DNA of 64,000 nucleotides from Candidatus Omnitrophota bacterium (GTDB lineage Bacteria; Omnitrophota; Gorgyraeia; 2-01-FULL-45-10): NCBI GenBank assembly GCA_043798375.1, contig JAZDOS010000006.1, positions 9,523 to 73,522 of the forward strand. Direction: 5' to 3'. The first letter of the stretch is position 1, and every line of letters starts with the position of its first letter. A program made the translations under genes and the position numbers. The notes under the pieces were generated by a model. It was not told the origin of the DNA, made no database searches, and saw only the letters and a list, made by a program, of their open reading frames with translations. Shown one piece after another: positions 1 through 64,000 of the stretch.

Positions 1-635
1 GGGACAACATCCCTCCTTACAACATTCCTGAAATACTTATCCTCCGTGTTCGTTTTGTCTATCCTGTATAAAATACCGGCATCGTGCAGATAACGCAGGA
101 TTTCGGTTTTTTCCAGCTCCGCGAGCGGCCTTATGATTCTTAAACCCTCCCAATTTCTGGCCGGAGATATACCGACGATCCCTTTAAGGGAGGAGCCTTT
201 TATAAGGCGCATAAGCACGGTCTCAGCCTGGTCGTCAAGGGTATGCCCCGTAGCGACTACGGTTGCGGAGGCTGCGTTGGCGGCTTCTTTGAAAAATTTA
301 TACCTCTCGTCCCGCGCGGCCTCTTCCATTGAAAATTCTTTCGGCTTCGAGCTTTTCAAGTCTATTTTTTTATGAACGAACTTTAATTCGAGCTCTCCGG
401 CGATCCTTTTTACAAACAACGAATCAACTCCCGATTCCTCGTCTCTTATGCCATGGTCCAGATTACAAACGGCAATCTTTTTTATTTTAAGTTTTTTCTT
501 TAACTTATTCAAGGCATGCAACATAAAAACGGAATCCGGCCCGCCCGATACCGCCGCCAGAACCGTCTCCTGCGGCTTAAGCATCTCGTAATTTCTTATT
601 GTTTTGAGGACTCTCTCTATCAGGACTTCGCGCAT
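1..635 (-). CDS. tilS: tRNA(Ile)-lysidine synthetase TilS, N-terminal part; C-terminus lies beyond the window start
   Basis: Reverse translation from ATG at 635 gives MREVLIERVLKTIRNYEMLKPQETVLAAVSGGPDSVFMLHAL with the SGGxDS PP-loop typical of TilS. Not in the ORF table because no stop falls inside the window. Confidence 0.7.
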   Translation of the reverse strand, partial: MREVLIERVLKTIRNYEMLKPQETVLAAVSGGPDSVFMLHALNKLKKKLKIKKIAVCNLDHGIRDEESGVDSLFVKRIAGELELKFVHKKIDLKSSKPKEFSMEEAARDERYKFFKEAANAASATVVATGHTLDDQAETVLMRLIKGSSLKGIVGISPARNWEGLRIIRPLAELEKTEILRYLHDAGILYRIDKTNTEDKYFRNVVRRDVV

Positions 636-639
636 AGCC

Positions 640-2301
640 TTAATCCATCGTCACTTCCAGGGCAACGTCGAAATTGCTTCCGAATGCAGGATCGGCTGTA
701 AGCTCCGGGGCCTTGAACTGGCTGTCGTGGGCGCCCTCGCGGATCTTCTTCGCGCGGTACTTTTCGAAACTGCCTTTATTTAAAATCATCAGGATGGGCG
801 GATTCAGAATTTGCGCCTGCCTCACATAATCGTACTCCCTGTTTTGATTCCGCAGCTCGTTGTCTATCGAAATAAGGAGTTCCTTGCCGGAAACCGGGGG
901 CCTCGCGTCGTCGAATTCGATAAGAAAAACGTATCGCGGCGGCATACTCCACTGTACAGTCGTTGAAAACAGCGCCAGCGACAGGTTATATTTTTCTACG
1001 ACATTGTTGATGGCCGCATTGACCTGGGATTCGTAAAGTTTCTCCCCCGCAAGGCTTGTGGCATTGTGGCCTTTCTGTAAAAATTCTATCACGGGGGTTT
1101 TATTGAAAAATCCGTCGACGGTGATCACGTCGTCTATGTTGTAACGGTACAATCCGCCCGGGGTGGTCACGATCAAAAAATACTCTCTCGCCTTTTCAAG
1201 TTGATCGCATAAAAGAACCCTCTTGTCAGGCTTATCCATATCTTCGCGCGGAATGAATTCGTAAAAGTTCGTCTTTATCGCCAGGACGCCGCCGGCGCCT
1301 TCATCGCCGGTGGGGATAGAACTGCGCGCTTCCGTGGAAAGGCACCCTATATCCCTTATCGGAACATCGCCAAAATATTGAGGCAGTTCTTTAAGGTATA
1401 ATTTTACGGTCCCTCCCTTCCAGCATTCGATAAGCTCCAATTTCGGCCAGAAATGTTTCGGCAGAAGCTCGCCCTTATCTTCCAGTATGCTATTTAATTC
1501 TTTCGCCCTCTTCGGGTTGGGTTTGAACCGGCTTTCGAGAGCTTTTCTTGTCCTGGCGGGAATATTCCATCTTCCGCTGAACGTTCCCCTGTCGATATCT
1601 TCGATGATTTCATTTTGCCAGGCCCTGATCTTCTGGCATAAAATTATGAGCGTGCTCGGATTGAGAGTCGCGACCGTAGTGATATTCCTCTCTTCGAGCC
1701 CGATTCTCAGCATGCAGTAGTATCTGGTTTCGAAATCCTCGATATCGAAAACTTCCTTCGGAAGGGCGTAGATGCGCCTTATCGCGAACGGCAGTTTTTT
1801 ATACGCATGGCCGCTCTCCGCGCCGAGTATGAGGCCCGATTCGGTAACGCCCTCTTTCTCCGGACTTACTATCGCCAGAATCTTGCCGTCCGTTATCCCG
1901 GGATGGTCGCGCGTAATATAGTATGCCCACAACCCCGTCAGCGCGGCTTTCCGCCTTTGGGAAAATTTTGTGACAGGGATCAGCTTGGGTTTGTTAGTCG
2001 TTCCGCTTGTGGCGCCGAAGAATATGGGGCGATCGACGGTAAGAATGTTCGGCTCGCCTCCCGCCATTTTGCTGATGTAAGGGCGCATCGTCTCGCAGTC
2101 GGATAGAGGTACAAGCCTCTGGTAATCGCTTATGGAGCGGACTTTCGAGAAGTTGTAACGCCTGCCGTATTCCGTATCCTTGTTTCGGTATACGTACTCT
2201 AAAAGGACTTTTTCCTGTGATTTAAGCGGATCTCTCGTGGCTCTTTCGAATGCCTTTGCCCTGAAGGCCAGGCCCTTAAGGACAAGACGCGCGATATTCA
2301 T
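640..2301 (-). CDS. GH3 family protein (acyl-acid amido synthetase-like adenylate-forming enzyme)
   Basis: 553 aa with FGATSGTT...KPK adenylation motif and overall GH3 (auxin-responsive promoter family) architecture. Confidence 0.6.
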   Translation of the reverse strand: MNIARLVLKGLAFRAKAFERATRDPLKSQEKVLLEYVYRNKDTEYGRRYNFSKVRSISDYQRLVPLSDCETMRPYISKMAGGEPNILTVDRPIFFGATSGTTNKPKLIPVTKFSQRRKAALTGLWAYYITRDHPGITDGKILAIVSPEKEGVTESGLILGAESGHAYKKLPFAIRRIYALPKEVFDIEDFETRYYCMLRIGLEERNITTVATLNPSTLIILCQKIRAWQNEIIEDIDRGTFSGRWNIPARTRKALESRFKPNPKRAKELNSILEDKGELLPKHFWPKLELIECWKGGTVKLYLKELPQYFGDVPIRDIGCLSTEARSSIPTGDEGAGGVLAIKTNFYEFIPREDMDKPDKRVLLCDQLEKAREYFLIVTTPGGLYRYNIDDVITVDGFFNKTPVIEFLQKGHNATSLAGEKLYESQVNAAINNVVEKYNLSLALFSTTVQWSMPPRYVFLIEFDDARPPVSGKELLISIDNELRNQNREYDYVRQAQILNPPILMILNKGSFEKYRAKKIREGAHDSQFKAPELTADPAFGSNFDVALEVTMD

Positions 2302-2322
2302 TTATGCGAACCGATCTTTTCA

Positions 2323-2712
2323 CTATTTCAGGAGCCCTTCTATATCCTTCGGCAGTTTATCCGTTTTTTTGACGAACGCAACACCGACATCGTAAAGCCC
2401 TTTATCGGACTCCTCTATGCGCACCACCTTGCCGAGCATCCTGTTCCCGACCATCAGGGCGCGTCTTTCTATCTCCTGGCAGATACGGCTCGTCCTGTGA
2501 TCAAGATCAAGCACGAGTATGCTCGATATTTCCGGCAGGAAGCTCGATGTGAATAGAACGCCCGAAACGCTCAGGTTTTTCGATACGGCGTCGATAAACT
2601 CCGACGATATACTCTTACCTCCGGCAGGGTTCAGCACCTTATACTGGACCGGCTTTTCATGCTTATACCTGAAAAACTCCCTTTTCTCTTTACCCGCATA
2701 ATTCTCCGACAT
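2323..2712 (-). CDS. PilZ domain protein (c-di-GMP binding); start at internal ATG with GGGGGG RBS
   Basis: MSENYAGKEKREFFRY...LSVSGVLF fits the PilZ RxxxR and DxSxGG motifs. The ORF-table N-terminal extension lacks an RBS. Confidence 0.6.
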   Translation of the reverse strand: MSENYAGKEKREFFRYKHEKPVQYKVLNPAGGKSISSEFIDAVSKNLSVSGVLFTSSFLPEISSILVLDLDHRTSRICQEIERRALMVGNRMLGKVVRIEESDKGLYDVGVAFVKKTDKLPKDIEGLLK

Positions 2713-2847
2713 ACTACCCCCCTTGTGGTTTTGCCAAGCTATAGGTTTACTTGAGATAATTATAAATGTATTAATAAAAAATAGCAATCAGATTTTTCGC
2801 TGTAACCTATTTGAGACATATGTTATAATACGGCTTCAACGCAAAGC

Positions 2848-2888
2848 TGGCGGGGTAGCTCAGTCTGGCAGAGCAGTCGGCTCATACC
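2848..2888 (+). repeat. 41-nt 5' fragment of the tRNA(CAU) gene, a direct repeat of 10209..10249 (att-type island boundary); a TATAAT box lies about 17 nt upstream
   Basis: Exact identity tggcggggtagctcagtctggcagagcagtcggctcatacc at both sites. Identity ends inside the anticodon loop. Confidence 0.85.
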
Positions 2889-3072
2889 AAACCTTCGGGT
2901 TTCCGACGAGGTAATTTCAAAATTTTGCCAAATTTCACAATTCCTCATAATAGTTCTGTAATGCCATTCTCCTTTCGTTGTCTATAATTTTACCATATAT
3001 TGCCGTCGGAAGCCAGTCAAATGTGGAAATTAAAAAAACAAAAAATATTGGTTTTCCGACGGAAAAGGGCTT

Positions 3073-3101
3073 GACTTCTTGCCGTAGATATGATATACTT
3101 G
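3073..3101 (+). promoter_or_regulatory. Sigma-70-like promoter TTGACT-N17-TATACT for the island XRE operon
   Basis: gggcTTGACTtcttgccgtagatatgaTATACTtg read directly from the sequence. Confidence 0.5.
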
Positions 3102-3185
3102 TTTTTGTAAGATAAAAACGCCGCAAAAATTTCGGGTGAAACAAACCAACGCCGTCGGCGGGCGAAAAATATAAACCCCGATATA

Positions 3186-3199
3186 GAACGTAAGTTCTG
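3186..3199 (+). promoter_or_regulatory. Perfect palindrome AGAACGTAAGTTCT between the promoter and the XRE start; candidate operator
   Basis: 5-bp arms with a 4-nt spacer, located in the 5' UTR of the XRE gene. Confidence 0.35.
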
Positions 3200-3242
3200 T
3201 GTCGGGGTCGTTTTATTTTATACCAGAAAAGGAGGCTTGAAA

Positions 3243-3434
3243 ATGAACCGATTAAGAGAAGTAAGAAAGACAAGGGGATTAACGCAGTATAATTTGGCGA
3301 AATTGGCAGGCACTTATCAAACAAGGGTATGGCAGTGGGAACACAGCCATTATATACCACGCAAATCACAGAAAGAAGCTTTAGCAATAGCCTTAAAAAC
3401 TACCCTAACGGATATATTTCCCGATGAGCAGTAA
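3243..3434 (+). CDS. XRE-family (Cro/CI-type) HTH transcriptional regulator
   Basis: MNRLREVRKTRGLTQYNLAKLAGTYQTRVWQWE is a classic HTH_3 pattern. GGAGG lies 7 nt upstream of the ATG at 3243; the ORF-table start at 3237 is a TTG. Confidence 0.75.
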   Translation: MNRLREVRKTRGLTQYNLAKLAGTYQTRVWQWEHSHYIPRKSQKEALAIALKTTLTDIFPDEQ

Positions 3435-3654
3435 GACCTACGCTATAAGCGATTTTTACCTCTCTGCGTATCTTAAGGCAAAGGGGCTAAAACTACTTAG
3501 CACGGAAAAAGAAGGACGGCGAACCACATTCGTTTTTGAGGACACGGAAGAACGGCGAGCATTAGTATTGGCATTTTATAACAACGGCGAGGTTTCGGTA
3601 AATGCTTTTAAAAACGCAATTCAAGACCTGAAGGCGATAATCTATAACCTGTAA
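3424..3654 (+). CDS. DUF5659-like small protein of mobile elements
   Basis: 76 aa, SDFYLSAYLKAKGLKLL...RRTTFVFEDTEERRALVLAFYNNGEVSVNAFKNAIQDLKAIIYN matches the DUF5659 pattern. Confidence 0.5.
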   Translation: MSSKTYAISDFYLSAYLKAKGLKLLSTEKEGRRTTFVFEDTEERRALVLAFYNNGEVSVNAFKNAIQDLKAIIYNL

Positions 3655-3675
3655 AATTAGGAGACAAATGCAAAG

Positions 3676-4836
3676 ATGAATAGTCAAATATTGAATAGAG
3701 ATATTAGCCATGTAGAGGAAAGTTTTAAAAAATATCTGCTTTTAAAAGATACTATTGTCATTAGAGTTGTTCTGGCTACCATATTCGCAAATAGGCTTGA
3801 AGGCGACCCACTATGGCTGTTAATAGTCGCACCGCCCTCCTCGGCAAAAACGGAGATTATTAACTCGTTGAATGGACTACCAGAAATATTTCCGCTATCA
3901 AGCCTAACCGCTCATACATTAGTAAGCGGCATGATTACTAACGAGGATGGCAAAAAAGATGACAAGGATAAAAGCCTTATACTTCAACTTGATGGGAAAA
4001 TTCTGGCATTGAAGGATTTTACCTCGGTATTATCAATGCACAGAGAGCAGAGGGCCGAAATTCTATCCCAATTAAGAGAAATATATGACGGAGCATATAT
4101 AAAACGTTTTGGCACAGGTCAGGTAACGGACTGGAAAGGCAAGATAGGTATTATCGCTGGGGTTACGCCTATAATAGATAATCACAATAGCGTTTCCCAG
4201 ATGTTAGGGGAAAGATTTATTCAATTTCGGATGGAATCACCAGACCTTGTAGAAATGGCTCTTAGGGGCATAGACAACACTGGTAGGGAATGTGGGACAA
4301 GGCAACAGCTAATAGAGATGGTTAGAGATTTTGCAATAAATATACCTATGCCAACAAATGAAATCACCATACCCTCTGCAATTAGAAATAAAATAGCACA
4401 CTTAGCGGCTTTTTGCGTTGTTGCAAGAAGTGGGGTTTTACGGGACGGGCGTAGCCGTGAAATCATATATACTCCTGCACCCGAAGCCCCGCCAAGGTTA
4501 GCGAAACAATTTGTCAAGTTAGGTCAAGGATTGGCAGTTATTAGTAAACGAAGCAGTATATCTACGGAAGACTATGCAGTTATTTATAGAATTGGATTAG
4601 ACATAATTCTTAAACAACGTAGAGATATAATATTTCTGCTTGAGGCGTGCCCTAAATCCGTAAAGGACATAGCAAGAATAACGAGGTATCCTAATCCTAC
4701 TGTCTATAAAATTCTTGAGGACTTACGAAGCCTATCATTGATAGACTCAAGCGACGAACAGGCGTGGTCGCTAACGGATTCGGCAACGATGTCGTTGGGT
4801 GAAATTAAACCGTTTTCCGAAACGTCGGGGGTATAA
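3676..4836 (+). CDS. P-loop NTPase-like protein with C-terminal winged helix; putative island replication/initiator-type protein
   Basis: Degenerate Walker A LLIVAPPSSAKTE, Walker B-like KILALKDF, and C-terminal wHTH KSVKDIARITRYPNPTVYKILEDL. Sits in the rep position of an integrative element. Confidence 0.4.
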   Translation: MNSQILNRDISHVEESFKKYLLLKDTIVIRVVLATIFANRLEGDPLWLLIVAPPSSAKTEIINSLNGLPEIFPLSSLTAHTLVSGMITNEDGKKDDKDKSLILQLDGKILALKDFTSVLSMHREQRAEILSQLREIYDGAYIKRFGTGQVTDWKGKIGIIAGVTPIIDNHNSVSQMLGERFIQFRMESPDLVEMALRGIDNTGRECGTRQQLIEMVRDFAINIPMPTNEITIPSAIRNKIAHLAAFCVVARSGVLRDGRSREIIYTPAPEAPPRLAKQFVKLGQGLAVISKRSSISTEDYAVIYRIGLDIILKQRRDIIFLLEACPKSVKDIARITRYPNPTVYKILEDLRSLSLIDSSDEQAWSLTDSATMSLGEIKPFSETSGV

Positions 4837-4924
4837 GTGGTAACTTAAAATTTCAATTATTTAATTATAATATTTTAATTTTATAGATATATCCGACTTT
4901 TCGGAAAAATAGAAAGGTGGGCGT

Positions 4925-5542
4925 GTGAATACGGAAAGTAACGAAAACATACGAAATACGGAAATTTTGTCAGTGAACCAAAAGACGGCCATAACTTTAC
5001 TTTGCAACGGCCTAAGCAAGGCTGAAGTTGCGAGAAGGTTAGGCATAGAACGTGAAACAGTTTCCAAGTGGTGCAATCACGATCCCGATTTTCAACAGGC
5101 GTTAGAAAATAGGCGTAAAGAAATATGGGGCGAGAACTCATTAAGCAAGGAAGCGGAGTTAATAAGACAAGTTAAAGATACAGACTTGTTGACCCTTGAG
5201 GGCATAGAGGCCAGACTCAGGCTTGTTGACGCCCTTCTCCTAACGGATGTTATTGAACGTGATGATGGCAGAACCAAAACCATACAACGCCTTCAGATGA
5301 ATGTTGAAGCAGTGCGAAGCTATGTGGAGACTGTTCTTGCGGGAAAATCTGTGAATGATAGCGTTAACATTATTGTTAACAGGTATAAATTTTTGCTTCT
5401 CTCCTCATTGCAGAACATTCTAAAAGATGTCGCAGGAGAAGATAAGGCAACGCAAATACTGGTGTTCTTAGCACAAAAAATGGAACGCATAGAAAACGTG
5501 GAGAATTCGGCGAATGGACAGGACGAAAAACCTGAAAACTAA
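4925..5542 (+). CDS. HTH-domain protein, terminase-small-subunit-like or regulatory
   Basis: N-terminal LSVNQKTAITLLCNGLSKAEVARRLGIERETVSKW helix-turn-helix, followed by a coiled-coil-like remainder. Confidence 0.35.
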   Translation: MNTESNENIRNTEILSVNQKTAITLLCNGLSKAEVARRLGIERETVSKWCNHDPDFQQALENRRKEIWGENSLSKEAELIRQVKDTDLLTLEGIEARLRLVDALLLTDVIERDDGRTKTIQRLQMNVEAVRSYVETVLAGKSVNDSVNIIVNRYKFLLLSSLQNILKDVAGEDKATQILVFLAQKMERIENVENSANGQDEKPEN

Positions 5543-5900
5543 AACTATTATTGAATGTTTGCTCAGGTTAGAGGAGCTTACAAAACTATCTGTGGCAATT
5601 CATATAGCCTTTAAAAAATTTATTATATGGGAGGCTCAAAAGCGCATGGGCAATATAAAAGCCGAGCTTTTAACCGCCGAAGAACGGCGTTTTATAGGGG
5701 AATACTCCGCAAAATATATGCCTGCCATACGACTAAATCTTGAGCAGAATATAAGCGACTGGATAATCTGCCACGAGCAAAAACGGCAAACACTGAAAAC
5801 GCTAAGAGAAATATTTCCCGATGATATTCTATTGTTGTATATACGAGCCTCCCACATAAATGACCTAAAATCTATCCTACCTATACCGCTAAACGCCTAA
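5514..5900 (+). CDS. hypothetical protein (island)
   Basis: 128-aa ORF in an operon with its neighbours; no recognisable motif. Confidence 0.4.
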   Translation: MDRTKNLKTKTIIECLLRLEELTKLSVAIHIAFKKFIIWEAQKRMGNIKAELLTAEERRFIGEYSAKYMPAIRLNLEQNISDWIICHEQKRQTLKTLREIFPDDILLLYIRASHINDLKSILPIPLNA

Positions 5901-6127
5901 TCGTTCTCTCCCTTGTCTTCTCGGTTATAATGTGATAGTCTATACAGCAAGAAGTAGTAGTTAGCTCTTTAAAAGGAAGTGTTTTTAACGAGGACTTTCC
6001 TCAGTTTTATCAATCAACGTCTAAGGAGGGAGGCCCTTGCCTTATGGGCAAGCGGTCTTTCGCTTTAACTTAGACGTTGGGCGGAGGAATTAAAAATGCT
6101 TGCCCACTTTATTTTATAAGCACATAG

Positions 6128-6580
6128 GTGATAATTATGTTTTTCAAGCCAAAATGGTATAAAAAATTACCATTACATCTCAGGCCCGATAACAATAAAG
6201 TCGAAAACCTTGAGTCATTACGAAGAAAATTGGGTTTTCCCGATGAAATTTTTTTTATGGGCATAGTAAATTCCCGATGGACTGTAATACAGGCGCAAAA
6301 AGCAACTCTTGAAACGTTAAAAATAGATAAACCTGAAGCTACTGAAGCAGAATTGTGGGAAGGCGTTCTTTTTACAAGGTTAAAAATGAAGCTTATGATG
6401 CCAACGCCAGACGATCTACCAAGAGATGAAATTTTACATAGAATGGAAAATGTCAGTAATATAGTTGCCAATATCCATAGTTTTGATGAGCTGTTAAATT
6501 ATATCATTTCTATGGACGAAAAAAATCTTATGGATGATGACCCAACACAAAGACAAATTGACGAAGCGTTATTCGGATAG
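6128..6580 (+). CDS. hypothetical protein (island)
   Basis: 150-aa ORF ending 10 nt upstream of the Mrr_N-like gene. Confidence 0.4.
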   Translation: MIIMFFKPKWYKKLPLHLRPDNNKVENLESLRRKLGFPDEIFFMGIVNSRWTVIQAQKATLETLKIDKPEATEAELWEGVLFTRLKMKLMMPTPDDLPRDEILHRMENVSNIVANIHSFDELLNYIISMDEKNLMDDDPTQRQIDEALFG

Positions 6581-6589
6581 CATTTATCT

Positions 6590-6928
6590 ATGAATAGTGA
6601 TGGTATATCTTCTGAAATATTGTATCAGTTTTTAATACTTAAAACCCTCGTTGATATTGGTGGCTCAGCAAGGAGAGATAGAGTTTTAAATCATATAAAA
6701 CTACATTATAATAATTTCTTATCAAAAAAAGACTTAGAAGATTACGAAAGCGATAATGGAGAGCGTTGGAAAAATCACGCAAGTTTTGCTCGACAACATT
6801 TAATCTATGTTGGGTATTTAGCCAGAAACTCGCCTTATGGTATCTGGGAAATTACAGATGTTGGCAGGAGCAAGTGTGCGGAGTGGATTAAGCTTTTAAA
6901 ACAAGATTTAACACATTCTGGACTCTAA
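6590..6928 (+). CDS. standalone Mrr_N-like winged-helix protein (N-terminal DNA-binding domain of Mrr-type restriction enzymes, with no nuclease domain)
   Basis: ILYQFLILKTLVDIGGSARRDRVLNHI ... GERWKNHASFARQHLIYVGYLARNSPYGIWEITDVGRS parallels the E. coli Mrr N-terminus (YKNRAGWAHDRLKRAGL...GKWCLTPAG). Confidence 0.5.
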   Translation: MNSDGISSEILYQFLILKTLVDIGGSARRDRVLNHIKLHYNNFLSKKDLEDYESDNGERWKNHASFARQHLIYVGYLARNSPYGIWEITDVGRSKCAEWIKLLKQDLTHSGL

Positions 6929-7075
6929 TACAGGACGGGCGTGGTTAAGCTAAAATCTATCACCATAATGCTCCGCCTATTGATGTATGGGTCTTGACGT
7001 TTGTTCAAAGTTTGAAGATAGTTTACAGGGCTTATACCGAAAGAAAATTAATGGAGGCGCTATGCGAGAAATGAT

Positions 7076-7528
7076 ATGAACAGGCTTTTTATCACAATAT
7101 TATGCTTCATTTTCTTAGCGGGCTGTGCCACATCTTCAGGATATTATACAGACCCTAATAGCAAGGGTTATAAAGAGCCTCATTATGAAGGCTCCTGTTT
7201 AAAATGTAATAGGGTTTTTAGGTTTAGCAGGGCTGTATATGATGCAAGCTCAACACGCTTTGGGGCGTGCCCATTTTGCGGAATGGAGCAAAATTTAGAA
7301 ATGGCAAATCAGCGTTATTTGTATGACCAGCAAAATCAGAGTGGTTCATCAGATAATATATTAGATATGGTAAATGCTTTCAAGGGAACATCAATGCTTC
7401 CTTACCAAGTCAATTCAAACATCGAAAGCAACGTTACTAAATCTCGACAGGTTACAGTGTTTGGGCCGAGCAGAAAAAATATTTACAATAGAAATGGTCA
7501 ACAGGTCGGATACATTGATGGTCAATAA
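7076..7528 (+). CDS. lipoprotein with CxxC...CxxC zinc-ribbon
   Basis: Signal peptide with lipobox FLAGC; CLKCN and CPFCG motifs. Confidence 0.55.
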   Translation: MNRLFITILCFIFLAGCATSSGYYTDPNSKGYKEPHYEGSCLKCNRVFRFSRAVYDASSTRFGACPFCGMEQNLEMANQRYLYDQQNQSGSSDNILDMVNAFKGTSMLPYQVNSNIESNVTKSRQVTVFGPSRKNIYNRNGQQVGYIDGQ

Positions 7529-7547
7529 AATTTTTTGAGGTAAAAAT

Positions 7548-7991
7548 ATGAAATTCATACTGATTGGCTTAACGGCAATATTGTGCTTTCACAGTCCAGC
7601 ATATGCGTGGACGGAGTATAAAAATATCCGTTATGTCGACTTAGACGGCGATTCGGCTGATGAGATTGTCATTGAATCAAAACACGGGGCAGGCTATGGG
7701 CATTATATCGAGGACGTGCGAATATTCAAGGATGCGTATCCTGCGTTAGAGTTGATGTTCACGCAAAGGACGCTCGATAGCTACTCCGTTGATGAGTATA
7801 ATTACGATGTCGTATCTATTGTTGAATTTTCTGAACCAAACCAGAAAAGTGGTATACGGGATATAATGACTAAAACAGAGAAAAAGTATTATAAGGATAA
7901 CGAGCATAAGGTCTTTGACAGAACCGAAGATTTAGGCACTAAGATATTCAAGTGGGACGGAGTGAAATTTGGTGAGGCTAATGTTCAGTGA
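7548..7991 (+). CDS. secreted hypothetical protein
   Basis: N-terminal signal peptide MKFILIGLTAILCFHSPAYA. Confidence 0.5.
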   Translation: MKFILIGLTAILCFHSPAYAWTEYKNIRYVDLDGDSADEIVIESKHGAGYGHYIEDVRIFKDAYPALELMFTQRTLDSYSVDEYNYDVVSIVEFSEPNQKSGIRDIMTKTEKKYYKDNEHKVFDRTEDLGTKIFKWDGVKFGEANVQ

Positions 7992-8125
7992 TAAAATAAA
8001 CGGCGTTGCCGAAAAAATAAACACCCCTGTCTAAAATACTCCCCATTATACCTTGTCATGGTTTGTCATACCTTGCTTATCTCACCTGTTCTCAATAGGT
8101 TATAACTGTTAAATATAGGCATAGA

Positions 8126-8141
8126 TGGCACAGTTATTGCT
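8126..8141 (+). promoter_or_regulatory. Sigma-54 (RpoN) -24/-12 promoter TGGCACagttaTTGCT about 45 nt upstream of the LamG/PEP-CTERM gene
   Basis: Matches TGGCACG-N4-TTGCW with GG/GC spacing conserved. Confidence 0.55.
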
Positions 8142-8184
8142 TATATCTATTATGAGAAGTTATATCAAATAAGGGAGGTATGGC

Positions 8185-8991
8185 ATGAGACGTCTTATAG
8201 TGGCTTGCATATTTGCGTTGTTGATGGGCTGTCCGACTTTAGGGCATGCTGAAAATTATGCGTTGGATTTCGATGGAGTAGATGATTATGTTAGTGCTCC
8301 CGACAGTAATTCGTTGGACTTGACAAGTGGATTAACCATCGAGGCGTGGATTAATCCTCGCGAATATGCGAATGGCGCTAATGTGATAGCATCAAAATGG
8401 TATCCTAGCTCGTATATTTTCAAGCTACACAACGATGGAAGCGGAAAGTTGCGTATAGAATTATCTAAGGGTGGCTTCAATGACCTAGCTAATCTTAAAG
8501 GGAACACTGCGGTTTCACTTGACCAATGGACACATGTAGCTACGACCTTCAATGGGGCAGAAACAAAGCTTTTTGTTAATGGTAGTTTCGATGGCTCTCA
8601 GACTCAATCTGGTTCAATTGTTCCGAACTCAAAACCGTTTTATATTGGAAGTGTGGATGGTGGCGAAGTATTTCATGGATTGATTGATGAGGTTCGTATT
8701 TGGAATTATGCTCGGTCGCAACAGCAGTTACAGGATTATATGAATGGCCCGCTAACAGGTAATGAACAAGGCTTGATGGGCTATTGGAATTTTGATGAAG
8801 GCACGGGAAATACGCTCGGCGATTTAACGCAATTTGGGAATGATGGCCAGATATATGGTGCTCGATGGGTTTCGTCAGATAGCCCAGTAACTACGCCTGT
8901 CCCAGAGCCAACATCGCTAATGCTTCTTAGTATGGGTTTATTAGGAGCAGGAGTATTAAAGGCCAAAAGGCGAAATTTCAAAAAATCATAG
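8185..8991 (+). CDS. LamG-like (concanavalin A-like lectin/Laminin_G_3) secreted protein with C-terminal PEP-CTERM sorting signal
   Basis: Signal peptide; GLTIEAWINP...WTHVATTFNG...LFVNG...IDEVRIWN Laminin_G_3 pattern; C-terminal VPEPTSLMLLSMGLLGAGVLKAKRR has the PEP motif, a TM helix and a basic tail. Confidence 0.75.
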   Translation: MRRLIVACIFALLMGCPTLGHAENYALDFDGVDDYVSAPDSNSLDLTSGLTIEAWINPREYANGANVIASKWYPSSYIFKLHNDGSGKLRIELSKGGFNDLANLKGNTAVSLDQWTHVATTFNGAETKLFVNGSFDGSQTQSGSIVPNSKPFYIGSVDGGEVFHGLIDEVRIWNYARSQQQLQDYMNGPLTGNEQGLMGYWNFDEGTGNTLGDLTQFGNDGQIYGARWVSSDSPVTTPVPEPTSLMLLSMGLLGAGVLKAKRRNFKKS

Positions 8992-9083
8992 CGCATATTT
9001 GACAGCTCTAAGGTTATAATAACGGCCCGCCGTTGGGGGGGATGGCCCCCTTACTCGTTACCGATTTATCTTTTGTTATTCCC

Positions 9084-10046
9084 TCAAAACTTTAAACTAA
9101 GCGGATGAAACTTCTCAAGCGATTTCAGAAGCTCGCCTTCATCGTAGCCGATGTAACTCTTAACCGTAACGCTAATGTCGCTATGGCGCAATAACCTGCT
9201 AACGTCCACAATATTCAGCCCCTTTCGTAATAGCATCGTCGCAAAGCTTCGGCGTAAGAGGTGAGGCCGTAGCTTCTTACCAAAGCTGAGGTTATTATTT
9301 AACTCTCCAAACAGAAGTTGCAAGCCTCTCGTTCCGAAAGAGCCGTCGCCTCGCCTTTTATCCTGCCCGCTACGGTTGCTATCAACAAACAGATTATCAG
9401 TCTCACGCTTCAGGGTCATCCTTACCTGCAAGTAGTTCATCAATAGTTGCTTTAATGTGCTACAAATAGGCACTACTTCCTGTCGGCGTGTTTTGGTATG
9501 CATTAATCGTAGTGCGTTGTTGTTTAGGTCAATGTCCTTTATCTTGAGGTTGAGTGCCTCACTACGGCGTAACCCTGCAAATACAAAAACTCCCACAAGA
9601 GCAAGGTCTCGAAGATAGGCTATCCTATAACGTGGTTTCCGTCGGCTCATCATATATCGCATTAACTCCTTTACCTGCTTTTCGTCCAGTGCTTCGGGTA
9701 GTTTCTTCTCTACCTGCGGACGAATGACGTTGAGCATAGGGTCTTTACCTATGTATTCACGCCGAAGCAGGAATTTCGAGAACGCTTTTAACGCCTGCCA
9801 ATTGGTAAGGTTGGTGCGAGGAGTAATGCCACTTTTTAGGCGGTCAATAAGAAATTGCCTTATGTTCGTTTCGTTGAAGTCTTTTAACTGCGGTTCCTTG
9901 ATTTGTAGCCATTGACGAAGGTATGCGACGAATACCCGCATACTCATCCTATGCCATCTTAAAGTCGCTGGCCTTGATTGCCTTTCCCATTCATGCCACA
10001 ACATATACTCATTAAACACACTTTCCAATGTCTTCTCCATATACAT
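9084..10046 (-). CDS. int: tyrosine-type site-specific integrase (phage integrase family)
   Basis: Catalytic R (LRRSEALNL), HxxR (HLLRRSFATML) and H...Y (LLRHSDISVTVKSYIGYDE). Adjacent to the tRNA. Confidence 0.85.
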   Translation of the reverse strand: MYMEKTLESVFNEYMLWHEWERQSRPATLRWHRMSMRVFVAYLRQWLQIKEPQLKDFNETNIRQFLIDRLKSGITPRTNLTNWQALKAFSKFLLRREYIGKDPMLNVIRPQVEKKLPEALDEKQVKELMRYMMSRRKPRYRIAYLRDLALVGVFVFAGLRRSEALNLKIKDIDLNNNALRLMHTKTRRQEVVPICSTLKQLLMNYLQVRMTLKRETDNLFVDSNRSGQDKRRGDGSFGTRGLQLLFGELNNNLSFGKKLRPHLLRRSFATMLLRKGLNIVDVSRLLRHSDISVTVKSYIGYDEGELLKSLEKFHPLSLKF

Positions 10047-10209
10047 ATCGGCAAAACAGGGTTGCTAACAGAGGAAATTTGTGATATAATCGGCGTTACT
10101 TTGAAATGATTTACTGTTGTCGTCGAATAGTTGGGGCGTGATAACTGCTCGGTGAGATTTTGACTTTTAGCGGTTTTGTCGCAAGTCTTTTTACGTAACG
10201 AAGTTACGT

Positions 10210-10286
10210 GGCGGGGTAGCTCAGTCTGGCAGAGCAGTCGGCTCATACCCGGCGTGTCACTGGTTCAAATCCAGTCCCCGCTACCA
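10210..10286 (+). tRNA. tRNA with CAU anticodon (Met, initiator or Ile2-lysidine not distinguishable), 77 nt with encoded CCA
   Basis: Cloverleaf: acceptor GGCGGGG/CCCCGCU (G1-U72), D-arm GCUC/GAGC, anticodon stem GUCGG/CCGGC with loop CUCAUAC, T-arm ACUGG-UUCAAAU-CCAGU. Confidence 0.85.
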
Positions 10287-10411
10287 GTTCAGTTTACGCA
10301 GTGGAGAGTCGAACTGGATTTGAAGCCAAATTGCGCCGACGAATAGGAGGAAAAGTCCTCTGGACGGAAGCAATTTGGCCGGCCTGAAGCCCGCCTCTGG
10401 CGGGCGTAAGG

Positions 10412-10431
10412 AAATCCAGTCCCCGCTACCA
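10412..10431 (+). repeat. 20-nt copy of the tRNA 3' end (aaatccagtccccgctacca) 125 nt downstream of the tRNA; second att-like scar or tRNA-like minihelix remnant
   Basis: Exact match to the tRNA 3' terminus. Preceded by ggcgggc and the palindrome gcccgcctctggcgggc. Confidence 0.6.
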
Positions 10432-10494
10432 ACTTCAAAAAAAATGGGCGGCTCTTATATTATCTTTACAGCCGCCCTTAAATCGCGTGCTATT

Positions 10495-10857
10495 TTACGC
10501 CAATGCCAGCTTCTTCTCTATCTGTTTAAACCTTCCGTCATTCTGCTCAAAGGATACGTCCAGTTTATTCTCTACCACTGACAATCTATCATCTATCACG
10601 GACAACTTATCCTCTACTGCCGACAATCTGCTCTCCACTTTTATTAACCGTGAATCCAGATCAAAGACAACCATTTTTACGGTATGAAGCTCAGACTCAA
10701 CGCTGCCCAGCCTAACCTCCAACCTGTCCAATCTGGATATAATACCGGCGTGGCCCTCGGCGATAACCTTAACGCTCGATTGTATGGCCTCGAGCAGAAC
10801 CCTAGTCTCTCGCTCAAAATCTACGCTTCTTCCGATTCTCATATTCCCTTTCTTCAT
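10495..10857 (-). CDS. coiled-coil hypothetical protein with three 21-nt tandem DNA repeats
   Basis: Heptad-like RLSVVENKL/RLSVIDDRL/KLSAVEDKL; the DNA repeats are visible at 10560..10640. Confidence 0.4.
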   Translation of the reverse strand: MKKGNMRIGRSVDFERETRVLLEAIQSSVKVIAEGHAGIISRLDRLEVRLGSVESELHTVKMVVFDLDSRLIKVESRLSAVEDKLSVIDDRLSVVENKLDVSFEQNDGRFKQIEKKLALA

Positions 10858-11036
10858 TCTTCGGCTCCTTTTATTATAATCTTGTCATTTAAATTGTCAA
10901 CCTAATTTAGCAGGATACCGGATACCGGACAGTCATGATGAATCGCTCATAAAAAAACCTCCTTTCGGTCTCTATATGCCCCCATATATAAAGACGCGAA
11001 AAGAGGCAGAATTGTTGCAATTATTTTAAAAAAGTT

Positions 11037-11828
11037 TCATTTCGCTTCGTGCATGCTCCCCGTTCTGTATCCGCAGAGATCGAGAGTGATGTAGGTAAAG
11101 CCGAGACTTTTCAATTTTCTTACGATCAAATCCCGCAGTTTCAGCGCCCTGCCGAAGTCGCTCTTAAAAACCTCGATCCTTGCGATATCTTTATGCAGGC
11201 GCACCCTGACTTGTTTTAACCCCAAGCGCCTCAAATAGGCCTCGGATTCCCCTATTTTTTTTAGATCCGATTTTTTAATCTCGCTGTTAAACGGGATTCG
11301 TGACGCGAGGCATGCGAATGAAGGCTTATCCCATGTCGAAAGCTTCAATCTTTTCGAGAATTTCCTGATATCATCCTTCGTCATTCGCGCCTCCAACAGC
11401 GGGCTTCGCACGCCCAGCTCCCGAGCGGCCTTACGGCCATGCCGCACATCCTTCAGGTCGTCGAAGTTTGTCCCGTCGAGGATGTAGTTAAACCCGCGCT
11501 TCCTTCTTATCCCGTCGAGTTTCTTGAACAGCTCCTTTTTGCAGTAGTAGCAACGGTTAACCGGATTGGATTTAAATCTCTTTAAATTCAACTCTTTGGT
11601 ATAGATAGTGATCTGTTTTGCACCGATCTTCTTTGCTAACCGCCTTGCCTCTTTGTATTCAGATAGCGGATATGTTACGGAACGAGCCGTAACGGCCAGC
11701 ACGTTCTGCCTGCCCAGCGTATCGACAGCTGTTTTAAGCAGAAACGTGCTATCTAACCCGCCTGAGTAAGCTATCACCACGCGTTTCAGACCCTTCAAGA
11801 TCGTCCTCAATTTATCACTCTTATTCAT
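11037..11828 (-). CDS. larE: PP-loop ATP pyrophosphatase, LarE-like (TIGR00268 family sulfur transferase)
   Basis: SGGLDS PP-loop plus PSFACLASR cysteine motif; start taken at MNKSDK rather than the ORF-table extension. Confidence 0.55.
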   Translation of the reverse strand: MNKSDKLRTILKGLKRVVIAYSGGLDSTFLLKTAVDTLGRQNVLAVTARSVTYPLSEYKEARRLAKKIGAKQITIYTKELNLKRFKSNPVNRCYYCKKELFKKLDGIRRKRGFNYILDGTNFDDLKDVRHGRKAARELGVRSPLLEARMTKDDIRKFSKRLKLSTWDKPSFACLASRIPFNSEIKKSDLKKIGESEAYLRRLGLKQVRVRLHKDIARIEVFKSDFGRALKLRDLIVRKLKSLGFTYITLDLCGYRTGSMHEAK

Positions 11829-11947
11829 CGCGTCTCCCAAGCAATAATTTTTTGATTTCTTCAAGAATGTGATGTGGCGATGTGGTGAGCTCAGGCGTCC
11901 TGAGCGAACCACTCGACACAGCACATTCGACTGGTGAAAACGAAAAA

Positions 11948-13042
11948 TTATTGCGCCGATTTAATCCATCCCCCACCTATCACAACGTCTTTATCGTAAA
12001 ATACGACCGCCTGCCCCGGTGTTGGAGCCGCCTGCGGTTCGTCAAAATCGACTCTGACGGAATCCGCGGCAATCTTCGTAACGAGCGCCTTCGCCTTCTT
12101 ATGATTATACCTTATCCTCGCCATCGCTTTAATCGGCTTCGATAAGCCCTCTATGGCGATCCAGTTCATCCTATCGGCGACAAGGCTCTTTTTCATCACT
12201 TCTTCCCTTGGCCCGGCGATCAGGCGGTTCTTTTCGATGTCGATCCCTGTAACGTAGAGAGGCTCTTTATGAGCTATTCCCAGCCCGCGGCGCTGCCCGA
12301 TCGTGTAAAAAGGCATCCCCTTATGGCGGCCCAGGACTTTCCCGTATTTATCGACAATATCACCCGCCCTTATCCCGGCTCCGGTCTTCTTCTCGATATA
12401 TTCCGCGTACTCCAGGTCCTGAACGAAACATATATCCTGACTTGAGACGGCGTTAAATGTTATTAGCTTCATCTTTTTCGCAAGCGCCCTTACCCGATCC
12501 TTAGTCAGGCTGCCCAGCGGAAAAACCGCGCGTTTTAACTGCTCCTGCGAAAGCCTGAAAAGAAAATAGGATTGGTCCTTTCGCCCGTCCTTACCTTCCT
12601 TCAATAAATACCTGCCGGATTTTTTATCTATGCCTATGTTCGCGTAATGGCCGGTGGCCACGGCCGATGCCCCGAGGCTGACGGCTTTTTCCAGAAGATG
12701 GCCGAATTTTATCTTTTCGTTACACACAACACAGGGGTTCGGCGTATTCCCCCTTAAATATTCCCAGCAGAAATAGTCGATCACCTCTTTTCTGAACTCT
12801 TCGCTGAAATCGACTACATAATAGGCTATGCCCAGGCCTTCCGCAACGGCTCTGGCCCTCGTCACGGCTTCGAGGTTGCAGCAGCTCCTGCCGGAACTCG
12901 ATCCGCATTCCTCTTTCGGCCACATCCTGAAGGTGAGGCCTATTACTTCGAACCCTTCTTTCTTCAATAGCGCCGCGGAGACAGACGAGTCTACGCCTCC
13001 GCTCATCGCTGCGACGATCCTCTTACTTTTTGGCCTTGCCAT
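11948..13042 (-). CDS. mnmA: tRNA-specific 2-thiouridylase MnmA
   Basis: AAMSGGVDSSVSAALLKKEGFEVIGLTFRMW and overall MnmA pattern. Confidence 0.85.
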   Translation of the reverse strand: MARPKSKRIVAAMSGGVDSSVSAALLKKEGFEVIGLTFRMWPKEECGSSSGRSCCNLEAVTRARAVAEGLGIAYYVVDFSEEFRKEVIDYFCWEYLRGNTPNPCVVCNEKIKFGHLLEKAVSLGASAVATGHYANIGIDKKSGRYLLKEGKDGRKDQSYFLFRLSQEQLKRAVFPLGSLTKDRVRALAKKMKLITFNAVSSQDICFVQDLEYAEYIEKKTGAGIRAGDIVDKYGKVLGRHKGMPFYTIGQRRGLGIAHKEPLYVTGIDIEKNRLIAGPREEVMKKSLVADRMNWIAIEGLSKPIKAMARIRYNHKKAKALVTKIAADSVRVDFDEPQAAPTPGQAVVFYDKDVVIGGGWIKSAQ

Positions 13043-14117
13043 ACTGCTCCTTAAATCCGCCTGCCATCCCGACTTTAAATTTATCTTTATCTTCCATTAT
13101 GATGAGCGCGTCCATCCCCTTCGCGTCCGCAATCTCCAATCCATGGCTGCCCAGCACACACAATGCGGTCGCAAACATATCGGCGCTCGTCGCGTCATCG
13201 GCCACTACGGTCGCGCTTGCAACGCCGTTATCGGCCGGCCTTCCGGTCCTGGGGTCTATTATATGAGGGTAACGTTTCCCGTTAAATAAAAAATATTTTT
13301 CGTAATCGCCGGCCGTATCGATGGCCCTGTCATTCAACTGGAGCGCCGCGAAAACCTTCTTCTTGTCCCTCGGGTGCTGAATACCGACCCGCCAGGGCTC
13401 TAACTCATCCTTCATTCCGAGGCAGTACGTATCCCCGCCGGAACTGACAAGCGCGTTCCGAACGCCGCATTCTTTCAGGACCGCAACGGCCCTGTCGGTT
13501 GCGTATCCTTTCGCGACACCGCCGAAATCGAGCGCCATTCCGTCTTTCTGAAACGTGATAGTGGTATTTAACCTGTCGAGTATGATATATCGCGACCCGA
13601 CCTTATCAAGCGCGGCCATTATCTCTTTTTTGGACGGCAGAACCATCTCCTTACCTGCCGCGCGCCATAGGTCGACGAGAGGCTTGACCGTAATATCGAA
13701 CGCGCCTTTCATATCTTCACCGCACGCGACCGAGCGTTCGATTAAGCCGAAGACCTCTTCCGTCGTCTTAACAGGCTCTCCCGCTTTTTTGCACCTGTTT
13801 ATACGCGACGCCTCGCTGTCGTCTTTAAAAACGCTGAATATGCCCTCTACGCGGGCAATCTCATTGAAAGCCTTGCCTACGGCCAGCCGGACGGTTTCGG
13901 CGTCCTGGCCGGCAGGTACCGGCGCCTGTATGCGGACGAACGTTCCCATCATCGGCCTTGTATCTTCGACCATCCGCGCCGCCTCTCGACAAAGGCCCGG
14001 GACGGCGTCCTTGTCAGGGCCGAAGGATGCCGCCGTTTCCTGTGCGGCCGAAGCCGGAAATACCGCAAATGAAATGATTAATAATACCGCGTAAAGAAAG
14101 CGGGGTTTTTTTATCAT
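13023..14117 (-). CDS. apbE: FAD:protein FMN transferase (ApbE family lipoprotein)
   Basis: Signal peptide; DFGGVAKGYATDR...SSGGD motifs. Confidence 0.8.
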   Translation of the reverse strand: MIKKPRFLYAVLLIISFAVFPASAAQETAASFGPDKDAVPGLCREAARMVEDTRPMMGTFVRIQAPVPAGQDAETVRLAVGKAFNEIARVEGIFSVFKDDSEASRINRCKKAGEPVKTTEEVFGLIERSVACGEDMKGAFDITVKPLVDLWRAAGKEMVLPSKKEIMAALDKVGSRYIILDRLNTTITFQKDGMALDFGGVAKGYATDRAVAVLKECGVRNALVSSGGDTYCLGMKDELEPWRVGIQHPRDKKKVFAALQLNDRAIDTAGDYEKYFLFNGKRYPHIIDPRTGRPADNGVASATVVADDATSADMFATALCVLGSHGLEIADAKGMDALIIMEDKDKFKVGMAGGFKEQYGKAKK

Positions 14118-15208
14118 TTAAGATTGGCGAGAACTTTTTCTATATCGATATATTTTTCGACCATATCGACGATGATCTTGATCTTGTGAATATCCTGCGG
14201 CTTTAATTTTACGACCATGGAATTCACGCGGCTGGCTATTTTGTAAGTATCCTCTTTTGTAATCAACGCGGATATCCCGAACTTCTCGACCGCCTCAAGG
14301 GTCTTTCGCTTCGGCATCAGGCCGCCCGATAATATTATTCCGGAAATGCTGCATCCTTTCTTGAGCTTTCCGGCGTGCACCCTGCAGACGGTCTCTATCA
14401 TATCGTCCCTGTCGCCGGGGATGATCATCAGCGAATTATTCTGTATGAAGCCAAGCGCATCCTTCACGTTCATGGCGCCTATCAGCACGCTCTCCGCCGT
14501 CTTATCCAGATTTTTCCCGGCGTATAAGGCCTCGAGCTTCAGCTCCTCCTTTATCTCGCGCATCGTGGGAATGTCCAGTATCCTCTGATACGGAAGCATC
14601 CCGAAGACGGCGAGCCCTTTCTGCTGCAGGCCTTTCGTGGCCAACAGGGAGATCCTGTCGTATTTCTCGGGAAGCACCTTGTTCACTATGACGCCCGCGA
14701 GGTTCACGCCTTCTTTGTCAAGAAGCGCTTTATTGAGCATGACCTCGTCGATCGGTTTTCCGACGCCGCCGGAAGAAATAAGGATAATGTTCGTATCCAA
14801 TAAACGCGCCACGGTCGCGTTCGAAAGTCCGAAGACGCTTCCCACGCCCGCGTGGCCCGTGCCTTCGATTATCACAAGGTCGTTGTCTTTGGAGACCTGC
14901 TCAAATGAATCCTTGATAAGTTTTGCGTAATCCTCGTCGGCGCCCTTTTCGATGAAGCGCTCGGTGAACCCTTTATCGATGGCGACCGGCGACATATCCT
15001 TGATGTTGCACCTTATGCCGAAGACCTCCTCGATCAGGACCGAATCCTCATCGACCTTATAGCCCTGTTCCATGAGATAGCGCTGGCCTATCGGTTTGAT
15101 GAAGCCGATCCGCCCGAAGCGCTTCTTGAGGGCCGCTATGAGGCCGAGTGACACGGTCGTCTTGCCGTCATTCTGCTGCGTCGCGGCTATAAATATCTTC
15201 TTCGCCAA
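14114..15208 (-). CDS. BioD-like P-loop/DRTGG domain protein (phosphotransacetylase N-terminal-domain-like)
   Basis: KKIFIAATQQNDGKTTVSLGL P-loop; IPGDRDD region. Likely TTG start at LAKKIF with a GGGAGAGG RBS. Confidence 0.5.
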   Translation of the reverse strand: MAKKIFIAATQQNDGKTTVSLGLIAALKKRFGRIGFIKPIGQRYLMEQGYKVDEDSVLIEEVFGIRCNIKDMSPVAIDKGFTERFIEKGADEDYAKLIKDSFEQVSKDNDLVIIEGTGHAGVGSVFGLSNATVARLLDTNIILISSGGVGKPIDEVMLNKALLDKEGVNLAGVIVNKVLPEKYDRISLLATKGLQQKGLAVFGMLPYQRILDIPTMREIKEELKLEALYAGKNLDKTAESVLIGAMNVKDALGFIQNNSLMIIPGDRDDMIETVCRVHAGKLKKGCSISGIILSGGLMPKRKTLEAVEKFGISALITKEDTYKIASRVNSMVVKLKPQDIHKIKIIVDMVEKYIDIEKVLANLK

Positions 15209-15224
15209 TTTTCGCCTCTCCCAC

Positions 15225-15276
15225 AAAAAAGGTGCCTGGCACCTCTTTTGAAACTTTTTTAATTAGTTCTAATCGG
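15225..15276. terminator. GC hairpin AGGTGCC-T-GGCACCT with flanking T-runs on both strands (bidirectional intrinsic-terminator-like); one of two copies of a 44-nt conserved element
   Basis: The hairpin is followed by TTTTTTG on the minus strand, about 50 nt downstream of the acsE-paralog stop. A near-identical copy is at 62337..62386. Confidence 0.5.
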
Positions 15277-15295
15277 TTCCGCTCGTAGGAAAAAA

Positions 15296-16096
15296 TTATA
15301 CAAGCTTCCCTTCCCGATATGCCTTGATGTATTCCGCGCAGTAGTCATCGTGACAGAGGAGCGCCTTTGCGGCGGCGATGCTTGACATGACATGGCTGTC
15401 GAGCGGATCCAGGATCGCGGCGTCGAGCCCCGCGGCAATCGCCATCGCGAGAAACGAGGAATTGATGAGCTTTCTATTCGGCAATCCGAACGAAACGTTC
15501 GAGAGGCCGCATATCGTTTTCACTTTGCCCAGGCTCTTTATCCTGGGGATCGACATGAGAAATTCGTATGCCTGGTTCGGCTCCGTCGATATGGGCCTTA
15601 TCAGAGGATCGAAATAGAGGTTCTCTTCATTGAATCCTCTTTTCTTCACGCGGTCAAGGATCGATCTTGCGATTTCGAACCGTCCGCCGGCGTCGTCCGG
15701 CATGCCGCGCTCGTCCATTGTAAGAGCGATAAGCTTTGCGCCATATTGCTTCGCGAGCGGAAGGATTGTGCTCATCCTGTGTTCATCGGCGGTTATGGAA
15801 TTGATCATCAGTTCGCCGCCCGCCTTATAAACCTTCAAAGCCCTTTCGATCGCGAGATAGTTGGGACTGTCTATGCATATCGACACATCTTTTATCCCGC
15901 TCTGGATTACGCTGACGATCCAGTCGACATCCTGGATTTCATCGCCCGAAGTCACGGCGCAATTGATATCGACGAATGCGGCGCCGTTTGCCAGCTGGGA
16001 CCGGGCCTCTTTTAGGATATACGCCATATTCCTGGTTTTAATCGCTTCCTGGATTTTTGGTCTTGTTGAGTTTATGCGCTCGCCGACAATGATCAT
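15296..16096 (-). CDS. pterin-binding methyltransferase, AcsE/MtrH-like paralog
   Basis: GLSNVSFGLPNRKLINSSFLAMAIAAGLDAAILDP corresponds to the AcsE GLSNVS...NR.LINRTFLAMA motif. Confidence 0.65.
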   Translation of the reverse strand: MIIVGERINSTRPKIQEAIKTRNMAYILKEARSQLANGAAFVDINCAVTSGDEIQDVDWIVSVIQSGIKDVSICIDSPNYLAIERALKVYKAGGELMINSITADEHRMSTILPLAKQYGAKLIALTMDERGMPDDAGGRFEIARSILDRVKKRGFNEENLYFDPLIRPISTEPNQAYEFLMSIPRIKSLGKVKTICGLSNVSFGLPNRKLINSSFLAMAIAAGLDAAILDPLDSHVMSSIAAAKALLCHDDYCAEYIKAYREGKLV

Positions 16097-16105
16097 TCGA
16101 TTCCC

Positions 16106-17038
16106 CTACTTTATATGCCTGCCGTAGCTTGTCTCGATCGTCTTTACAAGATTGGTAAGGACTTCGTTAACCGGCGTCGCTATGCCGAGCGTTTTCCCCT
16201 GCCTCACGATCGCGCCGTTTATAAAATCTATCTCTGTCCGTTTCCTGTTCAGGACATCCTGGAGCATGCTCGAGATATTCTGGGCCGTTCCCTTGCAGAC
16301 CGACTCGACTTTCTGTATAGGGTCGTCGTACGCCAATTTTACGCGCTTACGCTTGACGATCTTCGCCGCCTCCTGGACAGCGTTTCTTAGAAGAGCGCGG
16401 GATTCCTCGTATTCGATCAGGGCGCCGTTATTCAACCGCGTTATGGCGGTAAGGGCGTTTATTCCGACATTGATTATAAGCTTACTCCAGATGACCGAAT
16501 CTATATCCTTGGATATCTTTGTTTCGAACCCGCACTTATTTAGAATGCCCGATATTTCTTTCAACATGCCGGAGAGCCTGCCGTCGGCTTTGCCTATTAT
16601 CGTATCGCCCCTGCCGGCGTGCCTTACGCGGCCGATCCCCAAAAGCGTCGCTCCGTGGTTTGTGACGCCCGCTATCACCCTATCCTCGCCGAAATACTCA
16701 TTGAGTATCTGGACGTTGCCGATACCGTTCTGCATGGTCATCACATAGGTGTTTTCGCCGACCATCTCCTTAATACCCCTGCAGGCATCTTCGGTCGAAT
16801 AACTCTTGACGCAGATTATGGCAAGATCGCATACGCCGATCTCTTTGGCATCGCAGGCCACGCTCAATTTTGCCTGAAAGGCGTTATTCGGCGTCTCCAC
16901 CTTAACGGAATTATCGCGGATATATCCCGCCCTTTCGGGAAGCTTGTCATACAGCCACACTTCCTCTTTTGTCTTATTCTTAAGATACGCGGATATAAGG
17001 CAGCCCATCGCGCCCGGGCCGACGATGGCGATCTTCAT
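16106..17038 (-). CDS. panE: 2-dehydropantoate 2-reductase
   Basis: MKIAIVGPGAMGCLISAYL Rossmann N-terminus and ApbA/PanE architecture. Confidence 0.75.
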   Translation of the reverse strand: MKIAIVGPGAMGCLISAYLKNKTKEEVWLYDKLPERAGYIRDNSVKVETPNNAFQAKLSVACDAKEIGVCDLAIICVKSYSTEDACRGIKEMVGENTYVMTMQNGIGNVQILNEYFGEDRVIAGVTNHGATLLGIGRVRHAGRGDTIIGKADGRLSGMLKEISGILNKCGFETKISKDIDSVIWSKLIINVGINALTAITRLNNGALIEYEESRALLRNAVQEAAKIVKRKRVKLAYDDPIQKVESVCKGTAQNISSMLQDVLNRKRTEIDFINGAIVRQGKTLGIATPVNEVLTNLVKTIETSYGRHIK

Positions 17039-17040
17039 CC

Positions 17041-17136
17041 CGTTAGACCTCCTATTTTCATTATCAAAATCATTTTTAAATCAAAAATATTAATATACCC
17101 TACCTGCAAGAAATACCATCTGTGAGGAGGTCTAAC
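17041..17136 (-). promoter_or_regulatory. 14-bp perfect inverted repeat (CCGTTAGACCTCCT / AGGAGGTCTAACGG) spanning the panE RBS; candidate RBS-sequestering long-range hairpin
   Basis: One arm is the SD AGGAGG immediately before the panE ATG; the complementary anti-SD arm lies 68 nt further upstream in the transcript. Confidence 0.4.
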
Positions 17137-17148
17137 GGGATTCATCGG

Positions 17149-18015
17149 CTATCTCCTCACTTTTTGCTTTGAGCCGCGGGATTTCAGCTTATCGGCCTCG
17201 TCCTCTTTGATCGTAAAGCTATGTTCTTTGTCCGGATATATGCCCTTCTCGACTTCATCTTTATATTTTTTAAAGCCTTCGAGTATCGCCGCCGAGAGCC
17301 TCACATACTGTTTTACGAATTTCGGGACGAACCTGTCGAAGAGGCCGACCATATCGTTTGTCACAAGCACCTGCCCGTCGCAATGAGGGCCCGCGCCTAT
17401 GCCGATGGTAGGTATCGACAATTTTTCGGTTATTATCTTCGCGACCAGGTCGGGCACGCACTCCAACACGACCGCGAAACAACCTGCGCGCTGGAGCTTC
17501 ATCGCCTGATCGAGGATCTTCTCGGCCCCTTCGGCAGTCTTTCCCTGAATCCTGAATCCGCCGAGCTTGGAGATCGTTTGCGGTGTAAGGCCCAGGTGGC
17601 CTAATACCGGAATGCCGGCGTTGACGATTGCGATTGTTGCATCCAAAACCTCATCCCCGCCCTCAAGCTTTACCGCGTCGCAGCCCGCTTCCTTCATGAA
17701 ACGACCGGCGTTACGCACCGCTTCTTCCGTCGAGACCTGGTACGACATGAAAGGCATGTCGCCGATTAAAAATGCGTATTTCGTGCCGCGGCGGACGGCC
17801 TTCGCGTGGTGGATCATCTCGTCCATCGTCACCGGCACCGTCGAATCGTATCCGAGCACCACCATCCCGACCGAATCCCCGACCAGTATCGCGTCAATCC
17901 CCGCCTCATCGACTAACCTCGCCATCGGATAGTCATAAGCGGTCAGCATCGTGATTTTCTTACCCTCGCGTTTCTTAGCCTGCAGGTCAGTGATCATAAA
18001 TTTCTTCCTGTCCAT
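17149..18015 (-). CDS. panB: 3-methyl-2-oxobutanoate hydroxymethyltransferase
   Basis: KKITMLTAYDYPMARLVDEAGIDAILVGDSVGMV is the canonical PanB motif. Start taken at MDRKK. Confidence 0.85.
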   Translation of the reverse strand: MDRKKFMITDLQAKKREGKKITMLTAYDYPMARLVDEAGIDAILVGDSVGMVVLGYDSTVPVTMDEMIHHAKAVRRGTKYAFLIGDMPFMSYQVSTEEAVRNAGRFMKEAGCDAVKLEGGDEVLDATIAIVNAGIPVLGHLGLTPQTISKLGGFRIQGKTAEGAEKILDQAMKLQRAGCFAVVLECVPDLVAKIITEKLSIPTIGIGAGPHCDGQVLVTNDMVGLFDRFVPKFVKQYVRLSAAILEGFKKYKDEVEKGIYPDKEHSFTIKEDEADKLKSRGSKQKVRR

Positions 18016-18283
18016 ATCAGCACTCTCCTTTATGTTCTCCACAGATTTTTCGTCTTTTGGTGCAGGCGGAACTTTTGCGGTCCGCCTGGAGCGACTGTTA
18101 AAAATTTTGATACATTGGGGCAATTTAGACAGGACAATGAAACTGCGCAATAGATACAGCTATATTGGCAGGTTCATTGGCCATCAAAATTTTTCCACAG
18201 CAAATTGGCATGCCTAATGCCAATTTGCGGCAAGCGGAAGGCGACCGCAAAAGTGAACACCCATCGCCAAAGACGAAAAAATT

Positions 18284-19072
18284 TCACCTCTTTCTGTATG
18301 CGTCCAGAAACGAATCGCAGTAAATATTCTTATTCAAAATCAATTCCGCCGTGATCATCGCATCGACCAGATCCTTGTCGAGCGGGTCGAGTATCGCGGA
18401 CGTAAGGCCGTTCGCGATCGCCATCACCAGAAATGTGCGGTTTACTAATGAGCGGCGCTTCGTGCCCTGCGACACGTTCGACAGCCCTATCGTCGTATTC
18501 GGCGCCGGGTCCGAGAGGAGCCTGAATTCGCGGATAGCCTCAAGTATCTGCGACTGCTGTACCTGAGCGACATTGACCGGAAGCACTATCGGATCAAGAA
18601 AGATGTCTTCAGGTCCGATACCGAAATCGATCGCCTTGGCGACTATCGCCGCCGCAAGCTCCAGCCTCTTTTCTTTGTTATTCGGTACGCCTGACTTGTC
18701 CATCGCAAGAGCGATCACCTGCGCATTATATTTCTTCGCAAGCCCGAATATCGCTTCCATCTTCGCCTCATCGGCGTTTGTCGAATTGATTACCGCCCTC
18801 TTCTTCGCAAGCTTTAAACCTTCCTCGATAACATCAGGTTTTGTCGAATCGAGCGCGAGGCTGGCATCCGTGACTTTCTGTATCGACTCGACAAGCCATT
18901 TCATATCGTCTTTCGGATTTTTTGAATAAGGCCCTGTATTTACATCCAGGACTCTTGCGCCTGCCCTTACCTGGTCCTCGGCAAGATGCTGGATGACGTC
19001 CGCTTCCTTATTGGTAATAGCCCGGCCGACGTCCTTGAACATTCCGTTAATCAGCTCACCGATTATGATCAC
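18284..19072 (-). CDS. acsE: methyltetrahydrofolate:corrinoid/iron-sulfur protein methyltransferase AcsE
   Basis: MIIIGELINGMF...GLSNVSQGTKRRSLVNRTFLVMAIANGL...YCDSF closely parallels Moorella AcsE. Confidence 0.8.
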   Translation of the reverse strand: MIIIGELINGMFKDVGRAITNKEADVIQHLAEDQVRAGARVLDVNTGPYSKNPKDDMKWLVESIQKVTDASLALDSTKPDVIEEGLKLAKKRAVINSTNADEAKMEAIFGLAKKYNAQVIALAMDKSGVPNNKEKRLELAAAIVAKAIDFGIGPEDIFLDPIVLPVNVAQVQQSQILEAIREFRLLSDPAPNTTIGLSNVSQGTKRRSLVNRTFLVMAIANGLTSAILDPLDKDLVDAMITAELILNKNIYCDSFLDAYRKR

Positions 19073-19941
19073 GGCTTCGCTCCTTTCATCATTTCGTCGA
19101 TATACTTAACTATATCGCGGGCCGCTTCGGGATGCCTCATGACAAGAAGATCCGCGCCAGCCGCAAGCATCGATACGGACGTCGAAATCTCCCAGTTGAC
19201 CCCCTGGATCTCGCCGGCCTCTTTAGCTTCTTTCGTCTTCCACACTTCCTGGCCGATGAAGAGTATGAACGGCATCGCGAGCATCCTGTCCCCGATAAAC
19301 GCGGCGAGCCTGGCGCGCTCCATTATCGAATAGACGTATTCCATGCCGTATCCGAGAGATGTCGTCGTCGGGTGCATCACTATCCTATTCGGGTCAAACC
19401 CCATGTCGCTTATCAGTATATTCACCTGCTTCGCGATATTGATATCGATCGGCGATTCCGCTATTATCGAATGCCCGTCAGCCAGGCAGGTCGCAGCGAG
19501 GGTTTTATAATTATTCTGCGTCGCGATCCCGAACAAATAGTTCTCGCCCCTGAATGCCTGGCTCACCTTAGGCAAAACCTCATTGTCCTTTTCGGCGTCC
19601 CCGCATCCTGTGATAACGAGCGGCACCCCAATGCTTGCGGCTATCGACTTCAAACTTTTAACGGCATCATCCGCTGATTTATTGCCGTTATCCGGATGTA
19701 CGCTTGCGAGCCGTACGCATAAAAGAGCTGCGCCGCTATCGGCCAGATGTCCGGGCAAATCGGTGTCGAGGATCTCCAGCGCCACGACAGGCTTATTCGG
19801 CACCAGGCCTTCTTCGAACAGAAACGGCAGCGTAGTTTCGCCGCCTATTTTAACGGCGCCGGCGCCGCCTTTGCCGATCTCCACCGTATTTATCGCGCCT
19901 CCATACTTTTCCTTAATTAATTCTACCGGCATATTTCTCAC
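19069..19941 (-). CDS. acsD: corrinoid iron-sulfur protein small subunit (CODH/ACS delta, AcsD/CdhD)
   Basis: TIM-barrel delta-subunit pattern; gene context with acsC. Confidence 0.75.
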   Translation of the reverse strand: MRNMPVELIKEKYGGAINTVEIGKGGAGAVKIGGETTLPFLFEEGLVPNKPVVALEILDTDLPGHLADSGAALLCVRLASVHPDNGNKSADDAVKSLKSIAASIGVPLVITGCGDAEKDNEVLPKVSQAFRGENYLFGIATQNNYKTLAATCLADGHSIIAESPIDINIAKQVNILISDMGFDPNRIVMHPTTTSLGYGMEYVYSIMERARLAAFIGDRMLAMPFILFIGQEVWKTKEAKEAGEIQGVNWEISTSVSMLAAGADLLVMRHPEAARDIVKYIDEMMKGAKP

Positions 19942-20686
19942 CTTTAAGTTTCTCTACCACCTGGTCGATTTTCTCGTTAACCGTCTGATTCTTAAATTCA
20001 AATATGGATCTCGCCGCAATATTCCATTTGATGAGGTCCTCGCTATAAGGTATTTCACCGATAAGATCAAGGCCTGAATTCCTGATCTCGTCTTTCAACG
20101 ATGAGACAGGCCCCGTAACCTTGTTTATGATGAGGTACGCGGCGCCTATCCTGATCCCGAGCTCTACGGCAAGATCGTATATCTTTTTCGCCGCGCGCAC
20201 GCCGGTTACCGAATAGTCACTTACGAGGACGAGCTTATTCAGCGCCCCGACCGTCCTTCTCGATATATGCTCCATCCCGGCCGCATTATCTATCACGACG
20301 TAATCGTAGCTTGAGATGATCTTTTCAATAATACCGCGTAAAAGATTATTTACATAACAATAACAGCCGGGCCCTTCGGGGCGGCCCATCACAAGACAGT
20401 CGAAGTTCTTTTCCTCGCTTACCGATTCCTGGACACGCATCTCGATATAACGGTCTTTCGTCATACCGCCGGGAATCTTGTCCATATCCTTCGATATCTC
20501 TTCGCAAATTCCCACTATCGTCTTCGGGCTTTTTACGCCAAGTGAGTCCGCAAAGCACGAGTTCGGGTCGGCATCGATAGCTATTACAGAACCGGCTTTT
20601 TTATATATGAGGTGCGCGACTACGAAAGAAGCTAATGTCGTCTTCCCCGTGCCGCCCTTACCGTTAACCGCTATAATCGTACCGAT
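19913..20686 (-). CDS. cooC: CooC-type Ni-insertion ATPase (MinD/ParA family); Walker A is encoded upstream of the first ATG, and the start codon is non-canonical or unclear
   Basis: The in-frame upstream translation IGTIIAVNGKGGTGKTTLASF continues into the ORF-table product. No ATG/GTG/TTG lies between the upstream stop and the Walker A; the region overlaps the stop of the RACo gene. Confidence 0.6.
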   Translation of the reverse strand: MGTIIAVNGKGGTGKTTLASFVVAHLIYKKAGSVIAIDADPNSCFADSLGVKSPKTIVGICEEISKDMDKIPGGMTKDRYIEMRVQESVSEEKNFDCLVMGRPEGPGCYCYVNNLLRGIIEKIISSYDYVVIDNAAGMEHISRRTVGALNKLVLVSDYSVTGVRAAKKIYDLAVELGIRIGAAYLIINKVTGPVSSLKDEIRNSGLDLIGEIPYSEDLIKWNIAARSIFEFKNQTVNEKIDQVVEKLKGEKYAGRIN

Positions 20687-22509
20687 GGAAACCTCCCTAT
20701 GTCCGTATGCGGAAAAAATAAGGCCGCGATATACTCATCCATATAATTCGGCTCTACGCTGAGGTCAAGATACGTTATGTTCTTATGTATTTCAAACGCC
20801 CTTTTGAACGCCTCGTGCGAATTTAACGACATGCGCGAGCCCGCCAGCGACGAATTGCCGACAAATTGATAAACGCTTCTATCGGTATCCGGCAATAACC
20901 CGATAAAAACAGCGTTCTCTATATTAAGGTAATTGCCGAAACCGCCGGCAATGTATATCTTCTTAACCTCCGAGATACTCTTGCCGACCTTATTGGTGAG
21001 CGCGATTATTGCGCTGTAGATCGCGCCCTTCGAGCGCTTCAGGTTTTCGATATCGTCTTCATTAATCACTATATCCTTGCCGTTCTCCACCTCATCTTTT
21101 GAGGCTATGATGAATTCGGCGCCGGTGCCGGTCACCCGTATTCTGCCGGTCTTATTGTCGCGATTCAATTTTCCGTCTTTGCCGATAATCCCGGTTTTCA
21201 GCATCTGGCATAACAGGTCGATATATCCGGAGCCGCAGATCCCTCTTGGCTTGCCGCCGCCGATCGTATCAAGCGTTATCTTGAGGGATTTACCGATTCT
21301 CACCTTCTGGATCGCGCCCGCCGTCGCCTTCATGCCGCACGATAATCCGCTTCCTTCAAACGCGGGGCCGGCGCTTGCGGCCGTCGACATCATCCACTCG
21401 GAATTACCCAGCACTATCTCGCCGTTAGTCCCGACGTCGATCAAAAGCGAAAGCTCATCATTATCCGCGAGGCCGCATGCCAATACACCCGCTACGACAT
21501 CGCCGCCGACATACGTCGTCACTCCCGGCAAAAATGACGCCAGCCCTTTCGGATTTGCCTCCACGCCGATCTCCGACAGGCTTGTGGCCGGAAAACAGGC
21601 CGTTGTCGGGATGTACGGCGCCTTCCTTATATTCGCCGGGTCTATTTTCAGAAGGATGTGCATCATCGTCATGTTCCCGGCAAAGTTTACGCCGTTCACC
21701 TCGCCAACCTGCACATTCTGGGATACGCAAAGATCCTCGACGATCTCGTTGATGTTCTCGAGGACCGACTCGTTAAGCACCTTTAAACCCCTGGGCTCTG
21801 AGGCATAAATTATTCTTGTTATAATATCGGCGCCGTGCGCCGCCTGCTTATTGAAGGCGATTCTGGTGCCCAGTATCTTTTTTTTATTCAGGTCCACCAG
21901 CTGCCCCGTGACGGTCGTCGTTCCGATGTCGAATGCAAAAGCATAATTCGATAAAGAGGTGTTTCCCGGCTCAATAGCCAGTATCTCTACGGTGTCATCT
22001 TTATAACCGACGATTGCCGTTACTTTAAAATTGCTGTCACGAAGAACTTCGCCGAGATGTTTTACGTTGCCAAGTTTTGTCGACAGGCTCAAGCCCTCGA
22101 CATCTTTCGCCAATTTGTCCGTTACCCTCTCAAGATCGCTTGAGTTGTCATCCGGCGTCGGCTTCGAGAGCTCAAGGTATATCTTTCTTACGAGCGGTGA
22201 AAAACGGTATGCCTTCTCTCTTTCAAGCACCACGCCTTTTGTAAATTCTTCGGCTTCGTGGCTTAAAATTAAATGTTCGTGGGTGGCTCCTTTGGGAACG
22301 ATTACGTCCAGATCGCTTTCGACGATCGTCTCGCAGGCCAGGACTTCCCTGCGGTTGATGATTACTTTGCACTTGCCGCACAACCCCTCGCCGCCGCACG
22401 ACGCATTGAGGACTATCCCGCACTTTATGGCGGCCGTCAACATGTCCGTGCCGCCGGCAACGCGTATTATTTTATTATGCGGCGTGAATTTTACCGTATA
22501 TTCCTGCAT
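20671..22509 (-). CDS. acsV: reductive activator of CoFeSP (RACo/AcsV): N-terminal 2Fe-2S ferredoxin domain plus ASKHA ATPase
   Basis: N-terminal Cys cluster CGGEGLCGKCKV; about 610 aa with an ASKHA fold signature; context between acsC and cooC. Confidence 0.7.
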   Translation of the reverse strand: MQEYTVKFTPHNKIIRVAGGTDMLTAAIKCGIVLNASCGGEGLCGKCKVIINRREVLACETIVESDLDVIVPKGATHEHLILSHEAEEFTKGVVLEREKAYRFSPLVRKIYLELSKPTPDDNSSDLERVTDKLAKDVEGLSLSTKLGNVKHLGEVLRDSNFKVTAIVGYKDDTVEILAIEPGNTSLSNYAFAFDIGTTTVTGQLVDLNKKKILGTRIAFNKQAAHGADIITRIIYASEPRGLKVLNESVLENINEIVEDLCVSQNVQVGEVNGVNFAGNMTMMHILLKIDPANIRKAPYIPTTACFPATSLSEIGVEANPKGLASFLPGVTTYVGGDVVAGVLACGLADNDELSLLIDVGTNGEIVLGNSEWMMSTAASAGPAFEGSGLSCGMKATAGAIQKVRIGKSLKITLDTIGGGKPRGICGSGYIDLLCQMLKTGIIGKDGKLNRDNKTGRIRVTGTGAEFIIASKDEVENGKDIVINEDDIENLKRSKGAIYSAIIALTNKVGKSISEVKKIYIAGGFGNYLNIENAVFIGLLPDTDRSVYQFVGNSSLAGSRMSLNSHEAFKRAFEIHKNITYLDLSVEPNYMDEYIAALFFPHTDIGRFPSVRL

Positions 22510-22510
22510 C

Positions 22511-23845
22511 TTACTTCAGCCCTCTCAGGTAATTCGGTATCCCGGACGCTTCGCGCGGGCCTACGGCGACAGTCCAACCGGATACCTCTTCCAGCTTTCC
22601 GCTTAAGACAGAAACATATCCCGGTATGATGACTCTTTTATGCGAAACCATATCTTTTATTCCGCTCTTATCCAATGTGTCGGCTATCTTTTCCGCCGTA
22701 AACTTTTCGGCGGCCCAGGCGGTAAGGACCGACATGCCTTCCGCGTCACAGCAGATTATCCTGGACGGAACTTTGCTCGATTCGACCTCGCCGGCGACCG
22801 TGAAGTACGTTATCGAGAAATTGGTCGTGACGAGAACGGGTGATTGTTCTGTGACCTTGCCTATCTCGTAGATCTTCGGTTCAACCTGGACGGGCTTCTG
22901 GGGGTCCTGATATATATCCTGCCTCGCCACCAGGAGCGGAAACATAAACTCTTTCTTCGTATTCTTTACAATTACGAGCCCTGCATATTTAAGGACATAG
23001 GAAACCGCCTCGGCAAGCTCTTCGGACGGTTCGAGGGAATCCGTAAAAGCCATGAGGGGATATCCGACCGTCCTTATGTTTTTCCTGAGCGCGGCGCGCC
23101 TTGCGAAGGTAAAGACCTGAATGCGCGCGGCCGCGCTCTTTCCCTTAATATTTAAAACTAACTCCTCCACGCCTTTTTTCTTCGCCCTGTCGGTAAATTC
23201 CGCCGCCTCATCCAGATTCGAAGACGTTACGGCAAGAGGCACACCATGTTCTTTGGCCAAATCGATAAAATCATCTATTGCGGCAGGGTCTTCGCAGATA
23301 ATCAGGGGCCTTCTATCTTTGACTATCGCAAGGCCTGCCGATAGAGCCGCGGCATCGGACGAAGAGAGCGCGAGGTTTAACTTCGTCGCTGACGCGGCCT
23401 TGCGGACAGCGCCAAGGAATTTATCCGCCGTCTTCGATGAATTTTTGACACAGACCAGGTTTACCCCTATCGCCTGGCCGACTCTTTCGAAATGCAGGCC
23501 GTTGATTTCAGAAACGGTTTTCGCGATCTCCGCTTCAGTAAGCGTATCTTCGACCAGAATACCTATCGCCGCGGGGTGATAGAACTTCTGTTCGTGCCGG
23601 TACATCACCGTCTCATTGCCGATCTCGATCTTATTGTGATTTTTTCCGATCGTAACGAGCTTGATCGGAGGCTGGGCCGCGCTTTCGAGCGCTTCCTTCG
23701 CCTGTGCCGTCACGTGCGGGCACTTGTCGAGAGAGGTTTTTTTCTGGGCAAGCGCCATGGCAAACGCCAGGCACGTCGAAAATCCGCAGTCCTTGCAGTT
23801 CGTCTTAGGCAGAAGCTTATATATGTCCAATCCCGATAACGCCAT
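22511..23845 (-). CDS. acsC: corrinoid iron-sulfur protein large subunit (AcsC/CdhE gamma)
   Basis: N-terminal CKDCGFSTCLAFAMALA...C 4Fe-4S motif and B12-binding architecture. Confidence 0.8.
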   Translation of the reverse strand: MALSGLDIYKLLPKTNCKDCGFSTCLAFAMALAQKKTSLDKCPHVTAQAKEALESAAQPPIKLVTIGKNHNKIEIGNETVMYRHEQKFYHPAAIGILVEDTLTEAEIAKTVSEINGLHFERVGQAIGVNLVCVKNSSKTADKFLGAVRKAASATKLNLALSSSDAAALSAGLAIVKDRRPLIICEDPAAIDDFIDLAKEHGVPLAVTSSNLDEAAEFTDRAKKKGVEELVLNIKGKSAAARIQVFTFARRAALRKNIRTVGYPLMAFTDSLEPSEELAEAVSYVLKYAGLVIVKNTKKEFMFPLLVARQDIYQDPQKPVQVEPKIYEIGKVTEQSPVLVTTNFSITYFTVAGEVESSKVPSRIICCDAEGMSVLTAWAAEKFTAEKIADTLDKSGIKDMVSHKRVIIPGYVSVLSGKLEEVSGWTVAVGPREASGIPNYLRGLK

Positions 23846-24060
23846 TACTATTCATTCCTTTCCTTACCCCCATAAATGTCCGCCAGGCCAGGGGGCCTCG
23901 CCTAATTTTGATATCAAGGATGTTTAGTTTTAATTAATTTATTTGGTTTCGTCTTGCTCTTATGATAACAATTGCGCCAATATCTATAGGGGTAATTAAA
24001 CCTTATCAAAATTTTACGGCTCAACCCCCATGGCCTGTCGGCCATTTACAGTTACGCTTT

Positions 24061-24087
24061 CTAACCTGGCAATTCTAACCAGGTTAG
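24061..24087. promoter_or_regulatory. inverted repeat CTAACCTGG-N9-CCAGGTTAG, 216 nt upstream of acsC; related to the palindrome at 27270..27285
   Basis: Shared half-site CTAACC(T/A)GG in two Wood-Ljungdahl intercistronic regions. Confidence 0.4.
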
Positions 24088-24103
24088 TTTCATTGAAAAA
24101 TCG

Positions 24104-24160
24104 CGCGTCCTGAGCGAACCACTCGACACAGCACATTCGACTGCTGTAACGAAAAATTTT
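24104..24160. repeat. about 55-nt conserved intergenic element (gcgtcctgagcgaaccactcgacacagcacattcgactg...aacgaaaaatt), second copy at 11895..11945
   Basis: Near-identical sequence located 10-50 nt downstream of the stop codons of acsB and mnmA. Confidence 0.7.
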
Positions 24161-24168
24161 ACCTCCCC

Positions 24169-26373
24169 CTATACCAGCGGTTCCATCGAAAGCGCGGGGT
24201 GCTTGGCCTGCTCGAGATGGGCGACGAGCGCCGCGGCGTCGGTCGCGATCGTCTCGTCCGCGATCTTGTCAAAAAGATCGGGCATTCCAAGCTCTTTCGA
24301 GCGCTCTTTTAACTTATCCGCAAGCGCCTCTTTCAATTCCTTCGGCATCCAGACAACGCGTTTCAAGCCGCCCTCTGCCGATATAAATTTTTTACTGGTT
24401 ATATAGAGCCTCCCCACCCCAAGAAACCCGGGCGTCTGGCTGCCGCCGCCTACGGAACTGGCAAGCGTCGTAAATTTCATCCCTGCCGGCGTCTCACCCG
24501 GGTATTCCCTGTTCACGACCATCACGCCGTTCGCCTCCGGCACGATCGCCACGATACACTCGAAGCACCCGCATGACGTCATCGGCGCGTCCATTAACGA
24601 ATAGACGGTCATGCGTGAAATCTTCTGGTGGCTGGAATTATGGACGAACTGATTTATGCCCTCCCAGACGCCTTTTACGGAATCGATCGCGCTTCCCTTC
24701 TTTATAGGCTGATTCCCGCCGGTCGGCGTGATCTCGTGCGCCGCCCTTGCGTCAAGCCACGAATACGCGCCGCACAAGCCCAGCCTTTCCGGGCTCACCA
24801 CACAGACGTGGTCGGGCGCGAAACTCTGGCACAAAGTGCAGCTGTAGAACGTGTCGACCGACTCGTCCGTCATGCCCTGAATTCTCGCGTCCCTGGCGTC
24901 AAAAACCGACTTTGCTTCCGGCAATATCTTCAAAACATCCTTCTCGTCCGTATATATGGTCACCTGCACCTTGTCAACTATGGCGCCGTATTCGTCTTTG
25001 AGTTTTGCGACGAGAATATCGCCGAAATGGCGGATATTGAATCCCGCGCCCCGGGCGTCCTTCGAGATTCTTATCCAGTTCATATCGCGCTGGCCCATGT
25101 GGAATATGCCCATGGCATAATTTAAATATTTATGGATCTGGCGTTCCAGGATGGGCTCAAAATCGGCGCTCATCTTTCTTCCGGCAACTTCCGCGAGTAT
25201 ACCGAGGGGATAACTTCCCCCCTCGCTCATCTTGTCGATCTCCGGGCCTTTAACGGTTACCTTCCCGTCTTCAACCTCGTCCATCTTCTTCATCCTCAGG
25301 TATTCGAACGCGGCCGAATATTTTCCGCCGAATTGGACGAACATATTCTCTTTTCTTACGCGCTCACCTTCGAAAGCGGCTGAAAAGGGAACCGGCACCG
25401 GAACCGATGCGATCTTTACCTTAATACCGCGCGCCTCTATCGCCTTCCGGACTATCTTCTTATAGTCTTTTTCCTTTACCAGGCATTCTTCGTGAGCGCA
25501 GACGCCGGGAACCCTTACCTCCGGCAGGTCTAAGTCCGTTATTATCGGAACTCCCGCGGCAAGCGCTCCGGCGCCTGTCGCGGCCTTCACATCATCGACT
25601 CCGCCGAGGAGCATTACAAAAGCCGGCACTCTATTTTTGATGTAATCGACGCATGCGGCCGTATTGCCGGCTTTAATCCCTCCGAATGTCAGCGCGGCGC
25701 GGATGGCAAAATTAAGGACATAGACTATCGAGATCGTATCGCGGCCATAAGGAACAACGTAGGACTCCAAACCCATGTGGAGCCCGCCTTCTTTTAACTG
25801 ATCGATGATGCTTATGCCGTCGACACTGCCGCCGACCAGGGTAAGAATATTTCTCTTCTGGAGGTCTCTTACTATATCTACCGCGGTCTTGGCATCGGGA
25901 GCCTTGCCGAGAATTACGCCGATACCCGATATCCTTCCGTCGACAAGCTGTATGCCGAGCGCGCGCAATAGTGTGTCGGAGAAAAATCCCGGGCATCCTG
26001 CCTGAGGCTCCTCACCGTAAAGATATCGAAGCGCGGTTATCACCTCTTCCGAGAGTATCGCCGCAACACCGGCATTCAGGCTGTCTTTTAAGAAATTGGC
26101 CCATTTATCTTCAGCCGGAATGTCCTTTATTATAAGGGTCTTTGCGGTATCTAAAATCTTTTTTGCGTCGGCGAGCGTCTTCGTCTCGAGGCCTAAAAGC
26201 GCGTTTGCCAGCGGAAAATAGAACGCCGTGTCAGGGAACGCTATTTTTGAATCCGCGCCCTTTTCTTTAATAGCCCTGTCCATGTAACTATCGGCAACGC
26301 CTGCGACCGACCTTGCGCCGCTAACCATCAAACCCGCCACAACCTTCACCGTAACCTCCGATGTTTTTGTCAT
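24169..26373 (-). CDS. acsB: acetyl-CoA synthase catalytic subunit (CODH/ACS, AcsB/CdhC)
   Basis: 734 aa; A-cluster cysteines in TSCGCFECIVAIVPE. Confidence 0.85.
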   Translation of the reverse strand: MTKTSEVTVKVVAGLMVSGARSVAGVADSYMDRAIKEKGADSKIAFPDTAFYFPLANALLGLETKTLADAKKILDTAKTLIIKDIPAEDKWANFLKDSLNAGVAAILSEEVITALRYLYGEEPQAGCPGFFSDTLLRALGIQLVDGRISGIGVILGKAPDAKTAVDIVRDLQKRNILTLVGGSVDGISIIDQLKEGGLHMGLESYVVPYGRDTISIVYVLNFAIRAALTFGGIKAGNTAACVDYIKNRVPAFVMLLGGVDDVKAATGAGALAAGVPIITDLDLPEVRVPGVCAHEECLVKEKDYKKIVRKAIEARGIKVKIASVPVPVPFSAAFEGERVRKENMFVQFGGKYSAAFEYLRMKKMDEVEDGKVTVKGPEIDKMSEGGSYPLGILAEVAGRKMSADFEPILERQIHKYLNYAMGIFHMGQRDMNWIRISKDARGAGFNIRHFGDILVAKLKDEYGAIVDKVQVTIYTDEKDVLKILPEAKSVFDARDARIQGMTDESVDTFYSCTLCQSFAPDHVCVVSPERLGLCGAYSWLDARAAHEITPTGGNQPIKKGSAIDSVKGVWEGINQFVHNSSHQKISRMTVYSLMDAPMTSCGCFECIVAIVPEANGVMVVNREYPGETPAGMKFTTLASSVGGGSQTPGFLGVGRLYITSKKFISAEGGLKRVVWMPKELKEALADKLKERSKELGMPDLFDKIADETIATDAAALVAHLEQAKHPALSMEPLV

Positions 26374-26388
26374 TATATTCTCCGATTT

Positions 26389-27261
26389 TTACAATCCGGC
26401 CGCATCCAGGACCTGCGGCACCTTTTTATCCCATCCGATCGGCATTATGTGAATACCTTTACATAAAGGTTTCAATCCCTTAATAAGCCGCGCGGCTATC
26501 TCTATCGATTTAGCGCTCTTGTCTTTCGTCTCTTCCATCTCTTTAATAAGATTATCCGGCACGAATACGCCGGCGACGTTCTTATTCATGTATTTAGCCA
26601 TGCCGGCCGATTTTAACAAGACGATACCGGCCATGATCGTCGTATTCAGGTGTTTCGCGCCGTCCAAAAATCTTTTAAATAATTCGACGTCGTATACCGC
26701 CTGTGTCTGGAAAAATCGCGCTCCGGCGGATATTTTCTTCTCCATCTTGATAATTTCCGGTTCGAGCGGGTCCGCGCCGGGATTGACCACTGCGCCCATG
26801 CAGAATTTTGGCGCGCCGCGAAGCGCATTGCCTTTCATGTCTTTACCTTGTTCCAGGATTTTCGCGACTTCCAGAAGCTGGACGCTTCCAAGATCGAATA
26901 CGGGCTTCGCCTCCGGATGGTCTCCCAAACTCGGGTAATCACCCGTCAGTAAAAGCACGTTTTCTATCCCGAGGACGCTTGCGCTTAACAGGTCCGATTG
27001 CAGGGCAAGCCTGTTCCTGTCGCGGCAGGTCATCTGGAATATCGGCTCCATCCCCTCATCTTTCAAAAGATGGCATATCGCCATCGAGCCGATCCTCATG
27101 ACAGAGCTCTGCAGATCCGTCACGTTTATCGCGTCGACCCTTCCTTTTATCAAAAGCGCGTCTTCCAGGACCTCTTTGATATCCGTCCCTTTCGGCGGCC
27201 CGATCTCGCTCGTCACTACGAATTTACCCTGCTTTATCTTCTCGCAAAAAGTCATCTTCAA
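26389..27261 (-). CDS. metF: 5,10-methylenetetrahydrofolate reductase (acetogen MetF type)
   Basis: MetF TIM-barrel pattern; context between folD and acsB. Confidence 0.75.
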   Translation of the reverse strand: MKMTFCEKIKQGKFVVTSEIGPPKGTDIKEVLEDALLIKGRVDAINVTDLQSSVMRIGSMAICHLLKDEGMEPIFQMTCRDRNRLALQSDLLSASVLGIENVLLLTGDYPSLGDHPEAKPVFDLGSVQLLEVAKILEQGKDMKGNALRGAPKFCMGAVVNPGADPLEPEIIKMEKKISAGARFFQTQAVYDVELFKRFLDGAKHLNTTIMAGIVLLKSAGMAKYMNKNVAGVFVPDNLIKEMEETKDKSAKSIEIAARLIKGLKPLCKGIHIMPIGWDKKVPQVLDAAGL

Positions 27262-27269
27262 CCATCCCT

Positions 27270-27299
27270 TTCTAACCTGGTTAGATTTGGCAGGTTAGA
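27270..27299. promoter_or_regulatory. perfect palindrome TCTAACC-T-GGTTAGA plus an extra half-site, 9-38 nt upstream of the metF start
   Basis: The same CTAACCTGG half-site as at 24061. Confidence 0.4.
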
Positions 27300-28155
27300 G
27301 ACTCATCTTAAATAGTTCAACCGTATTTCTCATAAGAATCGTGGTCGTAAGCGGCCCGACGCCTCCCGGAACCGGTGTAATATACGAAGCCTTCTGCGAA
27401 GCAGCTTCAAATTCAACATCGCCGACAATTTTATCCCCTATCTTATTAATGCCTACATCTATCACGATAGCGCCTTCCTTGACCCAATCGCCTTTTACGA
27501 TGCCGGCCTTGCCGACCGCAACGACGAGTATCTCTGCCCGCTTCACATGGTCCGGCAGTACGCCGCGTTCGCCGGTCCCGATATGACAGACCGTCGTCGT
27601 AGCAAACTTGTTGAGAAGCATTAACGATAGCGGCTTGCCGACTATCTCCGAATGGCCTACAATAACCGCTTCTTTTCCGTATAAATTTATCTTCGTCGAT
27701 TCCAAAAGCTCCATCACAGCCATCGCGGTGCACGGGCCTATCTTATAATTTCCCAGCAGGATCCTGCCGAGATTCTCCGGATGCATCCCCTCGGCGTCTT
27801 TAGCGGGGGATATTCCTTTTACAAGCAACTTTCCGTCTATCCCTTTCGGCACGGGTAATTGTAGAATGACAGCGGTAACGGCCAAGTCATTATTCAATTC
27901 TTTTATCAGGGCTTCCGCCTGCGCCTGCGTAAAAGTTTCCGGGGCGACTTTCAATTCGTATTCGATCCCGAGCGACTCCGCCGCTTTCTTCTGCGCCTTG
28001 ACGTAAACCGCGGACGACGCGTTTTCGCCTATCTCGACCGCCAGAAGTTTCGGCGCTCGCTGCCCGCGCCTTACCTTTAATTCCTCAACTTCAGCCTTAA
28101 TCTTCGCCTTCAGGCCTTCTGCTATTACTTTACCTTCCAATAACTTTGCCGGCAT
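27295..28155 (-). CDS. folD: bifunctional methylene-THF dehydrogenase/methenyl-THF cyclohydrolase
   Basis: MPAKLLEGKVIAEGLKAKIK... FolD pattern. Confidence 0.85.
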   Translation of the reverse strand: MPAKLLEGKVIAEGLKAKIKAEVEELKVRRGQRAPKLLAVEIGENASSAVYVKAQKKAAESLGIEYELKVAPETFTQAQAEALIKELNNDLAVTAVILQLPVPKGIDGKLLVKGISPAKDAEGMHPENLGRILLGNYKIGPCTAMAVMELLESTKINLYGKEAVIVGHSEIVGKPLSLMLLNKFATTTVCHIGTGERGVLPDHVKRAEILVVAVGKAGIVKGDWVKEGAIVIDVGINKIGDKIVGDVEFEAASQKASYITPVPGGVGPLTTTILMRNTVELFKMSL

Positions 28156-28163
28156 ATCTTCTC

Positions 28164-28769
28164 CTATTTAATCGCATCCTCACACATCTCCAGTATCTCT
28201 TCCTTTAATTTAGGCATGGTTTTTTCGAGCGGCGCCAAAATCCCATGCACGCTTCCGACGTAGTCCATGTCTTTAATATATTTAAGATTGATATAAACAT
28301 TGTACTTGCCCGAAAAAAACGCCCCTTCGAGCAGTATCGCGGCTATGGCCGTATCGGTAACGAGGTTCTTGTTTCCGACGCGCGCAAGTTCCCTGCAGAT
28401 TCTAAGCATCCCATGCGCAATCTTGCATATTTCGAACGGAACATCGGCGGCTTCCTTGTATATCGCGTCCAGTTCCGGCGAGTTTTTCGGTAATTCCTTC
28501 ATAGCCTTCGACAGCTTCCCGTAAGCTTCGACATCCGCATCGACAAGGCGCTCGAGCTCAGCCTTTGCCTCGCTGGCCCTTACCAGAATATCCGCAAGCT
28601 TCTTCTCCTCCTGCTTATACTTAGGATTGCCCACCGTGTAGTTGGCGGCCATCGACATGAGGCCGACCCCTATAGCGGCGGCCAGGGCAGACGCGCTCCC
28701 GCCTCCCGGCGCCGGCGACTTTGCCGCCAGATCGTCAAGATACTCTCTTATCGGCTTATTAATGTACAT
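28164..28769 (-). CDS. fchA: methenyltetrahydrofolate cyclohydrolase (FchA, cyclodeaminase domain family)
   Basis: LAAKSPAPGGGSASALAAAIGVGLMSM motif. Confidence 0.75.
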   Translation of the reverse strand: MYINKPIREYLDDLAAKSPAPGGGSASALAAAIGVGLMSMAANYTVGNPKYKQEEKKLADILVRASEAKAELERLVDADVEAYGKLSKAMKELPKNSPELDAIYKEAADVPFEICKIAHGMLRICRELARVGNKNLVTDTAIAAILLEGAFFSGKYNVYINLKYIKDMDYVGSVHGILAPLEKTMPKLKEEILEMCEDAIK

Positions 28770-30453
28770 ACTTCATCCTTCCTTTCGCATCTATATCGAT
28801 CTTTTCGCCTGCGGGATATGCCGGCAGCCCCGGCATTGTGAGCATCTTGCCGCATAACGCGTAAAGAAAACCGGCGCCTATCGACGGCCTTACATCGCGG
28901 ATCGGAAGGATAAAATTCTTTGGCGCGCCTTTCAGGTTCGGATCGTGCGATAAAGACAGGGGCGTCTTCGCCATGCATATGGGAAGTTTTGAATACCCGA
29001 GCTTCTTAAAAAGGGCTATATTGTCTTCCGCGGCCTTTTCATAATGAACCGACTTCGCCCCGTAAACATCCCTGGCGATACGGTCAATCTTGTCCTTTAT
29101 CGCCATTTCGGACGGGTAGAGAAGGTTGAATCTGGACTTTGTCCTGCACGCCTCTAAACATGCGCGCGCAAGGCCGATCCCTCCTCGCGAGCCGAATCTG
29201 TAAACATCGCTTGTAACACAATCGAACGCGCCCGCCTCAAGCGCCCTCGCCCTGACATGAGCAACTTCTCTTTCCGTGTCGGTTGCAAATCTATTTATCG
29301 CGACTATGCACGGCAGGCCGTATAGCCTCGTGTTCTCTATCTGTTTTTCAAGGTTAGCGCATCCGTGATCCAGAGCATCGAGGTTCTCCCTTTCAAGATC
29401 TCTTGAAAGCGGCTTGCCTATAGCCGTCTTGTACATTCCCGAATGCACTTTAAGCGCTCTTATAGACGCCACGAGCACCACGGCCTGGGGCGCAAGGCCG
29501 CTATATCTACATTTTATATTCACGAATTTCTCCAGCCCGCAATCCGCGCCGAAGCCGGATTCTGTCACGACAAAATCAGAATGACCGAGCGCGATCCTGT
29601 CGGCAAGAACGGAGGAATTACCGTGCGTGATATTCGCGAACGGGCCGGTGTGTACAAAGCATGGCGTGTTTTCTATCGTCTGGACGAGGTTTGGTTTTAT
29701 CGCGTCCTTCAGAAGGAGCGCCATCGATCCCGCGACCTTCAGGTCTTCGGCCGTCACGGCCTTGCCGCTTTTTGAGACCGCGACGACGATCCTGGCGACC
29801 ATCTTCCTCATATCCGCGATCGATTCGGTCAGCGCCAGGATCGCCATTATCTCGCTTGCCGCGGTAATGCAGAATCCGGTATCCCGCTCGAATCCGGAAA
29901 CGCCCGCGCCGAGAGCGATCCGCACATTTCTCAAAGCGCGGTCGTTTACGTCTACGACGCGCCTCCAGTAAATCCTTTTCGGATCGATATTGAGCCTGTT
30001 ATCCCTGTAAAGGCTGTTATCGAGAAATGACGCGCAAAGATTGTGCGCCTGACTTACGGCATGAATGTCGCCGGTGAGATGCAGGTTGATATCTTCCATC
30101 GGCAGGACCTGGGAATACCCCCCGCCCAGGCCGCCGCCTTTTATTCCGAAGAACGGTCCGATGGACGGCTGCCTGATGGTCGCTATAGACTTCTTCCCGA
30201 GCCTGTTTAGCGCCATGGAAAGGCCGACAGTGGTAACGGTCTTCCCTTCGCCCAAAGGCGTCGGGGTAATGCCGGTCACGACTATGTAATTAGCTTTATA
30301 TTTTGCGGGCTTTTCTTTGACTAGGTCGAGAGATACTTTGGCCTTGTATCTTCCGTATAATTCGAGGTATTTCGATGGGATACCAAGGTATGACGCTATT
30401 CTGGTAATAGGTTTTAGTTTGGCTCGTTGGGCTATTTCGATGTCCGGTTTCAT
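28759..30453 (-). CDS. fhs: formate--tetrahydrofolate ligase
   Basis: PTPLGEGKTVTTVGL P-loop; 564 aa. Confidence 0.9.
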   Translation of the reverse strand: MKPDIEIAQRAKLKPITRIASYLGIPSKYLELYGRYKAKVSLDLVKEKPAKYKANYIVVTGITPTPLGEGKTVTTVGLSMALNRLGKKSIATIRQPSIGPFFGIKGGGLGGGYSQVLPMEDINLHLTGDIHAVSQAHNLCASFLDNSLYRDNRLNIDPKRIYWRRVVDVNDRALRNVRIALGAGVSGFERDTGFCITAASEIMAILALTESIADMRKMVARIVVAVSKSGKAVTAEDLKVAGSMALLLKDAIKPNLVQTIENTPCFVHTGPFANITHGNSSVLADRIALGHSDFVVTESGFGADCGLEKFVNIKCRYSGLAPQAVVLVASIRALKVHSGMYKTAIGKPLSRDLERENLDALDHGCANLEKQIENTRLYGLPCIVAINRFATDTEREVAHVRARALEAGAFDCVTSDVYRFGSRGGIGLARACLEACRTKSRFNLLYPSEMAIKDKIDRIARDVYGAKSVHYEKAAEDNIALFKKLGYSKLPICMAKTPLSLSHDPNLKGAPKNFILPIRDVRPSIGAGFLYALCGKMLTMPGLPAYPAGEKIDIDAKGRMKYVH

Positions 30454-30494
30454 AGCTATAATTACCTTAAGATATTATCATTAATGGAAGGTAT

Positions 30495-30566
30495 ATTTTA
30501 ATATAAAGACGCCGGCGGGTCAATAAAATTTATCCCGCAAAATTTATCCCGCATGTTATCCCGCAA
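30495..30566 (-). promoter_or_regulatory. fhs-operon promoter (TTGACC-N17-TAAAAT) preceded by three direct repeats of TGCGGGATAA spaced 13-14 nt apart
   Basis: Read on the minus strand upstream of the fhs ATG at 30453. Confidence 0.45.
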
Positions 30567-30575
30567 AAACTTTTA

Positions 30576-30637
30576 CCGATACAACCTGCGAGGTTTGCCG
30601 GCAGCCGTCTACCGGTTAACCTCGCAGGTTGTATCGG
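30576..30637. repeat. REP-like palindromic element (20-bp perfect stem ccgatacaacctgcgaggtt / aacctcgcaggttgtatcgg, 22-nt loop); one arm encodes the C-terminus and stop of rnhB
   Basis: A near-identical copy lies at 63656..63717 and a shorter variant at 36124..36173. Confidence 0.8.
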
Positions 30638-31269
30638 TATTTCGCCAGCGATTTGACCGGCTGGAAGCTGAAACGGTGGATGGGTGACGGGCCATGCTCT
30701 TCCAGGGCCTTCATGTGGAGTCTTGTGCCGTAGCCCTTATGCCTGGCGAACCCGTATTGCGGATAAAGGCTGTCGTATTTTACCATGATGCGGTCTCGGG
30801 TGACCTTTGCGACGATCGATGCGGCCGCTATCGAGAGGCTCTTCGAGTCGCCGCCCACGATGCACTTGATCGGGCATTTCGTCGGAAGCTTCATGCGCCC
30901 GTCAACAAGAGCGTATTCGGGTTTGGCCTTGAGATTATCTACGGCTTCCTGCATGGCCCTGACGGTGGCCCGGTAGATATTGATCCGGTCTATCGTCTTC
31001 TCGTCGATGATGCCGACGCCGACAAATGCCTTATCGAGTATCTCGCGGTAGGCCCTCTCTCTTTTTTTGGGGGATAATCTTTTGGAATCGTCTATATCTT
31101 CTAAAAAATTGAAATCCTTGAGAATGACTGCGCCCGCGACGACAGGGCCGGCCAGCGGCCCGCGGCCTGCCTCATCGATTCCGGCGATCAGCTTGAAGCC
31201 CTGGCTATTCAGCCTCTTCTCTATCTTGAGGAGGATTTTTCGTCTCAGAGTGTTCGATCTTCTCTTCAA
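30616..31269 (-). CDS. rnhB: ribonuclease HII
   Basis: [24 protein letters not shown]. The ORF-table start is a TTG overlapping rplS by 65 nt, so the true start is uncertain. Confidence 0.8.
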
Positions 31270-31594
31270 CCTTCGTCTCTTTTCCGACCTTCTTCTTCAG
31301 GTAATAGAGCTTCGCTCTTTTTACGTCGCCCTTCTTCACAACCTCGATCTTGTCGATAGACGGTGAGTGCAGCGGGAATACCATCTCCACGCCTTCGCCG
31401 TACGAAACCTTGCGAACGGTAAAGGTCTCGGTGAGGCCGGATCCTGCGCGCGCTATAACGATGCCCTCGAAAGTCTGCAGCCTCGTCTTACCCTCTTCAA
31501 CGATCTTCACGGCCACATCTACCGTATCACCGACATTGAACTGCGATATGTCTTTCTTCAGGAACTTTGATTCAATCAGCTTGATCTTGTCCAT
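31205..31594 (-). CDS. rplS: 50S ribosomal protein L19
   Basis: Conserved L19 core with an acidic C-terminal tail. Confidence 0.85.
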
Positions 31595-31616
31595 TTCCTC
31601 TCCTTGTTATCGTTAC

Positions 31617-32360
31617 TTATTTCTTTTCCTTAAGCAGATCCGGCCTTCTCGCTCTCGTCCTCTTAATCGCTTCTCCCCTTCTCCATTCTTCTATTTTCTT
31701 GTGGTTTCCGCTTAACAGCACTCCGGGGGCATTCATCCCCCGGTACTCCGCAGGACGTGTATATTGCGGATATTCCAGTAAGTCATCTTCAAACGATTCG
31801 CGCTTTATCGAATCGTTATGCCCCAGGACTCCCGGGATAAGCCGAACTACAGAATCTATTACAATAAGCGCCGGAATCTCGCCGCACGTCAATATATAAT
31901 CTCCTATCGATATCTCTTCGTCGGCCAGTTCTCTTATACGCTCGTCAACGCCTTCATAGTGCCCGCAGATGAGGACGAGCCGCCTCTCTTTAGCGAGCCT
32001 CTTCGCAATCTTCTGATCGTATTTCTTTCCCTGCGGCGTCAGTAATACTACCTTTGGCCTACGCTTCGGTGTTCGGTATTCGGTGTTCGGTGTTCGTTCT
32101 TTTTCGACAACCGACAACCGACAACCGACAACCGATTTCAGTTCTTTTAACGCCCGCCAGATCGGCTCGATCTTCATCACCATCCCCGCGCCGCCGCCGA
32201 ACGGCTTGTCATCCGCCGTCTTGTGGAAATCATCAGTCCAGTCACGGAGATTATGAACCTTTATCGTGACGAGCCCCTTATTCTGGGCGCGTTTCAAGAT
32301 CGATTCGCCGAGAATATTCTCGAACATCCCGGGAAAGAGCGTCAGTACGTCGATTTTCAT
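31617..32360 (-). CDS. trmD: tRNA (guanine37-N1)-methyltransferase TrmD, with an in-frame insertion of about 20 aa derived from a heptanucleotide-repeat hairpin element
   Basis: TrmD motifs (GGGAGMVM, LVLICGHYEGVDERI, SIGDYILTCGE). The extra segment VGCRLSVVEKERTPNTEYRTPKRRP is encoded by the repeat at 32063..32138. Confidence 0.85.
   Translation of the reverse strand: MKIDVLTLFPGMFENILGESILKRAQNKGLVTIKVHNLRDWTDDFHKTADDKPFGGGAGMVMKIEPIWRALKELKSVVGCRLSVVEKERTPNTEYRTPKRRPKVVLLTPQGKKYDQKIAKRLAKERRLVLICGHYEGVDERIRELADEEISIGDYILTCGEIPALIVIDSVVRLIPGVLGHNDSIKRESFEDDLLEYPQYTRPAEYRGMNAPGVLLSGNHKKIEEWRRGEAIKRTRARRPDLLKEKK
32063..32138. repeat. heptanucleotide tandem-repeat foldback element (arms CGGTGTT x4 / AACCGAC x4) inserted in frame in trmD
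   Basis: Left arm cggtgttcggtattcggtgttcggtgttcg, loop ttcttttt, right arm cgacaaccgacaaccgacaaccgacaaccg. Confidence 0.8.
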
Positions 32361-32366
32361 AGTTTT

Positions 32367-32440
32367 TCGGTTTGCGGTTTTCGGTTTGCGGTTTTTGGTC
32401 TTCGGACGACGATAACCGAGAACCTATAACCGATAACCGA
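32367..32440. repeat. heptanucleotide-repeat foldback element (CGGTTTG/CGGTTTT arms) filling the rpsP-trmD spacer
   Basis: cggtttgcggttttcggtttgcggttttt ... ccgagaacctataaccgataaccga forms an imperfect inverted repeat. Confidence 0.75.
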
Positions 32441-32448
32441 ATCTTCAA

Positions 32449-32697
32449 TTATGCCTTAATTCCCTGCTTCTTCAATAATGTCTTCACTATCGCTGACGGT
32501 ATCGCGCCGACTCCGATCCAGTATTCCGCGCGCTCCTTCTTCACAAAGACAGTCGCCGGATCCGTCTTCGGATCGTAGTAACCGAGGATCTCGATAGGCC
32601 TCGAATCCCGCGCCCTCCTCTTATCCACGACGATGATCCTGTGAACCGGTTTCTTCAACGCCCCCATCCTCTTTAGCCTTATGACTGCTGGCATCAT
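32449..32697 (-). CDS. rpsP: 30S ribosomal protein S16
   Basis: MPAVIRLKRMGALKKPVHRIIVVDKRRARDSRPIE. Confidence 0.9.
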   Translation of the reverse strand: MMPAVIRLKRMGALKKPVHRIIVVDKRRARDSRPIEILGYYDPKTDPATVFVKKERAEYWIGVGAIPSAIVKTLLKKQGIKA

Positions 32698-32772
32698 TTC
32701 CTCCGATTTGCTATTGTTTGCCCGTAGGCAAATCGTCCCGAGCCGCTGGTTATTCCGTGCGGCGGCGAGGGA

Positions 32773-34038
32773 CTACTTTTCTTTCTCTCTCCACACCCTC
32801 GCTCCAAGCTTCACGAGTTTCTCTTCGATAAACTCATACCCCCTGTCTAAATGGTAGATCCTCTGAACATCGGTCCTGCCTTTCGCGACGAGCCCCGCAA
32901 GCACAAGCGCCGCGGATGCCCGCAGGTCCGACGCCATAACAGGAGCGCCGCTTAAATTTTTCACGCCTTTTACGATAGCGCTGGCGCCCTCCAGTAAAAT
33001 ATTCGCGCCCATCCTGTTAAGTTCGCTTACATGAATAAATCTTTCCGGGTATATCTTTTCGGTTATGACGCTTATTCCGTCGGTTACCGCCATCAGGCTC
33101 ATGAACTGGGCCTGCATATCCGTAGGAAACCCCGGATACGGAAGCGTCGTGACATCCATCGGTTTAAGCCGTTTTGTGTAACGCACGCGCAAGCCGCCCG
33201 GAATATTCCGCACATCCAATCCTGCCTCCGCAAGCTTATCTATGAGCGCGACAAGATGCTCTGGTATCACATGCTTTAAAGTTATATCGCCCTTCGTTAC
33301 GGCCGCCGCTAATATATAAGTGCCGGCCTCGATCCTGTCGGGGATCACGGTGTGCTCCGCGCCGCGCAATCGCTTCACGCCTTCGATTATTATCCTGTGC
33401 GTGCCGTGCCCTTTTATCCTTGCGCCCATCTTTATGAGAAAATGCGCAAGGTCGACAACTTCCGGTTCGGACGCGGCGTTCTCGATAACGGTAACACCTT
33501 CTGCCAGTGTCGCGGCCATCATCGTATTGTCTGTCGCAAGCACGCTCGACCCGAAGTGGCCCCCAAGATAAACATTGCCGCCGCGCAACTTTCTACCGTC
33601 AGCTATTATGTATCCCTTCTCGACCTTTATGTCGGCGCCAAGCGCCTTTAAACCTTTCAGATGAAGGTCGATCGGACGCGGCCCGATAACGCAGCCGCCG
33701 GGAAACGACACCTTGGCCCTCCTCTGCTTCGCCAGTAACGGGCCGAGCACGCATATGGACGCGCGCATCGTCGAGACAAGCTCATAAGGCGCGACGTATC
33801 TCTTATAGCCTTTCGGCTCGACGATGATTGAACTTCGTTCCTGCTGAACGCGCGCTCCAAGGTTCTTCAGGATTTTCGTCATCGTCGACATGTCGCGAAG
33901 GTCCGGTATGTTGTGTATAACCGATTTTTCGTCGGACAACAGCGTTGCCGCCAGTATAGGCAGGCACGCGTTCTTCGCGCCGCTTATCGAAACGGCCCCT
34001 TTGAGCGCTCTTGCGCCTTCTATGACTAATTTATCCAT
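32773..34038 (-). CDS. murA: UDP-N-acetylglucosamine 1-carboxyvinyltransferase
   Basis: MDKLVIEGARALKGAVSISGAKNACLPILAATLL. Confidence 0.9.
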   Translation of the reverse strand: MDKLVIEGARALKGAVSISGAKNACLPILAATLLSDEKSVIHNIPDLRDMSTMTKILKNLGARVQQERSSIIVEPKGYKRYVAPYELVSTMRASICVLGPLLAKQRRAKVSFPGGCVIGPRPIDLHLKGLKALGADIKVEKGYIIADGRKLRGGNVYLGGHFGSSVLATDNTMMAATLAEGVTVIENAASEPEVVDLAHFLIKMGARIKGHGTHRIIIEGVKRLRGAEHTVIPDRIEAGTYILAAAVTKGDITLKHVIPEHLVALIDKLAEAGLDVRNIPGGLRVRYTKRLKPMDVTTLPYPGFPTDMQAQFMSLMAVTDGISVITEKIYPERFIHVSELNRMGANILLEGASAIVKGVKNLSGAPVMASDLRASAALVLAGLVAKGRTDVQRIYHLDRGYEFIEEKLVKLGARVWREKEK

Positions 34039-34700
34039 CGCGCAACCACAACCCTGTCGATTCCGTTAAAATCTTTCTTTATGCCTGTAACTTTAAATGC
34101 CCCGGCGCGGCCGATAATCTTCCTCACCTCGCCGGCCTGTCCGAAACCTATCTCGAACACTAAATATCCGCCGCTATTTAAGCATCGAGGCGCTTCCTGA
34201 ACGATCCTTCTGTAAAAACCTAAACCATCCTCCCCGCCGTCGAGCGCCAATCGCGGTTCCTTCAACACCTCTTTCTGGAGCGTTTCGAACTCAAATCCCG
34301 CGATATACGGCGGATTAGAGACAATAAGATCATATCTTCCTTTGATATTATTGAAAAGGTCGCTCGAAACAAATTCTATGTTATGTCCGGCGCCAAGTCT
34401 TGAACTGTTTTTCCTGGCCAACGCGAGCGCTTCTTCCGAAATATCGGAAGCGATTATTTTACAGTCGGGCAATGTTTTTGTCAATGCAATTGCGATATTT
34501 CCGGAACCTGTACACAAGTCCAGTATTGCGTATTGAGTACTGTGTATTGAGTAAAAAATTTCAGTTACGGTTTCAACCAATAACTCCGTCTCGGGCCGCG
34601 GAATAAAAACGCGCTCATCGACCAGAAAATCCATCCCGCAGAATTCTGCATGGCCGACTATGTACTGTATAGGCGTATATGGGGCTGTCGTATTCATCAT
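34026..34700 (-). CDS. prmC: release factor glutamine methyltransferase PrmC/HemK (short form)
   Basis: NPPYI motif and SAM-binding LDLCTGSGNIAIAL; adjacent to prfA. Confidence 0.75.
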   Translation of the reverse strand: MMNTTAPYTPIQYIVGHAEFCGMDFLVDERVFIPRPETELLVETVTEIFYSIHSTQYAILDLCTGSGNIAIALTKTLPDCKIIASDISEEALALARKNSSRLGAGHNIEFVSSDLFNNIKGRYDLIVSNPPYIAGFEFETLQKEVLKEPRLALDGGEDGLGFYRRIVQEAPRCLNSGGYLVFEIGFGQAGEVRKIIGRAGAFKVTGIKKDFNGIDRVVVARWIN

Positions 34701-34762
34701 ATATTTTATGATACCTTTCCCGCAACACCCGCAACATACCTTTAAAAAAGTTCAATTTACTA

Positions 34763-35839
34763 TCAAGTTATGTTGCGGAATAATCTTAATTTCTTATCTT
34801 CGGCCTTCAGCGCATCGACAACCTCATCCAGCTCGCCCTCGAGAACCTCTTCCAGATTATGGACAGTAAAGCCGATCCTGTGGTCGGTAATACGCCTGTC
34901 GGGAAAATTATAGGTCCTGATCTTTTCCGAGCGGTCGCCTGAACCGACCTGCGCCCTGCGCGAGGCGGCAATTCTTGAATCCTGCGCGGTCTTCTTCATG
35001 TCAAAAAGCCTGGCCCTTAAGACCCGCATGGCCTTGGCCTTATTCTTAAGCTGCGACCTCTCGTCCTGGCACGTTACCACTATTCCCGTCGGCAGGTGCG
35101 TGAGACGGACAGCCGAGTCTGTCCTGTTAACACCCTGGCCGCCCTTTCCGCCGGCTCTAAAAACATCTATCCTCAAATCTTCCGTCTTGATATCTATCTC
35201 GACATCTTCGGCCTCCGGCAATACCGCTACCGTCGCCGCCGAAGTGTGAATCCTCCCCGAAGCTTCCGTGTCGGGAACGCGCTGGACCCTGTGCGTGCCG
35301 CTCTCAAACTTAAGCCTTCCGTAAACACCCTTGCCGGAGATCGCGCATATCACTTCCTTGTATCCGCCTTTTTCGGTGGCGCTCGAATCTATCAGTTCGA
35401 GCTTCCAGCCGTTTTTGGCGGCGTATTTCGAATACATCCTTAAGAGGTCCGCGGCGAACAGGCTTGCTTCAAGTCCGCCGGTGCCCGCCCTTATCTCGAG
35501 TATTATATCTTTGTCGCTAAAAGTCTCTTTTTCCAATAGTAACTCTTCCAGCCGCCGCTTGGAATTTTCGAGCGCGATTTTAAGTTTATGCTTTTCCTCC
35601 TCGGCAAGAACCAGAAATTCCTTATCGTGCGTCTTCTCGGACAGGACCTTCTCCATATCCAAAAGGTCCTTCGAGAGCCTAATGTGCTCATTATAACCCT
35701 GGACAAGCGGAGTAAGGCCCGCAAGCTCTTTCGCGTAGCCCTGGTACTTGCTTGTGCTGGCGATCACCTTTGGATCGGCCAGGAGCTCGTGGAGCTTGTC
35801 GTACCGCTTCTTCTTATCTTCGAATACCTTATCGATCAT
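34763..35839 (-). CDS. prfA: peptide chain release factor 1
   Basis: GGQ motif in AGGKGGQGVNRTDSAVRLTHLPTGIVV. Confidence 0.9.
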   Translation of the reverse strand: MIDKVFEDKKKRYDKLHELLADPKVIASTSKYQGYAKELAGLTPLVQGYNEHIRLSKDLLDMEKVLSEKTHDKEFLVLAEEEKHKLKIALENSKRRLEELLLEKETFSDKDIILEIRAGTGGLEASLFAADLLRMYSKYAAKNGWKLELIDSSATEKGGYKEVICAISGKGVYGRLKFESGTHRVQRVPDTEASGRIHTSAATVAVLPEAEDVEIDIKTEDLRIDVFRAGGKGGQGVNRTDSAVRLTHLPTGIVVTCQDERSQLKNKAKAMRVLRARLFDMKKTAQDSRIAASRRAQVGSGDRSEKIRTYNFPDRRITDHRIGFTVHNLEEVLEGELDEVVDALKAEDKKLRLFRNIT

Positions 35840-35840
35840 C

Positions 35841-36110
35841 TTATTCCGGCTTCGGATGTTCTTCCTTCTTTATCTCCTGAGGCTCAACGACCCTGTCTTT
35901 TTTCGTCTTTACTTTGCCGGCGTAACGTTTGGCAAACTTCTCGACGCGCCCCGCAGAGTCAAGCAGTTTCTGCTTGCCGGTAAAGAACGGGTGGCACTTC
36001 GAGCAGATATCGACGTGGATACCCTGCTTTGTCGAGCGGGTATGTATCACCTCGCCGCAGACGCATGCTATCGTCGTCTCTTTGTACTCCGGATGAATTT
36101 TGTCCTTCAT
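35841..36110 (-). CDS. rpmE: 50S ribosomal protein L31
   Basis: [48 protein letters not shown]. The ORF-table N-terminal extension overlaps the rho spacer and was rejected. Confidence 0.8.
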
Positions 36111-36123
36111 CGTATCCTCCTTG

Positions 36124-36173
36124 TCAACCTCGCAGGTTGCCTTCACGGTAAACCGATAGGCAACCTGCGAGGT
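36124..36173. repeat. REP-like palindrome variant (caacctcgcaggttgcc ... ggcaacctgcgaggtt) between rho and rpmE
   Basis: Shares the AACCTCGCAGGTTG core with the 30576 and 63656 elements. Confidence 0.65.
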
Positions 36174-36184
36174 TATATATACGG

Positions 36185-37432
36185 TTATTTGTTCATTGAC
36201 ATCAAAAACTCGGCGTTCGTCTTCGATTTCGCGAGCTTTTCGATCAATAACTGCATCGCCTCGTCGGTATTGAGGTCGTTCAATACCTTCCTCATGAGCC
36301 ATATCCGCTTCAGCTCGTCGGGATGGACAAGTAGTTCCTCTTTCCTCGTATTCGACCGTTTTATATCGATCGCGGGATATATGCGCTTCTGGAAAAGGTT
36401 CCTGTCCATCTGAAGCTCCATATTGCCGGTCCCCTTGAACTCCTCGAATATGACTTCATCCATACGCGATCCGGTATCAACGAGGGCCGTCGCGATGATC
36501 GTCAGGCTCCCTCCCTCCTCGATGTTGCGGGCCGCGCCCAGGAAACGCTTTGGTTTCTGAAGCGCGTTCGAATCGACGCCGCCCGAGAGAATCTTTCCCG
36601 AATGCGGCACGCAAGCGTTGTACGCCCGCGCAAGCCTTGTGATCGAATCGAGAAGTATAACAACGTCCTTTTTCGATTCGACAAGGCGCTTCGCCTTCTC
36701 AAGCACAATCTCCGCGACCTGTATGTGCCTCTCTGACGGTTCGTCAAAAGTCGATGATATCACCTCGCCCTTTACGGAGCGCTGCATATCGGTAACTTCT
36801 TCCGGCCGTTCGTCTATCAGAAGGACGATCAGGACGGCCTCCGGATAGTTGGTCGTGACGGCGTTGGCGAATTTCTGCAATAATACGGTCTTGCCGCTGT
36901 AAGGCGGGGCGACTATCATGCCGCGTTGGCCCTTGCCGACCGGCGTCAGGAGATCCATTACCCTCATCGAAAGCTCGTCCGACTTCGTCTCAAGAATAAA
37001 CCTCTCGTCCGGATAGAGAGGCGTCAGGTTGTCGAACAGGGTCTTGTCTTTCGTCTCGTCCGGGTTCCCGAAGTTCACGGCCTCGACCTTAAGAAGCGCG
37101 AAATATCTTTCGCCTTCCTTCGGAGGCCTGATCTGGCCGCTTACCGTATCCCCTGTCCTCAGGTTGAACTTCCGTATCTGCGACGGTGATACATATATGT
37201 CGTCCGGGCCGGGCAGGTAATTGTAGTCGGGGCTTCTAAGAAACCCGAATCCGTCAGGCAATATCTCCAACACGCCTTCGCCGAAGATGAGGCCCTCCTT
37301 TTCGGTCCTCGCCTGAAGGATCCTGAATATGAGGTCCTGCTTCTTCAGGCCGCTTATTCCGTTCACGTTCAAATCCTTTGCGAGCTTCGTCAGCTCCAAG
37401 ATACTCATCGCTTTCAGATCGGCTATTTCCAT
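36185..37432 (-). CDS. rho: transcription termination factor Rho
   Basis: N-terminal [26 protein letters not shown]-binding and RecA-like ATPase regions. Start taken at MEIADL. Confidence 0.9.
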
Positions 37433-38013
37433 ACGATCTCCCTCCATACACTTCTTACCTGAGCCCTTGTCCATGACCTCGTCCGGCTGTTGTCGATTAC
37501 GAAATCCGCCACTTCCATTTTCTTCCTTATCGGTAATTGATTTTTTATTCGTTTTAATATTTCCTCCCTTTCGATGCGGAATTTATTTTCGCATCTTTTT
37601 ATTTGTTCGCTCTTTGAGCAAATGACCACTACTATCTTATCGGTTATCTTCGCCAAACCCGCTTCGATCAAAAGCGGCGCGTCTATAACCGCTACACCTC
37701 TACACCTGAGGCTTTTTAATTTTTTTCTGATTATTTTTATTACTTCAGGATGGACAATTCTATTGAGGCGCCGCAATTTTGACCGGCTCTCAAAAACCGC
37801 CTTCCCGAGCTTACGCCTGTCGATATTTGCGCGGCTATCCAGAATGTTCGCGCCGAATGTGCTGACAATTTTTCTATACGCGATCGAACCTTTCTTAATG
37901 ACCGTATGGGCTATCCGGTCGGCGTCTATCACTTTCGCGCCGAGAGATCTGAATATAGACCCGACAAATGTCTTTCCTGTGCCGAAACCGCCTGTCAGCC
38001 CTATAACCGTCAC
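37423..38013 (-). CDS. coaE: dephospho-CoA kinase
   Basis: [18 protein letters not shown]-loop. Confidence 0.85.
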
Positions 38014-38063
38014 CCCGCACCTTCTTTCACCCCCTCACCCTCCAAAGAAGGTGCGGGGTTCAT

Positions 38064-39455
38064 TTATTTATTGTACAGTATTTTATTATATAATTTGAGA
38101 TACTGCGCTGCCGAGGCGTTCCAGGAAAAATCGAGATTCATCACTTTTTTCACAAGCCCGGCCCACGTTTCTTTATTGTTGTAGAGCAATAATCCCTTCT
38201 TTATCGCCGCGAATAACCTGTCGGGTTTATATTCCTCGAACGTGAATCCGTTGCCGCGCATCGTCTTCGCGTCAAATTCCGTCACGCTGTCCTTCAGTCC
38301 CCCTGTCTGCCTTACCACCGGAATCGTCCCGTATTTGAAGCTTATCATCTGCCCGAGGCCGCAGGGCTCGTATCTCGACGGAATAAGGAAGAGATCGGAG
38401 GCCGCGTATATCTTCTGCGCCAATGTCGCGTCAAATTTCAGGTTTATCGACGTATTCTTTGGGTGGGCCTTCGCCATCTTTTCAAATAGGACGTGGTACT
38501 TATTATCGCCTGTCCCCAGAAGGACAAACTGTATCTTCAGATTTAAAAGATCGTCTATAATCTTCGCGATCAGGTCAAGGCCTTTTTGGTCCGCAAGGCG
38601 CGATATGAGGCCGATCATCGGTATGTCGCGATCGATTTTGAGACCGAGCTCTTTCTGCAGATTTTCCTTATTAATATACTTATCGCCGCTCGTCTCAATC
38701 GAGTAGTTCTTAAAGATCTTTTTATCGGTCCCGGGATTCCATTGATCGTAATCAAGCCCGTTAAGAATGCCGGATGAGGCATCAACCCTTGTCTTCAATA
38801 CGCCCTCCAGGCCGCAGCCGAACTCTTTGGTCAGGATCTCTTTAGCGTATGTCGGGCTCACGGTCGATATCGCGTCGGAATATACGAGCCCCGCCTTCAT
38901 CAGGTTGACCTTGTCGTAGAATTCGAAGTAGTCGATGCTGAAGAGGATCCAGTCTAACCCTGTTTTCGGAAACTCGTCTTTAGGGAAGAGGCCCTGATAC
39001 GCCATATTATGTATGGTAAAGAGGGTTTTCGTATTCGAGAAGAACGGGTCGAACTTATAATTTGTATTCAAATAGACCGGTATGAGCGCCGTCTGCCAGT
39101 CGTTGCAATTGATTATATCGGGCGCGAAATTTTCGCTTTTACATCTTTCGAGCGCACCTTTACAAAAGAATACGAACCTGTCGAGGTTATCATGATAGTC
39201 GCCGAATTTATCGCCGTAGAGTTCGATTCTCTTAAAATAATCGTCGTTTTCGACGAAATAGACCTTTACGTTCTTTCCTATGGTCGTTTCATCGCCCCTG
39301 GCCTTAACGGATGCGTATTTAGGCATAATAACCCTTACGTCAACGCCTAACTCTTCCAGCGCTATCGGTAAGCTTCCCGCAACGTCCGCCAATCCTCCTG
39401 TCTTCGCGAACGGCATGACTTCGCTCGAGGCGAACAGAACTTTTAATCTCTGCAT
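38064..39455 (-). CDS. glgA: glycogen synthase (ADP-glucose type)
   Basis: KVLFASSEVMPFAKTGGLADVAGSLP. Confidence 0.85.
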   Translation of the reverse strand: MQRLKVLFASSEVMPFAKTGGLADVAGSLPIALEELGVDVRVIMPKYASVKARGDETTIGKNVKVYFVENDDYFKRIELYGDKFGDYHDNLDRFVFFCKGALERCKSENFAPDIINCNDWQTALIPVYLNTNYKFDPFFSNTKTLFTIHNMAYQGLFPKDEFPKTGLDWILFSIDYFEFYDKVNLMKAGLVYSDAISTVSPTYAKEILTKEFGCGLEGVLKTRVDASSGILNGLDYDQWNPGTDKKIFKNYSIETSGDKYINKENLQKELGLKIDRDIPMIGLISRLADQKGLDLIAKIIDDLLNLKIQFVLLGTGDNKYHVLFEKMAKAHPKNTSINLKFDATLAQKIYAASDLFLIPSRYEPCGLGQMISFKYGTIPVVRQTGGLKDSVTEFDAKTMRGNGFTFEEYKPDRLFAAIKKGLLLYNNKETWAGLVKKVMNLDFSWNASAAQYLKLYNKILYNK

Positions 39456-39608
39456 TTCTCCCCCGTCATTCGTTTTTCGTCTATCGGTTGCGCAACCGAT
39501 TAACGCAACCTATGGTTTATATGATTCCATCCGCCTTCGCAATCAACTGGTGATAGAGTAGGCGCTTCGGCGGATGTCCGTCGTACGCTATCTTCCCTGA
39601 ATATCTAT

Positions 39609-42272
39609 TCACAGGAAGGCGGACATTTCCAGCCAATTCTTACCTATCTCTATATGCGCCTCTATCGGCACTTTGAGTTTCATGACGTTCTCCATGCCGG
39701 CCTTTACTATTTTATAAACATCCTTCAGTTCTTCCTTCGGAACGTCGAGAACAAGCTCATCATGCACCTGAAGCGTCATAAGGCTTGCCAATTTGTGCTT
39801 GGCAAGATTTTCATTAATGGCTATCATCGCGATCTTTATGACGTCGGCCGCGGATCCCTGAATGGGCGTATTTATCGCGGTCCTCTCGGCAAATTGCCTT
39901 ATCCTCATATCCTGGCTATTGATCTCGGGAATATATCGCCGCCTTCCCAATATCGTGGTGACATAACCGCTTTCCCTGGCCTCGACAACCAATCCTTCGA
40001 GGTACTGCCTGACGTCCGGGTACCTTTCGAAATACGCGTCAATGAACTCTTTCGCCTTATCGACCCCTATCCCTAAACTTTGCGAAAGGCCGTAAGGGCT
40101 CATCCCGTATATGATGCCGAAATTTACCGTCTTCGCCATGCCGCGCATCTCGGGCGTAACATCATTTTCGTTTACTCCAAATACGAGACTTGCCGTATAT
40201 GCGTGAATATCCAGCCCTTCTTTAAATGCCTTGGCAAGCTGCTTATCACCGGATAGATGCGCCAGTATCCTCAACTCGATCTGCGAATAATCTGCCGACA
40301 ATAGAGTATTATTTTTAGACGAAGGTATGAACGCCTTCCTTATCTTTCTGCCTTCCTCGGTCTTAATCGGAATATTCTGCAGATTGGGATCGCTCGACGA
40401 AAGCCTTCCTGTCGCCGTCACCGTCTGGTTGAAGTTCGTATGGACGCGGCCGGTTTTCGGATTAACGAGCGCCGGCAATGTGTCGACGTATGTCGATTTT
40501 AGTTTCGCCAGTTCGCGGTATTCCAGAAGAGCTTTCGGAAGCTTATGAATTGAGGCGAGCTTCGTCAGGACCTCTTCATCGGTCGACATACCCGTCTTCG
40601 TCTTTTTTATCACGGGAAGCTTGAGCTTCTCAAAGAGTATCTTCGAAAGCTGTTTCGGGGAATTTATGTTGAATTCCTCTCCGGCGATCTCGTGTATATG
40701 TTTTGTAAGCTTATTCAGCTTCCTGTCCATCTCCTCCGACAGGCCGGCAAGATAAACTTTGTCGATCGATACGCCGTTTATCTCCATAACGGCCAATACC
40801 GTAATGAGCGGTATCTCGACCTTGTAAAAGAGTTCGCCCAGGTCTTTCCCTGATATCTCTTTTTCCAGGACCTTCTCGAGCCTCAAAGTTACATCGCTAT
40901 CCTCACAGCAGTAGTTCGCCGCCTTGTCAACATCAACCTTGTCCATCGTGATAGCGCTCTTACCCTTGCCCAATAAGTCGGTGATCGGCGTCGTCATCTT
41001 ATGATTCAGGTATTCGAACGATATATCTTCGAGGTTATGATTGAGCTTCGACGGATTCAGGACGTATGAGGCGACCATCGTATCGAACTTGATCCCTTTC
41101 AATTCGATCCCGTAATTTGCCAATACTATATATTCATACTTGATATTCTGGCCCGTCTTATGAATATGGCTATTTTCAAATACGGGCTTGAGCGCGGCCA
41201 AAACTTCATCGACGTTAAAATATTTATTCGCCGGCACATAACAAGCCTCGCCGACTTTCCATGAGAATGAAACGCCCACGAGCTCGGCCAGCATCGGGTC
41301 AACGTTTGTCGTCTCGACATCGAAGGTGAATTCCTTCAGCTTCTTCAATTCGCCGACCAGCTTTTCGAATTTCTTTTCGTTATCGATCAATTCGTAGGAT
41401 GAATCCAGCTTCTCCTTGGGCGTCAGGTCTTTTAACATCGATTTAAATTCGAGCTCCTTATATAATTCGAGAAGCTTCGTCTCATCCGGGCCTTTAAGCT
41501 CCAACCCCTTAAAATCGACCTTTATGGGCACCTCGGTATCGAGCACCGCAAGCTCCTTGCTCATGATCGCCATATCTTTATTATCTTCGAGCATCTTTCT
41601 TCTCGATTCACTCTTTATCTTGTCCGCGTTCTTGAGCAGATTCTCAAGGGACCCGAACTCTCCTATCAATTCAACAGCCGTCTTTTCGCCGATCCCCTTG
41701 ACGCCCGGGATGTTGTCGGTCGCATCCCCCATCAGGCTCATTATGTCTATCATCCGCTCCGGCCTGACACCATAAGCTTCTTCGACCGCCTTTGCATCGT
41801 ATATGAGGCCCTCTTTGTGGGTGCTCATAACCTTTATATGAGGATTTACAAGCTGCAGCGCGTCCTTATCGCCGGTCACTATGAATGTCTCGATATCGTG
41901 CGACTCGGCCTTTTTGGCGATGGTCGCCAACACATCATCCGCCTCGTAGCCTTCCATCTCGTATATCGGTATATTGTTCGCCCCTACCAGCTTCTTTATA
42001 TAAGGGATTTGGCTTACGAGGTCGTCCGGCATCGGTTTTCTGTGGATTTTGTATTCTTTGTACTTCTTGTGCCTGAATGTCGGCCCCTTGAGGTCAAACG
42101 CCACCGCGAGCATATCAGGCTTGTTTTCCTTAACTATCTTATTGAGCATCGTAAGGAAGCCATATATGGCATTCGTAGGCTGCCCCTTGGAATTGGAAAG
42201 CGGCCTTATGGCATAATAAGCCCTGTAACAAAACGAGTTTCCGTCAATCAGGAATAGCCTGGTTTTGGACAT
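39609..42272 (-). CDS. polA: DNA polymerase I
   Basis: 887 aa with 5'-3' exonuclease N-terminus, 3'-5' exonuclease and polymerase domains. Confidence 0.9.
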   Translation of the reverse strand: MSKTRLFLIDGNSFCYRAYYAIRPLSNSKGQPTNAIYGFLTMLNKIVKENKPDMLAVAFDLKGPTFRHKKYKEYKIHRKPMPDDLVSQIPYIKKLVGANNIPIYEMEGYEADDVLATIAKKAESHDIETFIVTGDKDALQLVNPHIKVMSTHKEGLIYDAKAVEEAYGVRPERMIDIMSLMGDATDNIPGVKGIGEKTAVELIGEFGSLENLLKNADKIKSESRRKMLEDNKDMAIMSKELAVLDTEVPIKVDFKGLELKGPDETKLLELYKELEFKSMLKDLTPKEKLDSSYELIDNEKKFEKLVGELKKLKEFTFDVETTNVDPMLAELVGVSFSWKVGEACYVPANKYFNVDEVLAALKPVFENSHIHKTGQNIKYEYIVLANYGIELKGIKFDTMVASYVLNPSKLNHNLEDISFEYLNHKMTTPITDLLGKGKSAITMDKVDVDKAANYCCEDSDVTLRLEKVLEKEISGKDLGELFYKVEIPLITVLAVMEINGVSIDKVYLAGLSEEMDRKLNKLTKHIHEIAGEEFNINSPKQLSKILFEKLKLPVIKKTKTGMSTDEEVLTKLASIHKLPKALLEYRELAKLKSTYVDTLPALVNPKTGRVHTNFNQTVTATGRLSSSDPNLQNIPIKTEEGRKIRKAFIPSSKNNTLLSADYSQIELRILAHLSGDKQLAKAFKEGLDIHAYTASLVFGVNENDVTPEMRGMAKTVNFGIIYGMSPYGLSQSLGIGVDKAKEFIDAYFERYPDVRQYLEGLVVEARESGYVTTILGRRRYIPEINSQDMRIRQFAERTAINTPIQGSAADVIKIAMIAINENLAKHKLASLMTLQVHDELVLDVPKEELKDVYKIVKAGMENVMKLKVPIEAHIEIGKNWLEMSAFL

Positions 42273-42351
42273 TATGCGGCAAGCCTAATAGGTCAGATGA
42301 TATGAGGAACGATTCGGCATTTTATCAATTTATTGGGATTTATTCTGCTAC

Positions 42352-42440
42352 GCAAATCAATACGAAAAATTCAGGTGTTGCTTCGCAGGAATAATTCTCC
42401 GAAGCAATTCCTGTGTTTTCCATCTGTTTTGCGAAGGAGA
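42352..42440. repeat. member (reverse orientation) of a dispersed intergenic repeat family sharing GCGAAGCA...TTGATT(T)GCG(A/T)AG; also contains a 7-bp hairpin
   Basis: The reverse complement reads tcctgcgaagcaacacctgaatttttcgtattgatttgcgtagcag; compare 45745, 51869 and 58603. Confidence 0.45.
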
Positions 42441-42587
42441 ATAGCTTATTTCGAGTTGATTTTCCGTAAACAGAAAGGATCTTCGACTTGCCCCGTTAGA
42501 AATAAATTTCTAACGGGGCTTGCTAAAATCTAATAATAGTATACCCGAAATGGCCGTTTTGTCAAGAGGAAAATGGTTATTCGGCTC

Positions 42588-44165
42588 CTACGAGAGGTCG
42601 TTTGTTCTCTTGATATGGTCCGACAGGTAATTCCCTGTAAGGTCGTCGATCGACTGGGTAAGTTCCTGGATACGCAGCTCCTTGTCAAACCTTGTCTTCA
42701 TATCCTTCGGTGGATTGGCCATGATCTCGAACTGCAGCCGCTTTCTTTCGAAATACACGCGCCTGAGGTCGTCAAGGATATCATTCCTGAGCTGGGTGGT
42801 CAGCCTGGAGCGGACGTCGATATTTGTCTGGTCGTCGGACCAGATAAGGTCGCCGAGTTCCCAGATTAGGGTTGCATCCCAGTCTATACTGTCACGACCG
42901 GGCCTTAAAACGTCATCGTTTTCCTTTACAGTTGACCCGCCCTCCCAGTGCCAAAGGTCTGTGCTATTCCTGTCTATACCAAATGACACTTTTGGCAGAA
43001 GCGCCCTCGCCTTCGATTCGCTCCGCCATTTCTTTATCTTCTCGGGCCCCACCTCATTGAACATGATGGCCGCCTGCTGTAATTCTCTAATAGTCGGCTC
43101 GTTGTCGAATATTATCTTAAGGCCTTTGATGTTCCTCTCCACGTCTATAAACTGATCTGATGTGAAACGGCCGCTTTCAAGCCTGTATAGGCCGCCTTCC
43201 GTTACAGCCCAAATCGAGCCTTCGTTTTCATTGTCAAAAAGGAGCGATCTCACGCTATAGGTCTTATCCATGCCCTTATATAATTCGAGCCATTTCGCCT
43301 TATCCTTGTCGAATTCAAAAACACCCTTGGTCGTTGCGCAATACAGCTTCTCCGGCTTTCTCGAAGGGAGAATATAGTTTATGCTGCCGGTTAAGCCGGC
43401 GCGGGAAAATCCGATCCAGGCCTTTCCGCCGTCATCGGAATATAAGATATTCTTATCTACGCCCGCGTATATCCTGGATCCCTTAAACGCTATGCAATTG
43501 ACCGATCCGTCCGCATCCTCGGCCTCTATGAAATCCCGTGTCTCTTCTTCGGCGCGCTCCTCCGAAGAGGCCTCTCTCACATATATCCTCTCCCATCCCA
43601 TGGCATCGATCTTGCGGGAATATAATCCGTCGCTCGAAGCCGCGTAAATCGTATCCTTAGACATGCCTATGCAAGTTACGCGCCTGTTTTTAAGATTGTA
43701 ACTTATATCCTGCCAGTTTGCCCCTAAATCTTCACTTATAAAAATGCCCTTTTCGGTACCGATCAGGACTTCGCTCTTATTGTACTTCGACACCTCGATA
43801 CAAAGGATGTTGTTTTTGTCCGGCAGGATCGTCATGAAAACGTTCCTCCAGTTCCGGGAGCCCCCTTGCGCCCGGAAAAGGCCGCGTTTTGTGCCGATAA
43901 ACAGATTCTTCGAATTCCCGCTCATGCATGTTATCTCGTTCCCGCCTGACGGCATGGAAAACATCTCCTCCCATTTCGATTTTGCGTCGAGCGCCCTGTA
44001 CAATTCCTTCCTGGTGGCCAGATAGATACCGCCATCATCTATCACCATGGCGCGTGAATCGACATTCCGGATGTTCCCGTCCTTGCCCACCCATAGCTCC
44101 TGAGCGAAAACCGTTGAGATCAAATAGAAAATCGTTATTGTCTGCAATAAAACACTTCTACCCAT
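42588..44165 (-). CDS. secreted BNR/Ycf48-like beta-propeller repeat protein
   Basis: Signal peptide MGRSVLLQTITIFYLISTVFAQE; repeated GxxW motifs (GANWQ, GGKAW, GGSRNW). Confidence 0.5.
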   Translation of the reverse strand: MGRSVLLQTITIFYLISTVFAQELWVGKDGNIRNVDSRAMVIDDGGIYLATRKELYRALDAKSKWEEMFSMPSGGNEITCMSGNSKNLFIGTKRGLFRAQGGSRNWRNVFMTILPDKNNILCIEVSKYNKSEVLIGTEKGIFISEDLGANWQDISYNLKNRRVTCIGMSKDTIYAASSDGLYSRKIDAMGWERIYVREASSEERAEEETRDFIEAEDADGSVNCIAFKGSRIYAGVDKNILYSDDGGKAWIGFSRAGLTGSINYILPSRKPEKLYCATTKGVFEFDKDKAKWLELYKGMDKTYSVRSLLFDNENEGSIWAVTEGGLYRLESGRFTSDQFIDVERNIKGLKIIFDNEPTIRELQQAAIMFNEVGPEKIKKWRSESKARALLPKVSFGIDRNSTDLWHWEGGSTVKENDDVLRPGRDSIDWDATLIWELGDLIWSDDQTNIDVRSRLTTQLRNDILDDLRRVYFERKRLQFEIMANPPKDMKTRFDKELRIQELTQSIDDLTGNYLSDHIKRTNDLS

Positions 44166-44253
44166 AGCGCTCTCCTCGTTTAAAGAGAGCAGGATATCAT
44201 TTATTTGATTTTTTGTCAACAATAATTTTATTTATTATCAAATCGGGCGGGCG

Positions 44254-45699
44254 CTAATATCTGAAAAGAAAATTCTTAAAACTCCAGGGATTCTTTTTGT
44301 CGAGATACGCGGCGGGGTTTTCCTTGAAAAATATCCGGTAACTTTTAAAGGGCGTCCAGTCGGATGACTCCGAGACAAGGCGCCCAAGATACGGTTTTGC
44401 TATCTTTAGAATGTGCTCATGCGGCAGGTCATCCGGCACGCACACCCCCCTATTTGGATTTTCAACCGCCCACATCGCCGCCGATACCACGCCGATCGCG
44501 ACCTGAACGGTAGTCGCGTTCTGATGAGGCACAAGGCGCCGCGACTCCTCTATCGAAAGGATGCTCCCCGTCCACCATGAATTATATTTATGCCCCATGA
44601 TGAGCGCGCCCAGGCTATCGGCGCCGCAGGTTATCTCATCGCCAAGTATCCTGAACTTCGACTGAAGTTCGTAATTGCGGCAGCGGAGCTCGTGAAGCGA
44701 TGATAGAGTCTCGTCGCACGGCATATATGCGTAATGGACGGTTGGCCTGTAGACGGGTTTTCCCCTCTTCCAGATGGTCAGTCTATCCGAAATGGTAAAC
44801 GCCTCACCGTGCCTTATGACCATACCGACGATATCCTGATACGGGATCCACGATCTCACCCACGTGTTTATGCCCATCTGCGATAAGAATATCTGGTTCT
44901 TCGGCCCATACGGCGGCACATGCGCTAAAAGAGGAAGCTCTTTCTCGTGTGTGCCCCAACCCAATTCCGCGGGCGACGTCCCCTCTTCCCTCAATCCCTC
45001 TATCGACCAGGTTCCGACAAACTCATCGACAAGTTTGGGCTTATGAGATACCTGCGTATCCCGTTCGCTTACATGAATTACTTTTACGCCGAGAGCCATC
45101 GCCAGCTGGGCGAAGCGCTTTTCAGCCATAAGATGTTCGAGCAAATTCGCATCCCGCTTCGGAGTTGTTTTGTCCCTTACGGCTTTTCTGGCTATATCGA
45201 TAAGGCCTTTCTTTGTGAAATGCGAAATAAGTCCGGGGTTCGCTCCGTGGTCGAGAACAGCCGTAGCCGAACCGGCCCATTTGGAGACCATGCTGCGCAG
45301 CTCCATATGTTTGAAATAGAGCGATTTTTCGAACGGCGTCTTCTTATCGATATTCGCGTATGGGTCCCATTCCTCGACGGAAGTATTGACATACAGGACT
45401 TTGTTGTCGTGGCACCAGCTGAGCATGTCGAGCGAATCTATGTTCCACGAAAGGTCTACGACGAGCCCGCCGGCCGACACATATTTTGAGAGTATCTTAT
45501 ATACGTTTATCGGGGTTATCTTTTCCTGGGAGTACTTAACGCCCTTCTGGATCCAGGGCGCGAGGTCTTTTCGTTTATCCGCAAAATCTACGACGGTAAT
45601 TTTTTTGCAGGGGATGTCGATATGTTTCAGAAGAATGGGAAGGGCGCATTTACCGACTGAGCCGAAACCTATCATCAATACTTTATTATTGAATTCCAT
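44254..45699 (-). CDS. hss: homospermidine synthase
   Basis: About 480 aa; VLMIGFGSVGKCALPIL Rossmann N-terminus and bacterial HSS pattern. Confidence 0.7.
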   Translation of the reverse strand: MEFNNKVLMIGFGSVGKCALPILLKHIDIPCKKITVVDFADKRKDLAPWIQKGVKYSQEKITPINVYKILSKYVSAGGLVVDLSWNIDSLDMLSWCHDNKVLYVNTSVEEWDPYANIDKKTPFEKSLYFKHMELRSMVSKWAGSATAVLDHGANPGLISHFTKKGLIDIARKAVRDKTTPKRDANLLEHLMAEKRFAQLAMALGVKVIHVSERDTQVSHKPKLVDEFVGTWSIEGLREEGTSPAELGWGTHEKELPLLAHVPPYGPKNQIFLSQMGINTWVRSWIPYQDIVGMVIRHGEAFTISDRLTIWKRGKPVYRPTVHYAYMPCDETLSSLHELRCRNYELQSKFRILGDEITCGADSLGALIMGHKYNSWWTGSILSIEESRRLVPHQNATTVQVAIGVVSAAMWAVENPNRGVCVPDDLPHEHILKIAKPYLGRLVSESSDWTPFKSYRIFFKENPAAYLDKKNPWSFKNFLFRY

Positions 45700-45744
45700 T
45701 CTGCTTCGCCCTTATATTCGTTAATGACGGTTGGGCTTCGCAGG

Positions 45745-45795
45745 AATGGTTCCTGCGAAGCATCTGGTCTATTGATAATTGATTGCGAAGTAGAA
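45745..45795. repeat. repeat family member: 12-bp perfect palindrome GCTTCGCAGGAA-TGG-TTCCTGCGAAGC followed by TTGATTGCGAAG
   Basis: Read directly; lies between the hss start and the RND gene stop. Confidence 0.5.
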
Positions 45796-45851
45796 CCATG
45801 ATTACGTATTATAACAGAATGATGAGCGGTTGCAACAAAAAATCTCGAGCC

Positions 45852-48800
45852 TTACGCGGCGGGAGGTTCTTCTATATTCTCGAGCTCGGAAAATTCAACA
45901 TTATAACTCTTGCGCTCGATCTTTGTAAAGAGGCTGTAGACACAGGGCACTACAAACAACGTAAACATAGTGGATACGATGACTCCGCCTATGATCGTTA
46001 TCGCCATTGGTATCCGTGTTTCGGCGCCGGGCCCTATGGCAAGGGCCACCGGAACGGCGGCCGCGATTGTCGCGACCGATGTCATAAGTATGGGCCTCAG
46101 CCTTATCGGGCATGCCTTAAGAAGCGCGGGGCGAACCTCCAACCCCAGCTCTCTCTGCTGGTTAGTGAAATCGACGAGAAGAATCGAATTCTTCTTTACT
46201 ATACCCATAAGGAGTATCAGGCCTATTATGCTGTAGATATTGATCGACTTATTGAACATCCATAGCGCCAAAAATGCTCCGGAGATGCTGAACGGCAGGG
46301 CCAAGAGGACCGAAAACGGATGGAGATAACTGTTGAACTGTGAGGCGAGCACCATGTACGCTATCAGTATACCCAGCCAGAAGGCAAGCACGAGGCTCGA
46401 GAAGGATTCTTTAAACGTCTCGGTGCTTCCCGAAAATACTATCTTGTAGCCCTCCGGCAGGATGCCCCCGGCTATCCTTTCCACCTCTTTCAGCGCGTCT
46501 GTCTGGGATTTGCCGGACGCCACGTTGGCAAATATTGTTATCGCCCTTTCCCTGTTGCGCCTGGTAATAGTAAGCGGCGTCGGTTTCTCCGTAATATTTA
46601 CCACGTTCTTAAGCTGAACGAGTTCGTTTCTATTATTCCATACCCAAAGCCGTTCGATATCCTCTATTTCATTCCGCTGGATAGGCTTGAGCCTGACCCT
46701 CACGTCGTAACGCCGGCCGCCCTTAGTGTACTTGCCTACCCTCTCTCCGCCTATGAGCGCGTTTATCGCGCTTCCGATATTAGATACGCTAACGCCTCTC
46801 TTATCAGCCTTCTGCCTGTCCGGGGTAACGCGAATTTCCGGGATCTTGGCAAGAAAGTCCGTGTCGACATCTATCATAAGGCTCGACTTTTCCATCTTAA
46901 GGCGGATCTCTTCGGCATACTTTGCCAGCTTTTCCCATTCGGGGCCTCTCACCGATACTTCGACGGGAAAACCCCTTTGGGCCGAAAAACCGGCCAGCGA
47001 TAGGTCCTGTATCGTAACCTTAAGATCCGGTATCTTGTTAAGCTCCTTCCTGAATAACGACATCAACTCTCCTTGAGTAAGCGGATGTTTGTTCGGAGGG
47101 ACTACCGGCCTTTTCCGGGGCTCTTTCAACGTTATGAATAGTACGCCGGAGTTCACTTCGCCGCCGCCGTATCCGCCTATCAAGGCAAAATAGGCATCTA
47201 CCTCCGGCCTCGCCATCAGGTATGCCTCGGCCTTCTTGAAGCGCTCGTCGGTTAATACTATTGATGAACCGACGGGCGTCTGGAGACGGCACATCATCAT
47301 ACTCATATCCTGGGATGGAAGAAACTCTTTGCGGAGCATTTTTAAAAATAACATCGAACACGCGAAAAATGCCAGGGCCGCTATGACGATGACCAGCCTC
47401 TTGCCGAGCGCTTTTTCAAGAAGCCTGTGGTATGCGGAGGCAAGCCATTTGAATCCGCCGTCGACAGATTTTCCGACGATCGTATGGCGCGCGCCGACTT
47501 CCAGGAATTGCGAACACCTCATCGGCGCAAGCGTCAGGGCCTCCAATAACGACAGCGCCACAGCTACGGATATGGTCACGCCGTACTGAAAAAAGAACTT
47601 GCCTATAATGCCGTACATAAATGCGACCGGCAGGAATATCGCGATGAGCGCGATCGTCGCGGCGATAGCCGCGAACGTTATCTGACGCGCGCCGCGGCGC
47701 GCAGCCTCGACCTTCCCTACACCCTTCTCTCTGTAGCGCACGATATTTTCAAGCACCATAATCGCGTCATCCACAACTATACCTATCGCAAGCGATAATC
47801 CAAGCACTGTAAACGTGTTGAGGGTAAATCCGAGGAAATAAATCACTATGAACGTCCCAAGAACCGATGTGGGTATGGCCAGCAATATATTGAACGTAGC
47901 GCTCAACGACCCGAGAAAGAGCCAGCAGACCAATGAGGTTACTATTGCCGAAAGCATCAAAGTAAATATCAATTCGCGTATGGAATCCTCGCTGAATTTG
48001 CTGCGGTTATAGCGAATGCCTATATCTATCTCTTTGGGCTTACCCTTTTTAACCTCTTCCAGGCGCTTCAATACATTTCGCGCCACTTCCACCTCGTTAG
48101 CGCCGCGCTGTTTGCGGATCCCCATGGCCACGGACCGTCGGCCGTTCGACCGGGCTATGCGCCTGACATCGGCGAGGCCGTCTTCTATGCTGGCAACTTC
48201 TTTTAAATATATGGGCTTGAATACCGGCTGTCCCGACCTTTTTGGAAGGAGTAAATTCTCGAATTCCCCGGTGGTCATCGCCTCGCCCATGACCCGCACG
48301 TTAAATTCCTTATCCGCGGTCTCTATCCTGCCGGCGGGTACCTCTTCATGCTCCGCCTTCACGGCATCTATCACATCCTGAACGGTAAATTGATACGCCT
48401 CCAGTTTGTCGGCATCCACCCATATCCTCAGGTTCCTGTCTACAAATCCTCCGAGGAAAATATCGCCGACGCCGTTTATCGTGGCAAACTGGTCCTTGAG
48501 ATGGTCCTGGACGTATGTCATTATATCGCGCAGCGGCAGTGTCTTAGACGAGACGGCAAGCATCAGTATCGGATGGTCTTCGGGATTGACTTTGCTGACT
48601 ATCGCCGGGTCAAGATCGGTAGGCAGCATCCTTTGGGCCTGGTCGATCTTCGCCTGCACGTCCTGAACGGCAACGTCTATATCCTTGTCCAGGTCGAACT
48701 CGACCGTTATGCTCGCCGTTCCCTGCCGTATTGAGCTTGAGATCTCGCGCACACCCTGGATACCCATGAGGGCGCTTTCAGCTATATCCACCACGTCCGT

Positions 48801-48980
48801 CTCCATGACTTCGGGAGCCGCGCCTTCCCACGTGAGATGCACCGAAACTATCGGAAAGTCCACGTCCGGCAGTTGGCCCACGCCCAGGCGGCCGTAGCAT
48901 ATTACGCCGAATATCACAAGTGCCGCCATCAGCATCCAGGCGAAGACCGGATTTTTTATTGAAAGGTCAGAAAGTGTCAT
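45852..48980 (-). CDS. RND efflux transporter permease (AcrB/CzcA family)
   Basis: 1042 aa; 12-TM and large-periplasmic-loop pattern of the ACR_tran family. Confidence 0.85.
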   Translation of the reverse strand: MTLSDLSIKNPVFAWMLMAALVIFGVICYGRLGVGQLPDVDFPIVSVHLTWEGAAPEVMETDVVDIAESALMGIQGVREISSSIRQGTASITVEFDLDKDIDVAVQDVQAKIDQAQRMLPTDLDPAIVSKVNPEDHPILMLAVSSKTLPLRDIMTYVQDHLKDQFATINGVGDIFLGGFVDRNLRIWVDADKLEAYQFTVQDVIDAVKAEHEEVPAGRIETADKEFNVRVMGEAMTTGEFENLLLPKRSGQPVFKPIYLKEVASIEDGLADVRRIARSNGRRSVAMGIRKQRGANEVEVARNVLKRLEEVKKGKPKEIDIGIRYNRSKFSEDSIRELIFTLMLSAIVTSLVCWLFLGSLSATFNILLAIPTSVLGTFIVIYFLGFTLNTFTVLGLSLAIGIVVDDAIMVLENIVRYREKGVGKVEAARRGARQITFAAIAATIALIAIFLPVAFMYGIIGKFFFQYGVTISVAVALSLLEALTLAPMRCSQFLEVGARHTIVGKSVDGGFKWLASAYHRLLEKALGKRLVIVIAALAFFACSMLFLKMLRKEFLPSQDMSMMMCRLQTPVGSSIVLTDERFKKAEAYLMARPEVDAYFALIGGYGGGEVNSGVLFITLKEPRKRPVVPPNKHPLTQGELMSLFRKELNKIPDLKVTIQDLSLAGFSAQRGFPVEVSVRGPEWEKLAKYAEEIRLKMEKSSLMIDVDTDFLAKIPEIRVTPDRQKADKRGVSVSNIGSAINALIGGERVGKYTKGGRRYDVRVRLKPIQRNEIEDIERLWVWNNRNELVQLKNVVNITEKPTPLTITRRNRERAITIFANVASGKSQTDALKEVERIAGGILPEGYKIVFSGSTETFKESFSSLVLAFWLGILIAYMVLASQFNSYLHPFSVLLALPFSISGAFLALWMFNKSINIYSIIGLILLMGIVKKNSILLVDFTNQQRELGLEVRPALLKACPIRLRPILMTSVATIAAAVPVALAIGPGAETRIPMAITIIGGVIVSTMFTLFVVPCVYSLFTKIERKSYNVEFSELENIEEPPAA

Positions 48981-50329
48981 TCAAGGGTATCCCTCATGCT
49001 TTCGCCCACAGCCACGCGAAGCTGCCAGTACTGTCTCTTGGCCCCGTACATGGCGCGTATAAAATCTCTCTGGGCATTCTGCAGCGTCTGGATCGCGGCC
49101 AGGACGTCAAGGTTATTGACAAGGCTTAACAGATAATCCTTTTTCTGTAAATGATAATTAAGCTTGGCCGTCTTATATTCCTTCTCAAGTAATTTATATA
49201 CTTTTATAGCCGTGCCGAGCCTTACGTATGAATCACGTATATCGTAGGGCGCCAGCCTCCTCGTCCTTTTATATGTGAGTTCCTGCTGGTGGGCCTTTGC
49301 GATTGCCTCATTGGACCTGCCTATAGTTAAGCCCCCGTCAAATATAGGGACGTTCACATTCAACGTCACGTCCCAGTCGACACCCTTGTCAAAACCGGTC
49401 CGCTGTGTATAATAGTTGGCCGTAACGTCCACGCTGGGTAGAAAGTCGCTATTGACGATCTGGGCCTGTTTCCTGGCTACTTCCCAGCCGAATTTAGTCG
49501 CTTTAACATCGGGGCGCTGGTCGGATTTGGCCACATAATAATTTATCGGCTGTAAATCGGACGGCATATCATATCTGTCGTTGATGCTGTAGACCGAGCC
49601 GCCGACCAGAAACTCCAGAAGCTGGCGCGCTACGACCTCCTGGTTCTTCGTTAGCTCGATATCCGAATCAACACCGAATAACTGGGCCTTCGCGTTCACC
49701 ACTTCGCTCGGCCTCGATCGCCCAAGGCGCTCCCTCTGACGTAATTCCGTAATACGGTTCAAGAGCGCCACCCGGATCTTCTGAAGAGCCTTCAGGTCCT
49801 CCCTCTTCTCGATTAACAGATAGAAAGAACTGGCGACATCGACCAGAAGCAGCTGCTCGGCTCGTATCTTTTGATTGATGAACTGTTCGCGCTCAAACTT
49901 GCTTCCCTTAATGCCCGCAAACGCCTTGAACCCGTTAAAAAGCGTCTGGGTAATGGTGAATTGCCTCTGGGAATCTTTTGTCGTAGATACAGCGGCTCCG
50001 GATATGGCGGTTACCGCGCCATCAGGCCTGGCCTGCTGTATATCGGCGGAGACGAAGGAGATGTGCGGCAGCATGATCGACAATGCCTGCAAAAAACGCG
50101 CCTCGGCTATCTTTATCTCGTCCGCGTCGATCGCTATCTTCTCGCTCTGCCTCAGGGCCATCTTATAGCAATCGGAAAGCGTCAGCGGCACGGGATCGGG
50201 CAAAGGGCTATCCGGCGAAGCGGACCTCTTCTGTATAACATTATAAGATACGCCCTCCGGCCAGGCGTAATAAGGAACGCCTGCCTGCGCCAGGATAAAT
50301 ATGAGTATTAACGAAACCGTCTTTCTCAT
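48977..50329 (-). CDS. outer membrane efflux protein (TolC-like OMF)
   Basis: Signal peptide and two-repeat OEP architecture. Confidence 0.7.
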   Translation of the reverse strand: MRKTVSLILIFILAQAGVPYYAWPEGVSYNVIQKRSASPDSPLPDPVPLTLSDCYKMALRQSEKIAIDADEIKIAEARFLQALSIMLPHISFVSADIQQARPDGAVTAISGAAVSTTKDSQRQFTITQTLFNGFKAFAGIKGSKFEREQFINQKIRAEQLLLVDVASSFYLLIEKREDLKALQKIRVALLNRITELRQRERLGRSRPSEVVNAKAQLFGVDSDIELTKNQEVVARQLLEFLVGGSVYSINDRYDMPSDLQPINYYVAKSDQRPDVKATKFGWEVARKQAQIVNSDFLPSVDVTANYYTQRTGFDKGVDWDVTLNVNVPIFDGGLTIGRSNEAIAKAHQQELTYKRTRRLAPYDIRDSYVRLGTAIKVYKLLEKEYKTAKLNYHLQKKDYLLSLVNNLDVLAAIQTLQNAQRDFIRAMYGAKRQYWQLRVAVGESMRDTLE

Positions 50330-50331
50330 CT

Positions 50332-50781
50332 TTAGCGGTCTTTCTCCATGATATGATCCCGTATGTGCGTAAGGATTTCAAGGTACTTCTCGCGCTCTTC
50401 GTGCGATATCATGCTGAAGATTCTGGCCGTCAACACCTTCCTCTGGTCTATCATATTTTTTACGGACATGGCGCCCTTCGCGGTCAAAGTCACCTTTACG
50501 ATCCTCCTGTCCCCCGGGTCATACGCCCTCTTCGCGTAGCCATCCCTCACGAGTCGATCGACAATGCCGGTCATCGCCGCGGTCGTGACGTTTATGAAAC
50601 GGGCCAGATCCGACATCTTGGACTCTCCCTGCCTCTTCAGCATGTCAAGAACCACGAACTGAGGAAGCGTGATCTTAAGCTTATAAAATTCGTTCGTCTC
50701 CTGCCTGAAGAACTCCCTCATAATAACAGGCATTATCTCGCTCACCCTGTCCGCAAACTCCGCCAGCGATAAATTCGGCAT
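50332..50781 (-). CDS. MarR family transcriptional regulator
   Basis: LTLPQFVVLDMLKRQGESKMSDLARFINVTTAAMTGIVDRL wHTH. Confidence 0.8.
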   Translation of the reverse strand: MPNLSLAEFADRVSEIMPVIMREFFRQETNEFYKLKITLPQFVVLDMLKRQGESKMSDLARFINVTTAAMTGIVDRLVRDGYAKRAYDPGDRRIVKVTLTAKGAMSVKNMIDQRKVLTARIFSMISHEEREKYLEILTHIRDHIMEKDR

Positions 50782-50883
50782 CGTTAACCTCCTTGATAGT
50801 TAACCATATTAAATATCAATATAGTAAATATACCACACCGTTAATCTTTTGTCAAGTCACTTGCGGTAAATTTTGGCTTGGTT

Positions 50884-51309
50884 TTAAGCCCAGGCGGGTG
50901 AATTGCGGTACCACTTCATTGAAGCCTCGGCAAGAGAGATTGGCCTGCCCATCTCCTCGCCGTAACGCCTCTGGTAGAACAAAATCGTCTCAAGTTCTTC
51001 GTAAAATTTCATCGCGAAGTTCGTCGTCCTTTCCATGAATTCGATCCCTACATTGTAAGGGTCTTTATCCGAAAACCTCTGGGTATGGACGGCCCTTGAC
51101 CTGATAAAAAATTCCTCGTTCCTTAAAAACATCCTTACGATAAGGCCGGCCGCGCCGTCCAGCTTTCTATTCACGGAGATAAGCGCGCCGCCTTCCGATA
51201 TATTCAGCGTTATTGAAGGCTCTCTCGTCAGGATACCCTCTTCCTTATACTGGATGGGGCAGTAAACGGAATATCTCCTGAACCTTCTTCTCTCCGTAAC
51301 GTCTACCAT
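50884..51309 (-). CDS. PilZ domain protein
   Basis: RRRFRRYSV...NISEGGALI matches the PilZ RxxxR and D/NxSxGG motifs. Confidence 0.65.
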   Translation of the reverse strand: MVDVTERRRFRRYSVYCPIQYKEEGILTREPSITLNISEGGALISVNRKLDGAAGLIVRMFLRNEEFFIRSRAVHTQRFSDKDPYNVGIEFMERTTNFAMKFYEELETILFYQRRYGEEMGRPISLAEASMKWYRNSPAWA

Positions 51310-51430
51310 AAGATATCCTTATGTTTTGCCGGTAACAAAAACGCCTGGCACAATATATCTGCCAAGCATTTGTAAAAAGCATATCATATATTTCCATAAA
51401 GGCAAGGCGCAAATTCTTAGTTTTTCATTC

Positions 51431-51796
51431 CTAACCTATATGCTTCCTCACCATGTCGACTACCTCCTGCATGCTGGCCGGCTTCACGAGATAGTCGTTT
51501 GCGCCCAGGCGGCCGGCATCGAGAGCGTATTCCGACTCGGTCTTTGCCGTAAGTATGACGACCGGTATGTTCATGGTCTTCGAATCGCCCTTGAGTTTCA
51601 CAAGGACCGTGAAACCGTTTATTCTGGGCATCACCAGATCCAAAAGTATTAGGCCGGGGGCCTCCCTCTTCGCCTTATCTATCCCGTCATGGCCGTCATA
51701 TGCGGATATGCAGTCGTATCCGTTTGCCTCGAGCCTCATTTTTAAAGCATCTACAAACCCCGGCTCATCATCTATAATTAAAATTTTCTTGCTCAT
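51431..51796 (-). CDS. single-domain response regulator (CheY-like receiver)
   Basis: KKILIIDDE...LILLDLVMP...VVILTAK. Start taken at MSKKIL, which has an AAGGAAGGGGA RBS. Confidence 0.8.
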   Translation of the reverse strand: MSKKILIIDDEPGFVDALKMRLEANGYDCISAYDGHDGIDKAKREAPGLILLDLVMPRINGFTVLVKLKGDSKTMNIPVVILTAKTESEYALDAGRLGANDYLVKPASMQEVVDMVRKHIG

Positions 51797-51868
51797 CTCC
51801 GTATCCCCTTCCTTCTTATGCATAAGTATATCATATAAAACTCTTTTGTGAAGAAAAAAATAACATCC

Positions 51869-51903
51869 GCCGAAGCACCTGCCCTATCTCTTATTGATTG
51901 CGA
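51869..51903. repeat. repeat family member ACATCCGCCGAAGCA...TTGATTGCGAAGGCGGATA overlapping the 3' end of the fused spermidine synthase gene
   Basis: The 19-nt core TTGATTGCGAAGGCGGATA is identical at 58632..58650. Confidence 0.6.
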
Positions 51904-54232
51904 AGGCGGATAAAAGAACGAAGGCCGCCAGGCTCATGAAGCCGATAGCATAACACGTCTTCGATATGCCCATGACCGGGATAAGAAATCCGCCCGCAAA
52001 AAGGGCTCCCAGGCATGAGCCGAAAAGGTCGATCCCGTAAGTAAGACCCGCCGTCCCTGCCACCATCCCCTCTTTGCCGCTCAGATATATTTTATTTGCC
52101 AGAGGGAACTGAAAGCCGCCGATGAAGCCGGCCATCACCGATATGAACGGAAAAATAATATTCGCGCCGAGCCATATTGCCGGCATAGCCCCTGAACCTG
52201 CCAATAGATCCAGGAGGGCCGGCAGCGTAAAAATATATAGGCAGAGAAAGCCTTGGGTCCCTATAAAAATCCTGCGGCCGTTTCCGAAAAACCGCGCCAT
52301 TTTCACGGCAAACCATCCTCCGAGCGCAAGTCCGGCCATATAAGATGTCAATATTACTCCTAATTTATAGTATAGATATCCGTATATGGCCTGAAAAGCA
52401 AGGCACACCATGACCTGTACCGTCATAAGGCTAAAACCCGCTATCGACAGCGCCGCAAGCGATGATTTTTCAAAACGCCTTTTATCGTTAAACAAAGCGG
52501 CACCGAATAACAGGATGGAAAGACAGGCGAAAGACTTTGCCTTCCAGACCCTTTCCCCTGTAATTGACTTAAGGATTTTATTGAACAGCGAATCCTTAAA
52601 GCGCGCCGTCCAGAATAATACGGCGTAATAATATGATATGGGCCTGAAGTCGCGGTTTATCTCCCCCTTCCTGCCGACACAATTTTCTATTGTTCTTATT
52701 TTATCGCCCGACAACTTCGATGAAAGGTAATACTCTCTCACATATTTTATATCGAGACTCCGCTCTCCGGCCCTCTTCATAAGGAGGCCATAATCATAGG
52801 TGAGCATCGCCTTCCGGTCCGTCGCGAGAAAGTACGCCGTATCGCCCGGGATCACCAACACATCGGCGAAGACTTCTTTTAATGTGGTATAAATAGATCT
52901 CAGGAATTTACCAAGTTCGGCATTGATATAGTTCTCGGAAGAACCCAGTCCGAACGAGATGAGGCCGGAGTCTTTTAAGGCATGTTTGGCCTCTCTGAAA
53001 AACTCGACGGTATAGTATCTGTTGATCTCGGCCGTCAGCGGGTCGCCCAGATCGACTATTATGCAGTCATAGCGCCTTGCGGTATTTTTTATAAAAGACC
53101 TGCCGTCTTGGTAGTGAATATACAGCTTCGGGTCACGGAGAGGCCTGTAATATTCTTCGGGAAGATAGAGCCTGGCCAAATTTAAAATCATCGGATCGAG
53201 CTCTGCGTAATCGATTTTTTCGACAGGATGCTTTAATATCTCGCCGGCAAGGCCGCCGACGCCTCCCCCTACCAGAAGGACGTCTTTCGGGTCGCGGTTT
53301 TCGAGAAGGGCGTAGTGAACTCTCTCCTCCCGGCTCTGGATGTCCGGTATGGTATAAAGGCGGAGCCCGTTATTAAAAAAGGAGATTTGAGCGTCTTTTT
53401 TGGTAACTGCTACATTACCGTATATGGAATTTTTTGACGCTATAAGATTATATCCGCCCCATTCTTTCGCCAGTAAATAACTCTCCATGCGGCTCCACCC
53501 CTTGAGAGGCCACATAACAACGAGACCTACGAAAATAAGATTTGAGACTGCCAGGAAGAATGTCCTGCGCTTAACCTCTCCGGACATAAGCGGCATGACA
53601 AGCGAGCATATGATATTCAAAATGGCCAGGATACCCATGATCTCCAGGGAACCCAATAGGCGGATCAGGATAAAACTCGCGATGAGACCGCCGCCCATCG
53701 CTCCAAACGCCTCGAGGACATAGACCCTGCCTATTCTTGAAGCGCCGTCCCTCGACAGGCTCGGGACGGTATCTAGATCGTAAAGCCTGCATGCAAGAGA
53801 AAAGGTAAAACCGAGGATTATACAAACCGGGGCGAGGATTATAAGTGCGGATATCGCCATCGGCGATAACGGTATGATCTCGCCGGGATTTATATGAAGG
53901 GTGCTCTTTATAAGCCTTATGGCAACGATACCGAACGGAAGCAGGATTGATAAAATAATCTGGCAGGATAAAAATAGATTGAGCTTGAACTTCACCTTGT
54001 CGGCAAATCTTCCCAAAAGGAGGCTGCCGACGGCTCCCCCGGCCAGCCAGCTTGCGAGGATGAATCCGATCGATAACTCGCTGCCGTAAAATACGACCAA
54101 AAGCTCCCGGATGAAGACGATCTGCGAGGCCATGGCCGTAAAACCTATTACGATCACGGATAAGGATACAGCCATCTTCGCCCCGCCCTTTCCTCCCAAG
54201 CTTTCACTATTCATAGAAGGGGCGGGGTTCAT
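51884..54232 (-). CDS. fused polytopic membrane domain/spermidine synthase-like protein
   Basis: Many TM helices flanking a central aminopropyltransferase fold (VLLVGGGVGGLAGEILKH...DCIIVDLGDP). Confidence 0.65.
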   Translation of the reverse strand: MNPAPSMNSESLGGKGGAKMAVSLSVIVIGFTAMASQIVFIRELLVVFYGSELSIGFILASWLAGGAVGSLLLGRFADKVKFKLNLFLSCQIILSILLPFGIVAIRLIKSTLHINPGEIIPLSPMAISALIILAPVCIILGFTFSLACRLYDLDTVPSLSRDGASRIGRVYVLEAFGAMGGGLIASFILIRLLGSLEIMGILAILNIICSLVMPLMSGEVKRRTFFLAVSNLIFVGLVVMWPLKGWSRMESYLLAKEWGGYNLIASKNSIYGNVAVTKKDAQISFFNNGLRLYTIPDIQSREERVHYALLENRDPKDVLLVGGGVGGLAGEILKHPVEKIDYAELDPMILNLARLYLPEEYYRPLRDPKLYIHYQDGRSFIKNTARRYDCIIVDLGDPLTAEINRYYTVEFFREAKHALKDSGLISFGLGSSENYINAELGKFLRSIYTTLKEVFADVLVIPGDTAYFLATDRKAMLTYDYGLLMKRAGERSLDIKYVREYYLSSKLSGDKIRTIENCVGRKGEINRDFRPISYYYAVLFWTARFKDSLFNKILKSITGERVWKAKSFACLSILLFGAALFNDKRRFEKSSLAALSIAGFSLMTVQVMVCLAFQAIYGYLYYKLGVILTSYMAGLALGGWFAVKMARFFGNGRRIFIGTQGFLCLYIFTLPALLDLLAGSGAMPAIWLGANIIFPFISVMAGFIGGFQFPLANKIYLSGKEGMVAGTAGLTYGIDLFGSCLGALFAGGFLIPVMGISKTCYAIGFMSLAAFVLLSAFAINKR

Positions 54233-54882
54233 ATCATAAGCCTTATGCCTAATAATATAAGGAGGGCCGCGCAGATGGCTTTAAAGACAAGATTGGACGC
54301 CCCGGACTTGAGAAGTTTGGCCGGTATCCATTTAACGGCGCCGGTCAGGGCCGATATCACAATTATACCCGAAGCGAGCGTTCCCAACCCGAAAGAGAAC
54401 GCGTAAGCCATGCCGTCGAGGGCGCATTTTGACAACAGGACTATATTGAACAGTATCGCGACAAGCGGCGCGCACGGCACAACGCCGATCGAAAAGCCCA
54501 GAAGGAAGAGGCCTGACTTACCGTATACGCTTTTCCTGGATTTCGCGCCGGGACAGCCCGCATGCTCTTTATAGGTAAGTAGAAGAACCCCGAAAGCAAT
54601 CGCTGCCGCGCCGCTCAAAGGCTTAAAAAAAATCGAAAGATTTGAATCCGTGAAGTGCCTCAGGGCCGTCCCGGAAAGGCCCGCAAGGTAACCGAGAAGA
54701 AGATACGCCGATAACCTTCCCGACAAAAATATAAAAACATCGGACAGGGTATCCGCCCACCCCTTTTGGCTTGCGGCAGTATAGGCAACTATGATGGGCG
54801 TGCAGACCAGAAGGCACGGGCCGGCGATGCCGAAAGTGAACCCTATACCGAAAATCTGAAGGTGCGTGATCAGCGCGTCCAT
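54229..54882 (-). CDS. CcdA/DsbD-family-like transmembrane protein
   Basis: Six predicted TM helices with membrane-embedded Cys motifs AGPCLLVCTP and VVPCAPLV. Confidence 0.4.
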   Translation of the reverse strand: MDALITHLQIFGIGFTFGIAGPCLLVCTPIIVAYTAASQKGWADTLSDVFIFLSGRLSAYLLLGYLAGLSGTALRHFTDSNLSIFFKPLSGAAAIAFGVLLLTYKEHAGCPGAKSRKSVYGKSGLFLLGFSIGVVPCAPLVAILFNIVLLSKCALDGMAYAFSFGLGTLASGIIVISALTGAVKWIPAKLLKSGASNLVFKAICAALLILLGIRLMI

Positions 54883-55973
54883 ATGCCGGCTATTCTTTCA
54901 CCGCAAAATTTGCATTTCGAATCTGTGATATTATTCTCCACAACCTCGTAACCGATACGGTTCACTATCATCTTCCCGCAATTCGGGCAATACGTATTCT
55001 CTTTGGGATTGCCGGGAACATTTCCTACATAAACATATTTCAAACCGGCACCCTTTGCTATTTTATATGCTTCATCAAGTTTTTCAACCGGCGTGGGCGG
55101 AAGGTTCTGGAGCCTGAAAGCCGGCATGAACCTGGAGAAATGTAAAGGCACTTCATCCCCGAGACTCTCTTTTATCCATTCACACATCGATTTAATCTCT
55201 TCGGGATCGTCGTTAAGCCCGGGAATGATGAGATTCGTGATCTCGAGCCATACACCCCGGGCCTTCACGGCCTTCAGGGTTTCAAGGACAGGCTTCAATT
55301 CCGCGAAAGCGCCCATTTTTCTATAGAATTCAACGTTAAAACCTTTCAGGTCCACGTTTACGGCATCCATATATTCGAGAAGCTCCGCGAGCGGCTCGGG
55401 ATTAATGTAGCCGCATGTATGCATCCCGTTCTTCAGGCCTTTCGACCTGGCAAGCTTAGAGATGTCGAGCATATATTCATAGAATACGGTCGGCTCTGTA
55501 TAGGTATAGACTATGAACGGGCAGTTGTGTTTCGCGGCTGCGGCTACGGCTGCTTCCGGCGGCATGTCGTAGGCGGCCGTCTCGTCGGGCTTCGCCTGGG
55601 AGATCGTCCAGTTCTGGCAGAAAAGGCAGCGCATATTGCAGCCCGCGACGGCGATCGAAAAGGCGTTCTCACCCGGCAGGACGTGAAAGAATGGTTTTTT
55701 CTCTATGGGATCTACATGAACGGCAACCGGGTTTCCGTATCCCAGCGTATACAGCATGCCGTCCTTATTTACGCGGACCGTGCATGCGCCCCGCTGGCCG
55801 GAATTGATCACGCACCTGCGCGGGCATAAGACGCACTGGACGACATTGCCCTTTACCTTATACCAAAAGCTCGCCACCCTGGGCACGGCCTTATAGTTTT
55901 CCTGCGCCCGGGATTCGGCAATGATTGAAATTGTTAAGGAAAAAAGAAGGGTAACGAAAAGGAGCCTTTTCAC
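54870..55973 (-). CDS. radical SAM enzyme, PFL-activase-like (AmmeMemoRadiSam-system AmrS type)
   Basis: CNMRCLFCQN radical SAM motif; N-terminal CVLCPRRC...GAC zinc-ribbon-like motif. Confidence 0.65.
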   Translation of the reverse strand: MKRLLFVTLLFSLTISIIAESRAQENYKAVPRVASFWYKVKGNVVQCVLCPRRCVINSGQRGACTVRVNKDGMLYTLGYGNPVAVHVDPIEKKPFFHVLPGENAFSIAVAGCNMRCLFCQNWTISQAKPDETAAYDMPPEAAVAAAAKHNCPFIVYTYTEPTVFYEYMLDISKLARSKGLKNGMHTCGYINPEPLAELLEYMDAVNVDLKGFNVEFYRKMGAFAELKPVLETLKAVKARGVWLEITNLIIPGLNDDPEEIKSMCEWIKESLGDEVPLHFSRFMPAFRLQNLPPTPVEKLDEAYKIAKGAGLKYVYVGNVPGNPKENTYCPNCGKMIVNRIGYEVVENNITDSKCKFCGERIAGIWTR

Positions 55974-55988
55974 TCTATATACAACCTC

Positions 55989-57671
55989 TTATTTTATATC
56001 GCGGAGTTCCAGCTGGATCGATTGGAGCCCCTGCCAGTCATTCATGGAAGGTGTATAGGCTATATCTATGCCCGAACCTGTTTTCGGGGCTTCCATGCCG
56101 CCTTTACCGAAGCTGACAGCTTCACAGGTAACCCTGTTATCGGTTACAAGCATTTTGAAACCGGACCTGCCTATCTGGCGCGGGCCGTCCTTCACCGTCA
56201 GGTTGCGCGAGGCGAGAACGGGGCGCGGGTTATCTTCTCCGAAAGGAGAAAGGCTCTCTATCTCGGCTATGACATCCTCGCTCAGCATATTGAGGGGCAC
56301 ATCCATATCGATATCCAGCTTTGGGCTGAATATTCTTTCGTCGGCATCTTTCGCCGCGATGTCATTGATCGCGTCCCTGAATTCCTCTATCTTATCCTTA
56401 TCGATAGTTATGCCGCAGGCCGACTCATGGCCCCCGAAACCCATCAGGCTATCCTTGCACCGCAACAGATATTCGAACAGATGAAAATGCTCGATACTGC
56501 GGCCTGAACCCTTGCCGTACTTCCCGTCCAACGAGATGAGTATCGCGGGACGATAGAACCTGTCGGCTATTCTTGAAGCGACTATGCCGATCACTCCGGG
56601 ATGCCACCCGGCGCTTGCCAGCACTATCACGCGATGGTGCTTGAAGTTGACCTCGCGCTCGACCTTTGAAAGCGCTTCCTCGAGGATACCCGATTCTATC
56701 TTCTGCCTCGTCCTGTTCTCGCTGTTCAGTATGCCTGCCAGTTCTTTGGCTCGCGGCCCGTCTTCGCAAAGCAAAAGCTCGAGCGCCGTCTGCGGCGTGC
56801 CGACACGGCCCATCGCGTTTATGCGGGGGCCCAGGATGAAGCCGATGTGGCCGCTCGATATATCTTTTCCGGTAAGGCCTGATGCGTCCATTAGCGCCTT
56901 AAGGCCGGTTCTTTTTCTCTTATTCAGCTCTTCAAGGCCATGCCTGGTGAGGATCCTGTTCTCGCCGACGATCGGCGCAACGTCGGCTACCGTTCCCAGG
57001 CTTACAAGGTCGAGGAATTCTTCCGCGTTATACGAAGTTCCTTTATACAATGCGCTCGCCAGCTTGTAAGCTATTCCCACTCCCGCAAGATGCTTAAAAG
57101 GATACTTGCAGTTCTCCTGCAGCGGATTGATTACGGCATAAGCCGGCGGTATCCCGGAATCCAATATCTCGTGATGGTCTGTTACGATAACATCTATGTT
57201 CAGGCTTTTAGATACCTCGATCTCCTTAAAAGAGCTTATTCCGCAGTCGACCGTGATTATAAGAGAGACGCCGTCCCTCTGGGCTTTCTTTATCGCTATA
57301 GTGTTAAGGCCATACCCCTCTTCCAGGCGGTTCGGTATATAGGTCTCCGGGTCCGCTCCCAAATTTTTGAGGCAAAGGTATAGAAGCGTTACGCTCGTCA
57401 TCCCGTCCACATCATAATCGCCGTAGATAAGTATTTTTTCGCGCGATGATACGGCCCGCCGTATCCTGGATACGGCCCTGTCCATGTCTTTCAAAAGCAG
57501 CGGGTCATGGCATGACGAAAGCGAGCATTGCATGAAGGCTGAGGCGTCGGAGGCGCTGGCTATCCCTCTATTCAGGAGAAGCTGCGCCGTGATTTTTGAT
57601 ATATTCAGATCGTGCGAAAGAGAGTCCTGAAAGGCCGGGTCGGAATCTTTGATCCTCCAAATCCTTCTCAT
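55989..57671 (-). CDS. recJ: single-stranded-DNA-specific exonuclease RecJ
   Basis: DHH motifs (YGDYDVDGMTS, ITVDCG, DHH) and DHHA1 domain. Confidence 0.85.
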   Translation of the reverse strand: MRRIWRIKDSDPAFQDSLSHDLNISKITAQLLLNRGIASASDASAFMQCSLSSCHDPLLLKDMDRAVSRIRRAVSSREKILIYGDYDVDGMTSVTLLYLCLKNLGADPETYIPNRLEEGYGLNTIAIKKAQRDGVSLIITVDCGISSFKEIEVSKSLNIDVIVTDHHEILDSGIPPAYAVINPLQENCKYPFKHLAGVGIAYKLASALYKGTSYNAEEFLDLVSLGTVADVAPIVGENRILTRHGLEELNKRKRTGLKALMDASGLTGKDISSGHIGFILGPRINAMGRVGTPQTALELLLCEDGPRAKELAGILNSENRTRQKIESGILEEALSKVEREVNFKHHRVIVLASAGWHPGVIGIVASRIADRFYRPAILISLDGKYGKGSGRSIEHFHLFEYLLRCKDSLMGFGGHESACGITIDKDKIEEFRDAINDIAAKDADERIFSPKLDIDMDVPLNMLSEDVIAEIESLSPFGEDNPRPVLASRNLTVKDGPRQIGRSGFKMLVTDNRVTCEAVSFGKGGMEAPKTGSGIDIAYTPSMNDWQGLQSIQLELRDIK

Positions 57672-58618
57672 GAAAACCTGCGCCTTCTGTTTTTCATAGG
57701 CTCTATGTGCACAACGACATCCGTAACGCCGGGGATATTTTCTTTTATAGCCGTTTCTATCCTATAACATATATCATGGGCTTTGTTCACATGCATGTCG
57801 GGGGAGACCTGCGCGTGGAGGTCGACGTGTATGTCGTCTTGCCTGCCGCGGGTCCTTATCTTGTGGCAGCTCTTTACGCCGTTAACGGCCATGCATATAT
57901 TAAATATCTTTTTCACATCCATTATTACGATCGTATCGCAGAGGACGCTGGAGCCTTGTTTGATAATGGAATAGCCCGCATGGGCAATAAAGACGGCTAT
58001 CATTATCGTAACGATAGGGTCGAGGATAGGGTAACCCATCTTTATGGCAAAGATGGCCGCGATGACAGAAAACGAAGTGAACAAGTCCGCCCTCGTATGC
58101 ATCGAATCCGATATGAGGATATCGCTCTTAAGCTCTTTTCCTTTCGCATATTCGTAAGTCATTACGAATACATTGACGAGCATCGTCGCTATCATCACGA
58201 CAAGGCTTATGGCATCCACCTGTGGAAAGGCCGGAGTCTGGAAATTCCTGATACCCTTGGAAATAAGGTTGCAGCATACGAAGAATAGCATTCCCGCTAT
58301 ACCCAGGGAAAACAACGTTTCGTATTTTTTGTGGCCGTAAGGATGAGCTTTGTCCGGGGGGCGGCAGGCAACCGTTATCCCGATAAGCCCGATTATATTC
58401 GACGCGCCGTCGGCAAGTGAGTGAAAACCGTCGGCCGCCATGCTCGTAAAATTGGTGATTATGCCGTAGGCTATCTTGGCCAGCGCCACTCCCCAATTAA
58501 GGGCAAGAATGACCAGGAGAATCTTTTTTATCTCTTCGAAACGCTTTGCCTCGTCTTCGGCCATAATGGAGCCCCGAGTATCCGACTGCATATTTATGTG
58601 CGACATCCGCCGAAGCAT
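57668..58618 (-). CDS. cation diffusion facilitator family transporter
   Basis: Six TM helices plus C-terminal cytoplasmic domain; HSLADGASN motif. Confidence 0.8.
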   Translation of the reverse strand: MLRRMSHINMQSDTRGSIMAEDEAKRFEEIKKILLVILALNWGVALAKIAYGIITNFTSMAADGFHSLADGASNIIGLIGITVACRPPDKAHPYGHKKYETLFSLGIAGMLFFVCCNLISKGIRNFQTPAFPQVDAISLVVMIATMLVNVFVMTYEYAKGKELKSDILISDSMHTRADLFTSFSVIAAIFAIKMGYPILDPIVTIMIAVFIAHAGYSIIKQGSSVLCDTIVIMDVKKIFNICMAVNGVKSCHKIRTRGRQDDIHVDLHAQVSPDMHVNKAHDICYRIETAIKENIPGVTDVVVHIEPMKNRRRRFS

Positions 58619-58650
58619 TTACTCTATTGCCGGTTGATTGCGAAGGCGGA
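58603..58650. repeat. repeat family member ACATCCGCCGAAGCA...TTGATTGCGAAGGCGGATA overlapping the CDF start
   Basis: Identical 15-nt head and 19-nt core to the 51869 copy. Confidence 0.6.
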
Positions 58651-58667
58651 TAGGTTGGTCTTTGAGG

Positions 58668-60905
58668 TCATCTCTTCGAACCGGCTGCCACTCTCGCCCT
58701 GTGCCAGGAGATAACCATAGGGCTCGCGATGTAAATGGTAGAGTAGACTCCGACCAGGAATCCGACAAATATACAGAATGAGAAGTTGTTCAGGACTTCG
58801 CCGCCAAAGAAAAGAAGCGAGACAACTACCAGCGTAGTAATGCCTGTCGTAAGTATGGTTCTGCCGAGCATCTGGTTAACGCTTAAGTTCACGATTTCAC
58901 TGAAAGAGCCCTTCTTGACCATCCGCAGGTTTTCCCTGATCCTGTCATATATAACAACCGTATCGTTTATGGAAAAACCGGCTATCGTCAAAAGAGCCGC
59001 GACGATTGTAAGGTCAAACTGCCTGTGGGTCAGCGCCATCGCTCCAATAGCGAAAATGACGTCATGAATGAGCGCTATGACGCCGGCTATGCCATATTTG
59101 ATATCGAACCTGAACATGATATATATCGCGATCCCCGCCAATCCCAGAATGAGGCTCATCATGGCGTTGTAGCGCAGGTTCTTCCCGACAGCGGGCCCGA
59201 CTGTCTCTACCCTCAATATCTGGAACGTATTATCCTTTATCTGGGCTCGGAAGGCCTGCGCGAGCTTAGTCGAGATATCGGCTTGCGTCCTTACGATGAT
59301 CTCTTTGGGATCGCCGTATTGCTGAATCGAGGCGTTCCCCTGGCCTATATCTTTCAGGACCTTTCTTATATCATCGAGCTTTACCGGTTTTTCGAACATA
59401 TACTGCTGCAGGGTGCCGCCCGAAAAATCTACGCCGTAATTCCTGTCGCCGCGCATTATAAATAGAGCTACGCTGCCTACTATGAAAATCAGGGAAAGGA
59501 TATAACATATCCTCCTCTTGCCGATAAAATCGAAATTCGTTGTTTTGCGGAACAGATGCATGAAATTCAATTTTGAGAGATTGAATTGATCGCACATTAC
59601 CTCAAATACAACTCTCGTGCATGTCACCGCCGTGAAAAGGTTGGCGAGAAGGCCTATCGTCAGGGTTACCGCGAAACCTCTTATCGGGCCGGTCCCGAAT
59701 TTGAATATCAGGGCCGCGGCGACGATTGTTGTGATGTTCGAATCCACGATAGCCGACAAAGCCCTGTGGTAACCTGAGGCTATAGCGGCGCGCAATGATT
59801 TCCCAAGATGCAATTCCTCGCGTATCCTCTCATAAATGAGGACGTTGGCATCAACGGACATACCGATAGTCAATATAAGGCCTGCGATACCCGGCAGCGT
59901 TAGCGTCCCTTTGAAAAGCGCTAATGCCGCCAGTATTAATAAGATGTTAAGAATTAACGCCATGTTGGCAACCATGCCGGCAAGCCTGTAGTAGAATACC
60001 ATGAAACCGACTACCAGGATGCCGCCGATCATCGTTGCCCGGAGGCCGCTTCTGATGGAATCCGCCCCAAGGAGCGGGCCGACGGTCCTCTCTTCTTCTA
60101 CGATGACAGGCGCGGGCAAAGCGCCGGCCCTCAATATGACGGCGAGGTCATTAGCCTGCTCCACGGTAAAATTGCCGGAGATCTGGGCCTGGCCCGAGGG
60201 AATGGCTTCGCGTATGACCGGCGCTGAAACAATTTTACCATCCAAGACGATCGCCAGGCGCTTGCCTACATTAGCCGCCGTTACATTGGCGAAGATTTGA
60301 GCTCCCTTGGAATTGAGCGTGAGCGAAACGTACGGCTCACCGAATCCTCTTGAGCTGAACTCCGTTTTTGCGTTGACCAGAAGGTCGCCTGTAAGGCTCG
60401 CGTCCTTCGCGACCAGAAGCGGTTCGCGGCCCGCGCTTTCGCCTTCCAGATATTTGAGTTCATATCCATCTACGGGCTCGCCGTCGATCGCCTTCTTAAG
60501 GTCTTCCACATTATCCGAAACGAGCTTAAATTCGAGGTGCGCGGTCTTTCCGACTATCTCAAGGGCCCTTTCCCTATCCGTGACTCCGGGCAGCTGAACG
60601 ATTATGTTTTCTTTGCCCTGCCTCTGGATAGACATTTCGCCTACCCCGAACTGGTCGATCCTGTTCCGTATAATCTCAATAGCGCGGTCGATGGCGTCTT
60701 TTCTTGTTTCCAGCGGAATCTTGGCCGTATCGACCTTTAAGACGATATGCATGCCGCCCTGCAGGTCCAGGCCCAGATTTATCTTGCCCTTCTGGATTAC
60801 ATTTCCGTCTTTATCTTTGACCGTAAACGGCGGCCATATGACCCAGAGGCAGGCAGCCGCGATAGCGATTATCCCCAATAATTTCCATTGAAGACTTTTG
60901 TTCAT
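58668..60905 (-). CDS. secDF: protein translocase subunit SecDF (fused)
   Basis: 745 aa with SecD and SecF halves. Confidence 0.85.
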   Translation of the reverse strand: MNKSLQWKLLGIIAIAAACLWVIWPPFTVKDKDGNVIQKGKINLGLDLQGGMHIVLKVDTAKIPLETRKDAIDRAIEIIRNRIDQFGVGEMSIQRQGKENIIVQLPGVTDRERALEIVGKTAHLEFKLVSDNVEDLKKAIDGEPVDGYELKYLEGESAGREPLLVAKDASLTGDLLVNAKTEFSSRGFGEPYVSLTLNSKGAQIFANVTAANVGKRLAIVLDGKIVSAPVIREAIPSGQAQISGNFTVEQANDLAVILRAGALPAPVIVEEERTVGPLLGADSIRSGLRATMIGGILVVGFMVFYYRLAGMVANMALILNILLILAALALFKGTLTLPGIAGLILTIGMSVDANVLIYERIREELHLGKSLRAAIASGYHRALSAIVDSNITTIVAAALIFKFGTGPIRGFAVTLTIGLLANLFTAVTCTRVVFEVMCDQFNLSKLNFMHLFRKTTNFDFIGKRRICYILSLIFIVGSVALFIMRGDRNYGVDFSGGTLQQYMFEKPVKLDDIRKVLKDIGQGNASIQQYGDPKEIIVRTQADISTKLAQAFRAQIKDNTFQILRVETVGPAVGKNLRYNAMMSLILGLAGIAIYIMFRFDIKYGIAGVIALIHDVIFAIGAMALTHRQFDLTIVAALLTIAGFSINDTVVIYDRIRENLRMVKKGSFSEIVNLSVNQMLGRTILTTGITTLVVVSLLFFGGEVLNNFSFCIFVGFLVGVYSTIYIASPMVISWHRARVAAGSKR

Positions 60906-60909
60906 TTAC

Positions 60910-62333
<1,424 letters not shown>

Positions 62334-62336
62334 TTA

Positions 62337-62386
62337 CGTAAGGTGCCTGGCACCTCTTTTGAAAGTTTTTTAATTAGTCCTGCTCC
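62337..62386. repeat. second copy of the 44-nt element aggtgcctggcacctcttttgaaa(g/c)ttttttaattagt, directly upstream of the tgt start
   Basis: Matches 15225..15276. Confidence 0.7.
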
Positions 62387-62410
62387 CAGTAAAATTTTTC
62401 GTCTCTCATT

Positions 62411-62593
62411 GGGGCAGATACCGGCAGCCATTCCCTTGAGGCGAAATGATTTTGCCAAGACTGCACTACAAATATACGTTTTAGCACAATCGTTATCATA
62501 AGAATAAAGACTACCTATTTACTAGATACATCTAAACCAATAATCCTGGATGGCAAAATCCGCCGAAAGGGTGGCTGCCGGTCAATCTGCCCT
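62411..62593. repeat. foldback (MITE-like) element or structured RNA: nested imperfect inverted repeats of about 50 nt flanking an AT-rich core of about 87 nt
   Basis: ggggcagataccggcagccattccc...gaggcgaaatgattttgccaag versus ggatggcaaaatccgccgaaagggtggctgccggtcaatctgccc. Confidence 0.5.
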
Positions 62594-62611
62594 GTTGGAA
62601 TACGAAAAATT

Positions 62612-63643
62612 TTACACGATCAGCATCGCATCGCCATAGCTGAAGAATCTGTAATTTTCCGCGATGGCTTCCCTGTACGCTTCCATAATAAAATCCTTGC
62701 CCGCGAACGCGCTCACCAAAAGCATCAGGGTTGATTTCGGCAGATGGAAGTTTGTGATCATATGATCGACCACCTTAAACTTGTATCCCGGATAGATGAA
62801 AATGTCGGTGTAGCCCGAACGGTTTGCGGTTTGCGGTTTTCGGTTTTCGGAAAAAATTCCGTCGGCGCAGTATTCTAAAACTCGCGTAGTAGTTGTGCCG
62901 ACGGCAAAGACCCTGCCGCCGCTATTCTTGGTTTCATTGATTAAATTTACGGTCTCTTCCTGCAATTCAAAATATTCTCTATGCATCTTGTGACTCTCAA
63001 CATCATCTGTCTTTATTGGTGCAAATGTTCCATAACTAGTGTGCAAAGTAACGTGCGCCAACCGAACACCGATAACCGACAACCGGGCAAGCAGTTCTCT
63101 TGTGAAATGCAGCCCCGCGGTCGGGCTTGCCGTCGCGCCCTCCCGCGAGCCGTAAACGGTCTGATAATCAGTCTTATCGCGTTCCTCGTCGGCCCTGTCG
63201 ATATAGGGCGGCAGCGGCATATGGCCGCATCTGGTCATGATCTCGTCTATGGAGCGGTTAAACTGTACCATCCTGCCTATTTTGCCCGAACCAAGCACCT
63301 CAACCTCGTGCCCGGACTCCAGTAATATGCGCTCTCCGATATTTATCCGGCCCGATGGCCTGACCAAAGCCTCGCATGACACTCCTTTATTATCCAGCAA
63401 AAACAATTCAACCCTCCCCCCAGTCTTCCTGCTTCCGAACAGCCTGGCAGGTATGACTCTGGTGTTATTCAGCACCAGAAGATCGTTTTTTTTGAAATAT
63501 TTCGAAATATCCGAAAAAACTTTATGCCGGACGCGGCGCGACTTACGGTCAAGCACCATCATCCTGCATCTGTCGCGAGCCTCTATTGGATATTGCGCAA
63601 TCAATTCCCTGGGGAGCTTATAATCAAACTCGGATAATTTCAT
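62612..63643 (-). CDS. queA: S-adenosylmethionine:tRNA ribosyltransferase-isomerase QueA, containing heptad-repeat-derived segments
   Basis: MKLSEFDYKLPRELIAQYP N-terminus with a GAGGAAA RBS. The segment FSENRKPQTANR is encoded by 62816..62850, and ARLSVIGVRLA by 63058..63087. Confidence 0.85.
   Translation of the reverse strand: MKLSEFDYKLPRELIAQYPIEARDRCRMMVLDRKSRRVRHKVFSDISKYFKKNDLLVLNNTRVIPARLFGSRKTGGRVELFLLDNKGVSCEALVRPSGRINIGERILLESGHEVEVLGSGKIGRMVQFNRSIDEIMTRCGHMPLPPYIDRADEERDKTDYQTVYGSREGATASPTAGLHFTRELLARLSVIGVRLAHVTLHTSYGTFAPIKTDDVESHKMHREYFELQEETVNLINETKNSGGRVFAVGTTTTRVLEYCADGIFSENRKPQTANRSGYTDIFIYPGYKFKVVDHMITNFHLPKSTLMLLVSAFAGKDFIMEAYREAIAENYRFFSYGDAMLIV
62816..62850. repeat. 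CGGTTTG/CGGTTTT heptanucleotide tandem repeats inside queA
   Basis: cgaacggtttgcggtttgcggttttcggttttcgg. Confidence 0.75.
63058..63087. repeat. AACCGAC-type heptad repeats (complement of CGGTTGT) inside queA
   Basis: ccaaccgaacaccgataaccgacaaccgg. Confidence 0.6.
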
Positions 63644-63655
63644 ACTATTTCCTCG

Positions 63656-63717
63656 CCGATACAACCTGCGAGGTTTTCCGGCAGCTATCTACCTGTTAAC
63701 CTCGCAGGTTGTATCGG
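63656..63717. repeat. REP-like palindromic element (same 20-bp arms as 30576..30637); the right arm encodes the C-terminus of the SpoIID-like gene
   Basis: ccgatacaacctgcgaggtt-N22-aacctcgcaggttgtatcgg. Confidence 0.8.
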
Positions 63718-64000
63718 AAATTTCGGTGCCGGGATAGTAGAATTTCAGGATCTCTTCCGCTTTCTTGCCCTTGCGCGCCTGGCCGTAGGCGCCCCACTGG
63801 CACATGCCGGCACCATGGCCCCAGCCCATGCCTTCCAAAACGAGCGAATTCAGTTTTACGGACGCGTCGAATTTCGTAGACCGGACTTCATTAGGGCCGA
63901 TAAGCTGGCGAAAATCCTTGCCGGTCAAGACTACCGAAATGCCTGCGTCGTCTTTAATCTCTATTTTATCGACTCTATCTGATCTATTTTTCGACAGGAC
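63689..64000 (-). CDS. SpoIID/LytB domain protein, C-terminal part; N-terminus lies beyond the window end
   Basis: GWGHGAGMCQWGAYGQA motif of the SpoIID/LytB family. Confidence 0.6.
   Translation of the reverse strand, partial: VLSKNRSDRVDKIEIKDDAGISVVLTGKDFRQLIGPNEVRSTKFDASVKLNSLVLEGMGWGHGAGMCQWGAYGQARKGKKAEEILKFYYPGTEISDTTCEVNR

Follow-up and report, generated by a model that had tools for sequence, protein, structure and literature searches.

The trmD gene of an uncultured Omnitrophota bacterium, which encodes an essential tRNA methyltransferase, carries an oppositely oriented pair of four-unit heptamer arrays in the DNA that encodes a surface loop of the TrmD protein. We favour, with a probability of about 0.55, the explanation that these are translated, microsatellite-like arrays of four heptamers, which are kept repetitive by misalignment or conversion and filtered by the tolerance of the encoded protein, and that they are not an inserted mobile element. 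The (CGGTTNN)4CG arrays in the 64-kb stretch of DNA analysed here (the window) belong to a kind of bacterial repeat that is common but little understood, namely short arrays, typically of about four heptamers, located both within and between genes.

Heptamer hairpin in the trmD reading frame

The trmD coding sequence (positions 31617..32360, minus strand, 247 residues), assigned from the list of open reading frames and a Pfam match, is intact across the repeat element. The reading frame continues unbroken through the arrays, and its translation includes KSVVGCRLSVVEKERTPNTEYRTPKRRPK. The 5′ arm of the element on the mRNA, (CGGUUGU)4 followed by CG, is located at 32105..32135 on the minus strand and encodes approximately SVVGCRLSVV (residues ~76–85). 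The plus strand of this segment reads as four copies of CGACAAC followed by CGA, for which TRF reported a period of 7, 4.4 copies and 100% matches; translation and folding gave the same arm. The apical loop of 8 nt (32097..32104, minus strand), AAAAAGAA on the mRNA, was delimited from the sequence and the fold and encodes part of the residues EKE. The 3′ arm on the mRNA, (GAACACC/GAAUACC)4 at 32067..32096 on the minus strand, was defined by TRF and folding and encodes approximately RTPNTEYRTPK (residues ~88–98). Its plus strand consists of the units CGGTGTT, CGGTATT, CGGTGTT and CGGTGTT followed by CG (period 7, 4.6 copies, 92% matches). Thus, the sequence, TRF and the intact ORF confirm the heptamer-repeat hairpin in frame in trmD that had been proposed in the initial annotation of this DNA.

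The mRNA strand of the internal hairpin has a predicted folding energy of −33.9 kcal/mol (z −3.7), lower than that of all 200 of 200 shuffled sequences, and both arms are paired in the minimum-free-energy fold. Pairing within each unit is limited to the five-nucleotide core CGGUU/AACCG, which results in 5-bp helices split by 2×2 internal loops. The element had been described as a foldback built from tandem heptamers; the opposed four-unit runs are indeed present, but the arms are not true complements of each other. The hairpin is flanked by GAAAT before CGGTT at one end and by CGTAGG after CCGAAG at the other, which form neither a direct repeat nor a TA duplication.

The TrmD protein matches the Pfam family tRNA_m1G_MT (PF01746) end to end over residues 23–240 (E 5e-65) and the TrmD of S. 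aureus (3ky7) with E 9e-68, and it is 100% identical to a protein of an NCBI Candidatus Omnitrophota MAG. When the query is aligned with TrmD proteins of solved structure, the match stops at residue 75 and restarts at residue 101, and the counterpart of this gap in S. aureus TrmD is only three residues long. Therefore, the extra segment comprises about 22–25 residues, which upholds the existence of the previously reported extra segment and enlarges its estimated size from ~20 residues. As a protein feature, the extended loop corresponds to residues 76–100 (32061..32135, minus strand), positioned by structure alignments and an AlphaFold2 model between the helix of residues 64–73 and the strand of residues 103–113, and it is predicted to be disordered. 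The AlphaFold2 model has residues 74–102 as coil, with mean pLDDT values of 47 for residues 81–90 and 50 for residues 91–100. The arrays are translated, which gives the protein about 25 additional disordered residues and leaves the catalytic core untouched. The full-length Pfam match and the position of the insert in a helix–strand loop agree with the earlier proposal that the downstream catalytic motifs are spared.

Sister hairpin in the rpsP–trmD spacer

A related hairpin, as had been noted initially, lies upstream of trmD, at about 32364/32366..32441 on the minus strand (sequence, TRF and fold), and takes up almost the whole of the 88-nt spacer between rpsP and trmD. The plus strand consists of (CGGTTTK)4, TGGTCTT and CGG, a loop, and four units of the ATAACCG type; correspondingly, the mRNA contains (CGGUUAU-type)4, a loop, and (AAAACCG/CAAACCG)4. 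The predicted folding energy of the mRNA strand is −28.8 kcal/mol (z −4.6), again below that of 200 of 200 shuffles. The gene upstream, rpsP, encodes ribosomal protein S16 (32449..32697, minus strand; ORF and Pfam Ribosomal_S16), and its stop codon is located 8 nt ahead of the hairpin. The 3′ arm terminates 5 nt upstream of the AUG of trmD. Inspection of the leader sequence of this AUG identified no Shine–Dalgarno motif, and rplS has AAGGAGAGG. Close relatives that lack the spacer hairpin have rpsP–trmD spacers of 5 nt and 23 nt. The flanks of the spacer hairpin, GAAGATT before CGGTT and TATG after CCGAAAAAC, form neither a direct repeat nor a TA duplication. No Rfam family and no terminator-like site matched at the internal or the spacer hairpin.

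The internal hairpin is ~70 nt long and the spacer hairpin ~76 nt, and they are separated by 230 nt. The two have in common the register of CGGT at 7-nt intervals alone, with a mean column identity of 53%, and they are unlike in their loops and in the variable dinucleotides. The units of any one arm are homogeneous, whereas the two arms are made of different heptamer variants.

Heptamer arrays elsewhere in the window

The (CGGTTNN)4CG family has seven arms at five places in four loci of the 64-kb window. When five CGGT arrays were aligned, each contained exactly four units followed by CG, all in register. Members of the family are located in trmD, in tgt, at two sites in queA and in the rpsP–trmD spacer, and thus both within and between genes; six of the nine arrays in the window are coding. 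The family members in tgt and queA, and an array of a different heptamer in prmC, had been overlooked by the initial annotation.

The tgt array (61774..61804, minus strand; TRF, ORF and array alignment) is a single arm in frame, (CGGTTTT CGGTTTG)2 CGG on the plus strand, which encodes ten residues and shares 24 identical nucleotides with an arm of the spacer hairpin. Aligned to SRKEQAEN of Z. mobilis Tgt, it adds only one residue. In queA, site 2 (62820..62850, minus strand; TRF, ORF and orthologue comparison) is likewise a single arm in frame, encodes ENRKPQTANR and is hypervariable among orthologues. Site 1 (63060..63085, minus strand; pattern search and alignments) has the opposite orientation and consists of CGGTTGT, CGGTTAT, CGGTGTT and CGGTTGG, which encode RLSVIGVRL in frame without any change of length (0 residues) relative to T. 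maritima QueA. The two queA arms enclose 210 nt of conserved coding sequence. The prmC array (34522..34553, minus strand; TRF and orthologue) is composed of a different heptamer, (CAATACN)4.6, and encodes YSIHSTQYAIL in frame; it adds two residues relative to solved homologues, and a prmC orthologue (L201) has an array of the same heptamer family at the same site. The arrays of tgt, queA site 1 and prmC are thus superimposed on native codons, with a change of 0–2 residues in the length of the protein.

The motif CGGTNNNCGGTNNNCGGT, with at most one mismatch, matched the window 18 times against an expectation of 0.21. The window contains seven arrays of period 7, compared with 0.05 in codon-block shuffles, and none of periods 4–6 or 8–12; enrichment of period 7 only was also found at the other loci examined. 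Among the ~58 genes of the window, only trmD, tgt, queA and prmC contain arrays.

Orthologues and other phyla

The TrmD loop is 8–47 residues long in 114 Omnitrophota sequences, in which the identity of residues seven positions apart is 15%, compared with a background of 5–8%. Many orthologues have an array in this loop, built from other heptamers or even from octamers: the DNA of two orthologous trmD genes (L199 and L121) forms a hairpin of the same type, and that of a third (L201) an octamer hairpin. The initial annotation had named one sign of an ordinary lineage-specific loop, the same extra segment encoded by unrelated DNA in close orthologues, and the outcome of this check is mixed: the segment is not common to the orthologues, but many of them have different arrays at this place. 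The array site is old; its position is long-lived in the trmD gene family, and its content turns over in concert. Compared with the flanking regions, trmD has a disproportionate share of the arrays (19 of 25, within 10.7% of the sequence; P ~3e-14), although this enrichment may be inflated because the loci were picked by similarity to an array-bearing query. The closest orthologue (L200) has a GC-rich candidate hairpin in the DNA of this loop, which was rejected since it folds no better than shuffles (z −0.5). A near-isogenic empty site was not found in trmD; the relatives from the metagenome scan were mostly 50–63% identical.

An unrelated soil lineage with the gene order ffh-rpsP-khpA-trmD has a conserved (GACGTTS)4–5 array directly upstream of trmD in addition to an array in the loop. 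The TrmD loop is 13 residues (4.3 units) long in 103 of the 110 relatives with an extractable loop, and its alleles are (AAATCGA)n, (AAATCGC)n and (AAATCAA)n, so that one base is changed in all units together. The trmD loop heptamers of two loci (L153 and L141) are complementary to the type of leader array of this lineage.

Site 1 of QueA is always 11 residues long in orthologues. Its columns 3 and 10, which are seven apart, are identical in 50 cases, compared with 19.5 expected, and one orthologue (L203) has three identical CGGTTAG units at this site. We rejected a long-range stem between the opposed queA arrays: the window and L202 have complementary arrays and L204 partly complementary ones, but complementarity fails in L203. 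A codon content suited to autoregulation was rejected as well. Residues N, D, H and Y, which correspond to Q-modified tRNAs, make up 15.5% of QueA inserts, which is by estimate about their share in an average protein, and proline is equally frequent in TrmD and QueA inserts.

The identical motif is present in frame in ValRS, in linkers of NadE, of a UvrD-like protein and of an M48-TPR protein, and in a GT9 enzyme of other phyla, and these coding arrays always have the hydrophilic reading ENRKPKT. The most frequent number of units across phyla is four (56 of 119 arrays). Many of the arrays in other phyla are positioned directly upstream of start codons, for example that of dnaJ in L046. An inverted partner was dismissed as a general trait of the arrays, since a three-unit ACCG partner was present within 150 nt in only 5 of the 119 arrays from other phyla.

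Comparison with known repeats

Heptamer arrays have reportedly been noted for decades: as the cyanobacterial STRR heptamers of Mazel et al. in 1990, as over-represented simple repeats in 2007, and as Geobacter elements in 2009. The closest precedent for the arrays described here is that of the four-heptanucleotide elements of Geobacter, followed by the cyanobacterial STRRs, and the comparison with STRRs made in the initial annotation is apt. G. metallireducens has 49 Gmet_H4xx elements of four GGGACCG repeats, located inside and between genes (Aklujkar et al. 2009, PMC2700814). They are frequently neighbouring in twos or threes, may be present in several copies per gene and include one in an interdomain linker (PMC2700814, Table S4), and they are annotated as putative global regulatory elements (PMC2700814). 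The arrays from the 64-kb window resemble them in having about four tandem heptamers in several copies, both genic and intergenic. The heptamer, CGGTTNN rather than GGGACCG, and the phylum are different, and the two are therefore the same kind of element but not the same sequence family. Translated inverted pairs that form a hairpin in an essential gene are not described in the Geobacter paper, and neither are array sites conserved between orthologues or a joint change of units at fixed length.

Heptamer simple repeats are over-represented in bacteria, for which polymerase slippage was suggested as the cause (PMC4692102), and arrays of GGGAATC/GGGGAYT heptamers were described in Xanthomonas and Nostoc (Rehm et al. 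2015, PMC4692102). Like STRRs and the Xanthomonas and Nostoc arrays, the arrays studied here are dispersed tandem heptamers; some are arranged as convergent inverted pairs, and at a conserved position both length and sequence may differ from one close relative to the next. The Xanthomonas and Nostoc arrays and STRRs are reported mainly from intergenic DNA, often longer, and G-rich, which makes them candidates for the formation of G-quadruplexes. The present arrays differ from STRRs in their Omnitrophota host, their heptamers, their size of about four units and their mostly in-frame location in housekeeping genes.

Rickettsia palindromic elements (RPEs), reportedly described by Ogata et al. in 2000, are 100–150 bp long with a consensus conserved between copies. 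The trmD element is similar to them in being palindromic DNA in frame in an essential ORF, translated into a surface segment that spares the function of the protein. It differs in that the hairpins of 70 and 76 nt share no 100–150-bp consensus, their arms are tandem heptamers, and the family includes single arms and arrays that overlie native codons. MITEs have defined terminal inverted repeats, target-site duplications (TA for Correia elements) and a parent insertion sequence (review PMC10969869). A short foldback, copies between the genes of an operon and a potential effect on mRNA are common to Correia elements or MITEs and the arrays; in contrast, no target-site duplication, defined termini or parent insertion sequence was found in the window. 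The window also contains no transposase with array-related ends: an IS630 match at 4925–5542 is a weak HTH only, and its flanks are unrelated. The arrays are also unlike REP/BIME sequences with RAYT, which are extragenic imperfect palindromes of 20–40 nt, in that they are largely intragenic tandem heptamers; NCBIfam scans of 40 of the ~58 window proteins gave no match to a Y1 transposase (RAYT).

The poly-ψ repeat of NeuO from E. coli K1, (AAGACTC)n with 3–53 units, is an on/off switch operated by slippage (PMC13001214), and the gene is on only at unit numbers divisible by three (PMC13001214). A repeat of this type encodes a peptide with a period of seven residues because three units make seven codons. 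The arrays described here are likewise heptanucleotide repeats within coding sequence, translated into a peptide with a seven-residue period. They differ from NeuO in that they have about 4.3 units, their frame is kept by the flanks, and no variation in copy number was seen (103 of 110 in the soil clade).

Origin and maintenance of the arrays

Under the preferred explanation of translated microsatellite-like arrays, the arrays would not have been transposed as a unit. Misalignment by one 7-nt unit during DNA synthesis, or short-patch conversion between units or loci, may copy a variant to neighbouring units at constant length, and the arrays probably stay repetitive because of such misalignment or conversion. 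Selection on the protein would retain the arrays that are free of stop codons and a multiple of three long, in loops, linkers or segments with fitting residues. The inverted pair presumably produces, as a by-product, the segmented hairpin (−34 kcal/mol) in the coding part of the mRNA. The spacer stem may hold the stop codon of rpsP and the start codon of trmD near each other at its base, and a hairpin at an AUG without Shine–Dalgarno motif probably lowers or conditions the translation of trmD relative to rpsP and rplS. Several points speak against the preferred explanation. One-unit slippage shifts the frame, and ordinary microsatellite slippage can therefore neither lengthen an array in an essential gene nor make its units uniform. 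The near-constant size of about four units (the mode across phyla and the number in Geobacter) is not expected from neutral slippage. Arrays are concentrated in trmD relative to its flanks, and a purely passive model does not predict their restriction to trmD, tgt, queA and prmC among the ~58 genes of the window. The retention of periodicity despite radical change of the peptide hints at a specific mechanism or a function at the level of nucleic acid.

The initial annotation interpreted the hairpin as a discrete palindromic insertion of the RPE or Correia type, and we consider it improbable that a non-autonomous foldback element of the MITE, RPE or Correia kind, with heptamers as terminal inverted repeats, transposed into trmD and the spacer and survived in trmD owing to a length divisible by three. 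The presence of two comparably long hairpins (~70 and ~76 nt) only 230 nt apart is consistent with such an event, the 14-nt super-unit and the 24-nt identical stretch common to different loci suggest copying between loci, and a minority of the arrays in other phyla have a nearby inverted partner. However, neither hairpin has flanking direct repeats, the two copies have different arms and loops (53% mean column identity), and the units are homogeneous within each arm, yet the two arms are different heptamer variants. Insertion of a unit also fails to account for the single arms in tgt and queA, where the arms enclose 210 nt of conserved coding sequence, for arrays that replace native codons at unchanged length, and for the other repeats that the TrmD loop holds in orthologues; no transposase was found in the window, the IS630-like match being a weak HTH with unrelated ends. 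It is less doubtful, though still unlikely, that the leader and ORF arrays are cis-regulatory RNA or DNA signals that set the level of TrmD, with the translated loop as a tolerated side effect. They could act as a protein-binding site, by occlusion of the start codon, by alternative pairing of leader and loop, or as a two-tetrad G-quadruplex formed from GG runs. Periodicity and four-unit size are conserved and the encoded peptide is not, which fits this possibility, as do the spacer hairpin 5 nt from an AUG that lacks the Shine–Dalgarno motif (with AAGGAGAGG at rplS for comparison), the short 5-nt and 23-nt spacers of hairpin-less close relatives, the leader and loop arrays of the soil lineage with the complementarity in L153 and L141, the many arrays just 5′ of start codons in other phyla, and the annotation of the Geobacter elements as putative global regulatory elements (PMC2700814). 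The concentration of arrays in trmD relative to its flanks points the same way, but may be inflated by the array-bearing query. Nevertheless, the heptamers differ between genomes and between sites of one genome, leaving no common recognition motif; the arrays of queA sites 1 and 2 are inconsistently complementary, with L203 as a counter-example; neither hairpin has an Rfam family or a terminator; and the same motif is present in linkers of unrelated enzymes.

Another proposal starts from the length of the unit: 7 nt equal two codons plus one nucleotide, and the gain or loss of one unit therefore shifts the frame of the gene. Arrays could accumulate in, or reversibly switch, genes of frame maintenance and termination (trmD, tgt, queA and prmC). 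A stop-free array would provide a long window in which a +1 shift of the ribosome brings translation back into frame with an unchanged periodic peptide as its product, and loss of any of the four genes would itself suppress frameshift alleles. Arrays are present in four of five genes whose products modify the translation machinery and in none of ~53 others (hypergeometric P ~1e-5, for a class defined post hoc). Mutants of trmD are classic +1 frameshift suppressors (PMC3617221), the trmD arrays include the TrmD-dependent codons CGG and CCG, and NeuO is a precedent for a coding heptanucleotide on/off switch (PMC13001214). Even so, a frameshift switch or sensor is very improbable. All trmD genes examined are in frame, with no allele of ±1 unit, although such alleles are not retrievable as full-length proteins. 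The window copy of mnmA, also a frameshift-suppressor locus, has no array, and tgt and queA are absent from the suppressor loci of the PMC3617221 screen. The inserts of QueA and TrmD show no enrichment of residues N, D, H and Y or of proline, the same arrays are present elsewhere in ValRS, NadE, a UvrD-like protein and a GT9 enzyme, and four units are short for frequent slippage. It is similarly hard to believe, if not to quite the same degree, that the arrays are a conserved functional feature of trmD and of further translation-fidelity genes such as tgt, queA and prmC in several uncultured lineages, maintained rather than tolerated as junk, in which leader and loop arrays couple TrmD synthesis to m1G37 or reading-frame status or bind a dedicated factor. 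In such a coupling, a one-unit slip or a ribosomal +1 shift within a stop-free array would be readable or reversible, a property unique to period 7.

The trmD locus and the comparisons indicate that heptamer arrays can reside in essential, conserved enzymes, and that their positions are stable across deep divergence while the units change jointly at constant length. Linkers of proteins from different phyla repeatedly contain the same motif, and one TrmD loop is a recurrent host. The arrays offer a concrete system for studying how repeats with a 7-nt period homogenise without a frameshift and generate new loop or linker sequence, and they allow testing of whether arrays tune a gene whose product guards the reading frame. 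Should the passive explanation prove right, their practical value would be smaller, as a warning to those who annotate and align low-complexity inserts in metagenome-assembled genomes. A 21-nt repeat at 10571–10617 of the window was set aside as part of an ordinary coiled-coil heptad protein, unrelated to the arrays.

Heptamer hairpins within and in front of trmD

The window is from a metagenome-assembled genome of Candidatus Omnitrophota, and its TrmD has 100% identity to a MAG protein in NCBI. The trmD gene belongs to a minus-strand series with the order prfA-prmC-murA-rpsP-trmD-rplS-rnhB, which is common to relatives; according to the ORF list and Pfam, rimM is absent from the series in the window. 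The open reading frame of trmD (31617..32360, minus strand) is intact, and residues 23-240 of its product match Pfam tRNA_m1G_MT. On the coding strand, (CGGTTGT)4 is followed by AAAAAGAA and by (GAACACC/GAATACC)4, which together encode the peptide SVVGCRLSVVEKERTPNTEYRTPKR. Alignments of TrmD to solved structures break off at residue 75 and restart at residue 101, whereas the connection in S. aureus TrmD has three residues. The initial annotation had expected a surface loop at this place, and AlphaFold2 modelling with 56 orthologues puts residues 74-102 in a low-confidence coil between a helix (64-73) and a strand (103-113). The added loop is predicted to be disordered and peripheral.

A second copy of the hairpin (32366-32441) occupies the 88-nt spacer between rpsP and trmD, and its 3' end is five nucleotides before the trmD AUG. 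The base of the stem would draw together the stop codon of rpsP and the start codon of trmD, which are 88 nt apart (32361-32448). No Shine-Dalgarno motif precedes the trmD AUG; by contrast, rplS has AAGGAGAGG. Among orthologous loci, L201 also contains a hairpin in this spacer, and L200 and L199 have spacers of 5 and 23 nt, respectively, without it. Both hairpins of the window are composed of 5-bp CGGUU/AACCG helices with 2x2 internal loops between them, and each folds more stably than 200 of 200 shuffles. Neither hairpin matched an Rfam family or is terminator-like.

The window contains seven period-7 arrays, compared to 0.05 in shuffles. Seven is the only enriched tandem period, and there are no arrays at periods 4-6 and 8-12 in the window. 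The sequence, fold and beyond-chance counts of the trmD repeats therefore confirm the initial annotation in what it described: an in-frame heptamer hairpin, an extra TrmD segment and a sister copy in the 5' spacer. The feature is real and was correctly observed, and it is the interpretation that has to be corrected.

Arrays in other genes of the window

Array-bearing genes of the window are limited to trmD, tgt, queA and prmC; the tRNA-modification gene mnmA has no array. The module of four CGGTNNN units followed by CG recurs in frame, as single arms, at three more places that the initial annotation missed: in tgt (61774-61804), at queA site 2 (62820-62850), where it encodes ENRKPQTANR, and in reverse orientation at queA site 1 (63060-63085), where it encodes RLSVIGVRL. 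A 14-nt super-unit is common to the array of tgt and an arm of the rpsP-trmD spacer, and 24 of their bases are identical. The prmC array is built from a different heptamer, (CAATACN)4.6. The hexapeptide RLSVVE of the TrmD insert also occurs in a small coiled-coil protein (10495-10857) whose gene has 21-nt (7-aa) repeats; the DNA is unrelated, and we rejected the match as a coincidence.

Variation at orthologous sites

We compared the loop in the 120 TrmD sequences most similar to that of the window (65-100% identity), the named members of which all belong to Omnitrophota. It was extractable in 114 of them, with lengths of 8-47 residues. Residue identity within these loops is 15% at lag 7, against a background of 5-8%, and is raised less at lag 8. 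An excess at these lags marks translated repeats with units of 7 and 8 nt. The DNA of the loop site contains a partly decayed CGGTT-type hairpin in L199, a strong one in L121 and an octamer hairpin, (CCGGTTTG)4/(GGGAAACC)3, in L201; the closest relative, L200, has no significant structure there. The loop of L122 contains a tandem duplication of about 33 nt with a CCTCCCC...GGGGG palindrome, and therefore the loop also accepts repeats of other kinds.

In a set of 120 QueA orthologues, site 2 is highly variable in both length and sequence; NPEPRTPNP, encoded by (AACCCCG)n, is one of its alleles. Site 1 is 11 residues long in 111 of 112 extractable sequences, in which positions 3 and 10 agree in 50 sequences (19.5 expected) and positions 2 and 9 in 76 (40 expected); its DNA in L203 contains three identical CGGTTAG units. 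At the Tgt site, L202 has (ACGCTGT)4 and L203 has a 14-nt repeat, and the PrmC site of L201 has the same heptamer family as the prmC array of the window. Spacers 5' of queH, tgt and murA are filled by heptamer arrays or hairpins in two other Omnitrophota loci, L202 (7049-7119 and 10213-10249) and L201 (1080-1117).

Recurrent arrays in trmD of a soil lineage

A scan of 80 metagenomic TrmD loci (515 kb) identified 25 period-7 arrays, 19 of which are within trmD (binomial P ~3e-14); the loci were chosen by similarity to an array-bearing query, and the enrichment may partly be an ascertainment effect. Most of the trmD arrays are at nucleotides 188-283, corresponding to the TrmD loop, and their heptamers are many and different. 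One group comes largely from soil metagenomes, has the gene order ffh-rpsP-khpA-trmD, and its TrmD is at most ~59% identical to any member of the Omnitrophota set. In a sample of 120 relatives (85-100% identity), the loop has 13 residues (4.3 units) in 103 of 110 extractable sequences. Its principal alleles are KSKIENRKSK, KSQIANRKSQ and KSKIKNQKSK, which correspond to (AAATCGA)n, (AAATCGC)n and (AAATCAA)n, as borne out by the DNA of L156, L157, L205 and L206; there are also intermediates converted in part. At constant length, one base of the heptamer has thus been altered in all units together: the array positions persist, and their content changes in concert. Within the 60 nt upstream of trmD, in the khpA-trmD spacer, a (GACGTTS)4-5 array abuts the trmD start in eight loci of the lineage (L156, L184, L170, L135, L141, L148, L205 and L206). 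The loop-coding arrays of L153, (CGAACGT)n, and L141, (CAACGCT)n, are complementary to this type of leader.

Heptamer arrays in other phyla

An exact scan for (CGGTTTK)3CGG in one genome per species found at least 118 loci. Among the matches listed, the hosts include Myxococcota, Desulfobacterota, Planctomycetota, Acidobacteriota, Bacteroidota, Verrucomicrobiota, Proteobacteria and others, the most common array length is four units (56 of 119 arrays), and many arrays are immediately 5' of start codons. In-frame arrays in linkers or loops of ValRS, NadE, a UvrD-like helicase, a GT9 heptosyltransferase and an M48-TPR protease use the hydrophilic ENRKPKT reading without exception. This bias is direct evidence of array translation and protein-level filtering; judged from sequence, the ribosome probably reads through the arrays. 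In the ValRS of L102, from another phylum, two different array-encoded peptides, SQISNLKSQID and SENRKPKTENT, adjoin within one insertion.

A close precedent is the elements of four heptanucleotide repeats described in Geobacter metallireducens. The ddl-ftsQ linker contains one of them, and others are in cobS, cbiD, cobQ, lpdA and sucB; two or three frequently adjoin, and the annotation treats them as putative regulatory elements whose function is unknown (PMC2700814). Rehm et al. reported heptamer arrays, at times in inverted pairs, from Xanthomonas and Nostoc, and cite a 2007 result on an excess of heptamer simple repeats in bacteria, for which polymerase slippage was proposed (PMC4692102). 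Accordingly, the trmD element is an Omnitrophota representative of this kind of array. Its configuration, an inverted pair translated within an essential enzyme, is unusual.

Origin and possible function of the arrays

The initial annotation proposed that a foldback element had been inserted into trmD, with a related copy in the spacer. The trmD arrays increase the length of the loop, but arrays elsewhere overlie codons. The tgt array aligns with SRKEQAEN of Z. mobilis Tgt with one additional residue, queA site 1 aligns without gaps with EKLKKKGVQFA of T. maritima QueA, and PrmC is two residues longer at its array than a solved homologue; queA site 2 is the only length-adding site of queA (seven residues relative to T. 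maritima QueA). Replacement of native codons at equal length is not expected of a discrete self-inserting element. For the trmD arrays, the window yielded no target duplication, consensus copy or transposase, and we regard transposition as improbable. We consider it somewhat likelier than not (probability about 0.55) that translated arrays are homogenised and then selected, and that the leader hairpin modulates trmD. Units may be homogenised when DNA synthesis transiently misaligns by one unit (dislocation-type templated substitution), or through short-patch conversion, which could also operate between loci. Selection would then favor arrays that keep the frame, lack stop codons and encode compatible residues. 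Translation of trmD is probably modulated by the leader hairpin, with the rpsP stop and trmD start kept adjacent at the stem base.

A genuine regulatory role of the arrays is unlikely. In its favor are the fixed four-unit size, a periodicity that is kept although the peptide is not conserved, the array in the leader and the clustering of arrays in trmD. Their use as a frameshift switch, or in self-suppression, is suggested by the set of four array-bearing genes and by the fact that mutants of trmD suppress +1 frameshifts (PMC3617221). However, mnmA lacks an array, the codon-content test was unfavorable, and unrelated host proteins carry arrays elsewhere, which makes such a switch very improbable.

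Other structures and genes in the window

The 284-nt queA-tgt spacer (62328-62611) contains a foldback of about 215 nt (dG -104 kcal/mol, z -6.7), each arm of which is about 75 nt long; L203 and L202 have orthologous spacers of 21 and 77 nt, respectively. The foldback is a single copy within the window and matched no Rfam family. It resembles either a genuine insertion of a foldback or MITE-like element or a structured RNA. Between fhs and rnhB (30525-30640), three direct repeats of the 14-nt unit AAAATTTATCCCGC precede a long hairpin, the 23-bp arms of which pair perfectly (ATACCGATACAACCTGCGAGGTT...AACCTCGCAGGTTGTATCGGTAT). In the region 2300-10300, short ORFs without a family match accompany a weak IS630-type HTH protein (4925-5542) and a XerC/XerD-like tyrosine recombinase (9084-10046). 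This region may represent an integrated element adjoining a tRNA gene (10210-10283). A Wood-Ljungdahl-type cluster (11037-30453), flanked by larE and mnmA, encodes acetyl-CoA synthase subunits, a corrinoid methyltransferase, AcsV, FolD, FchA and Fhs.
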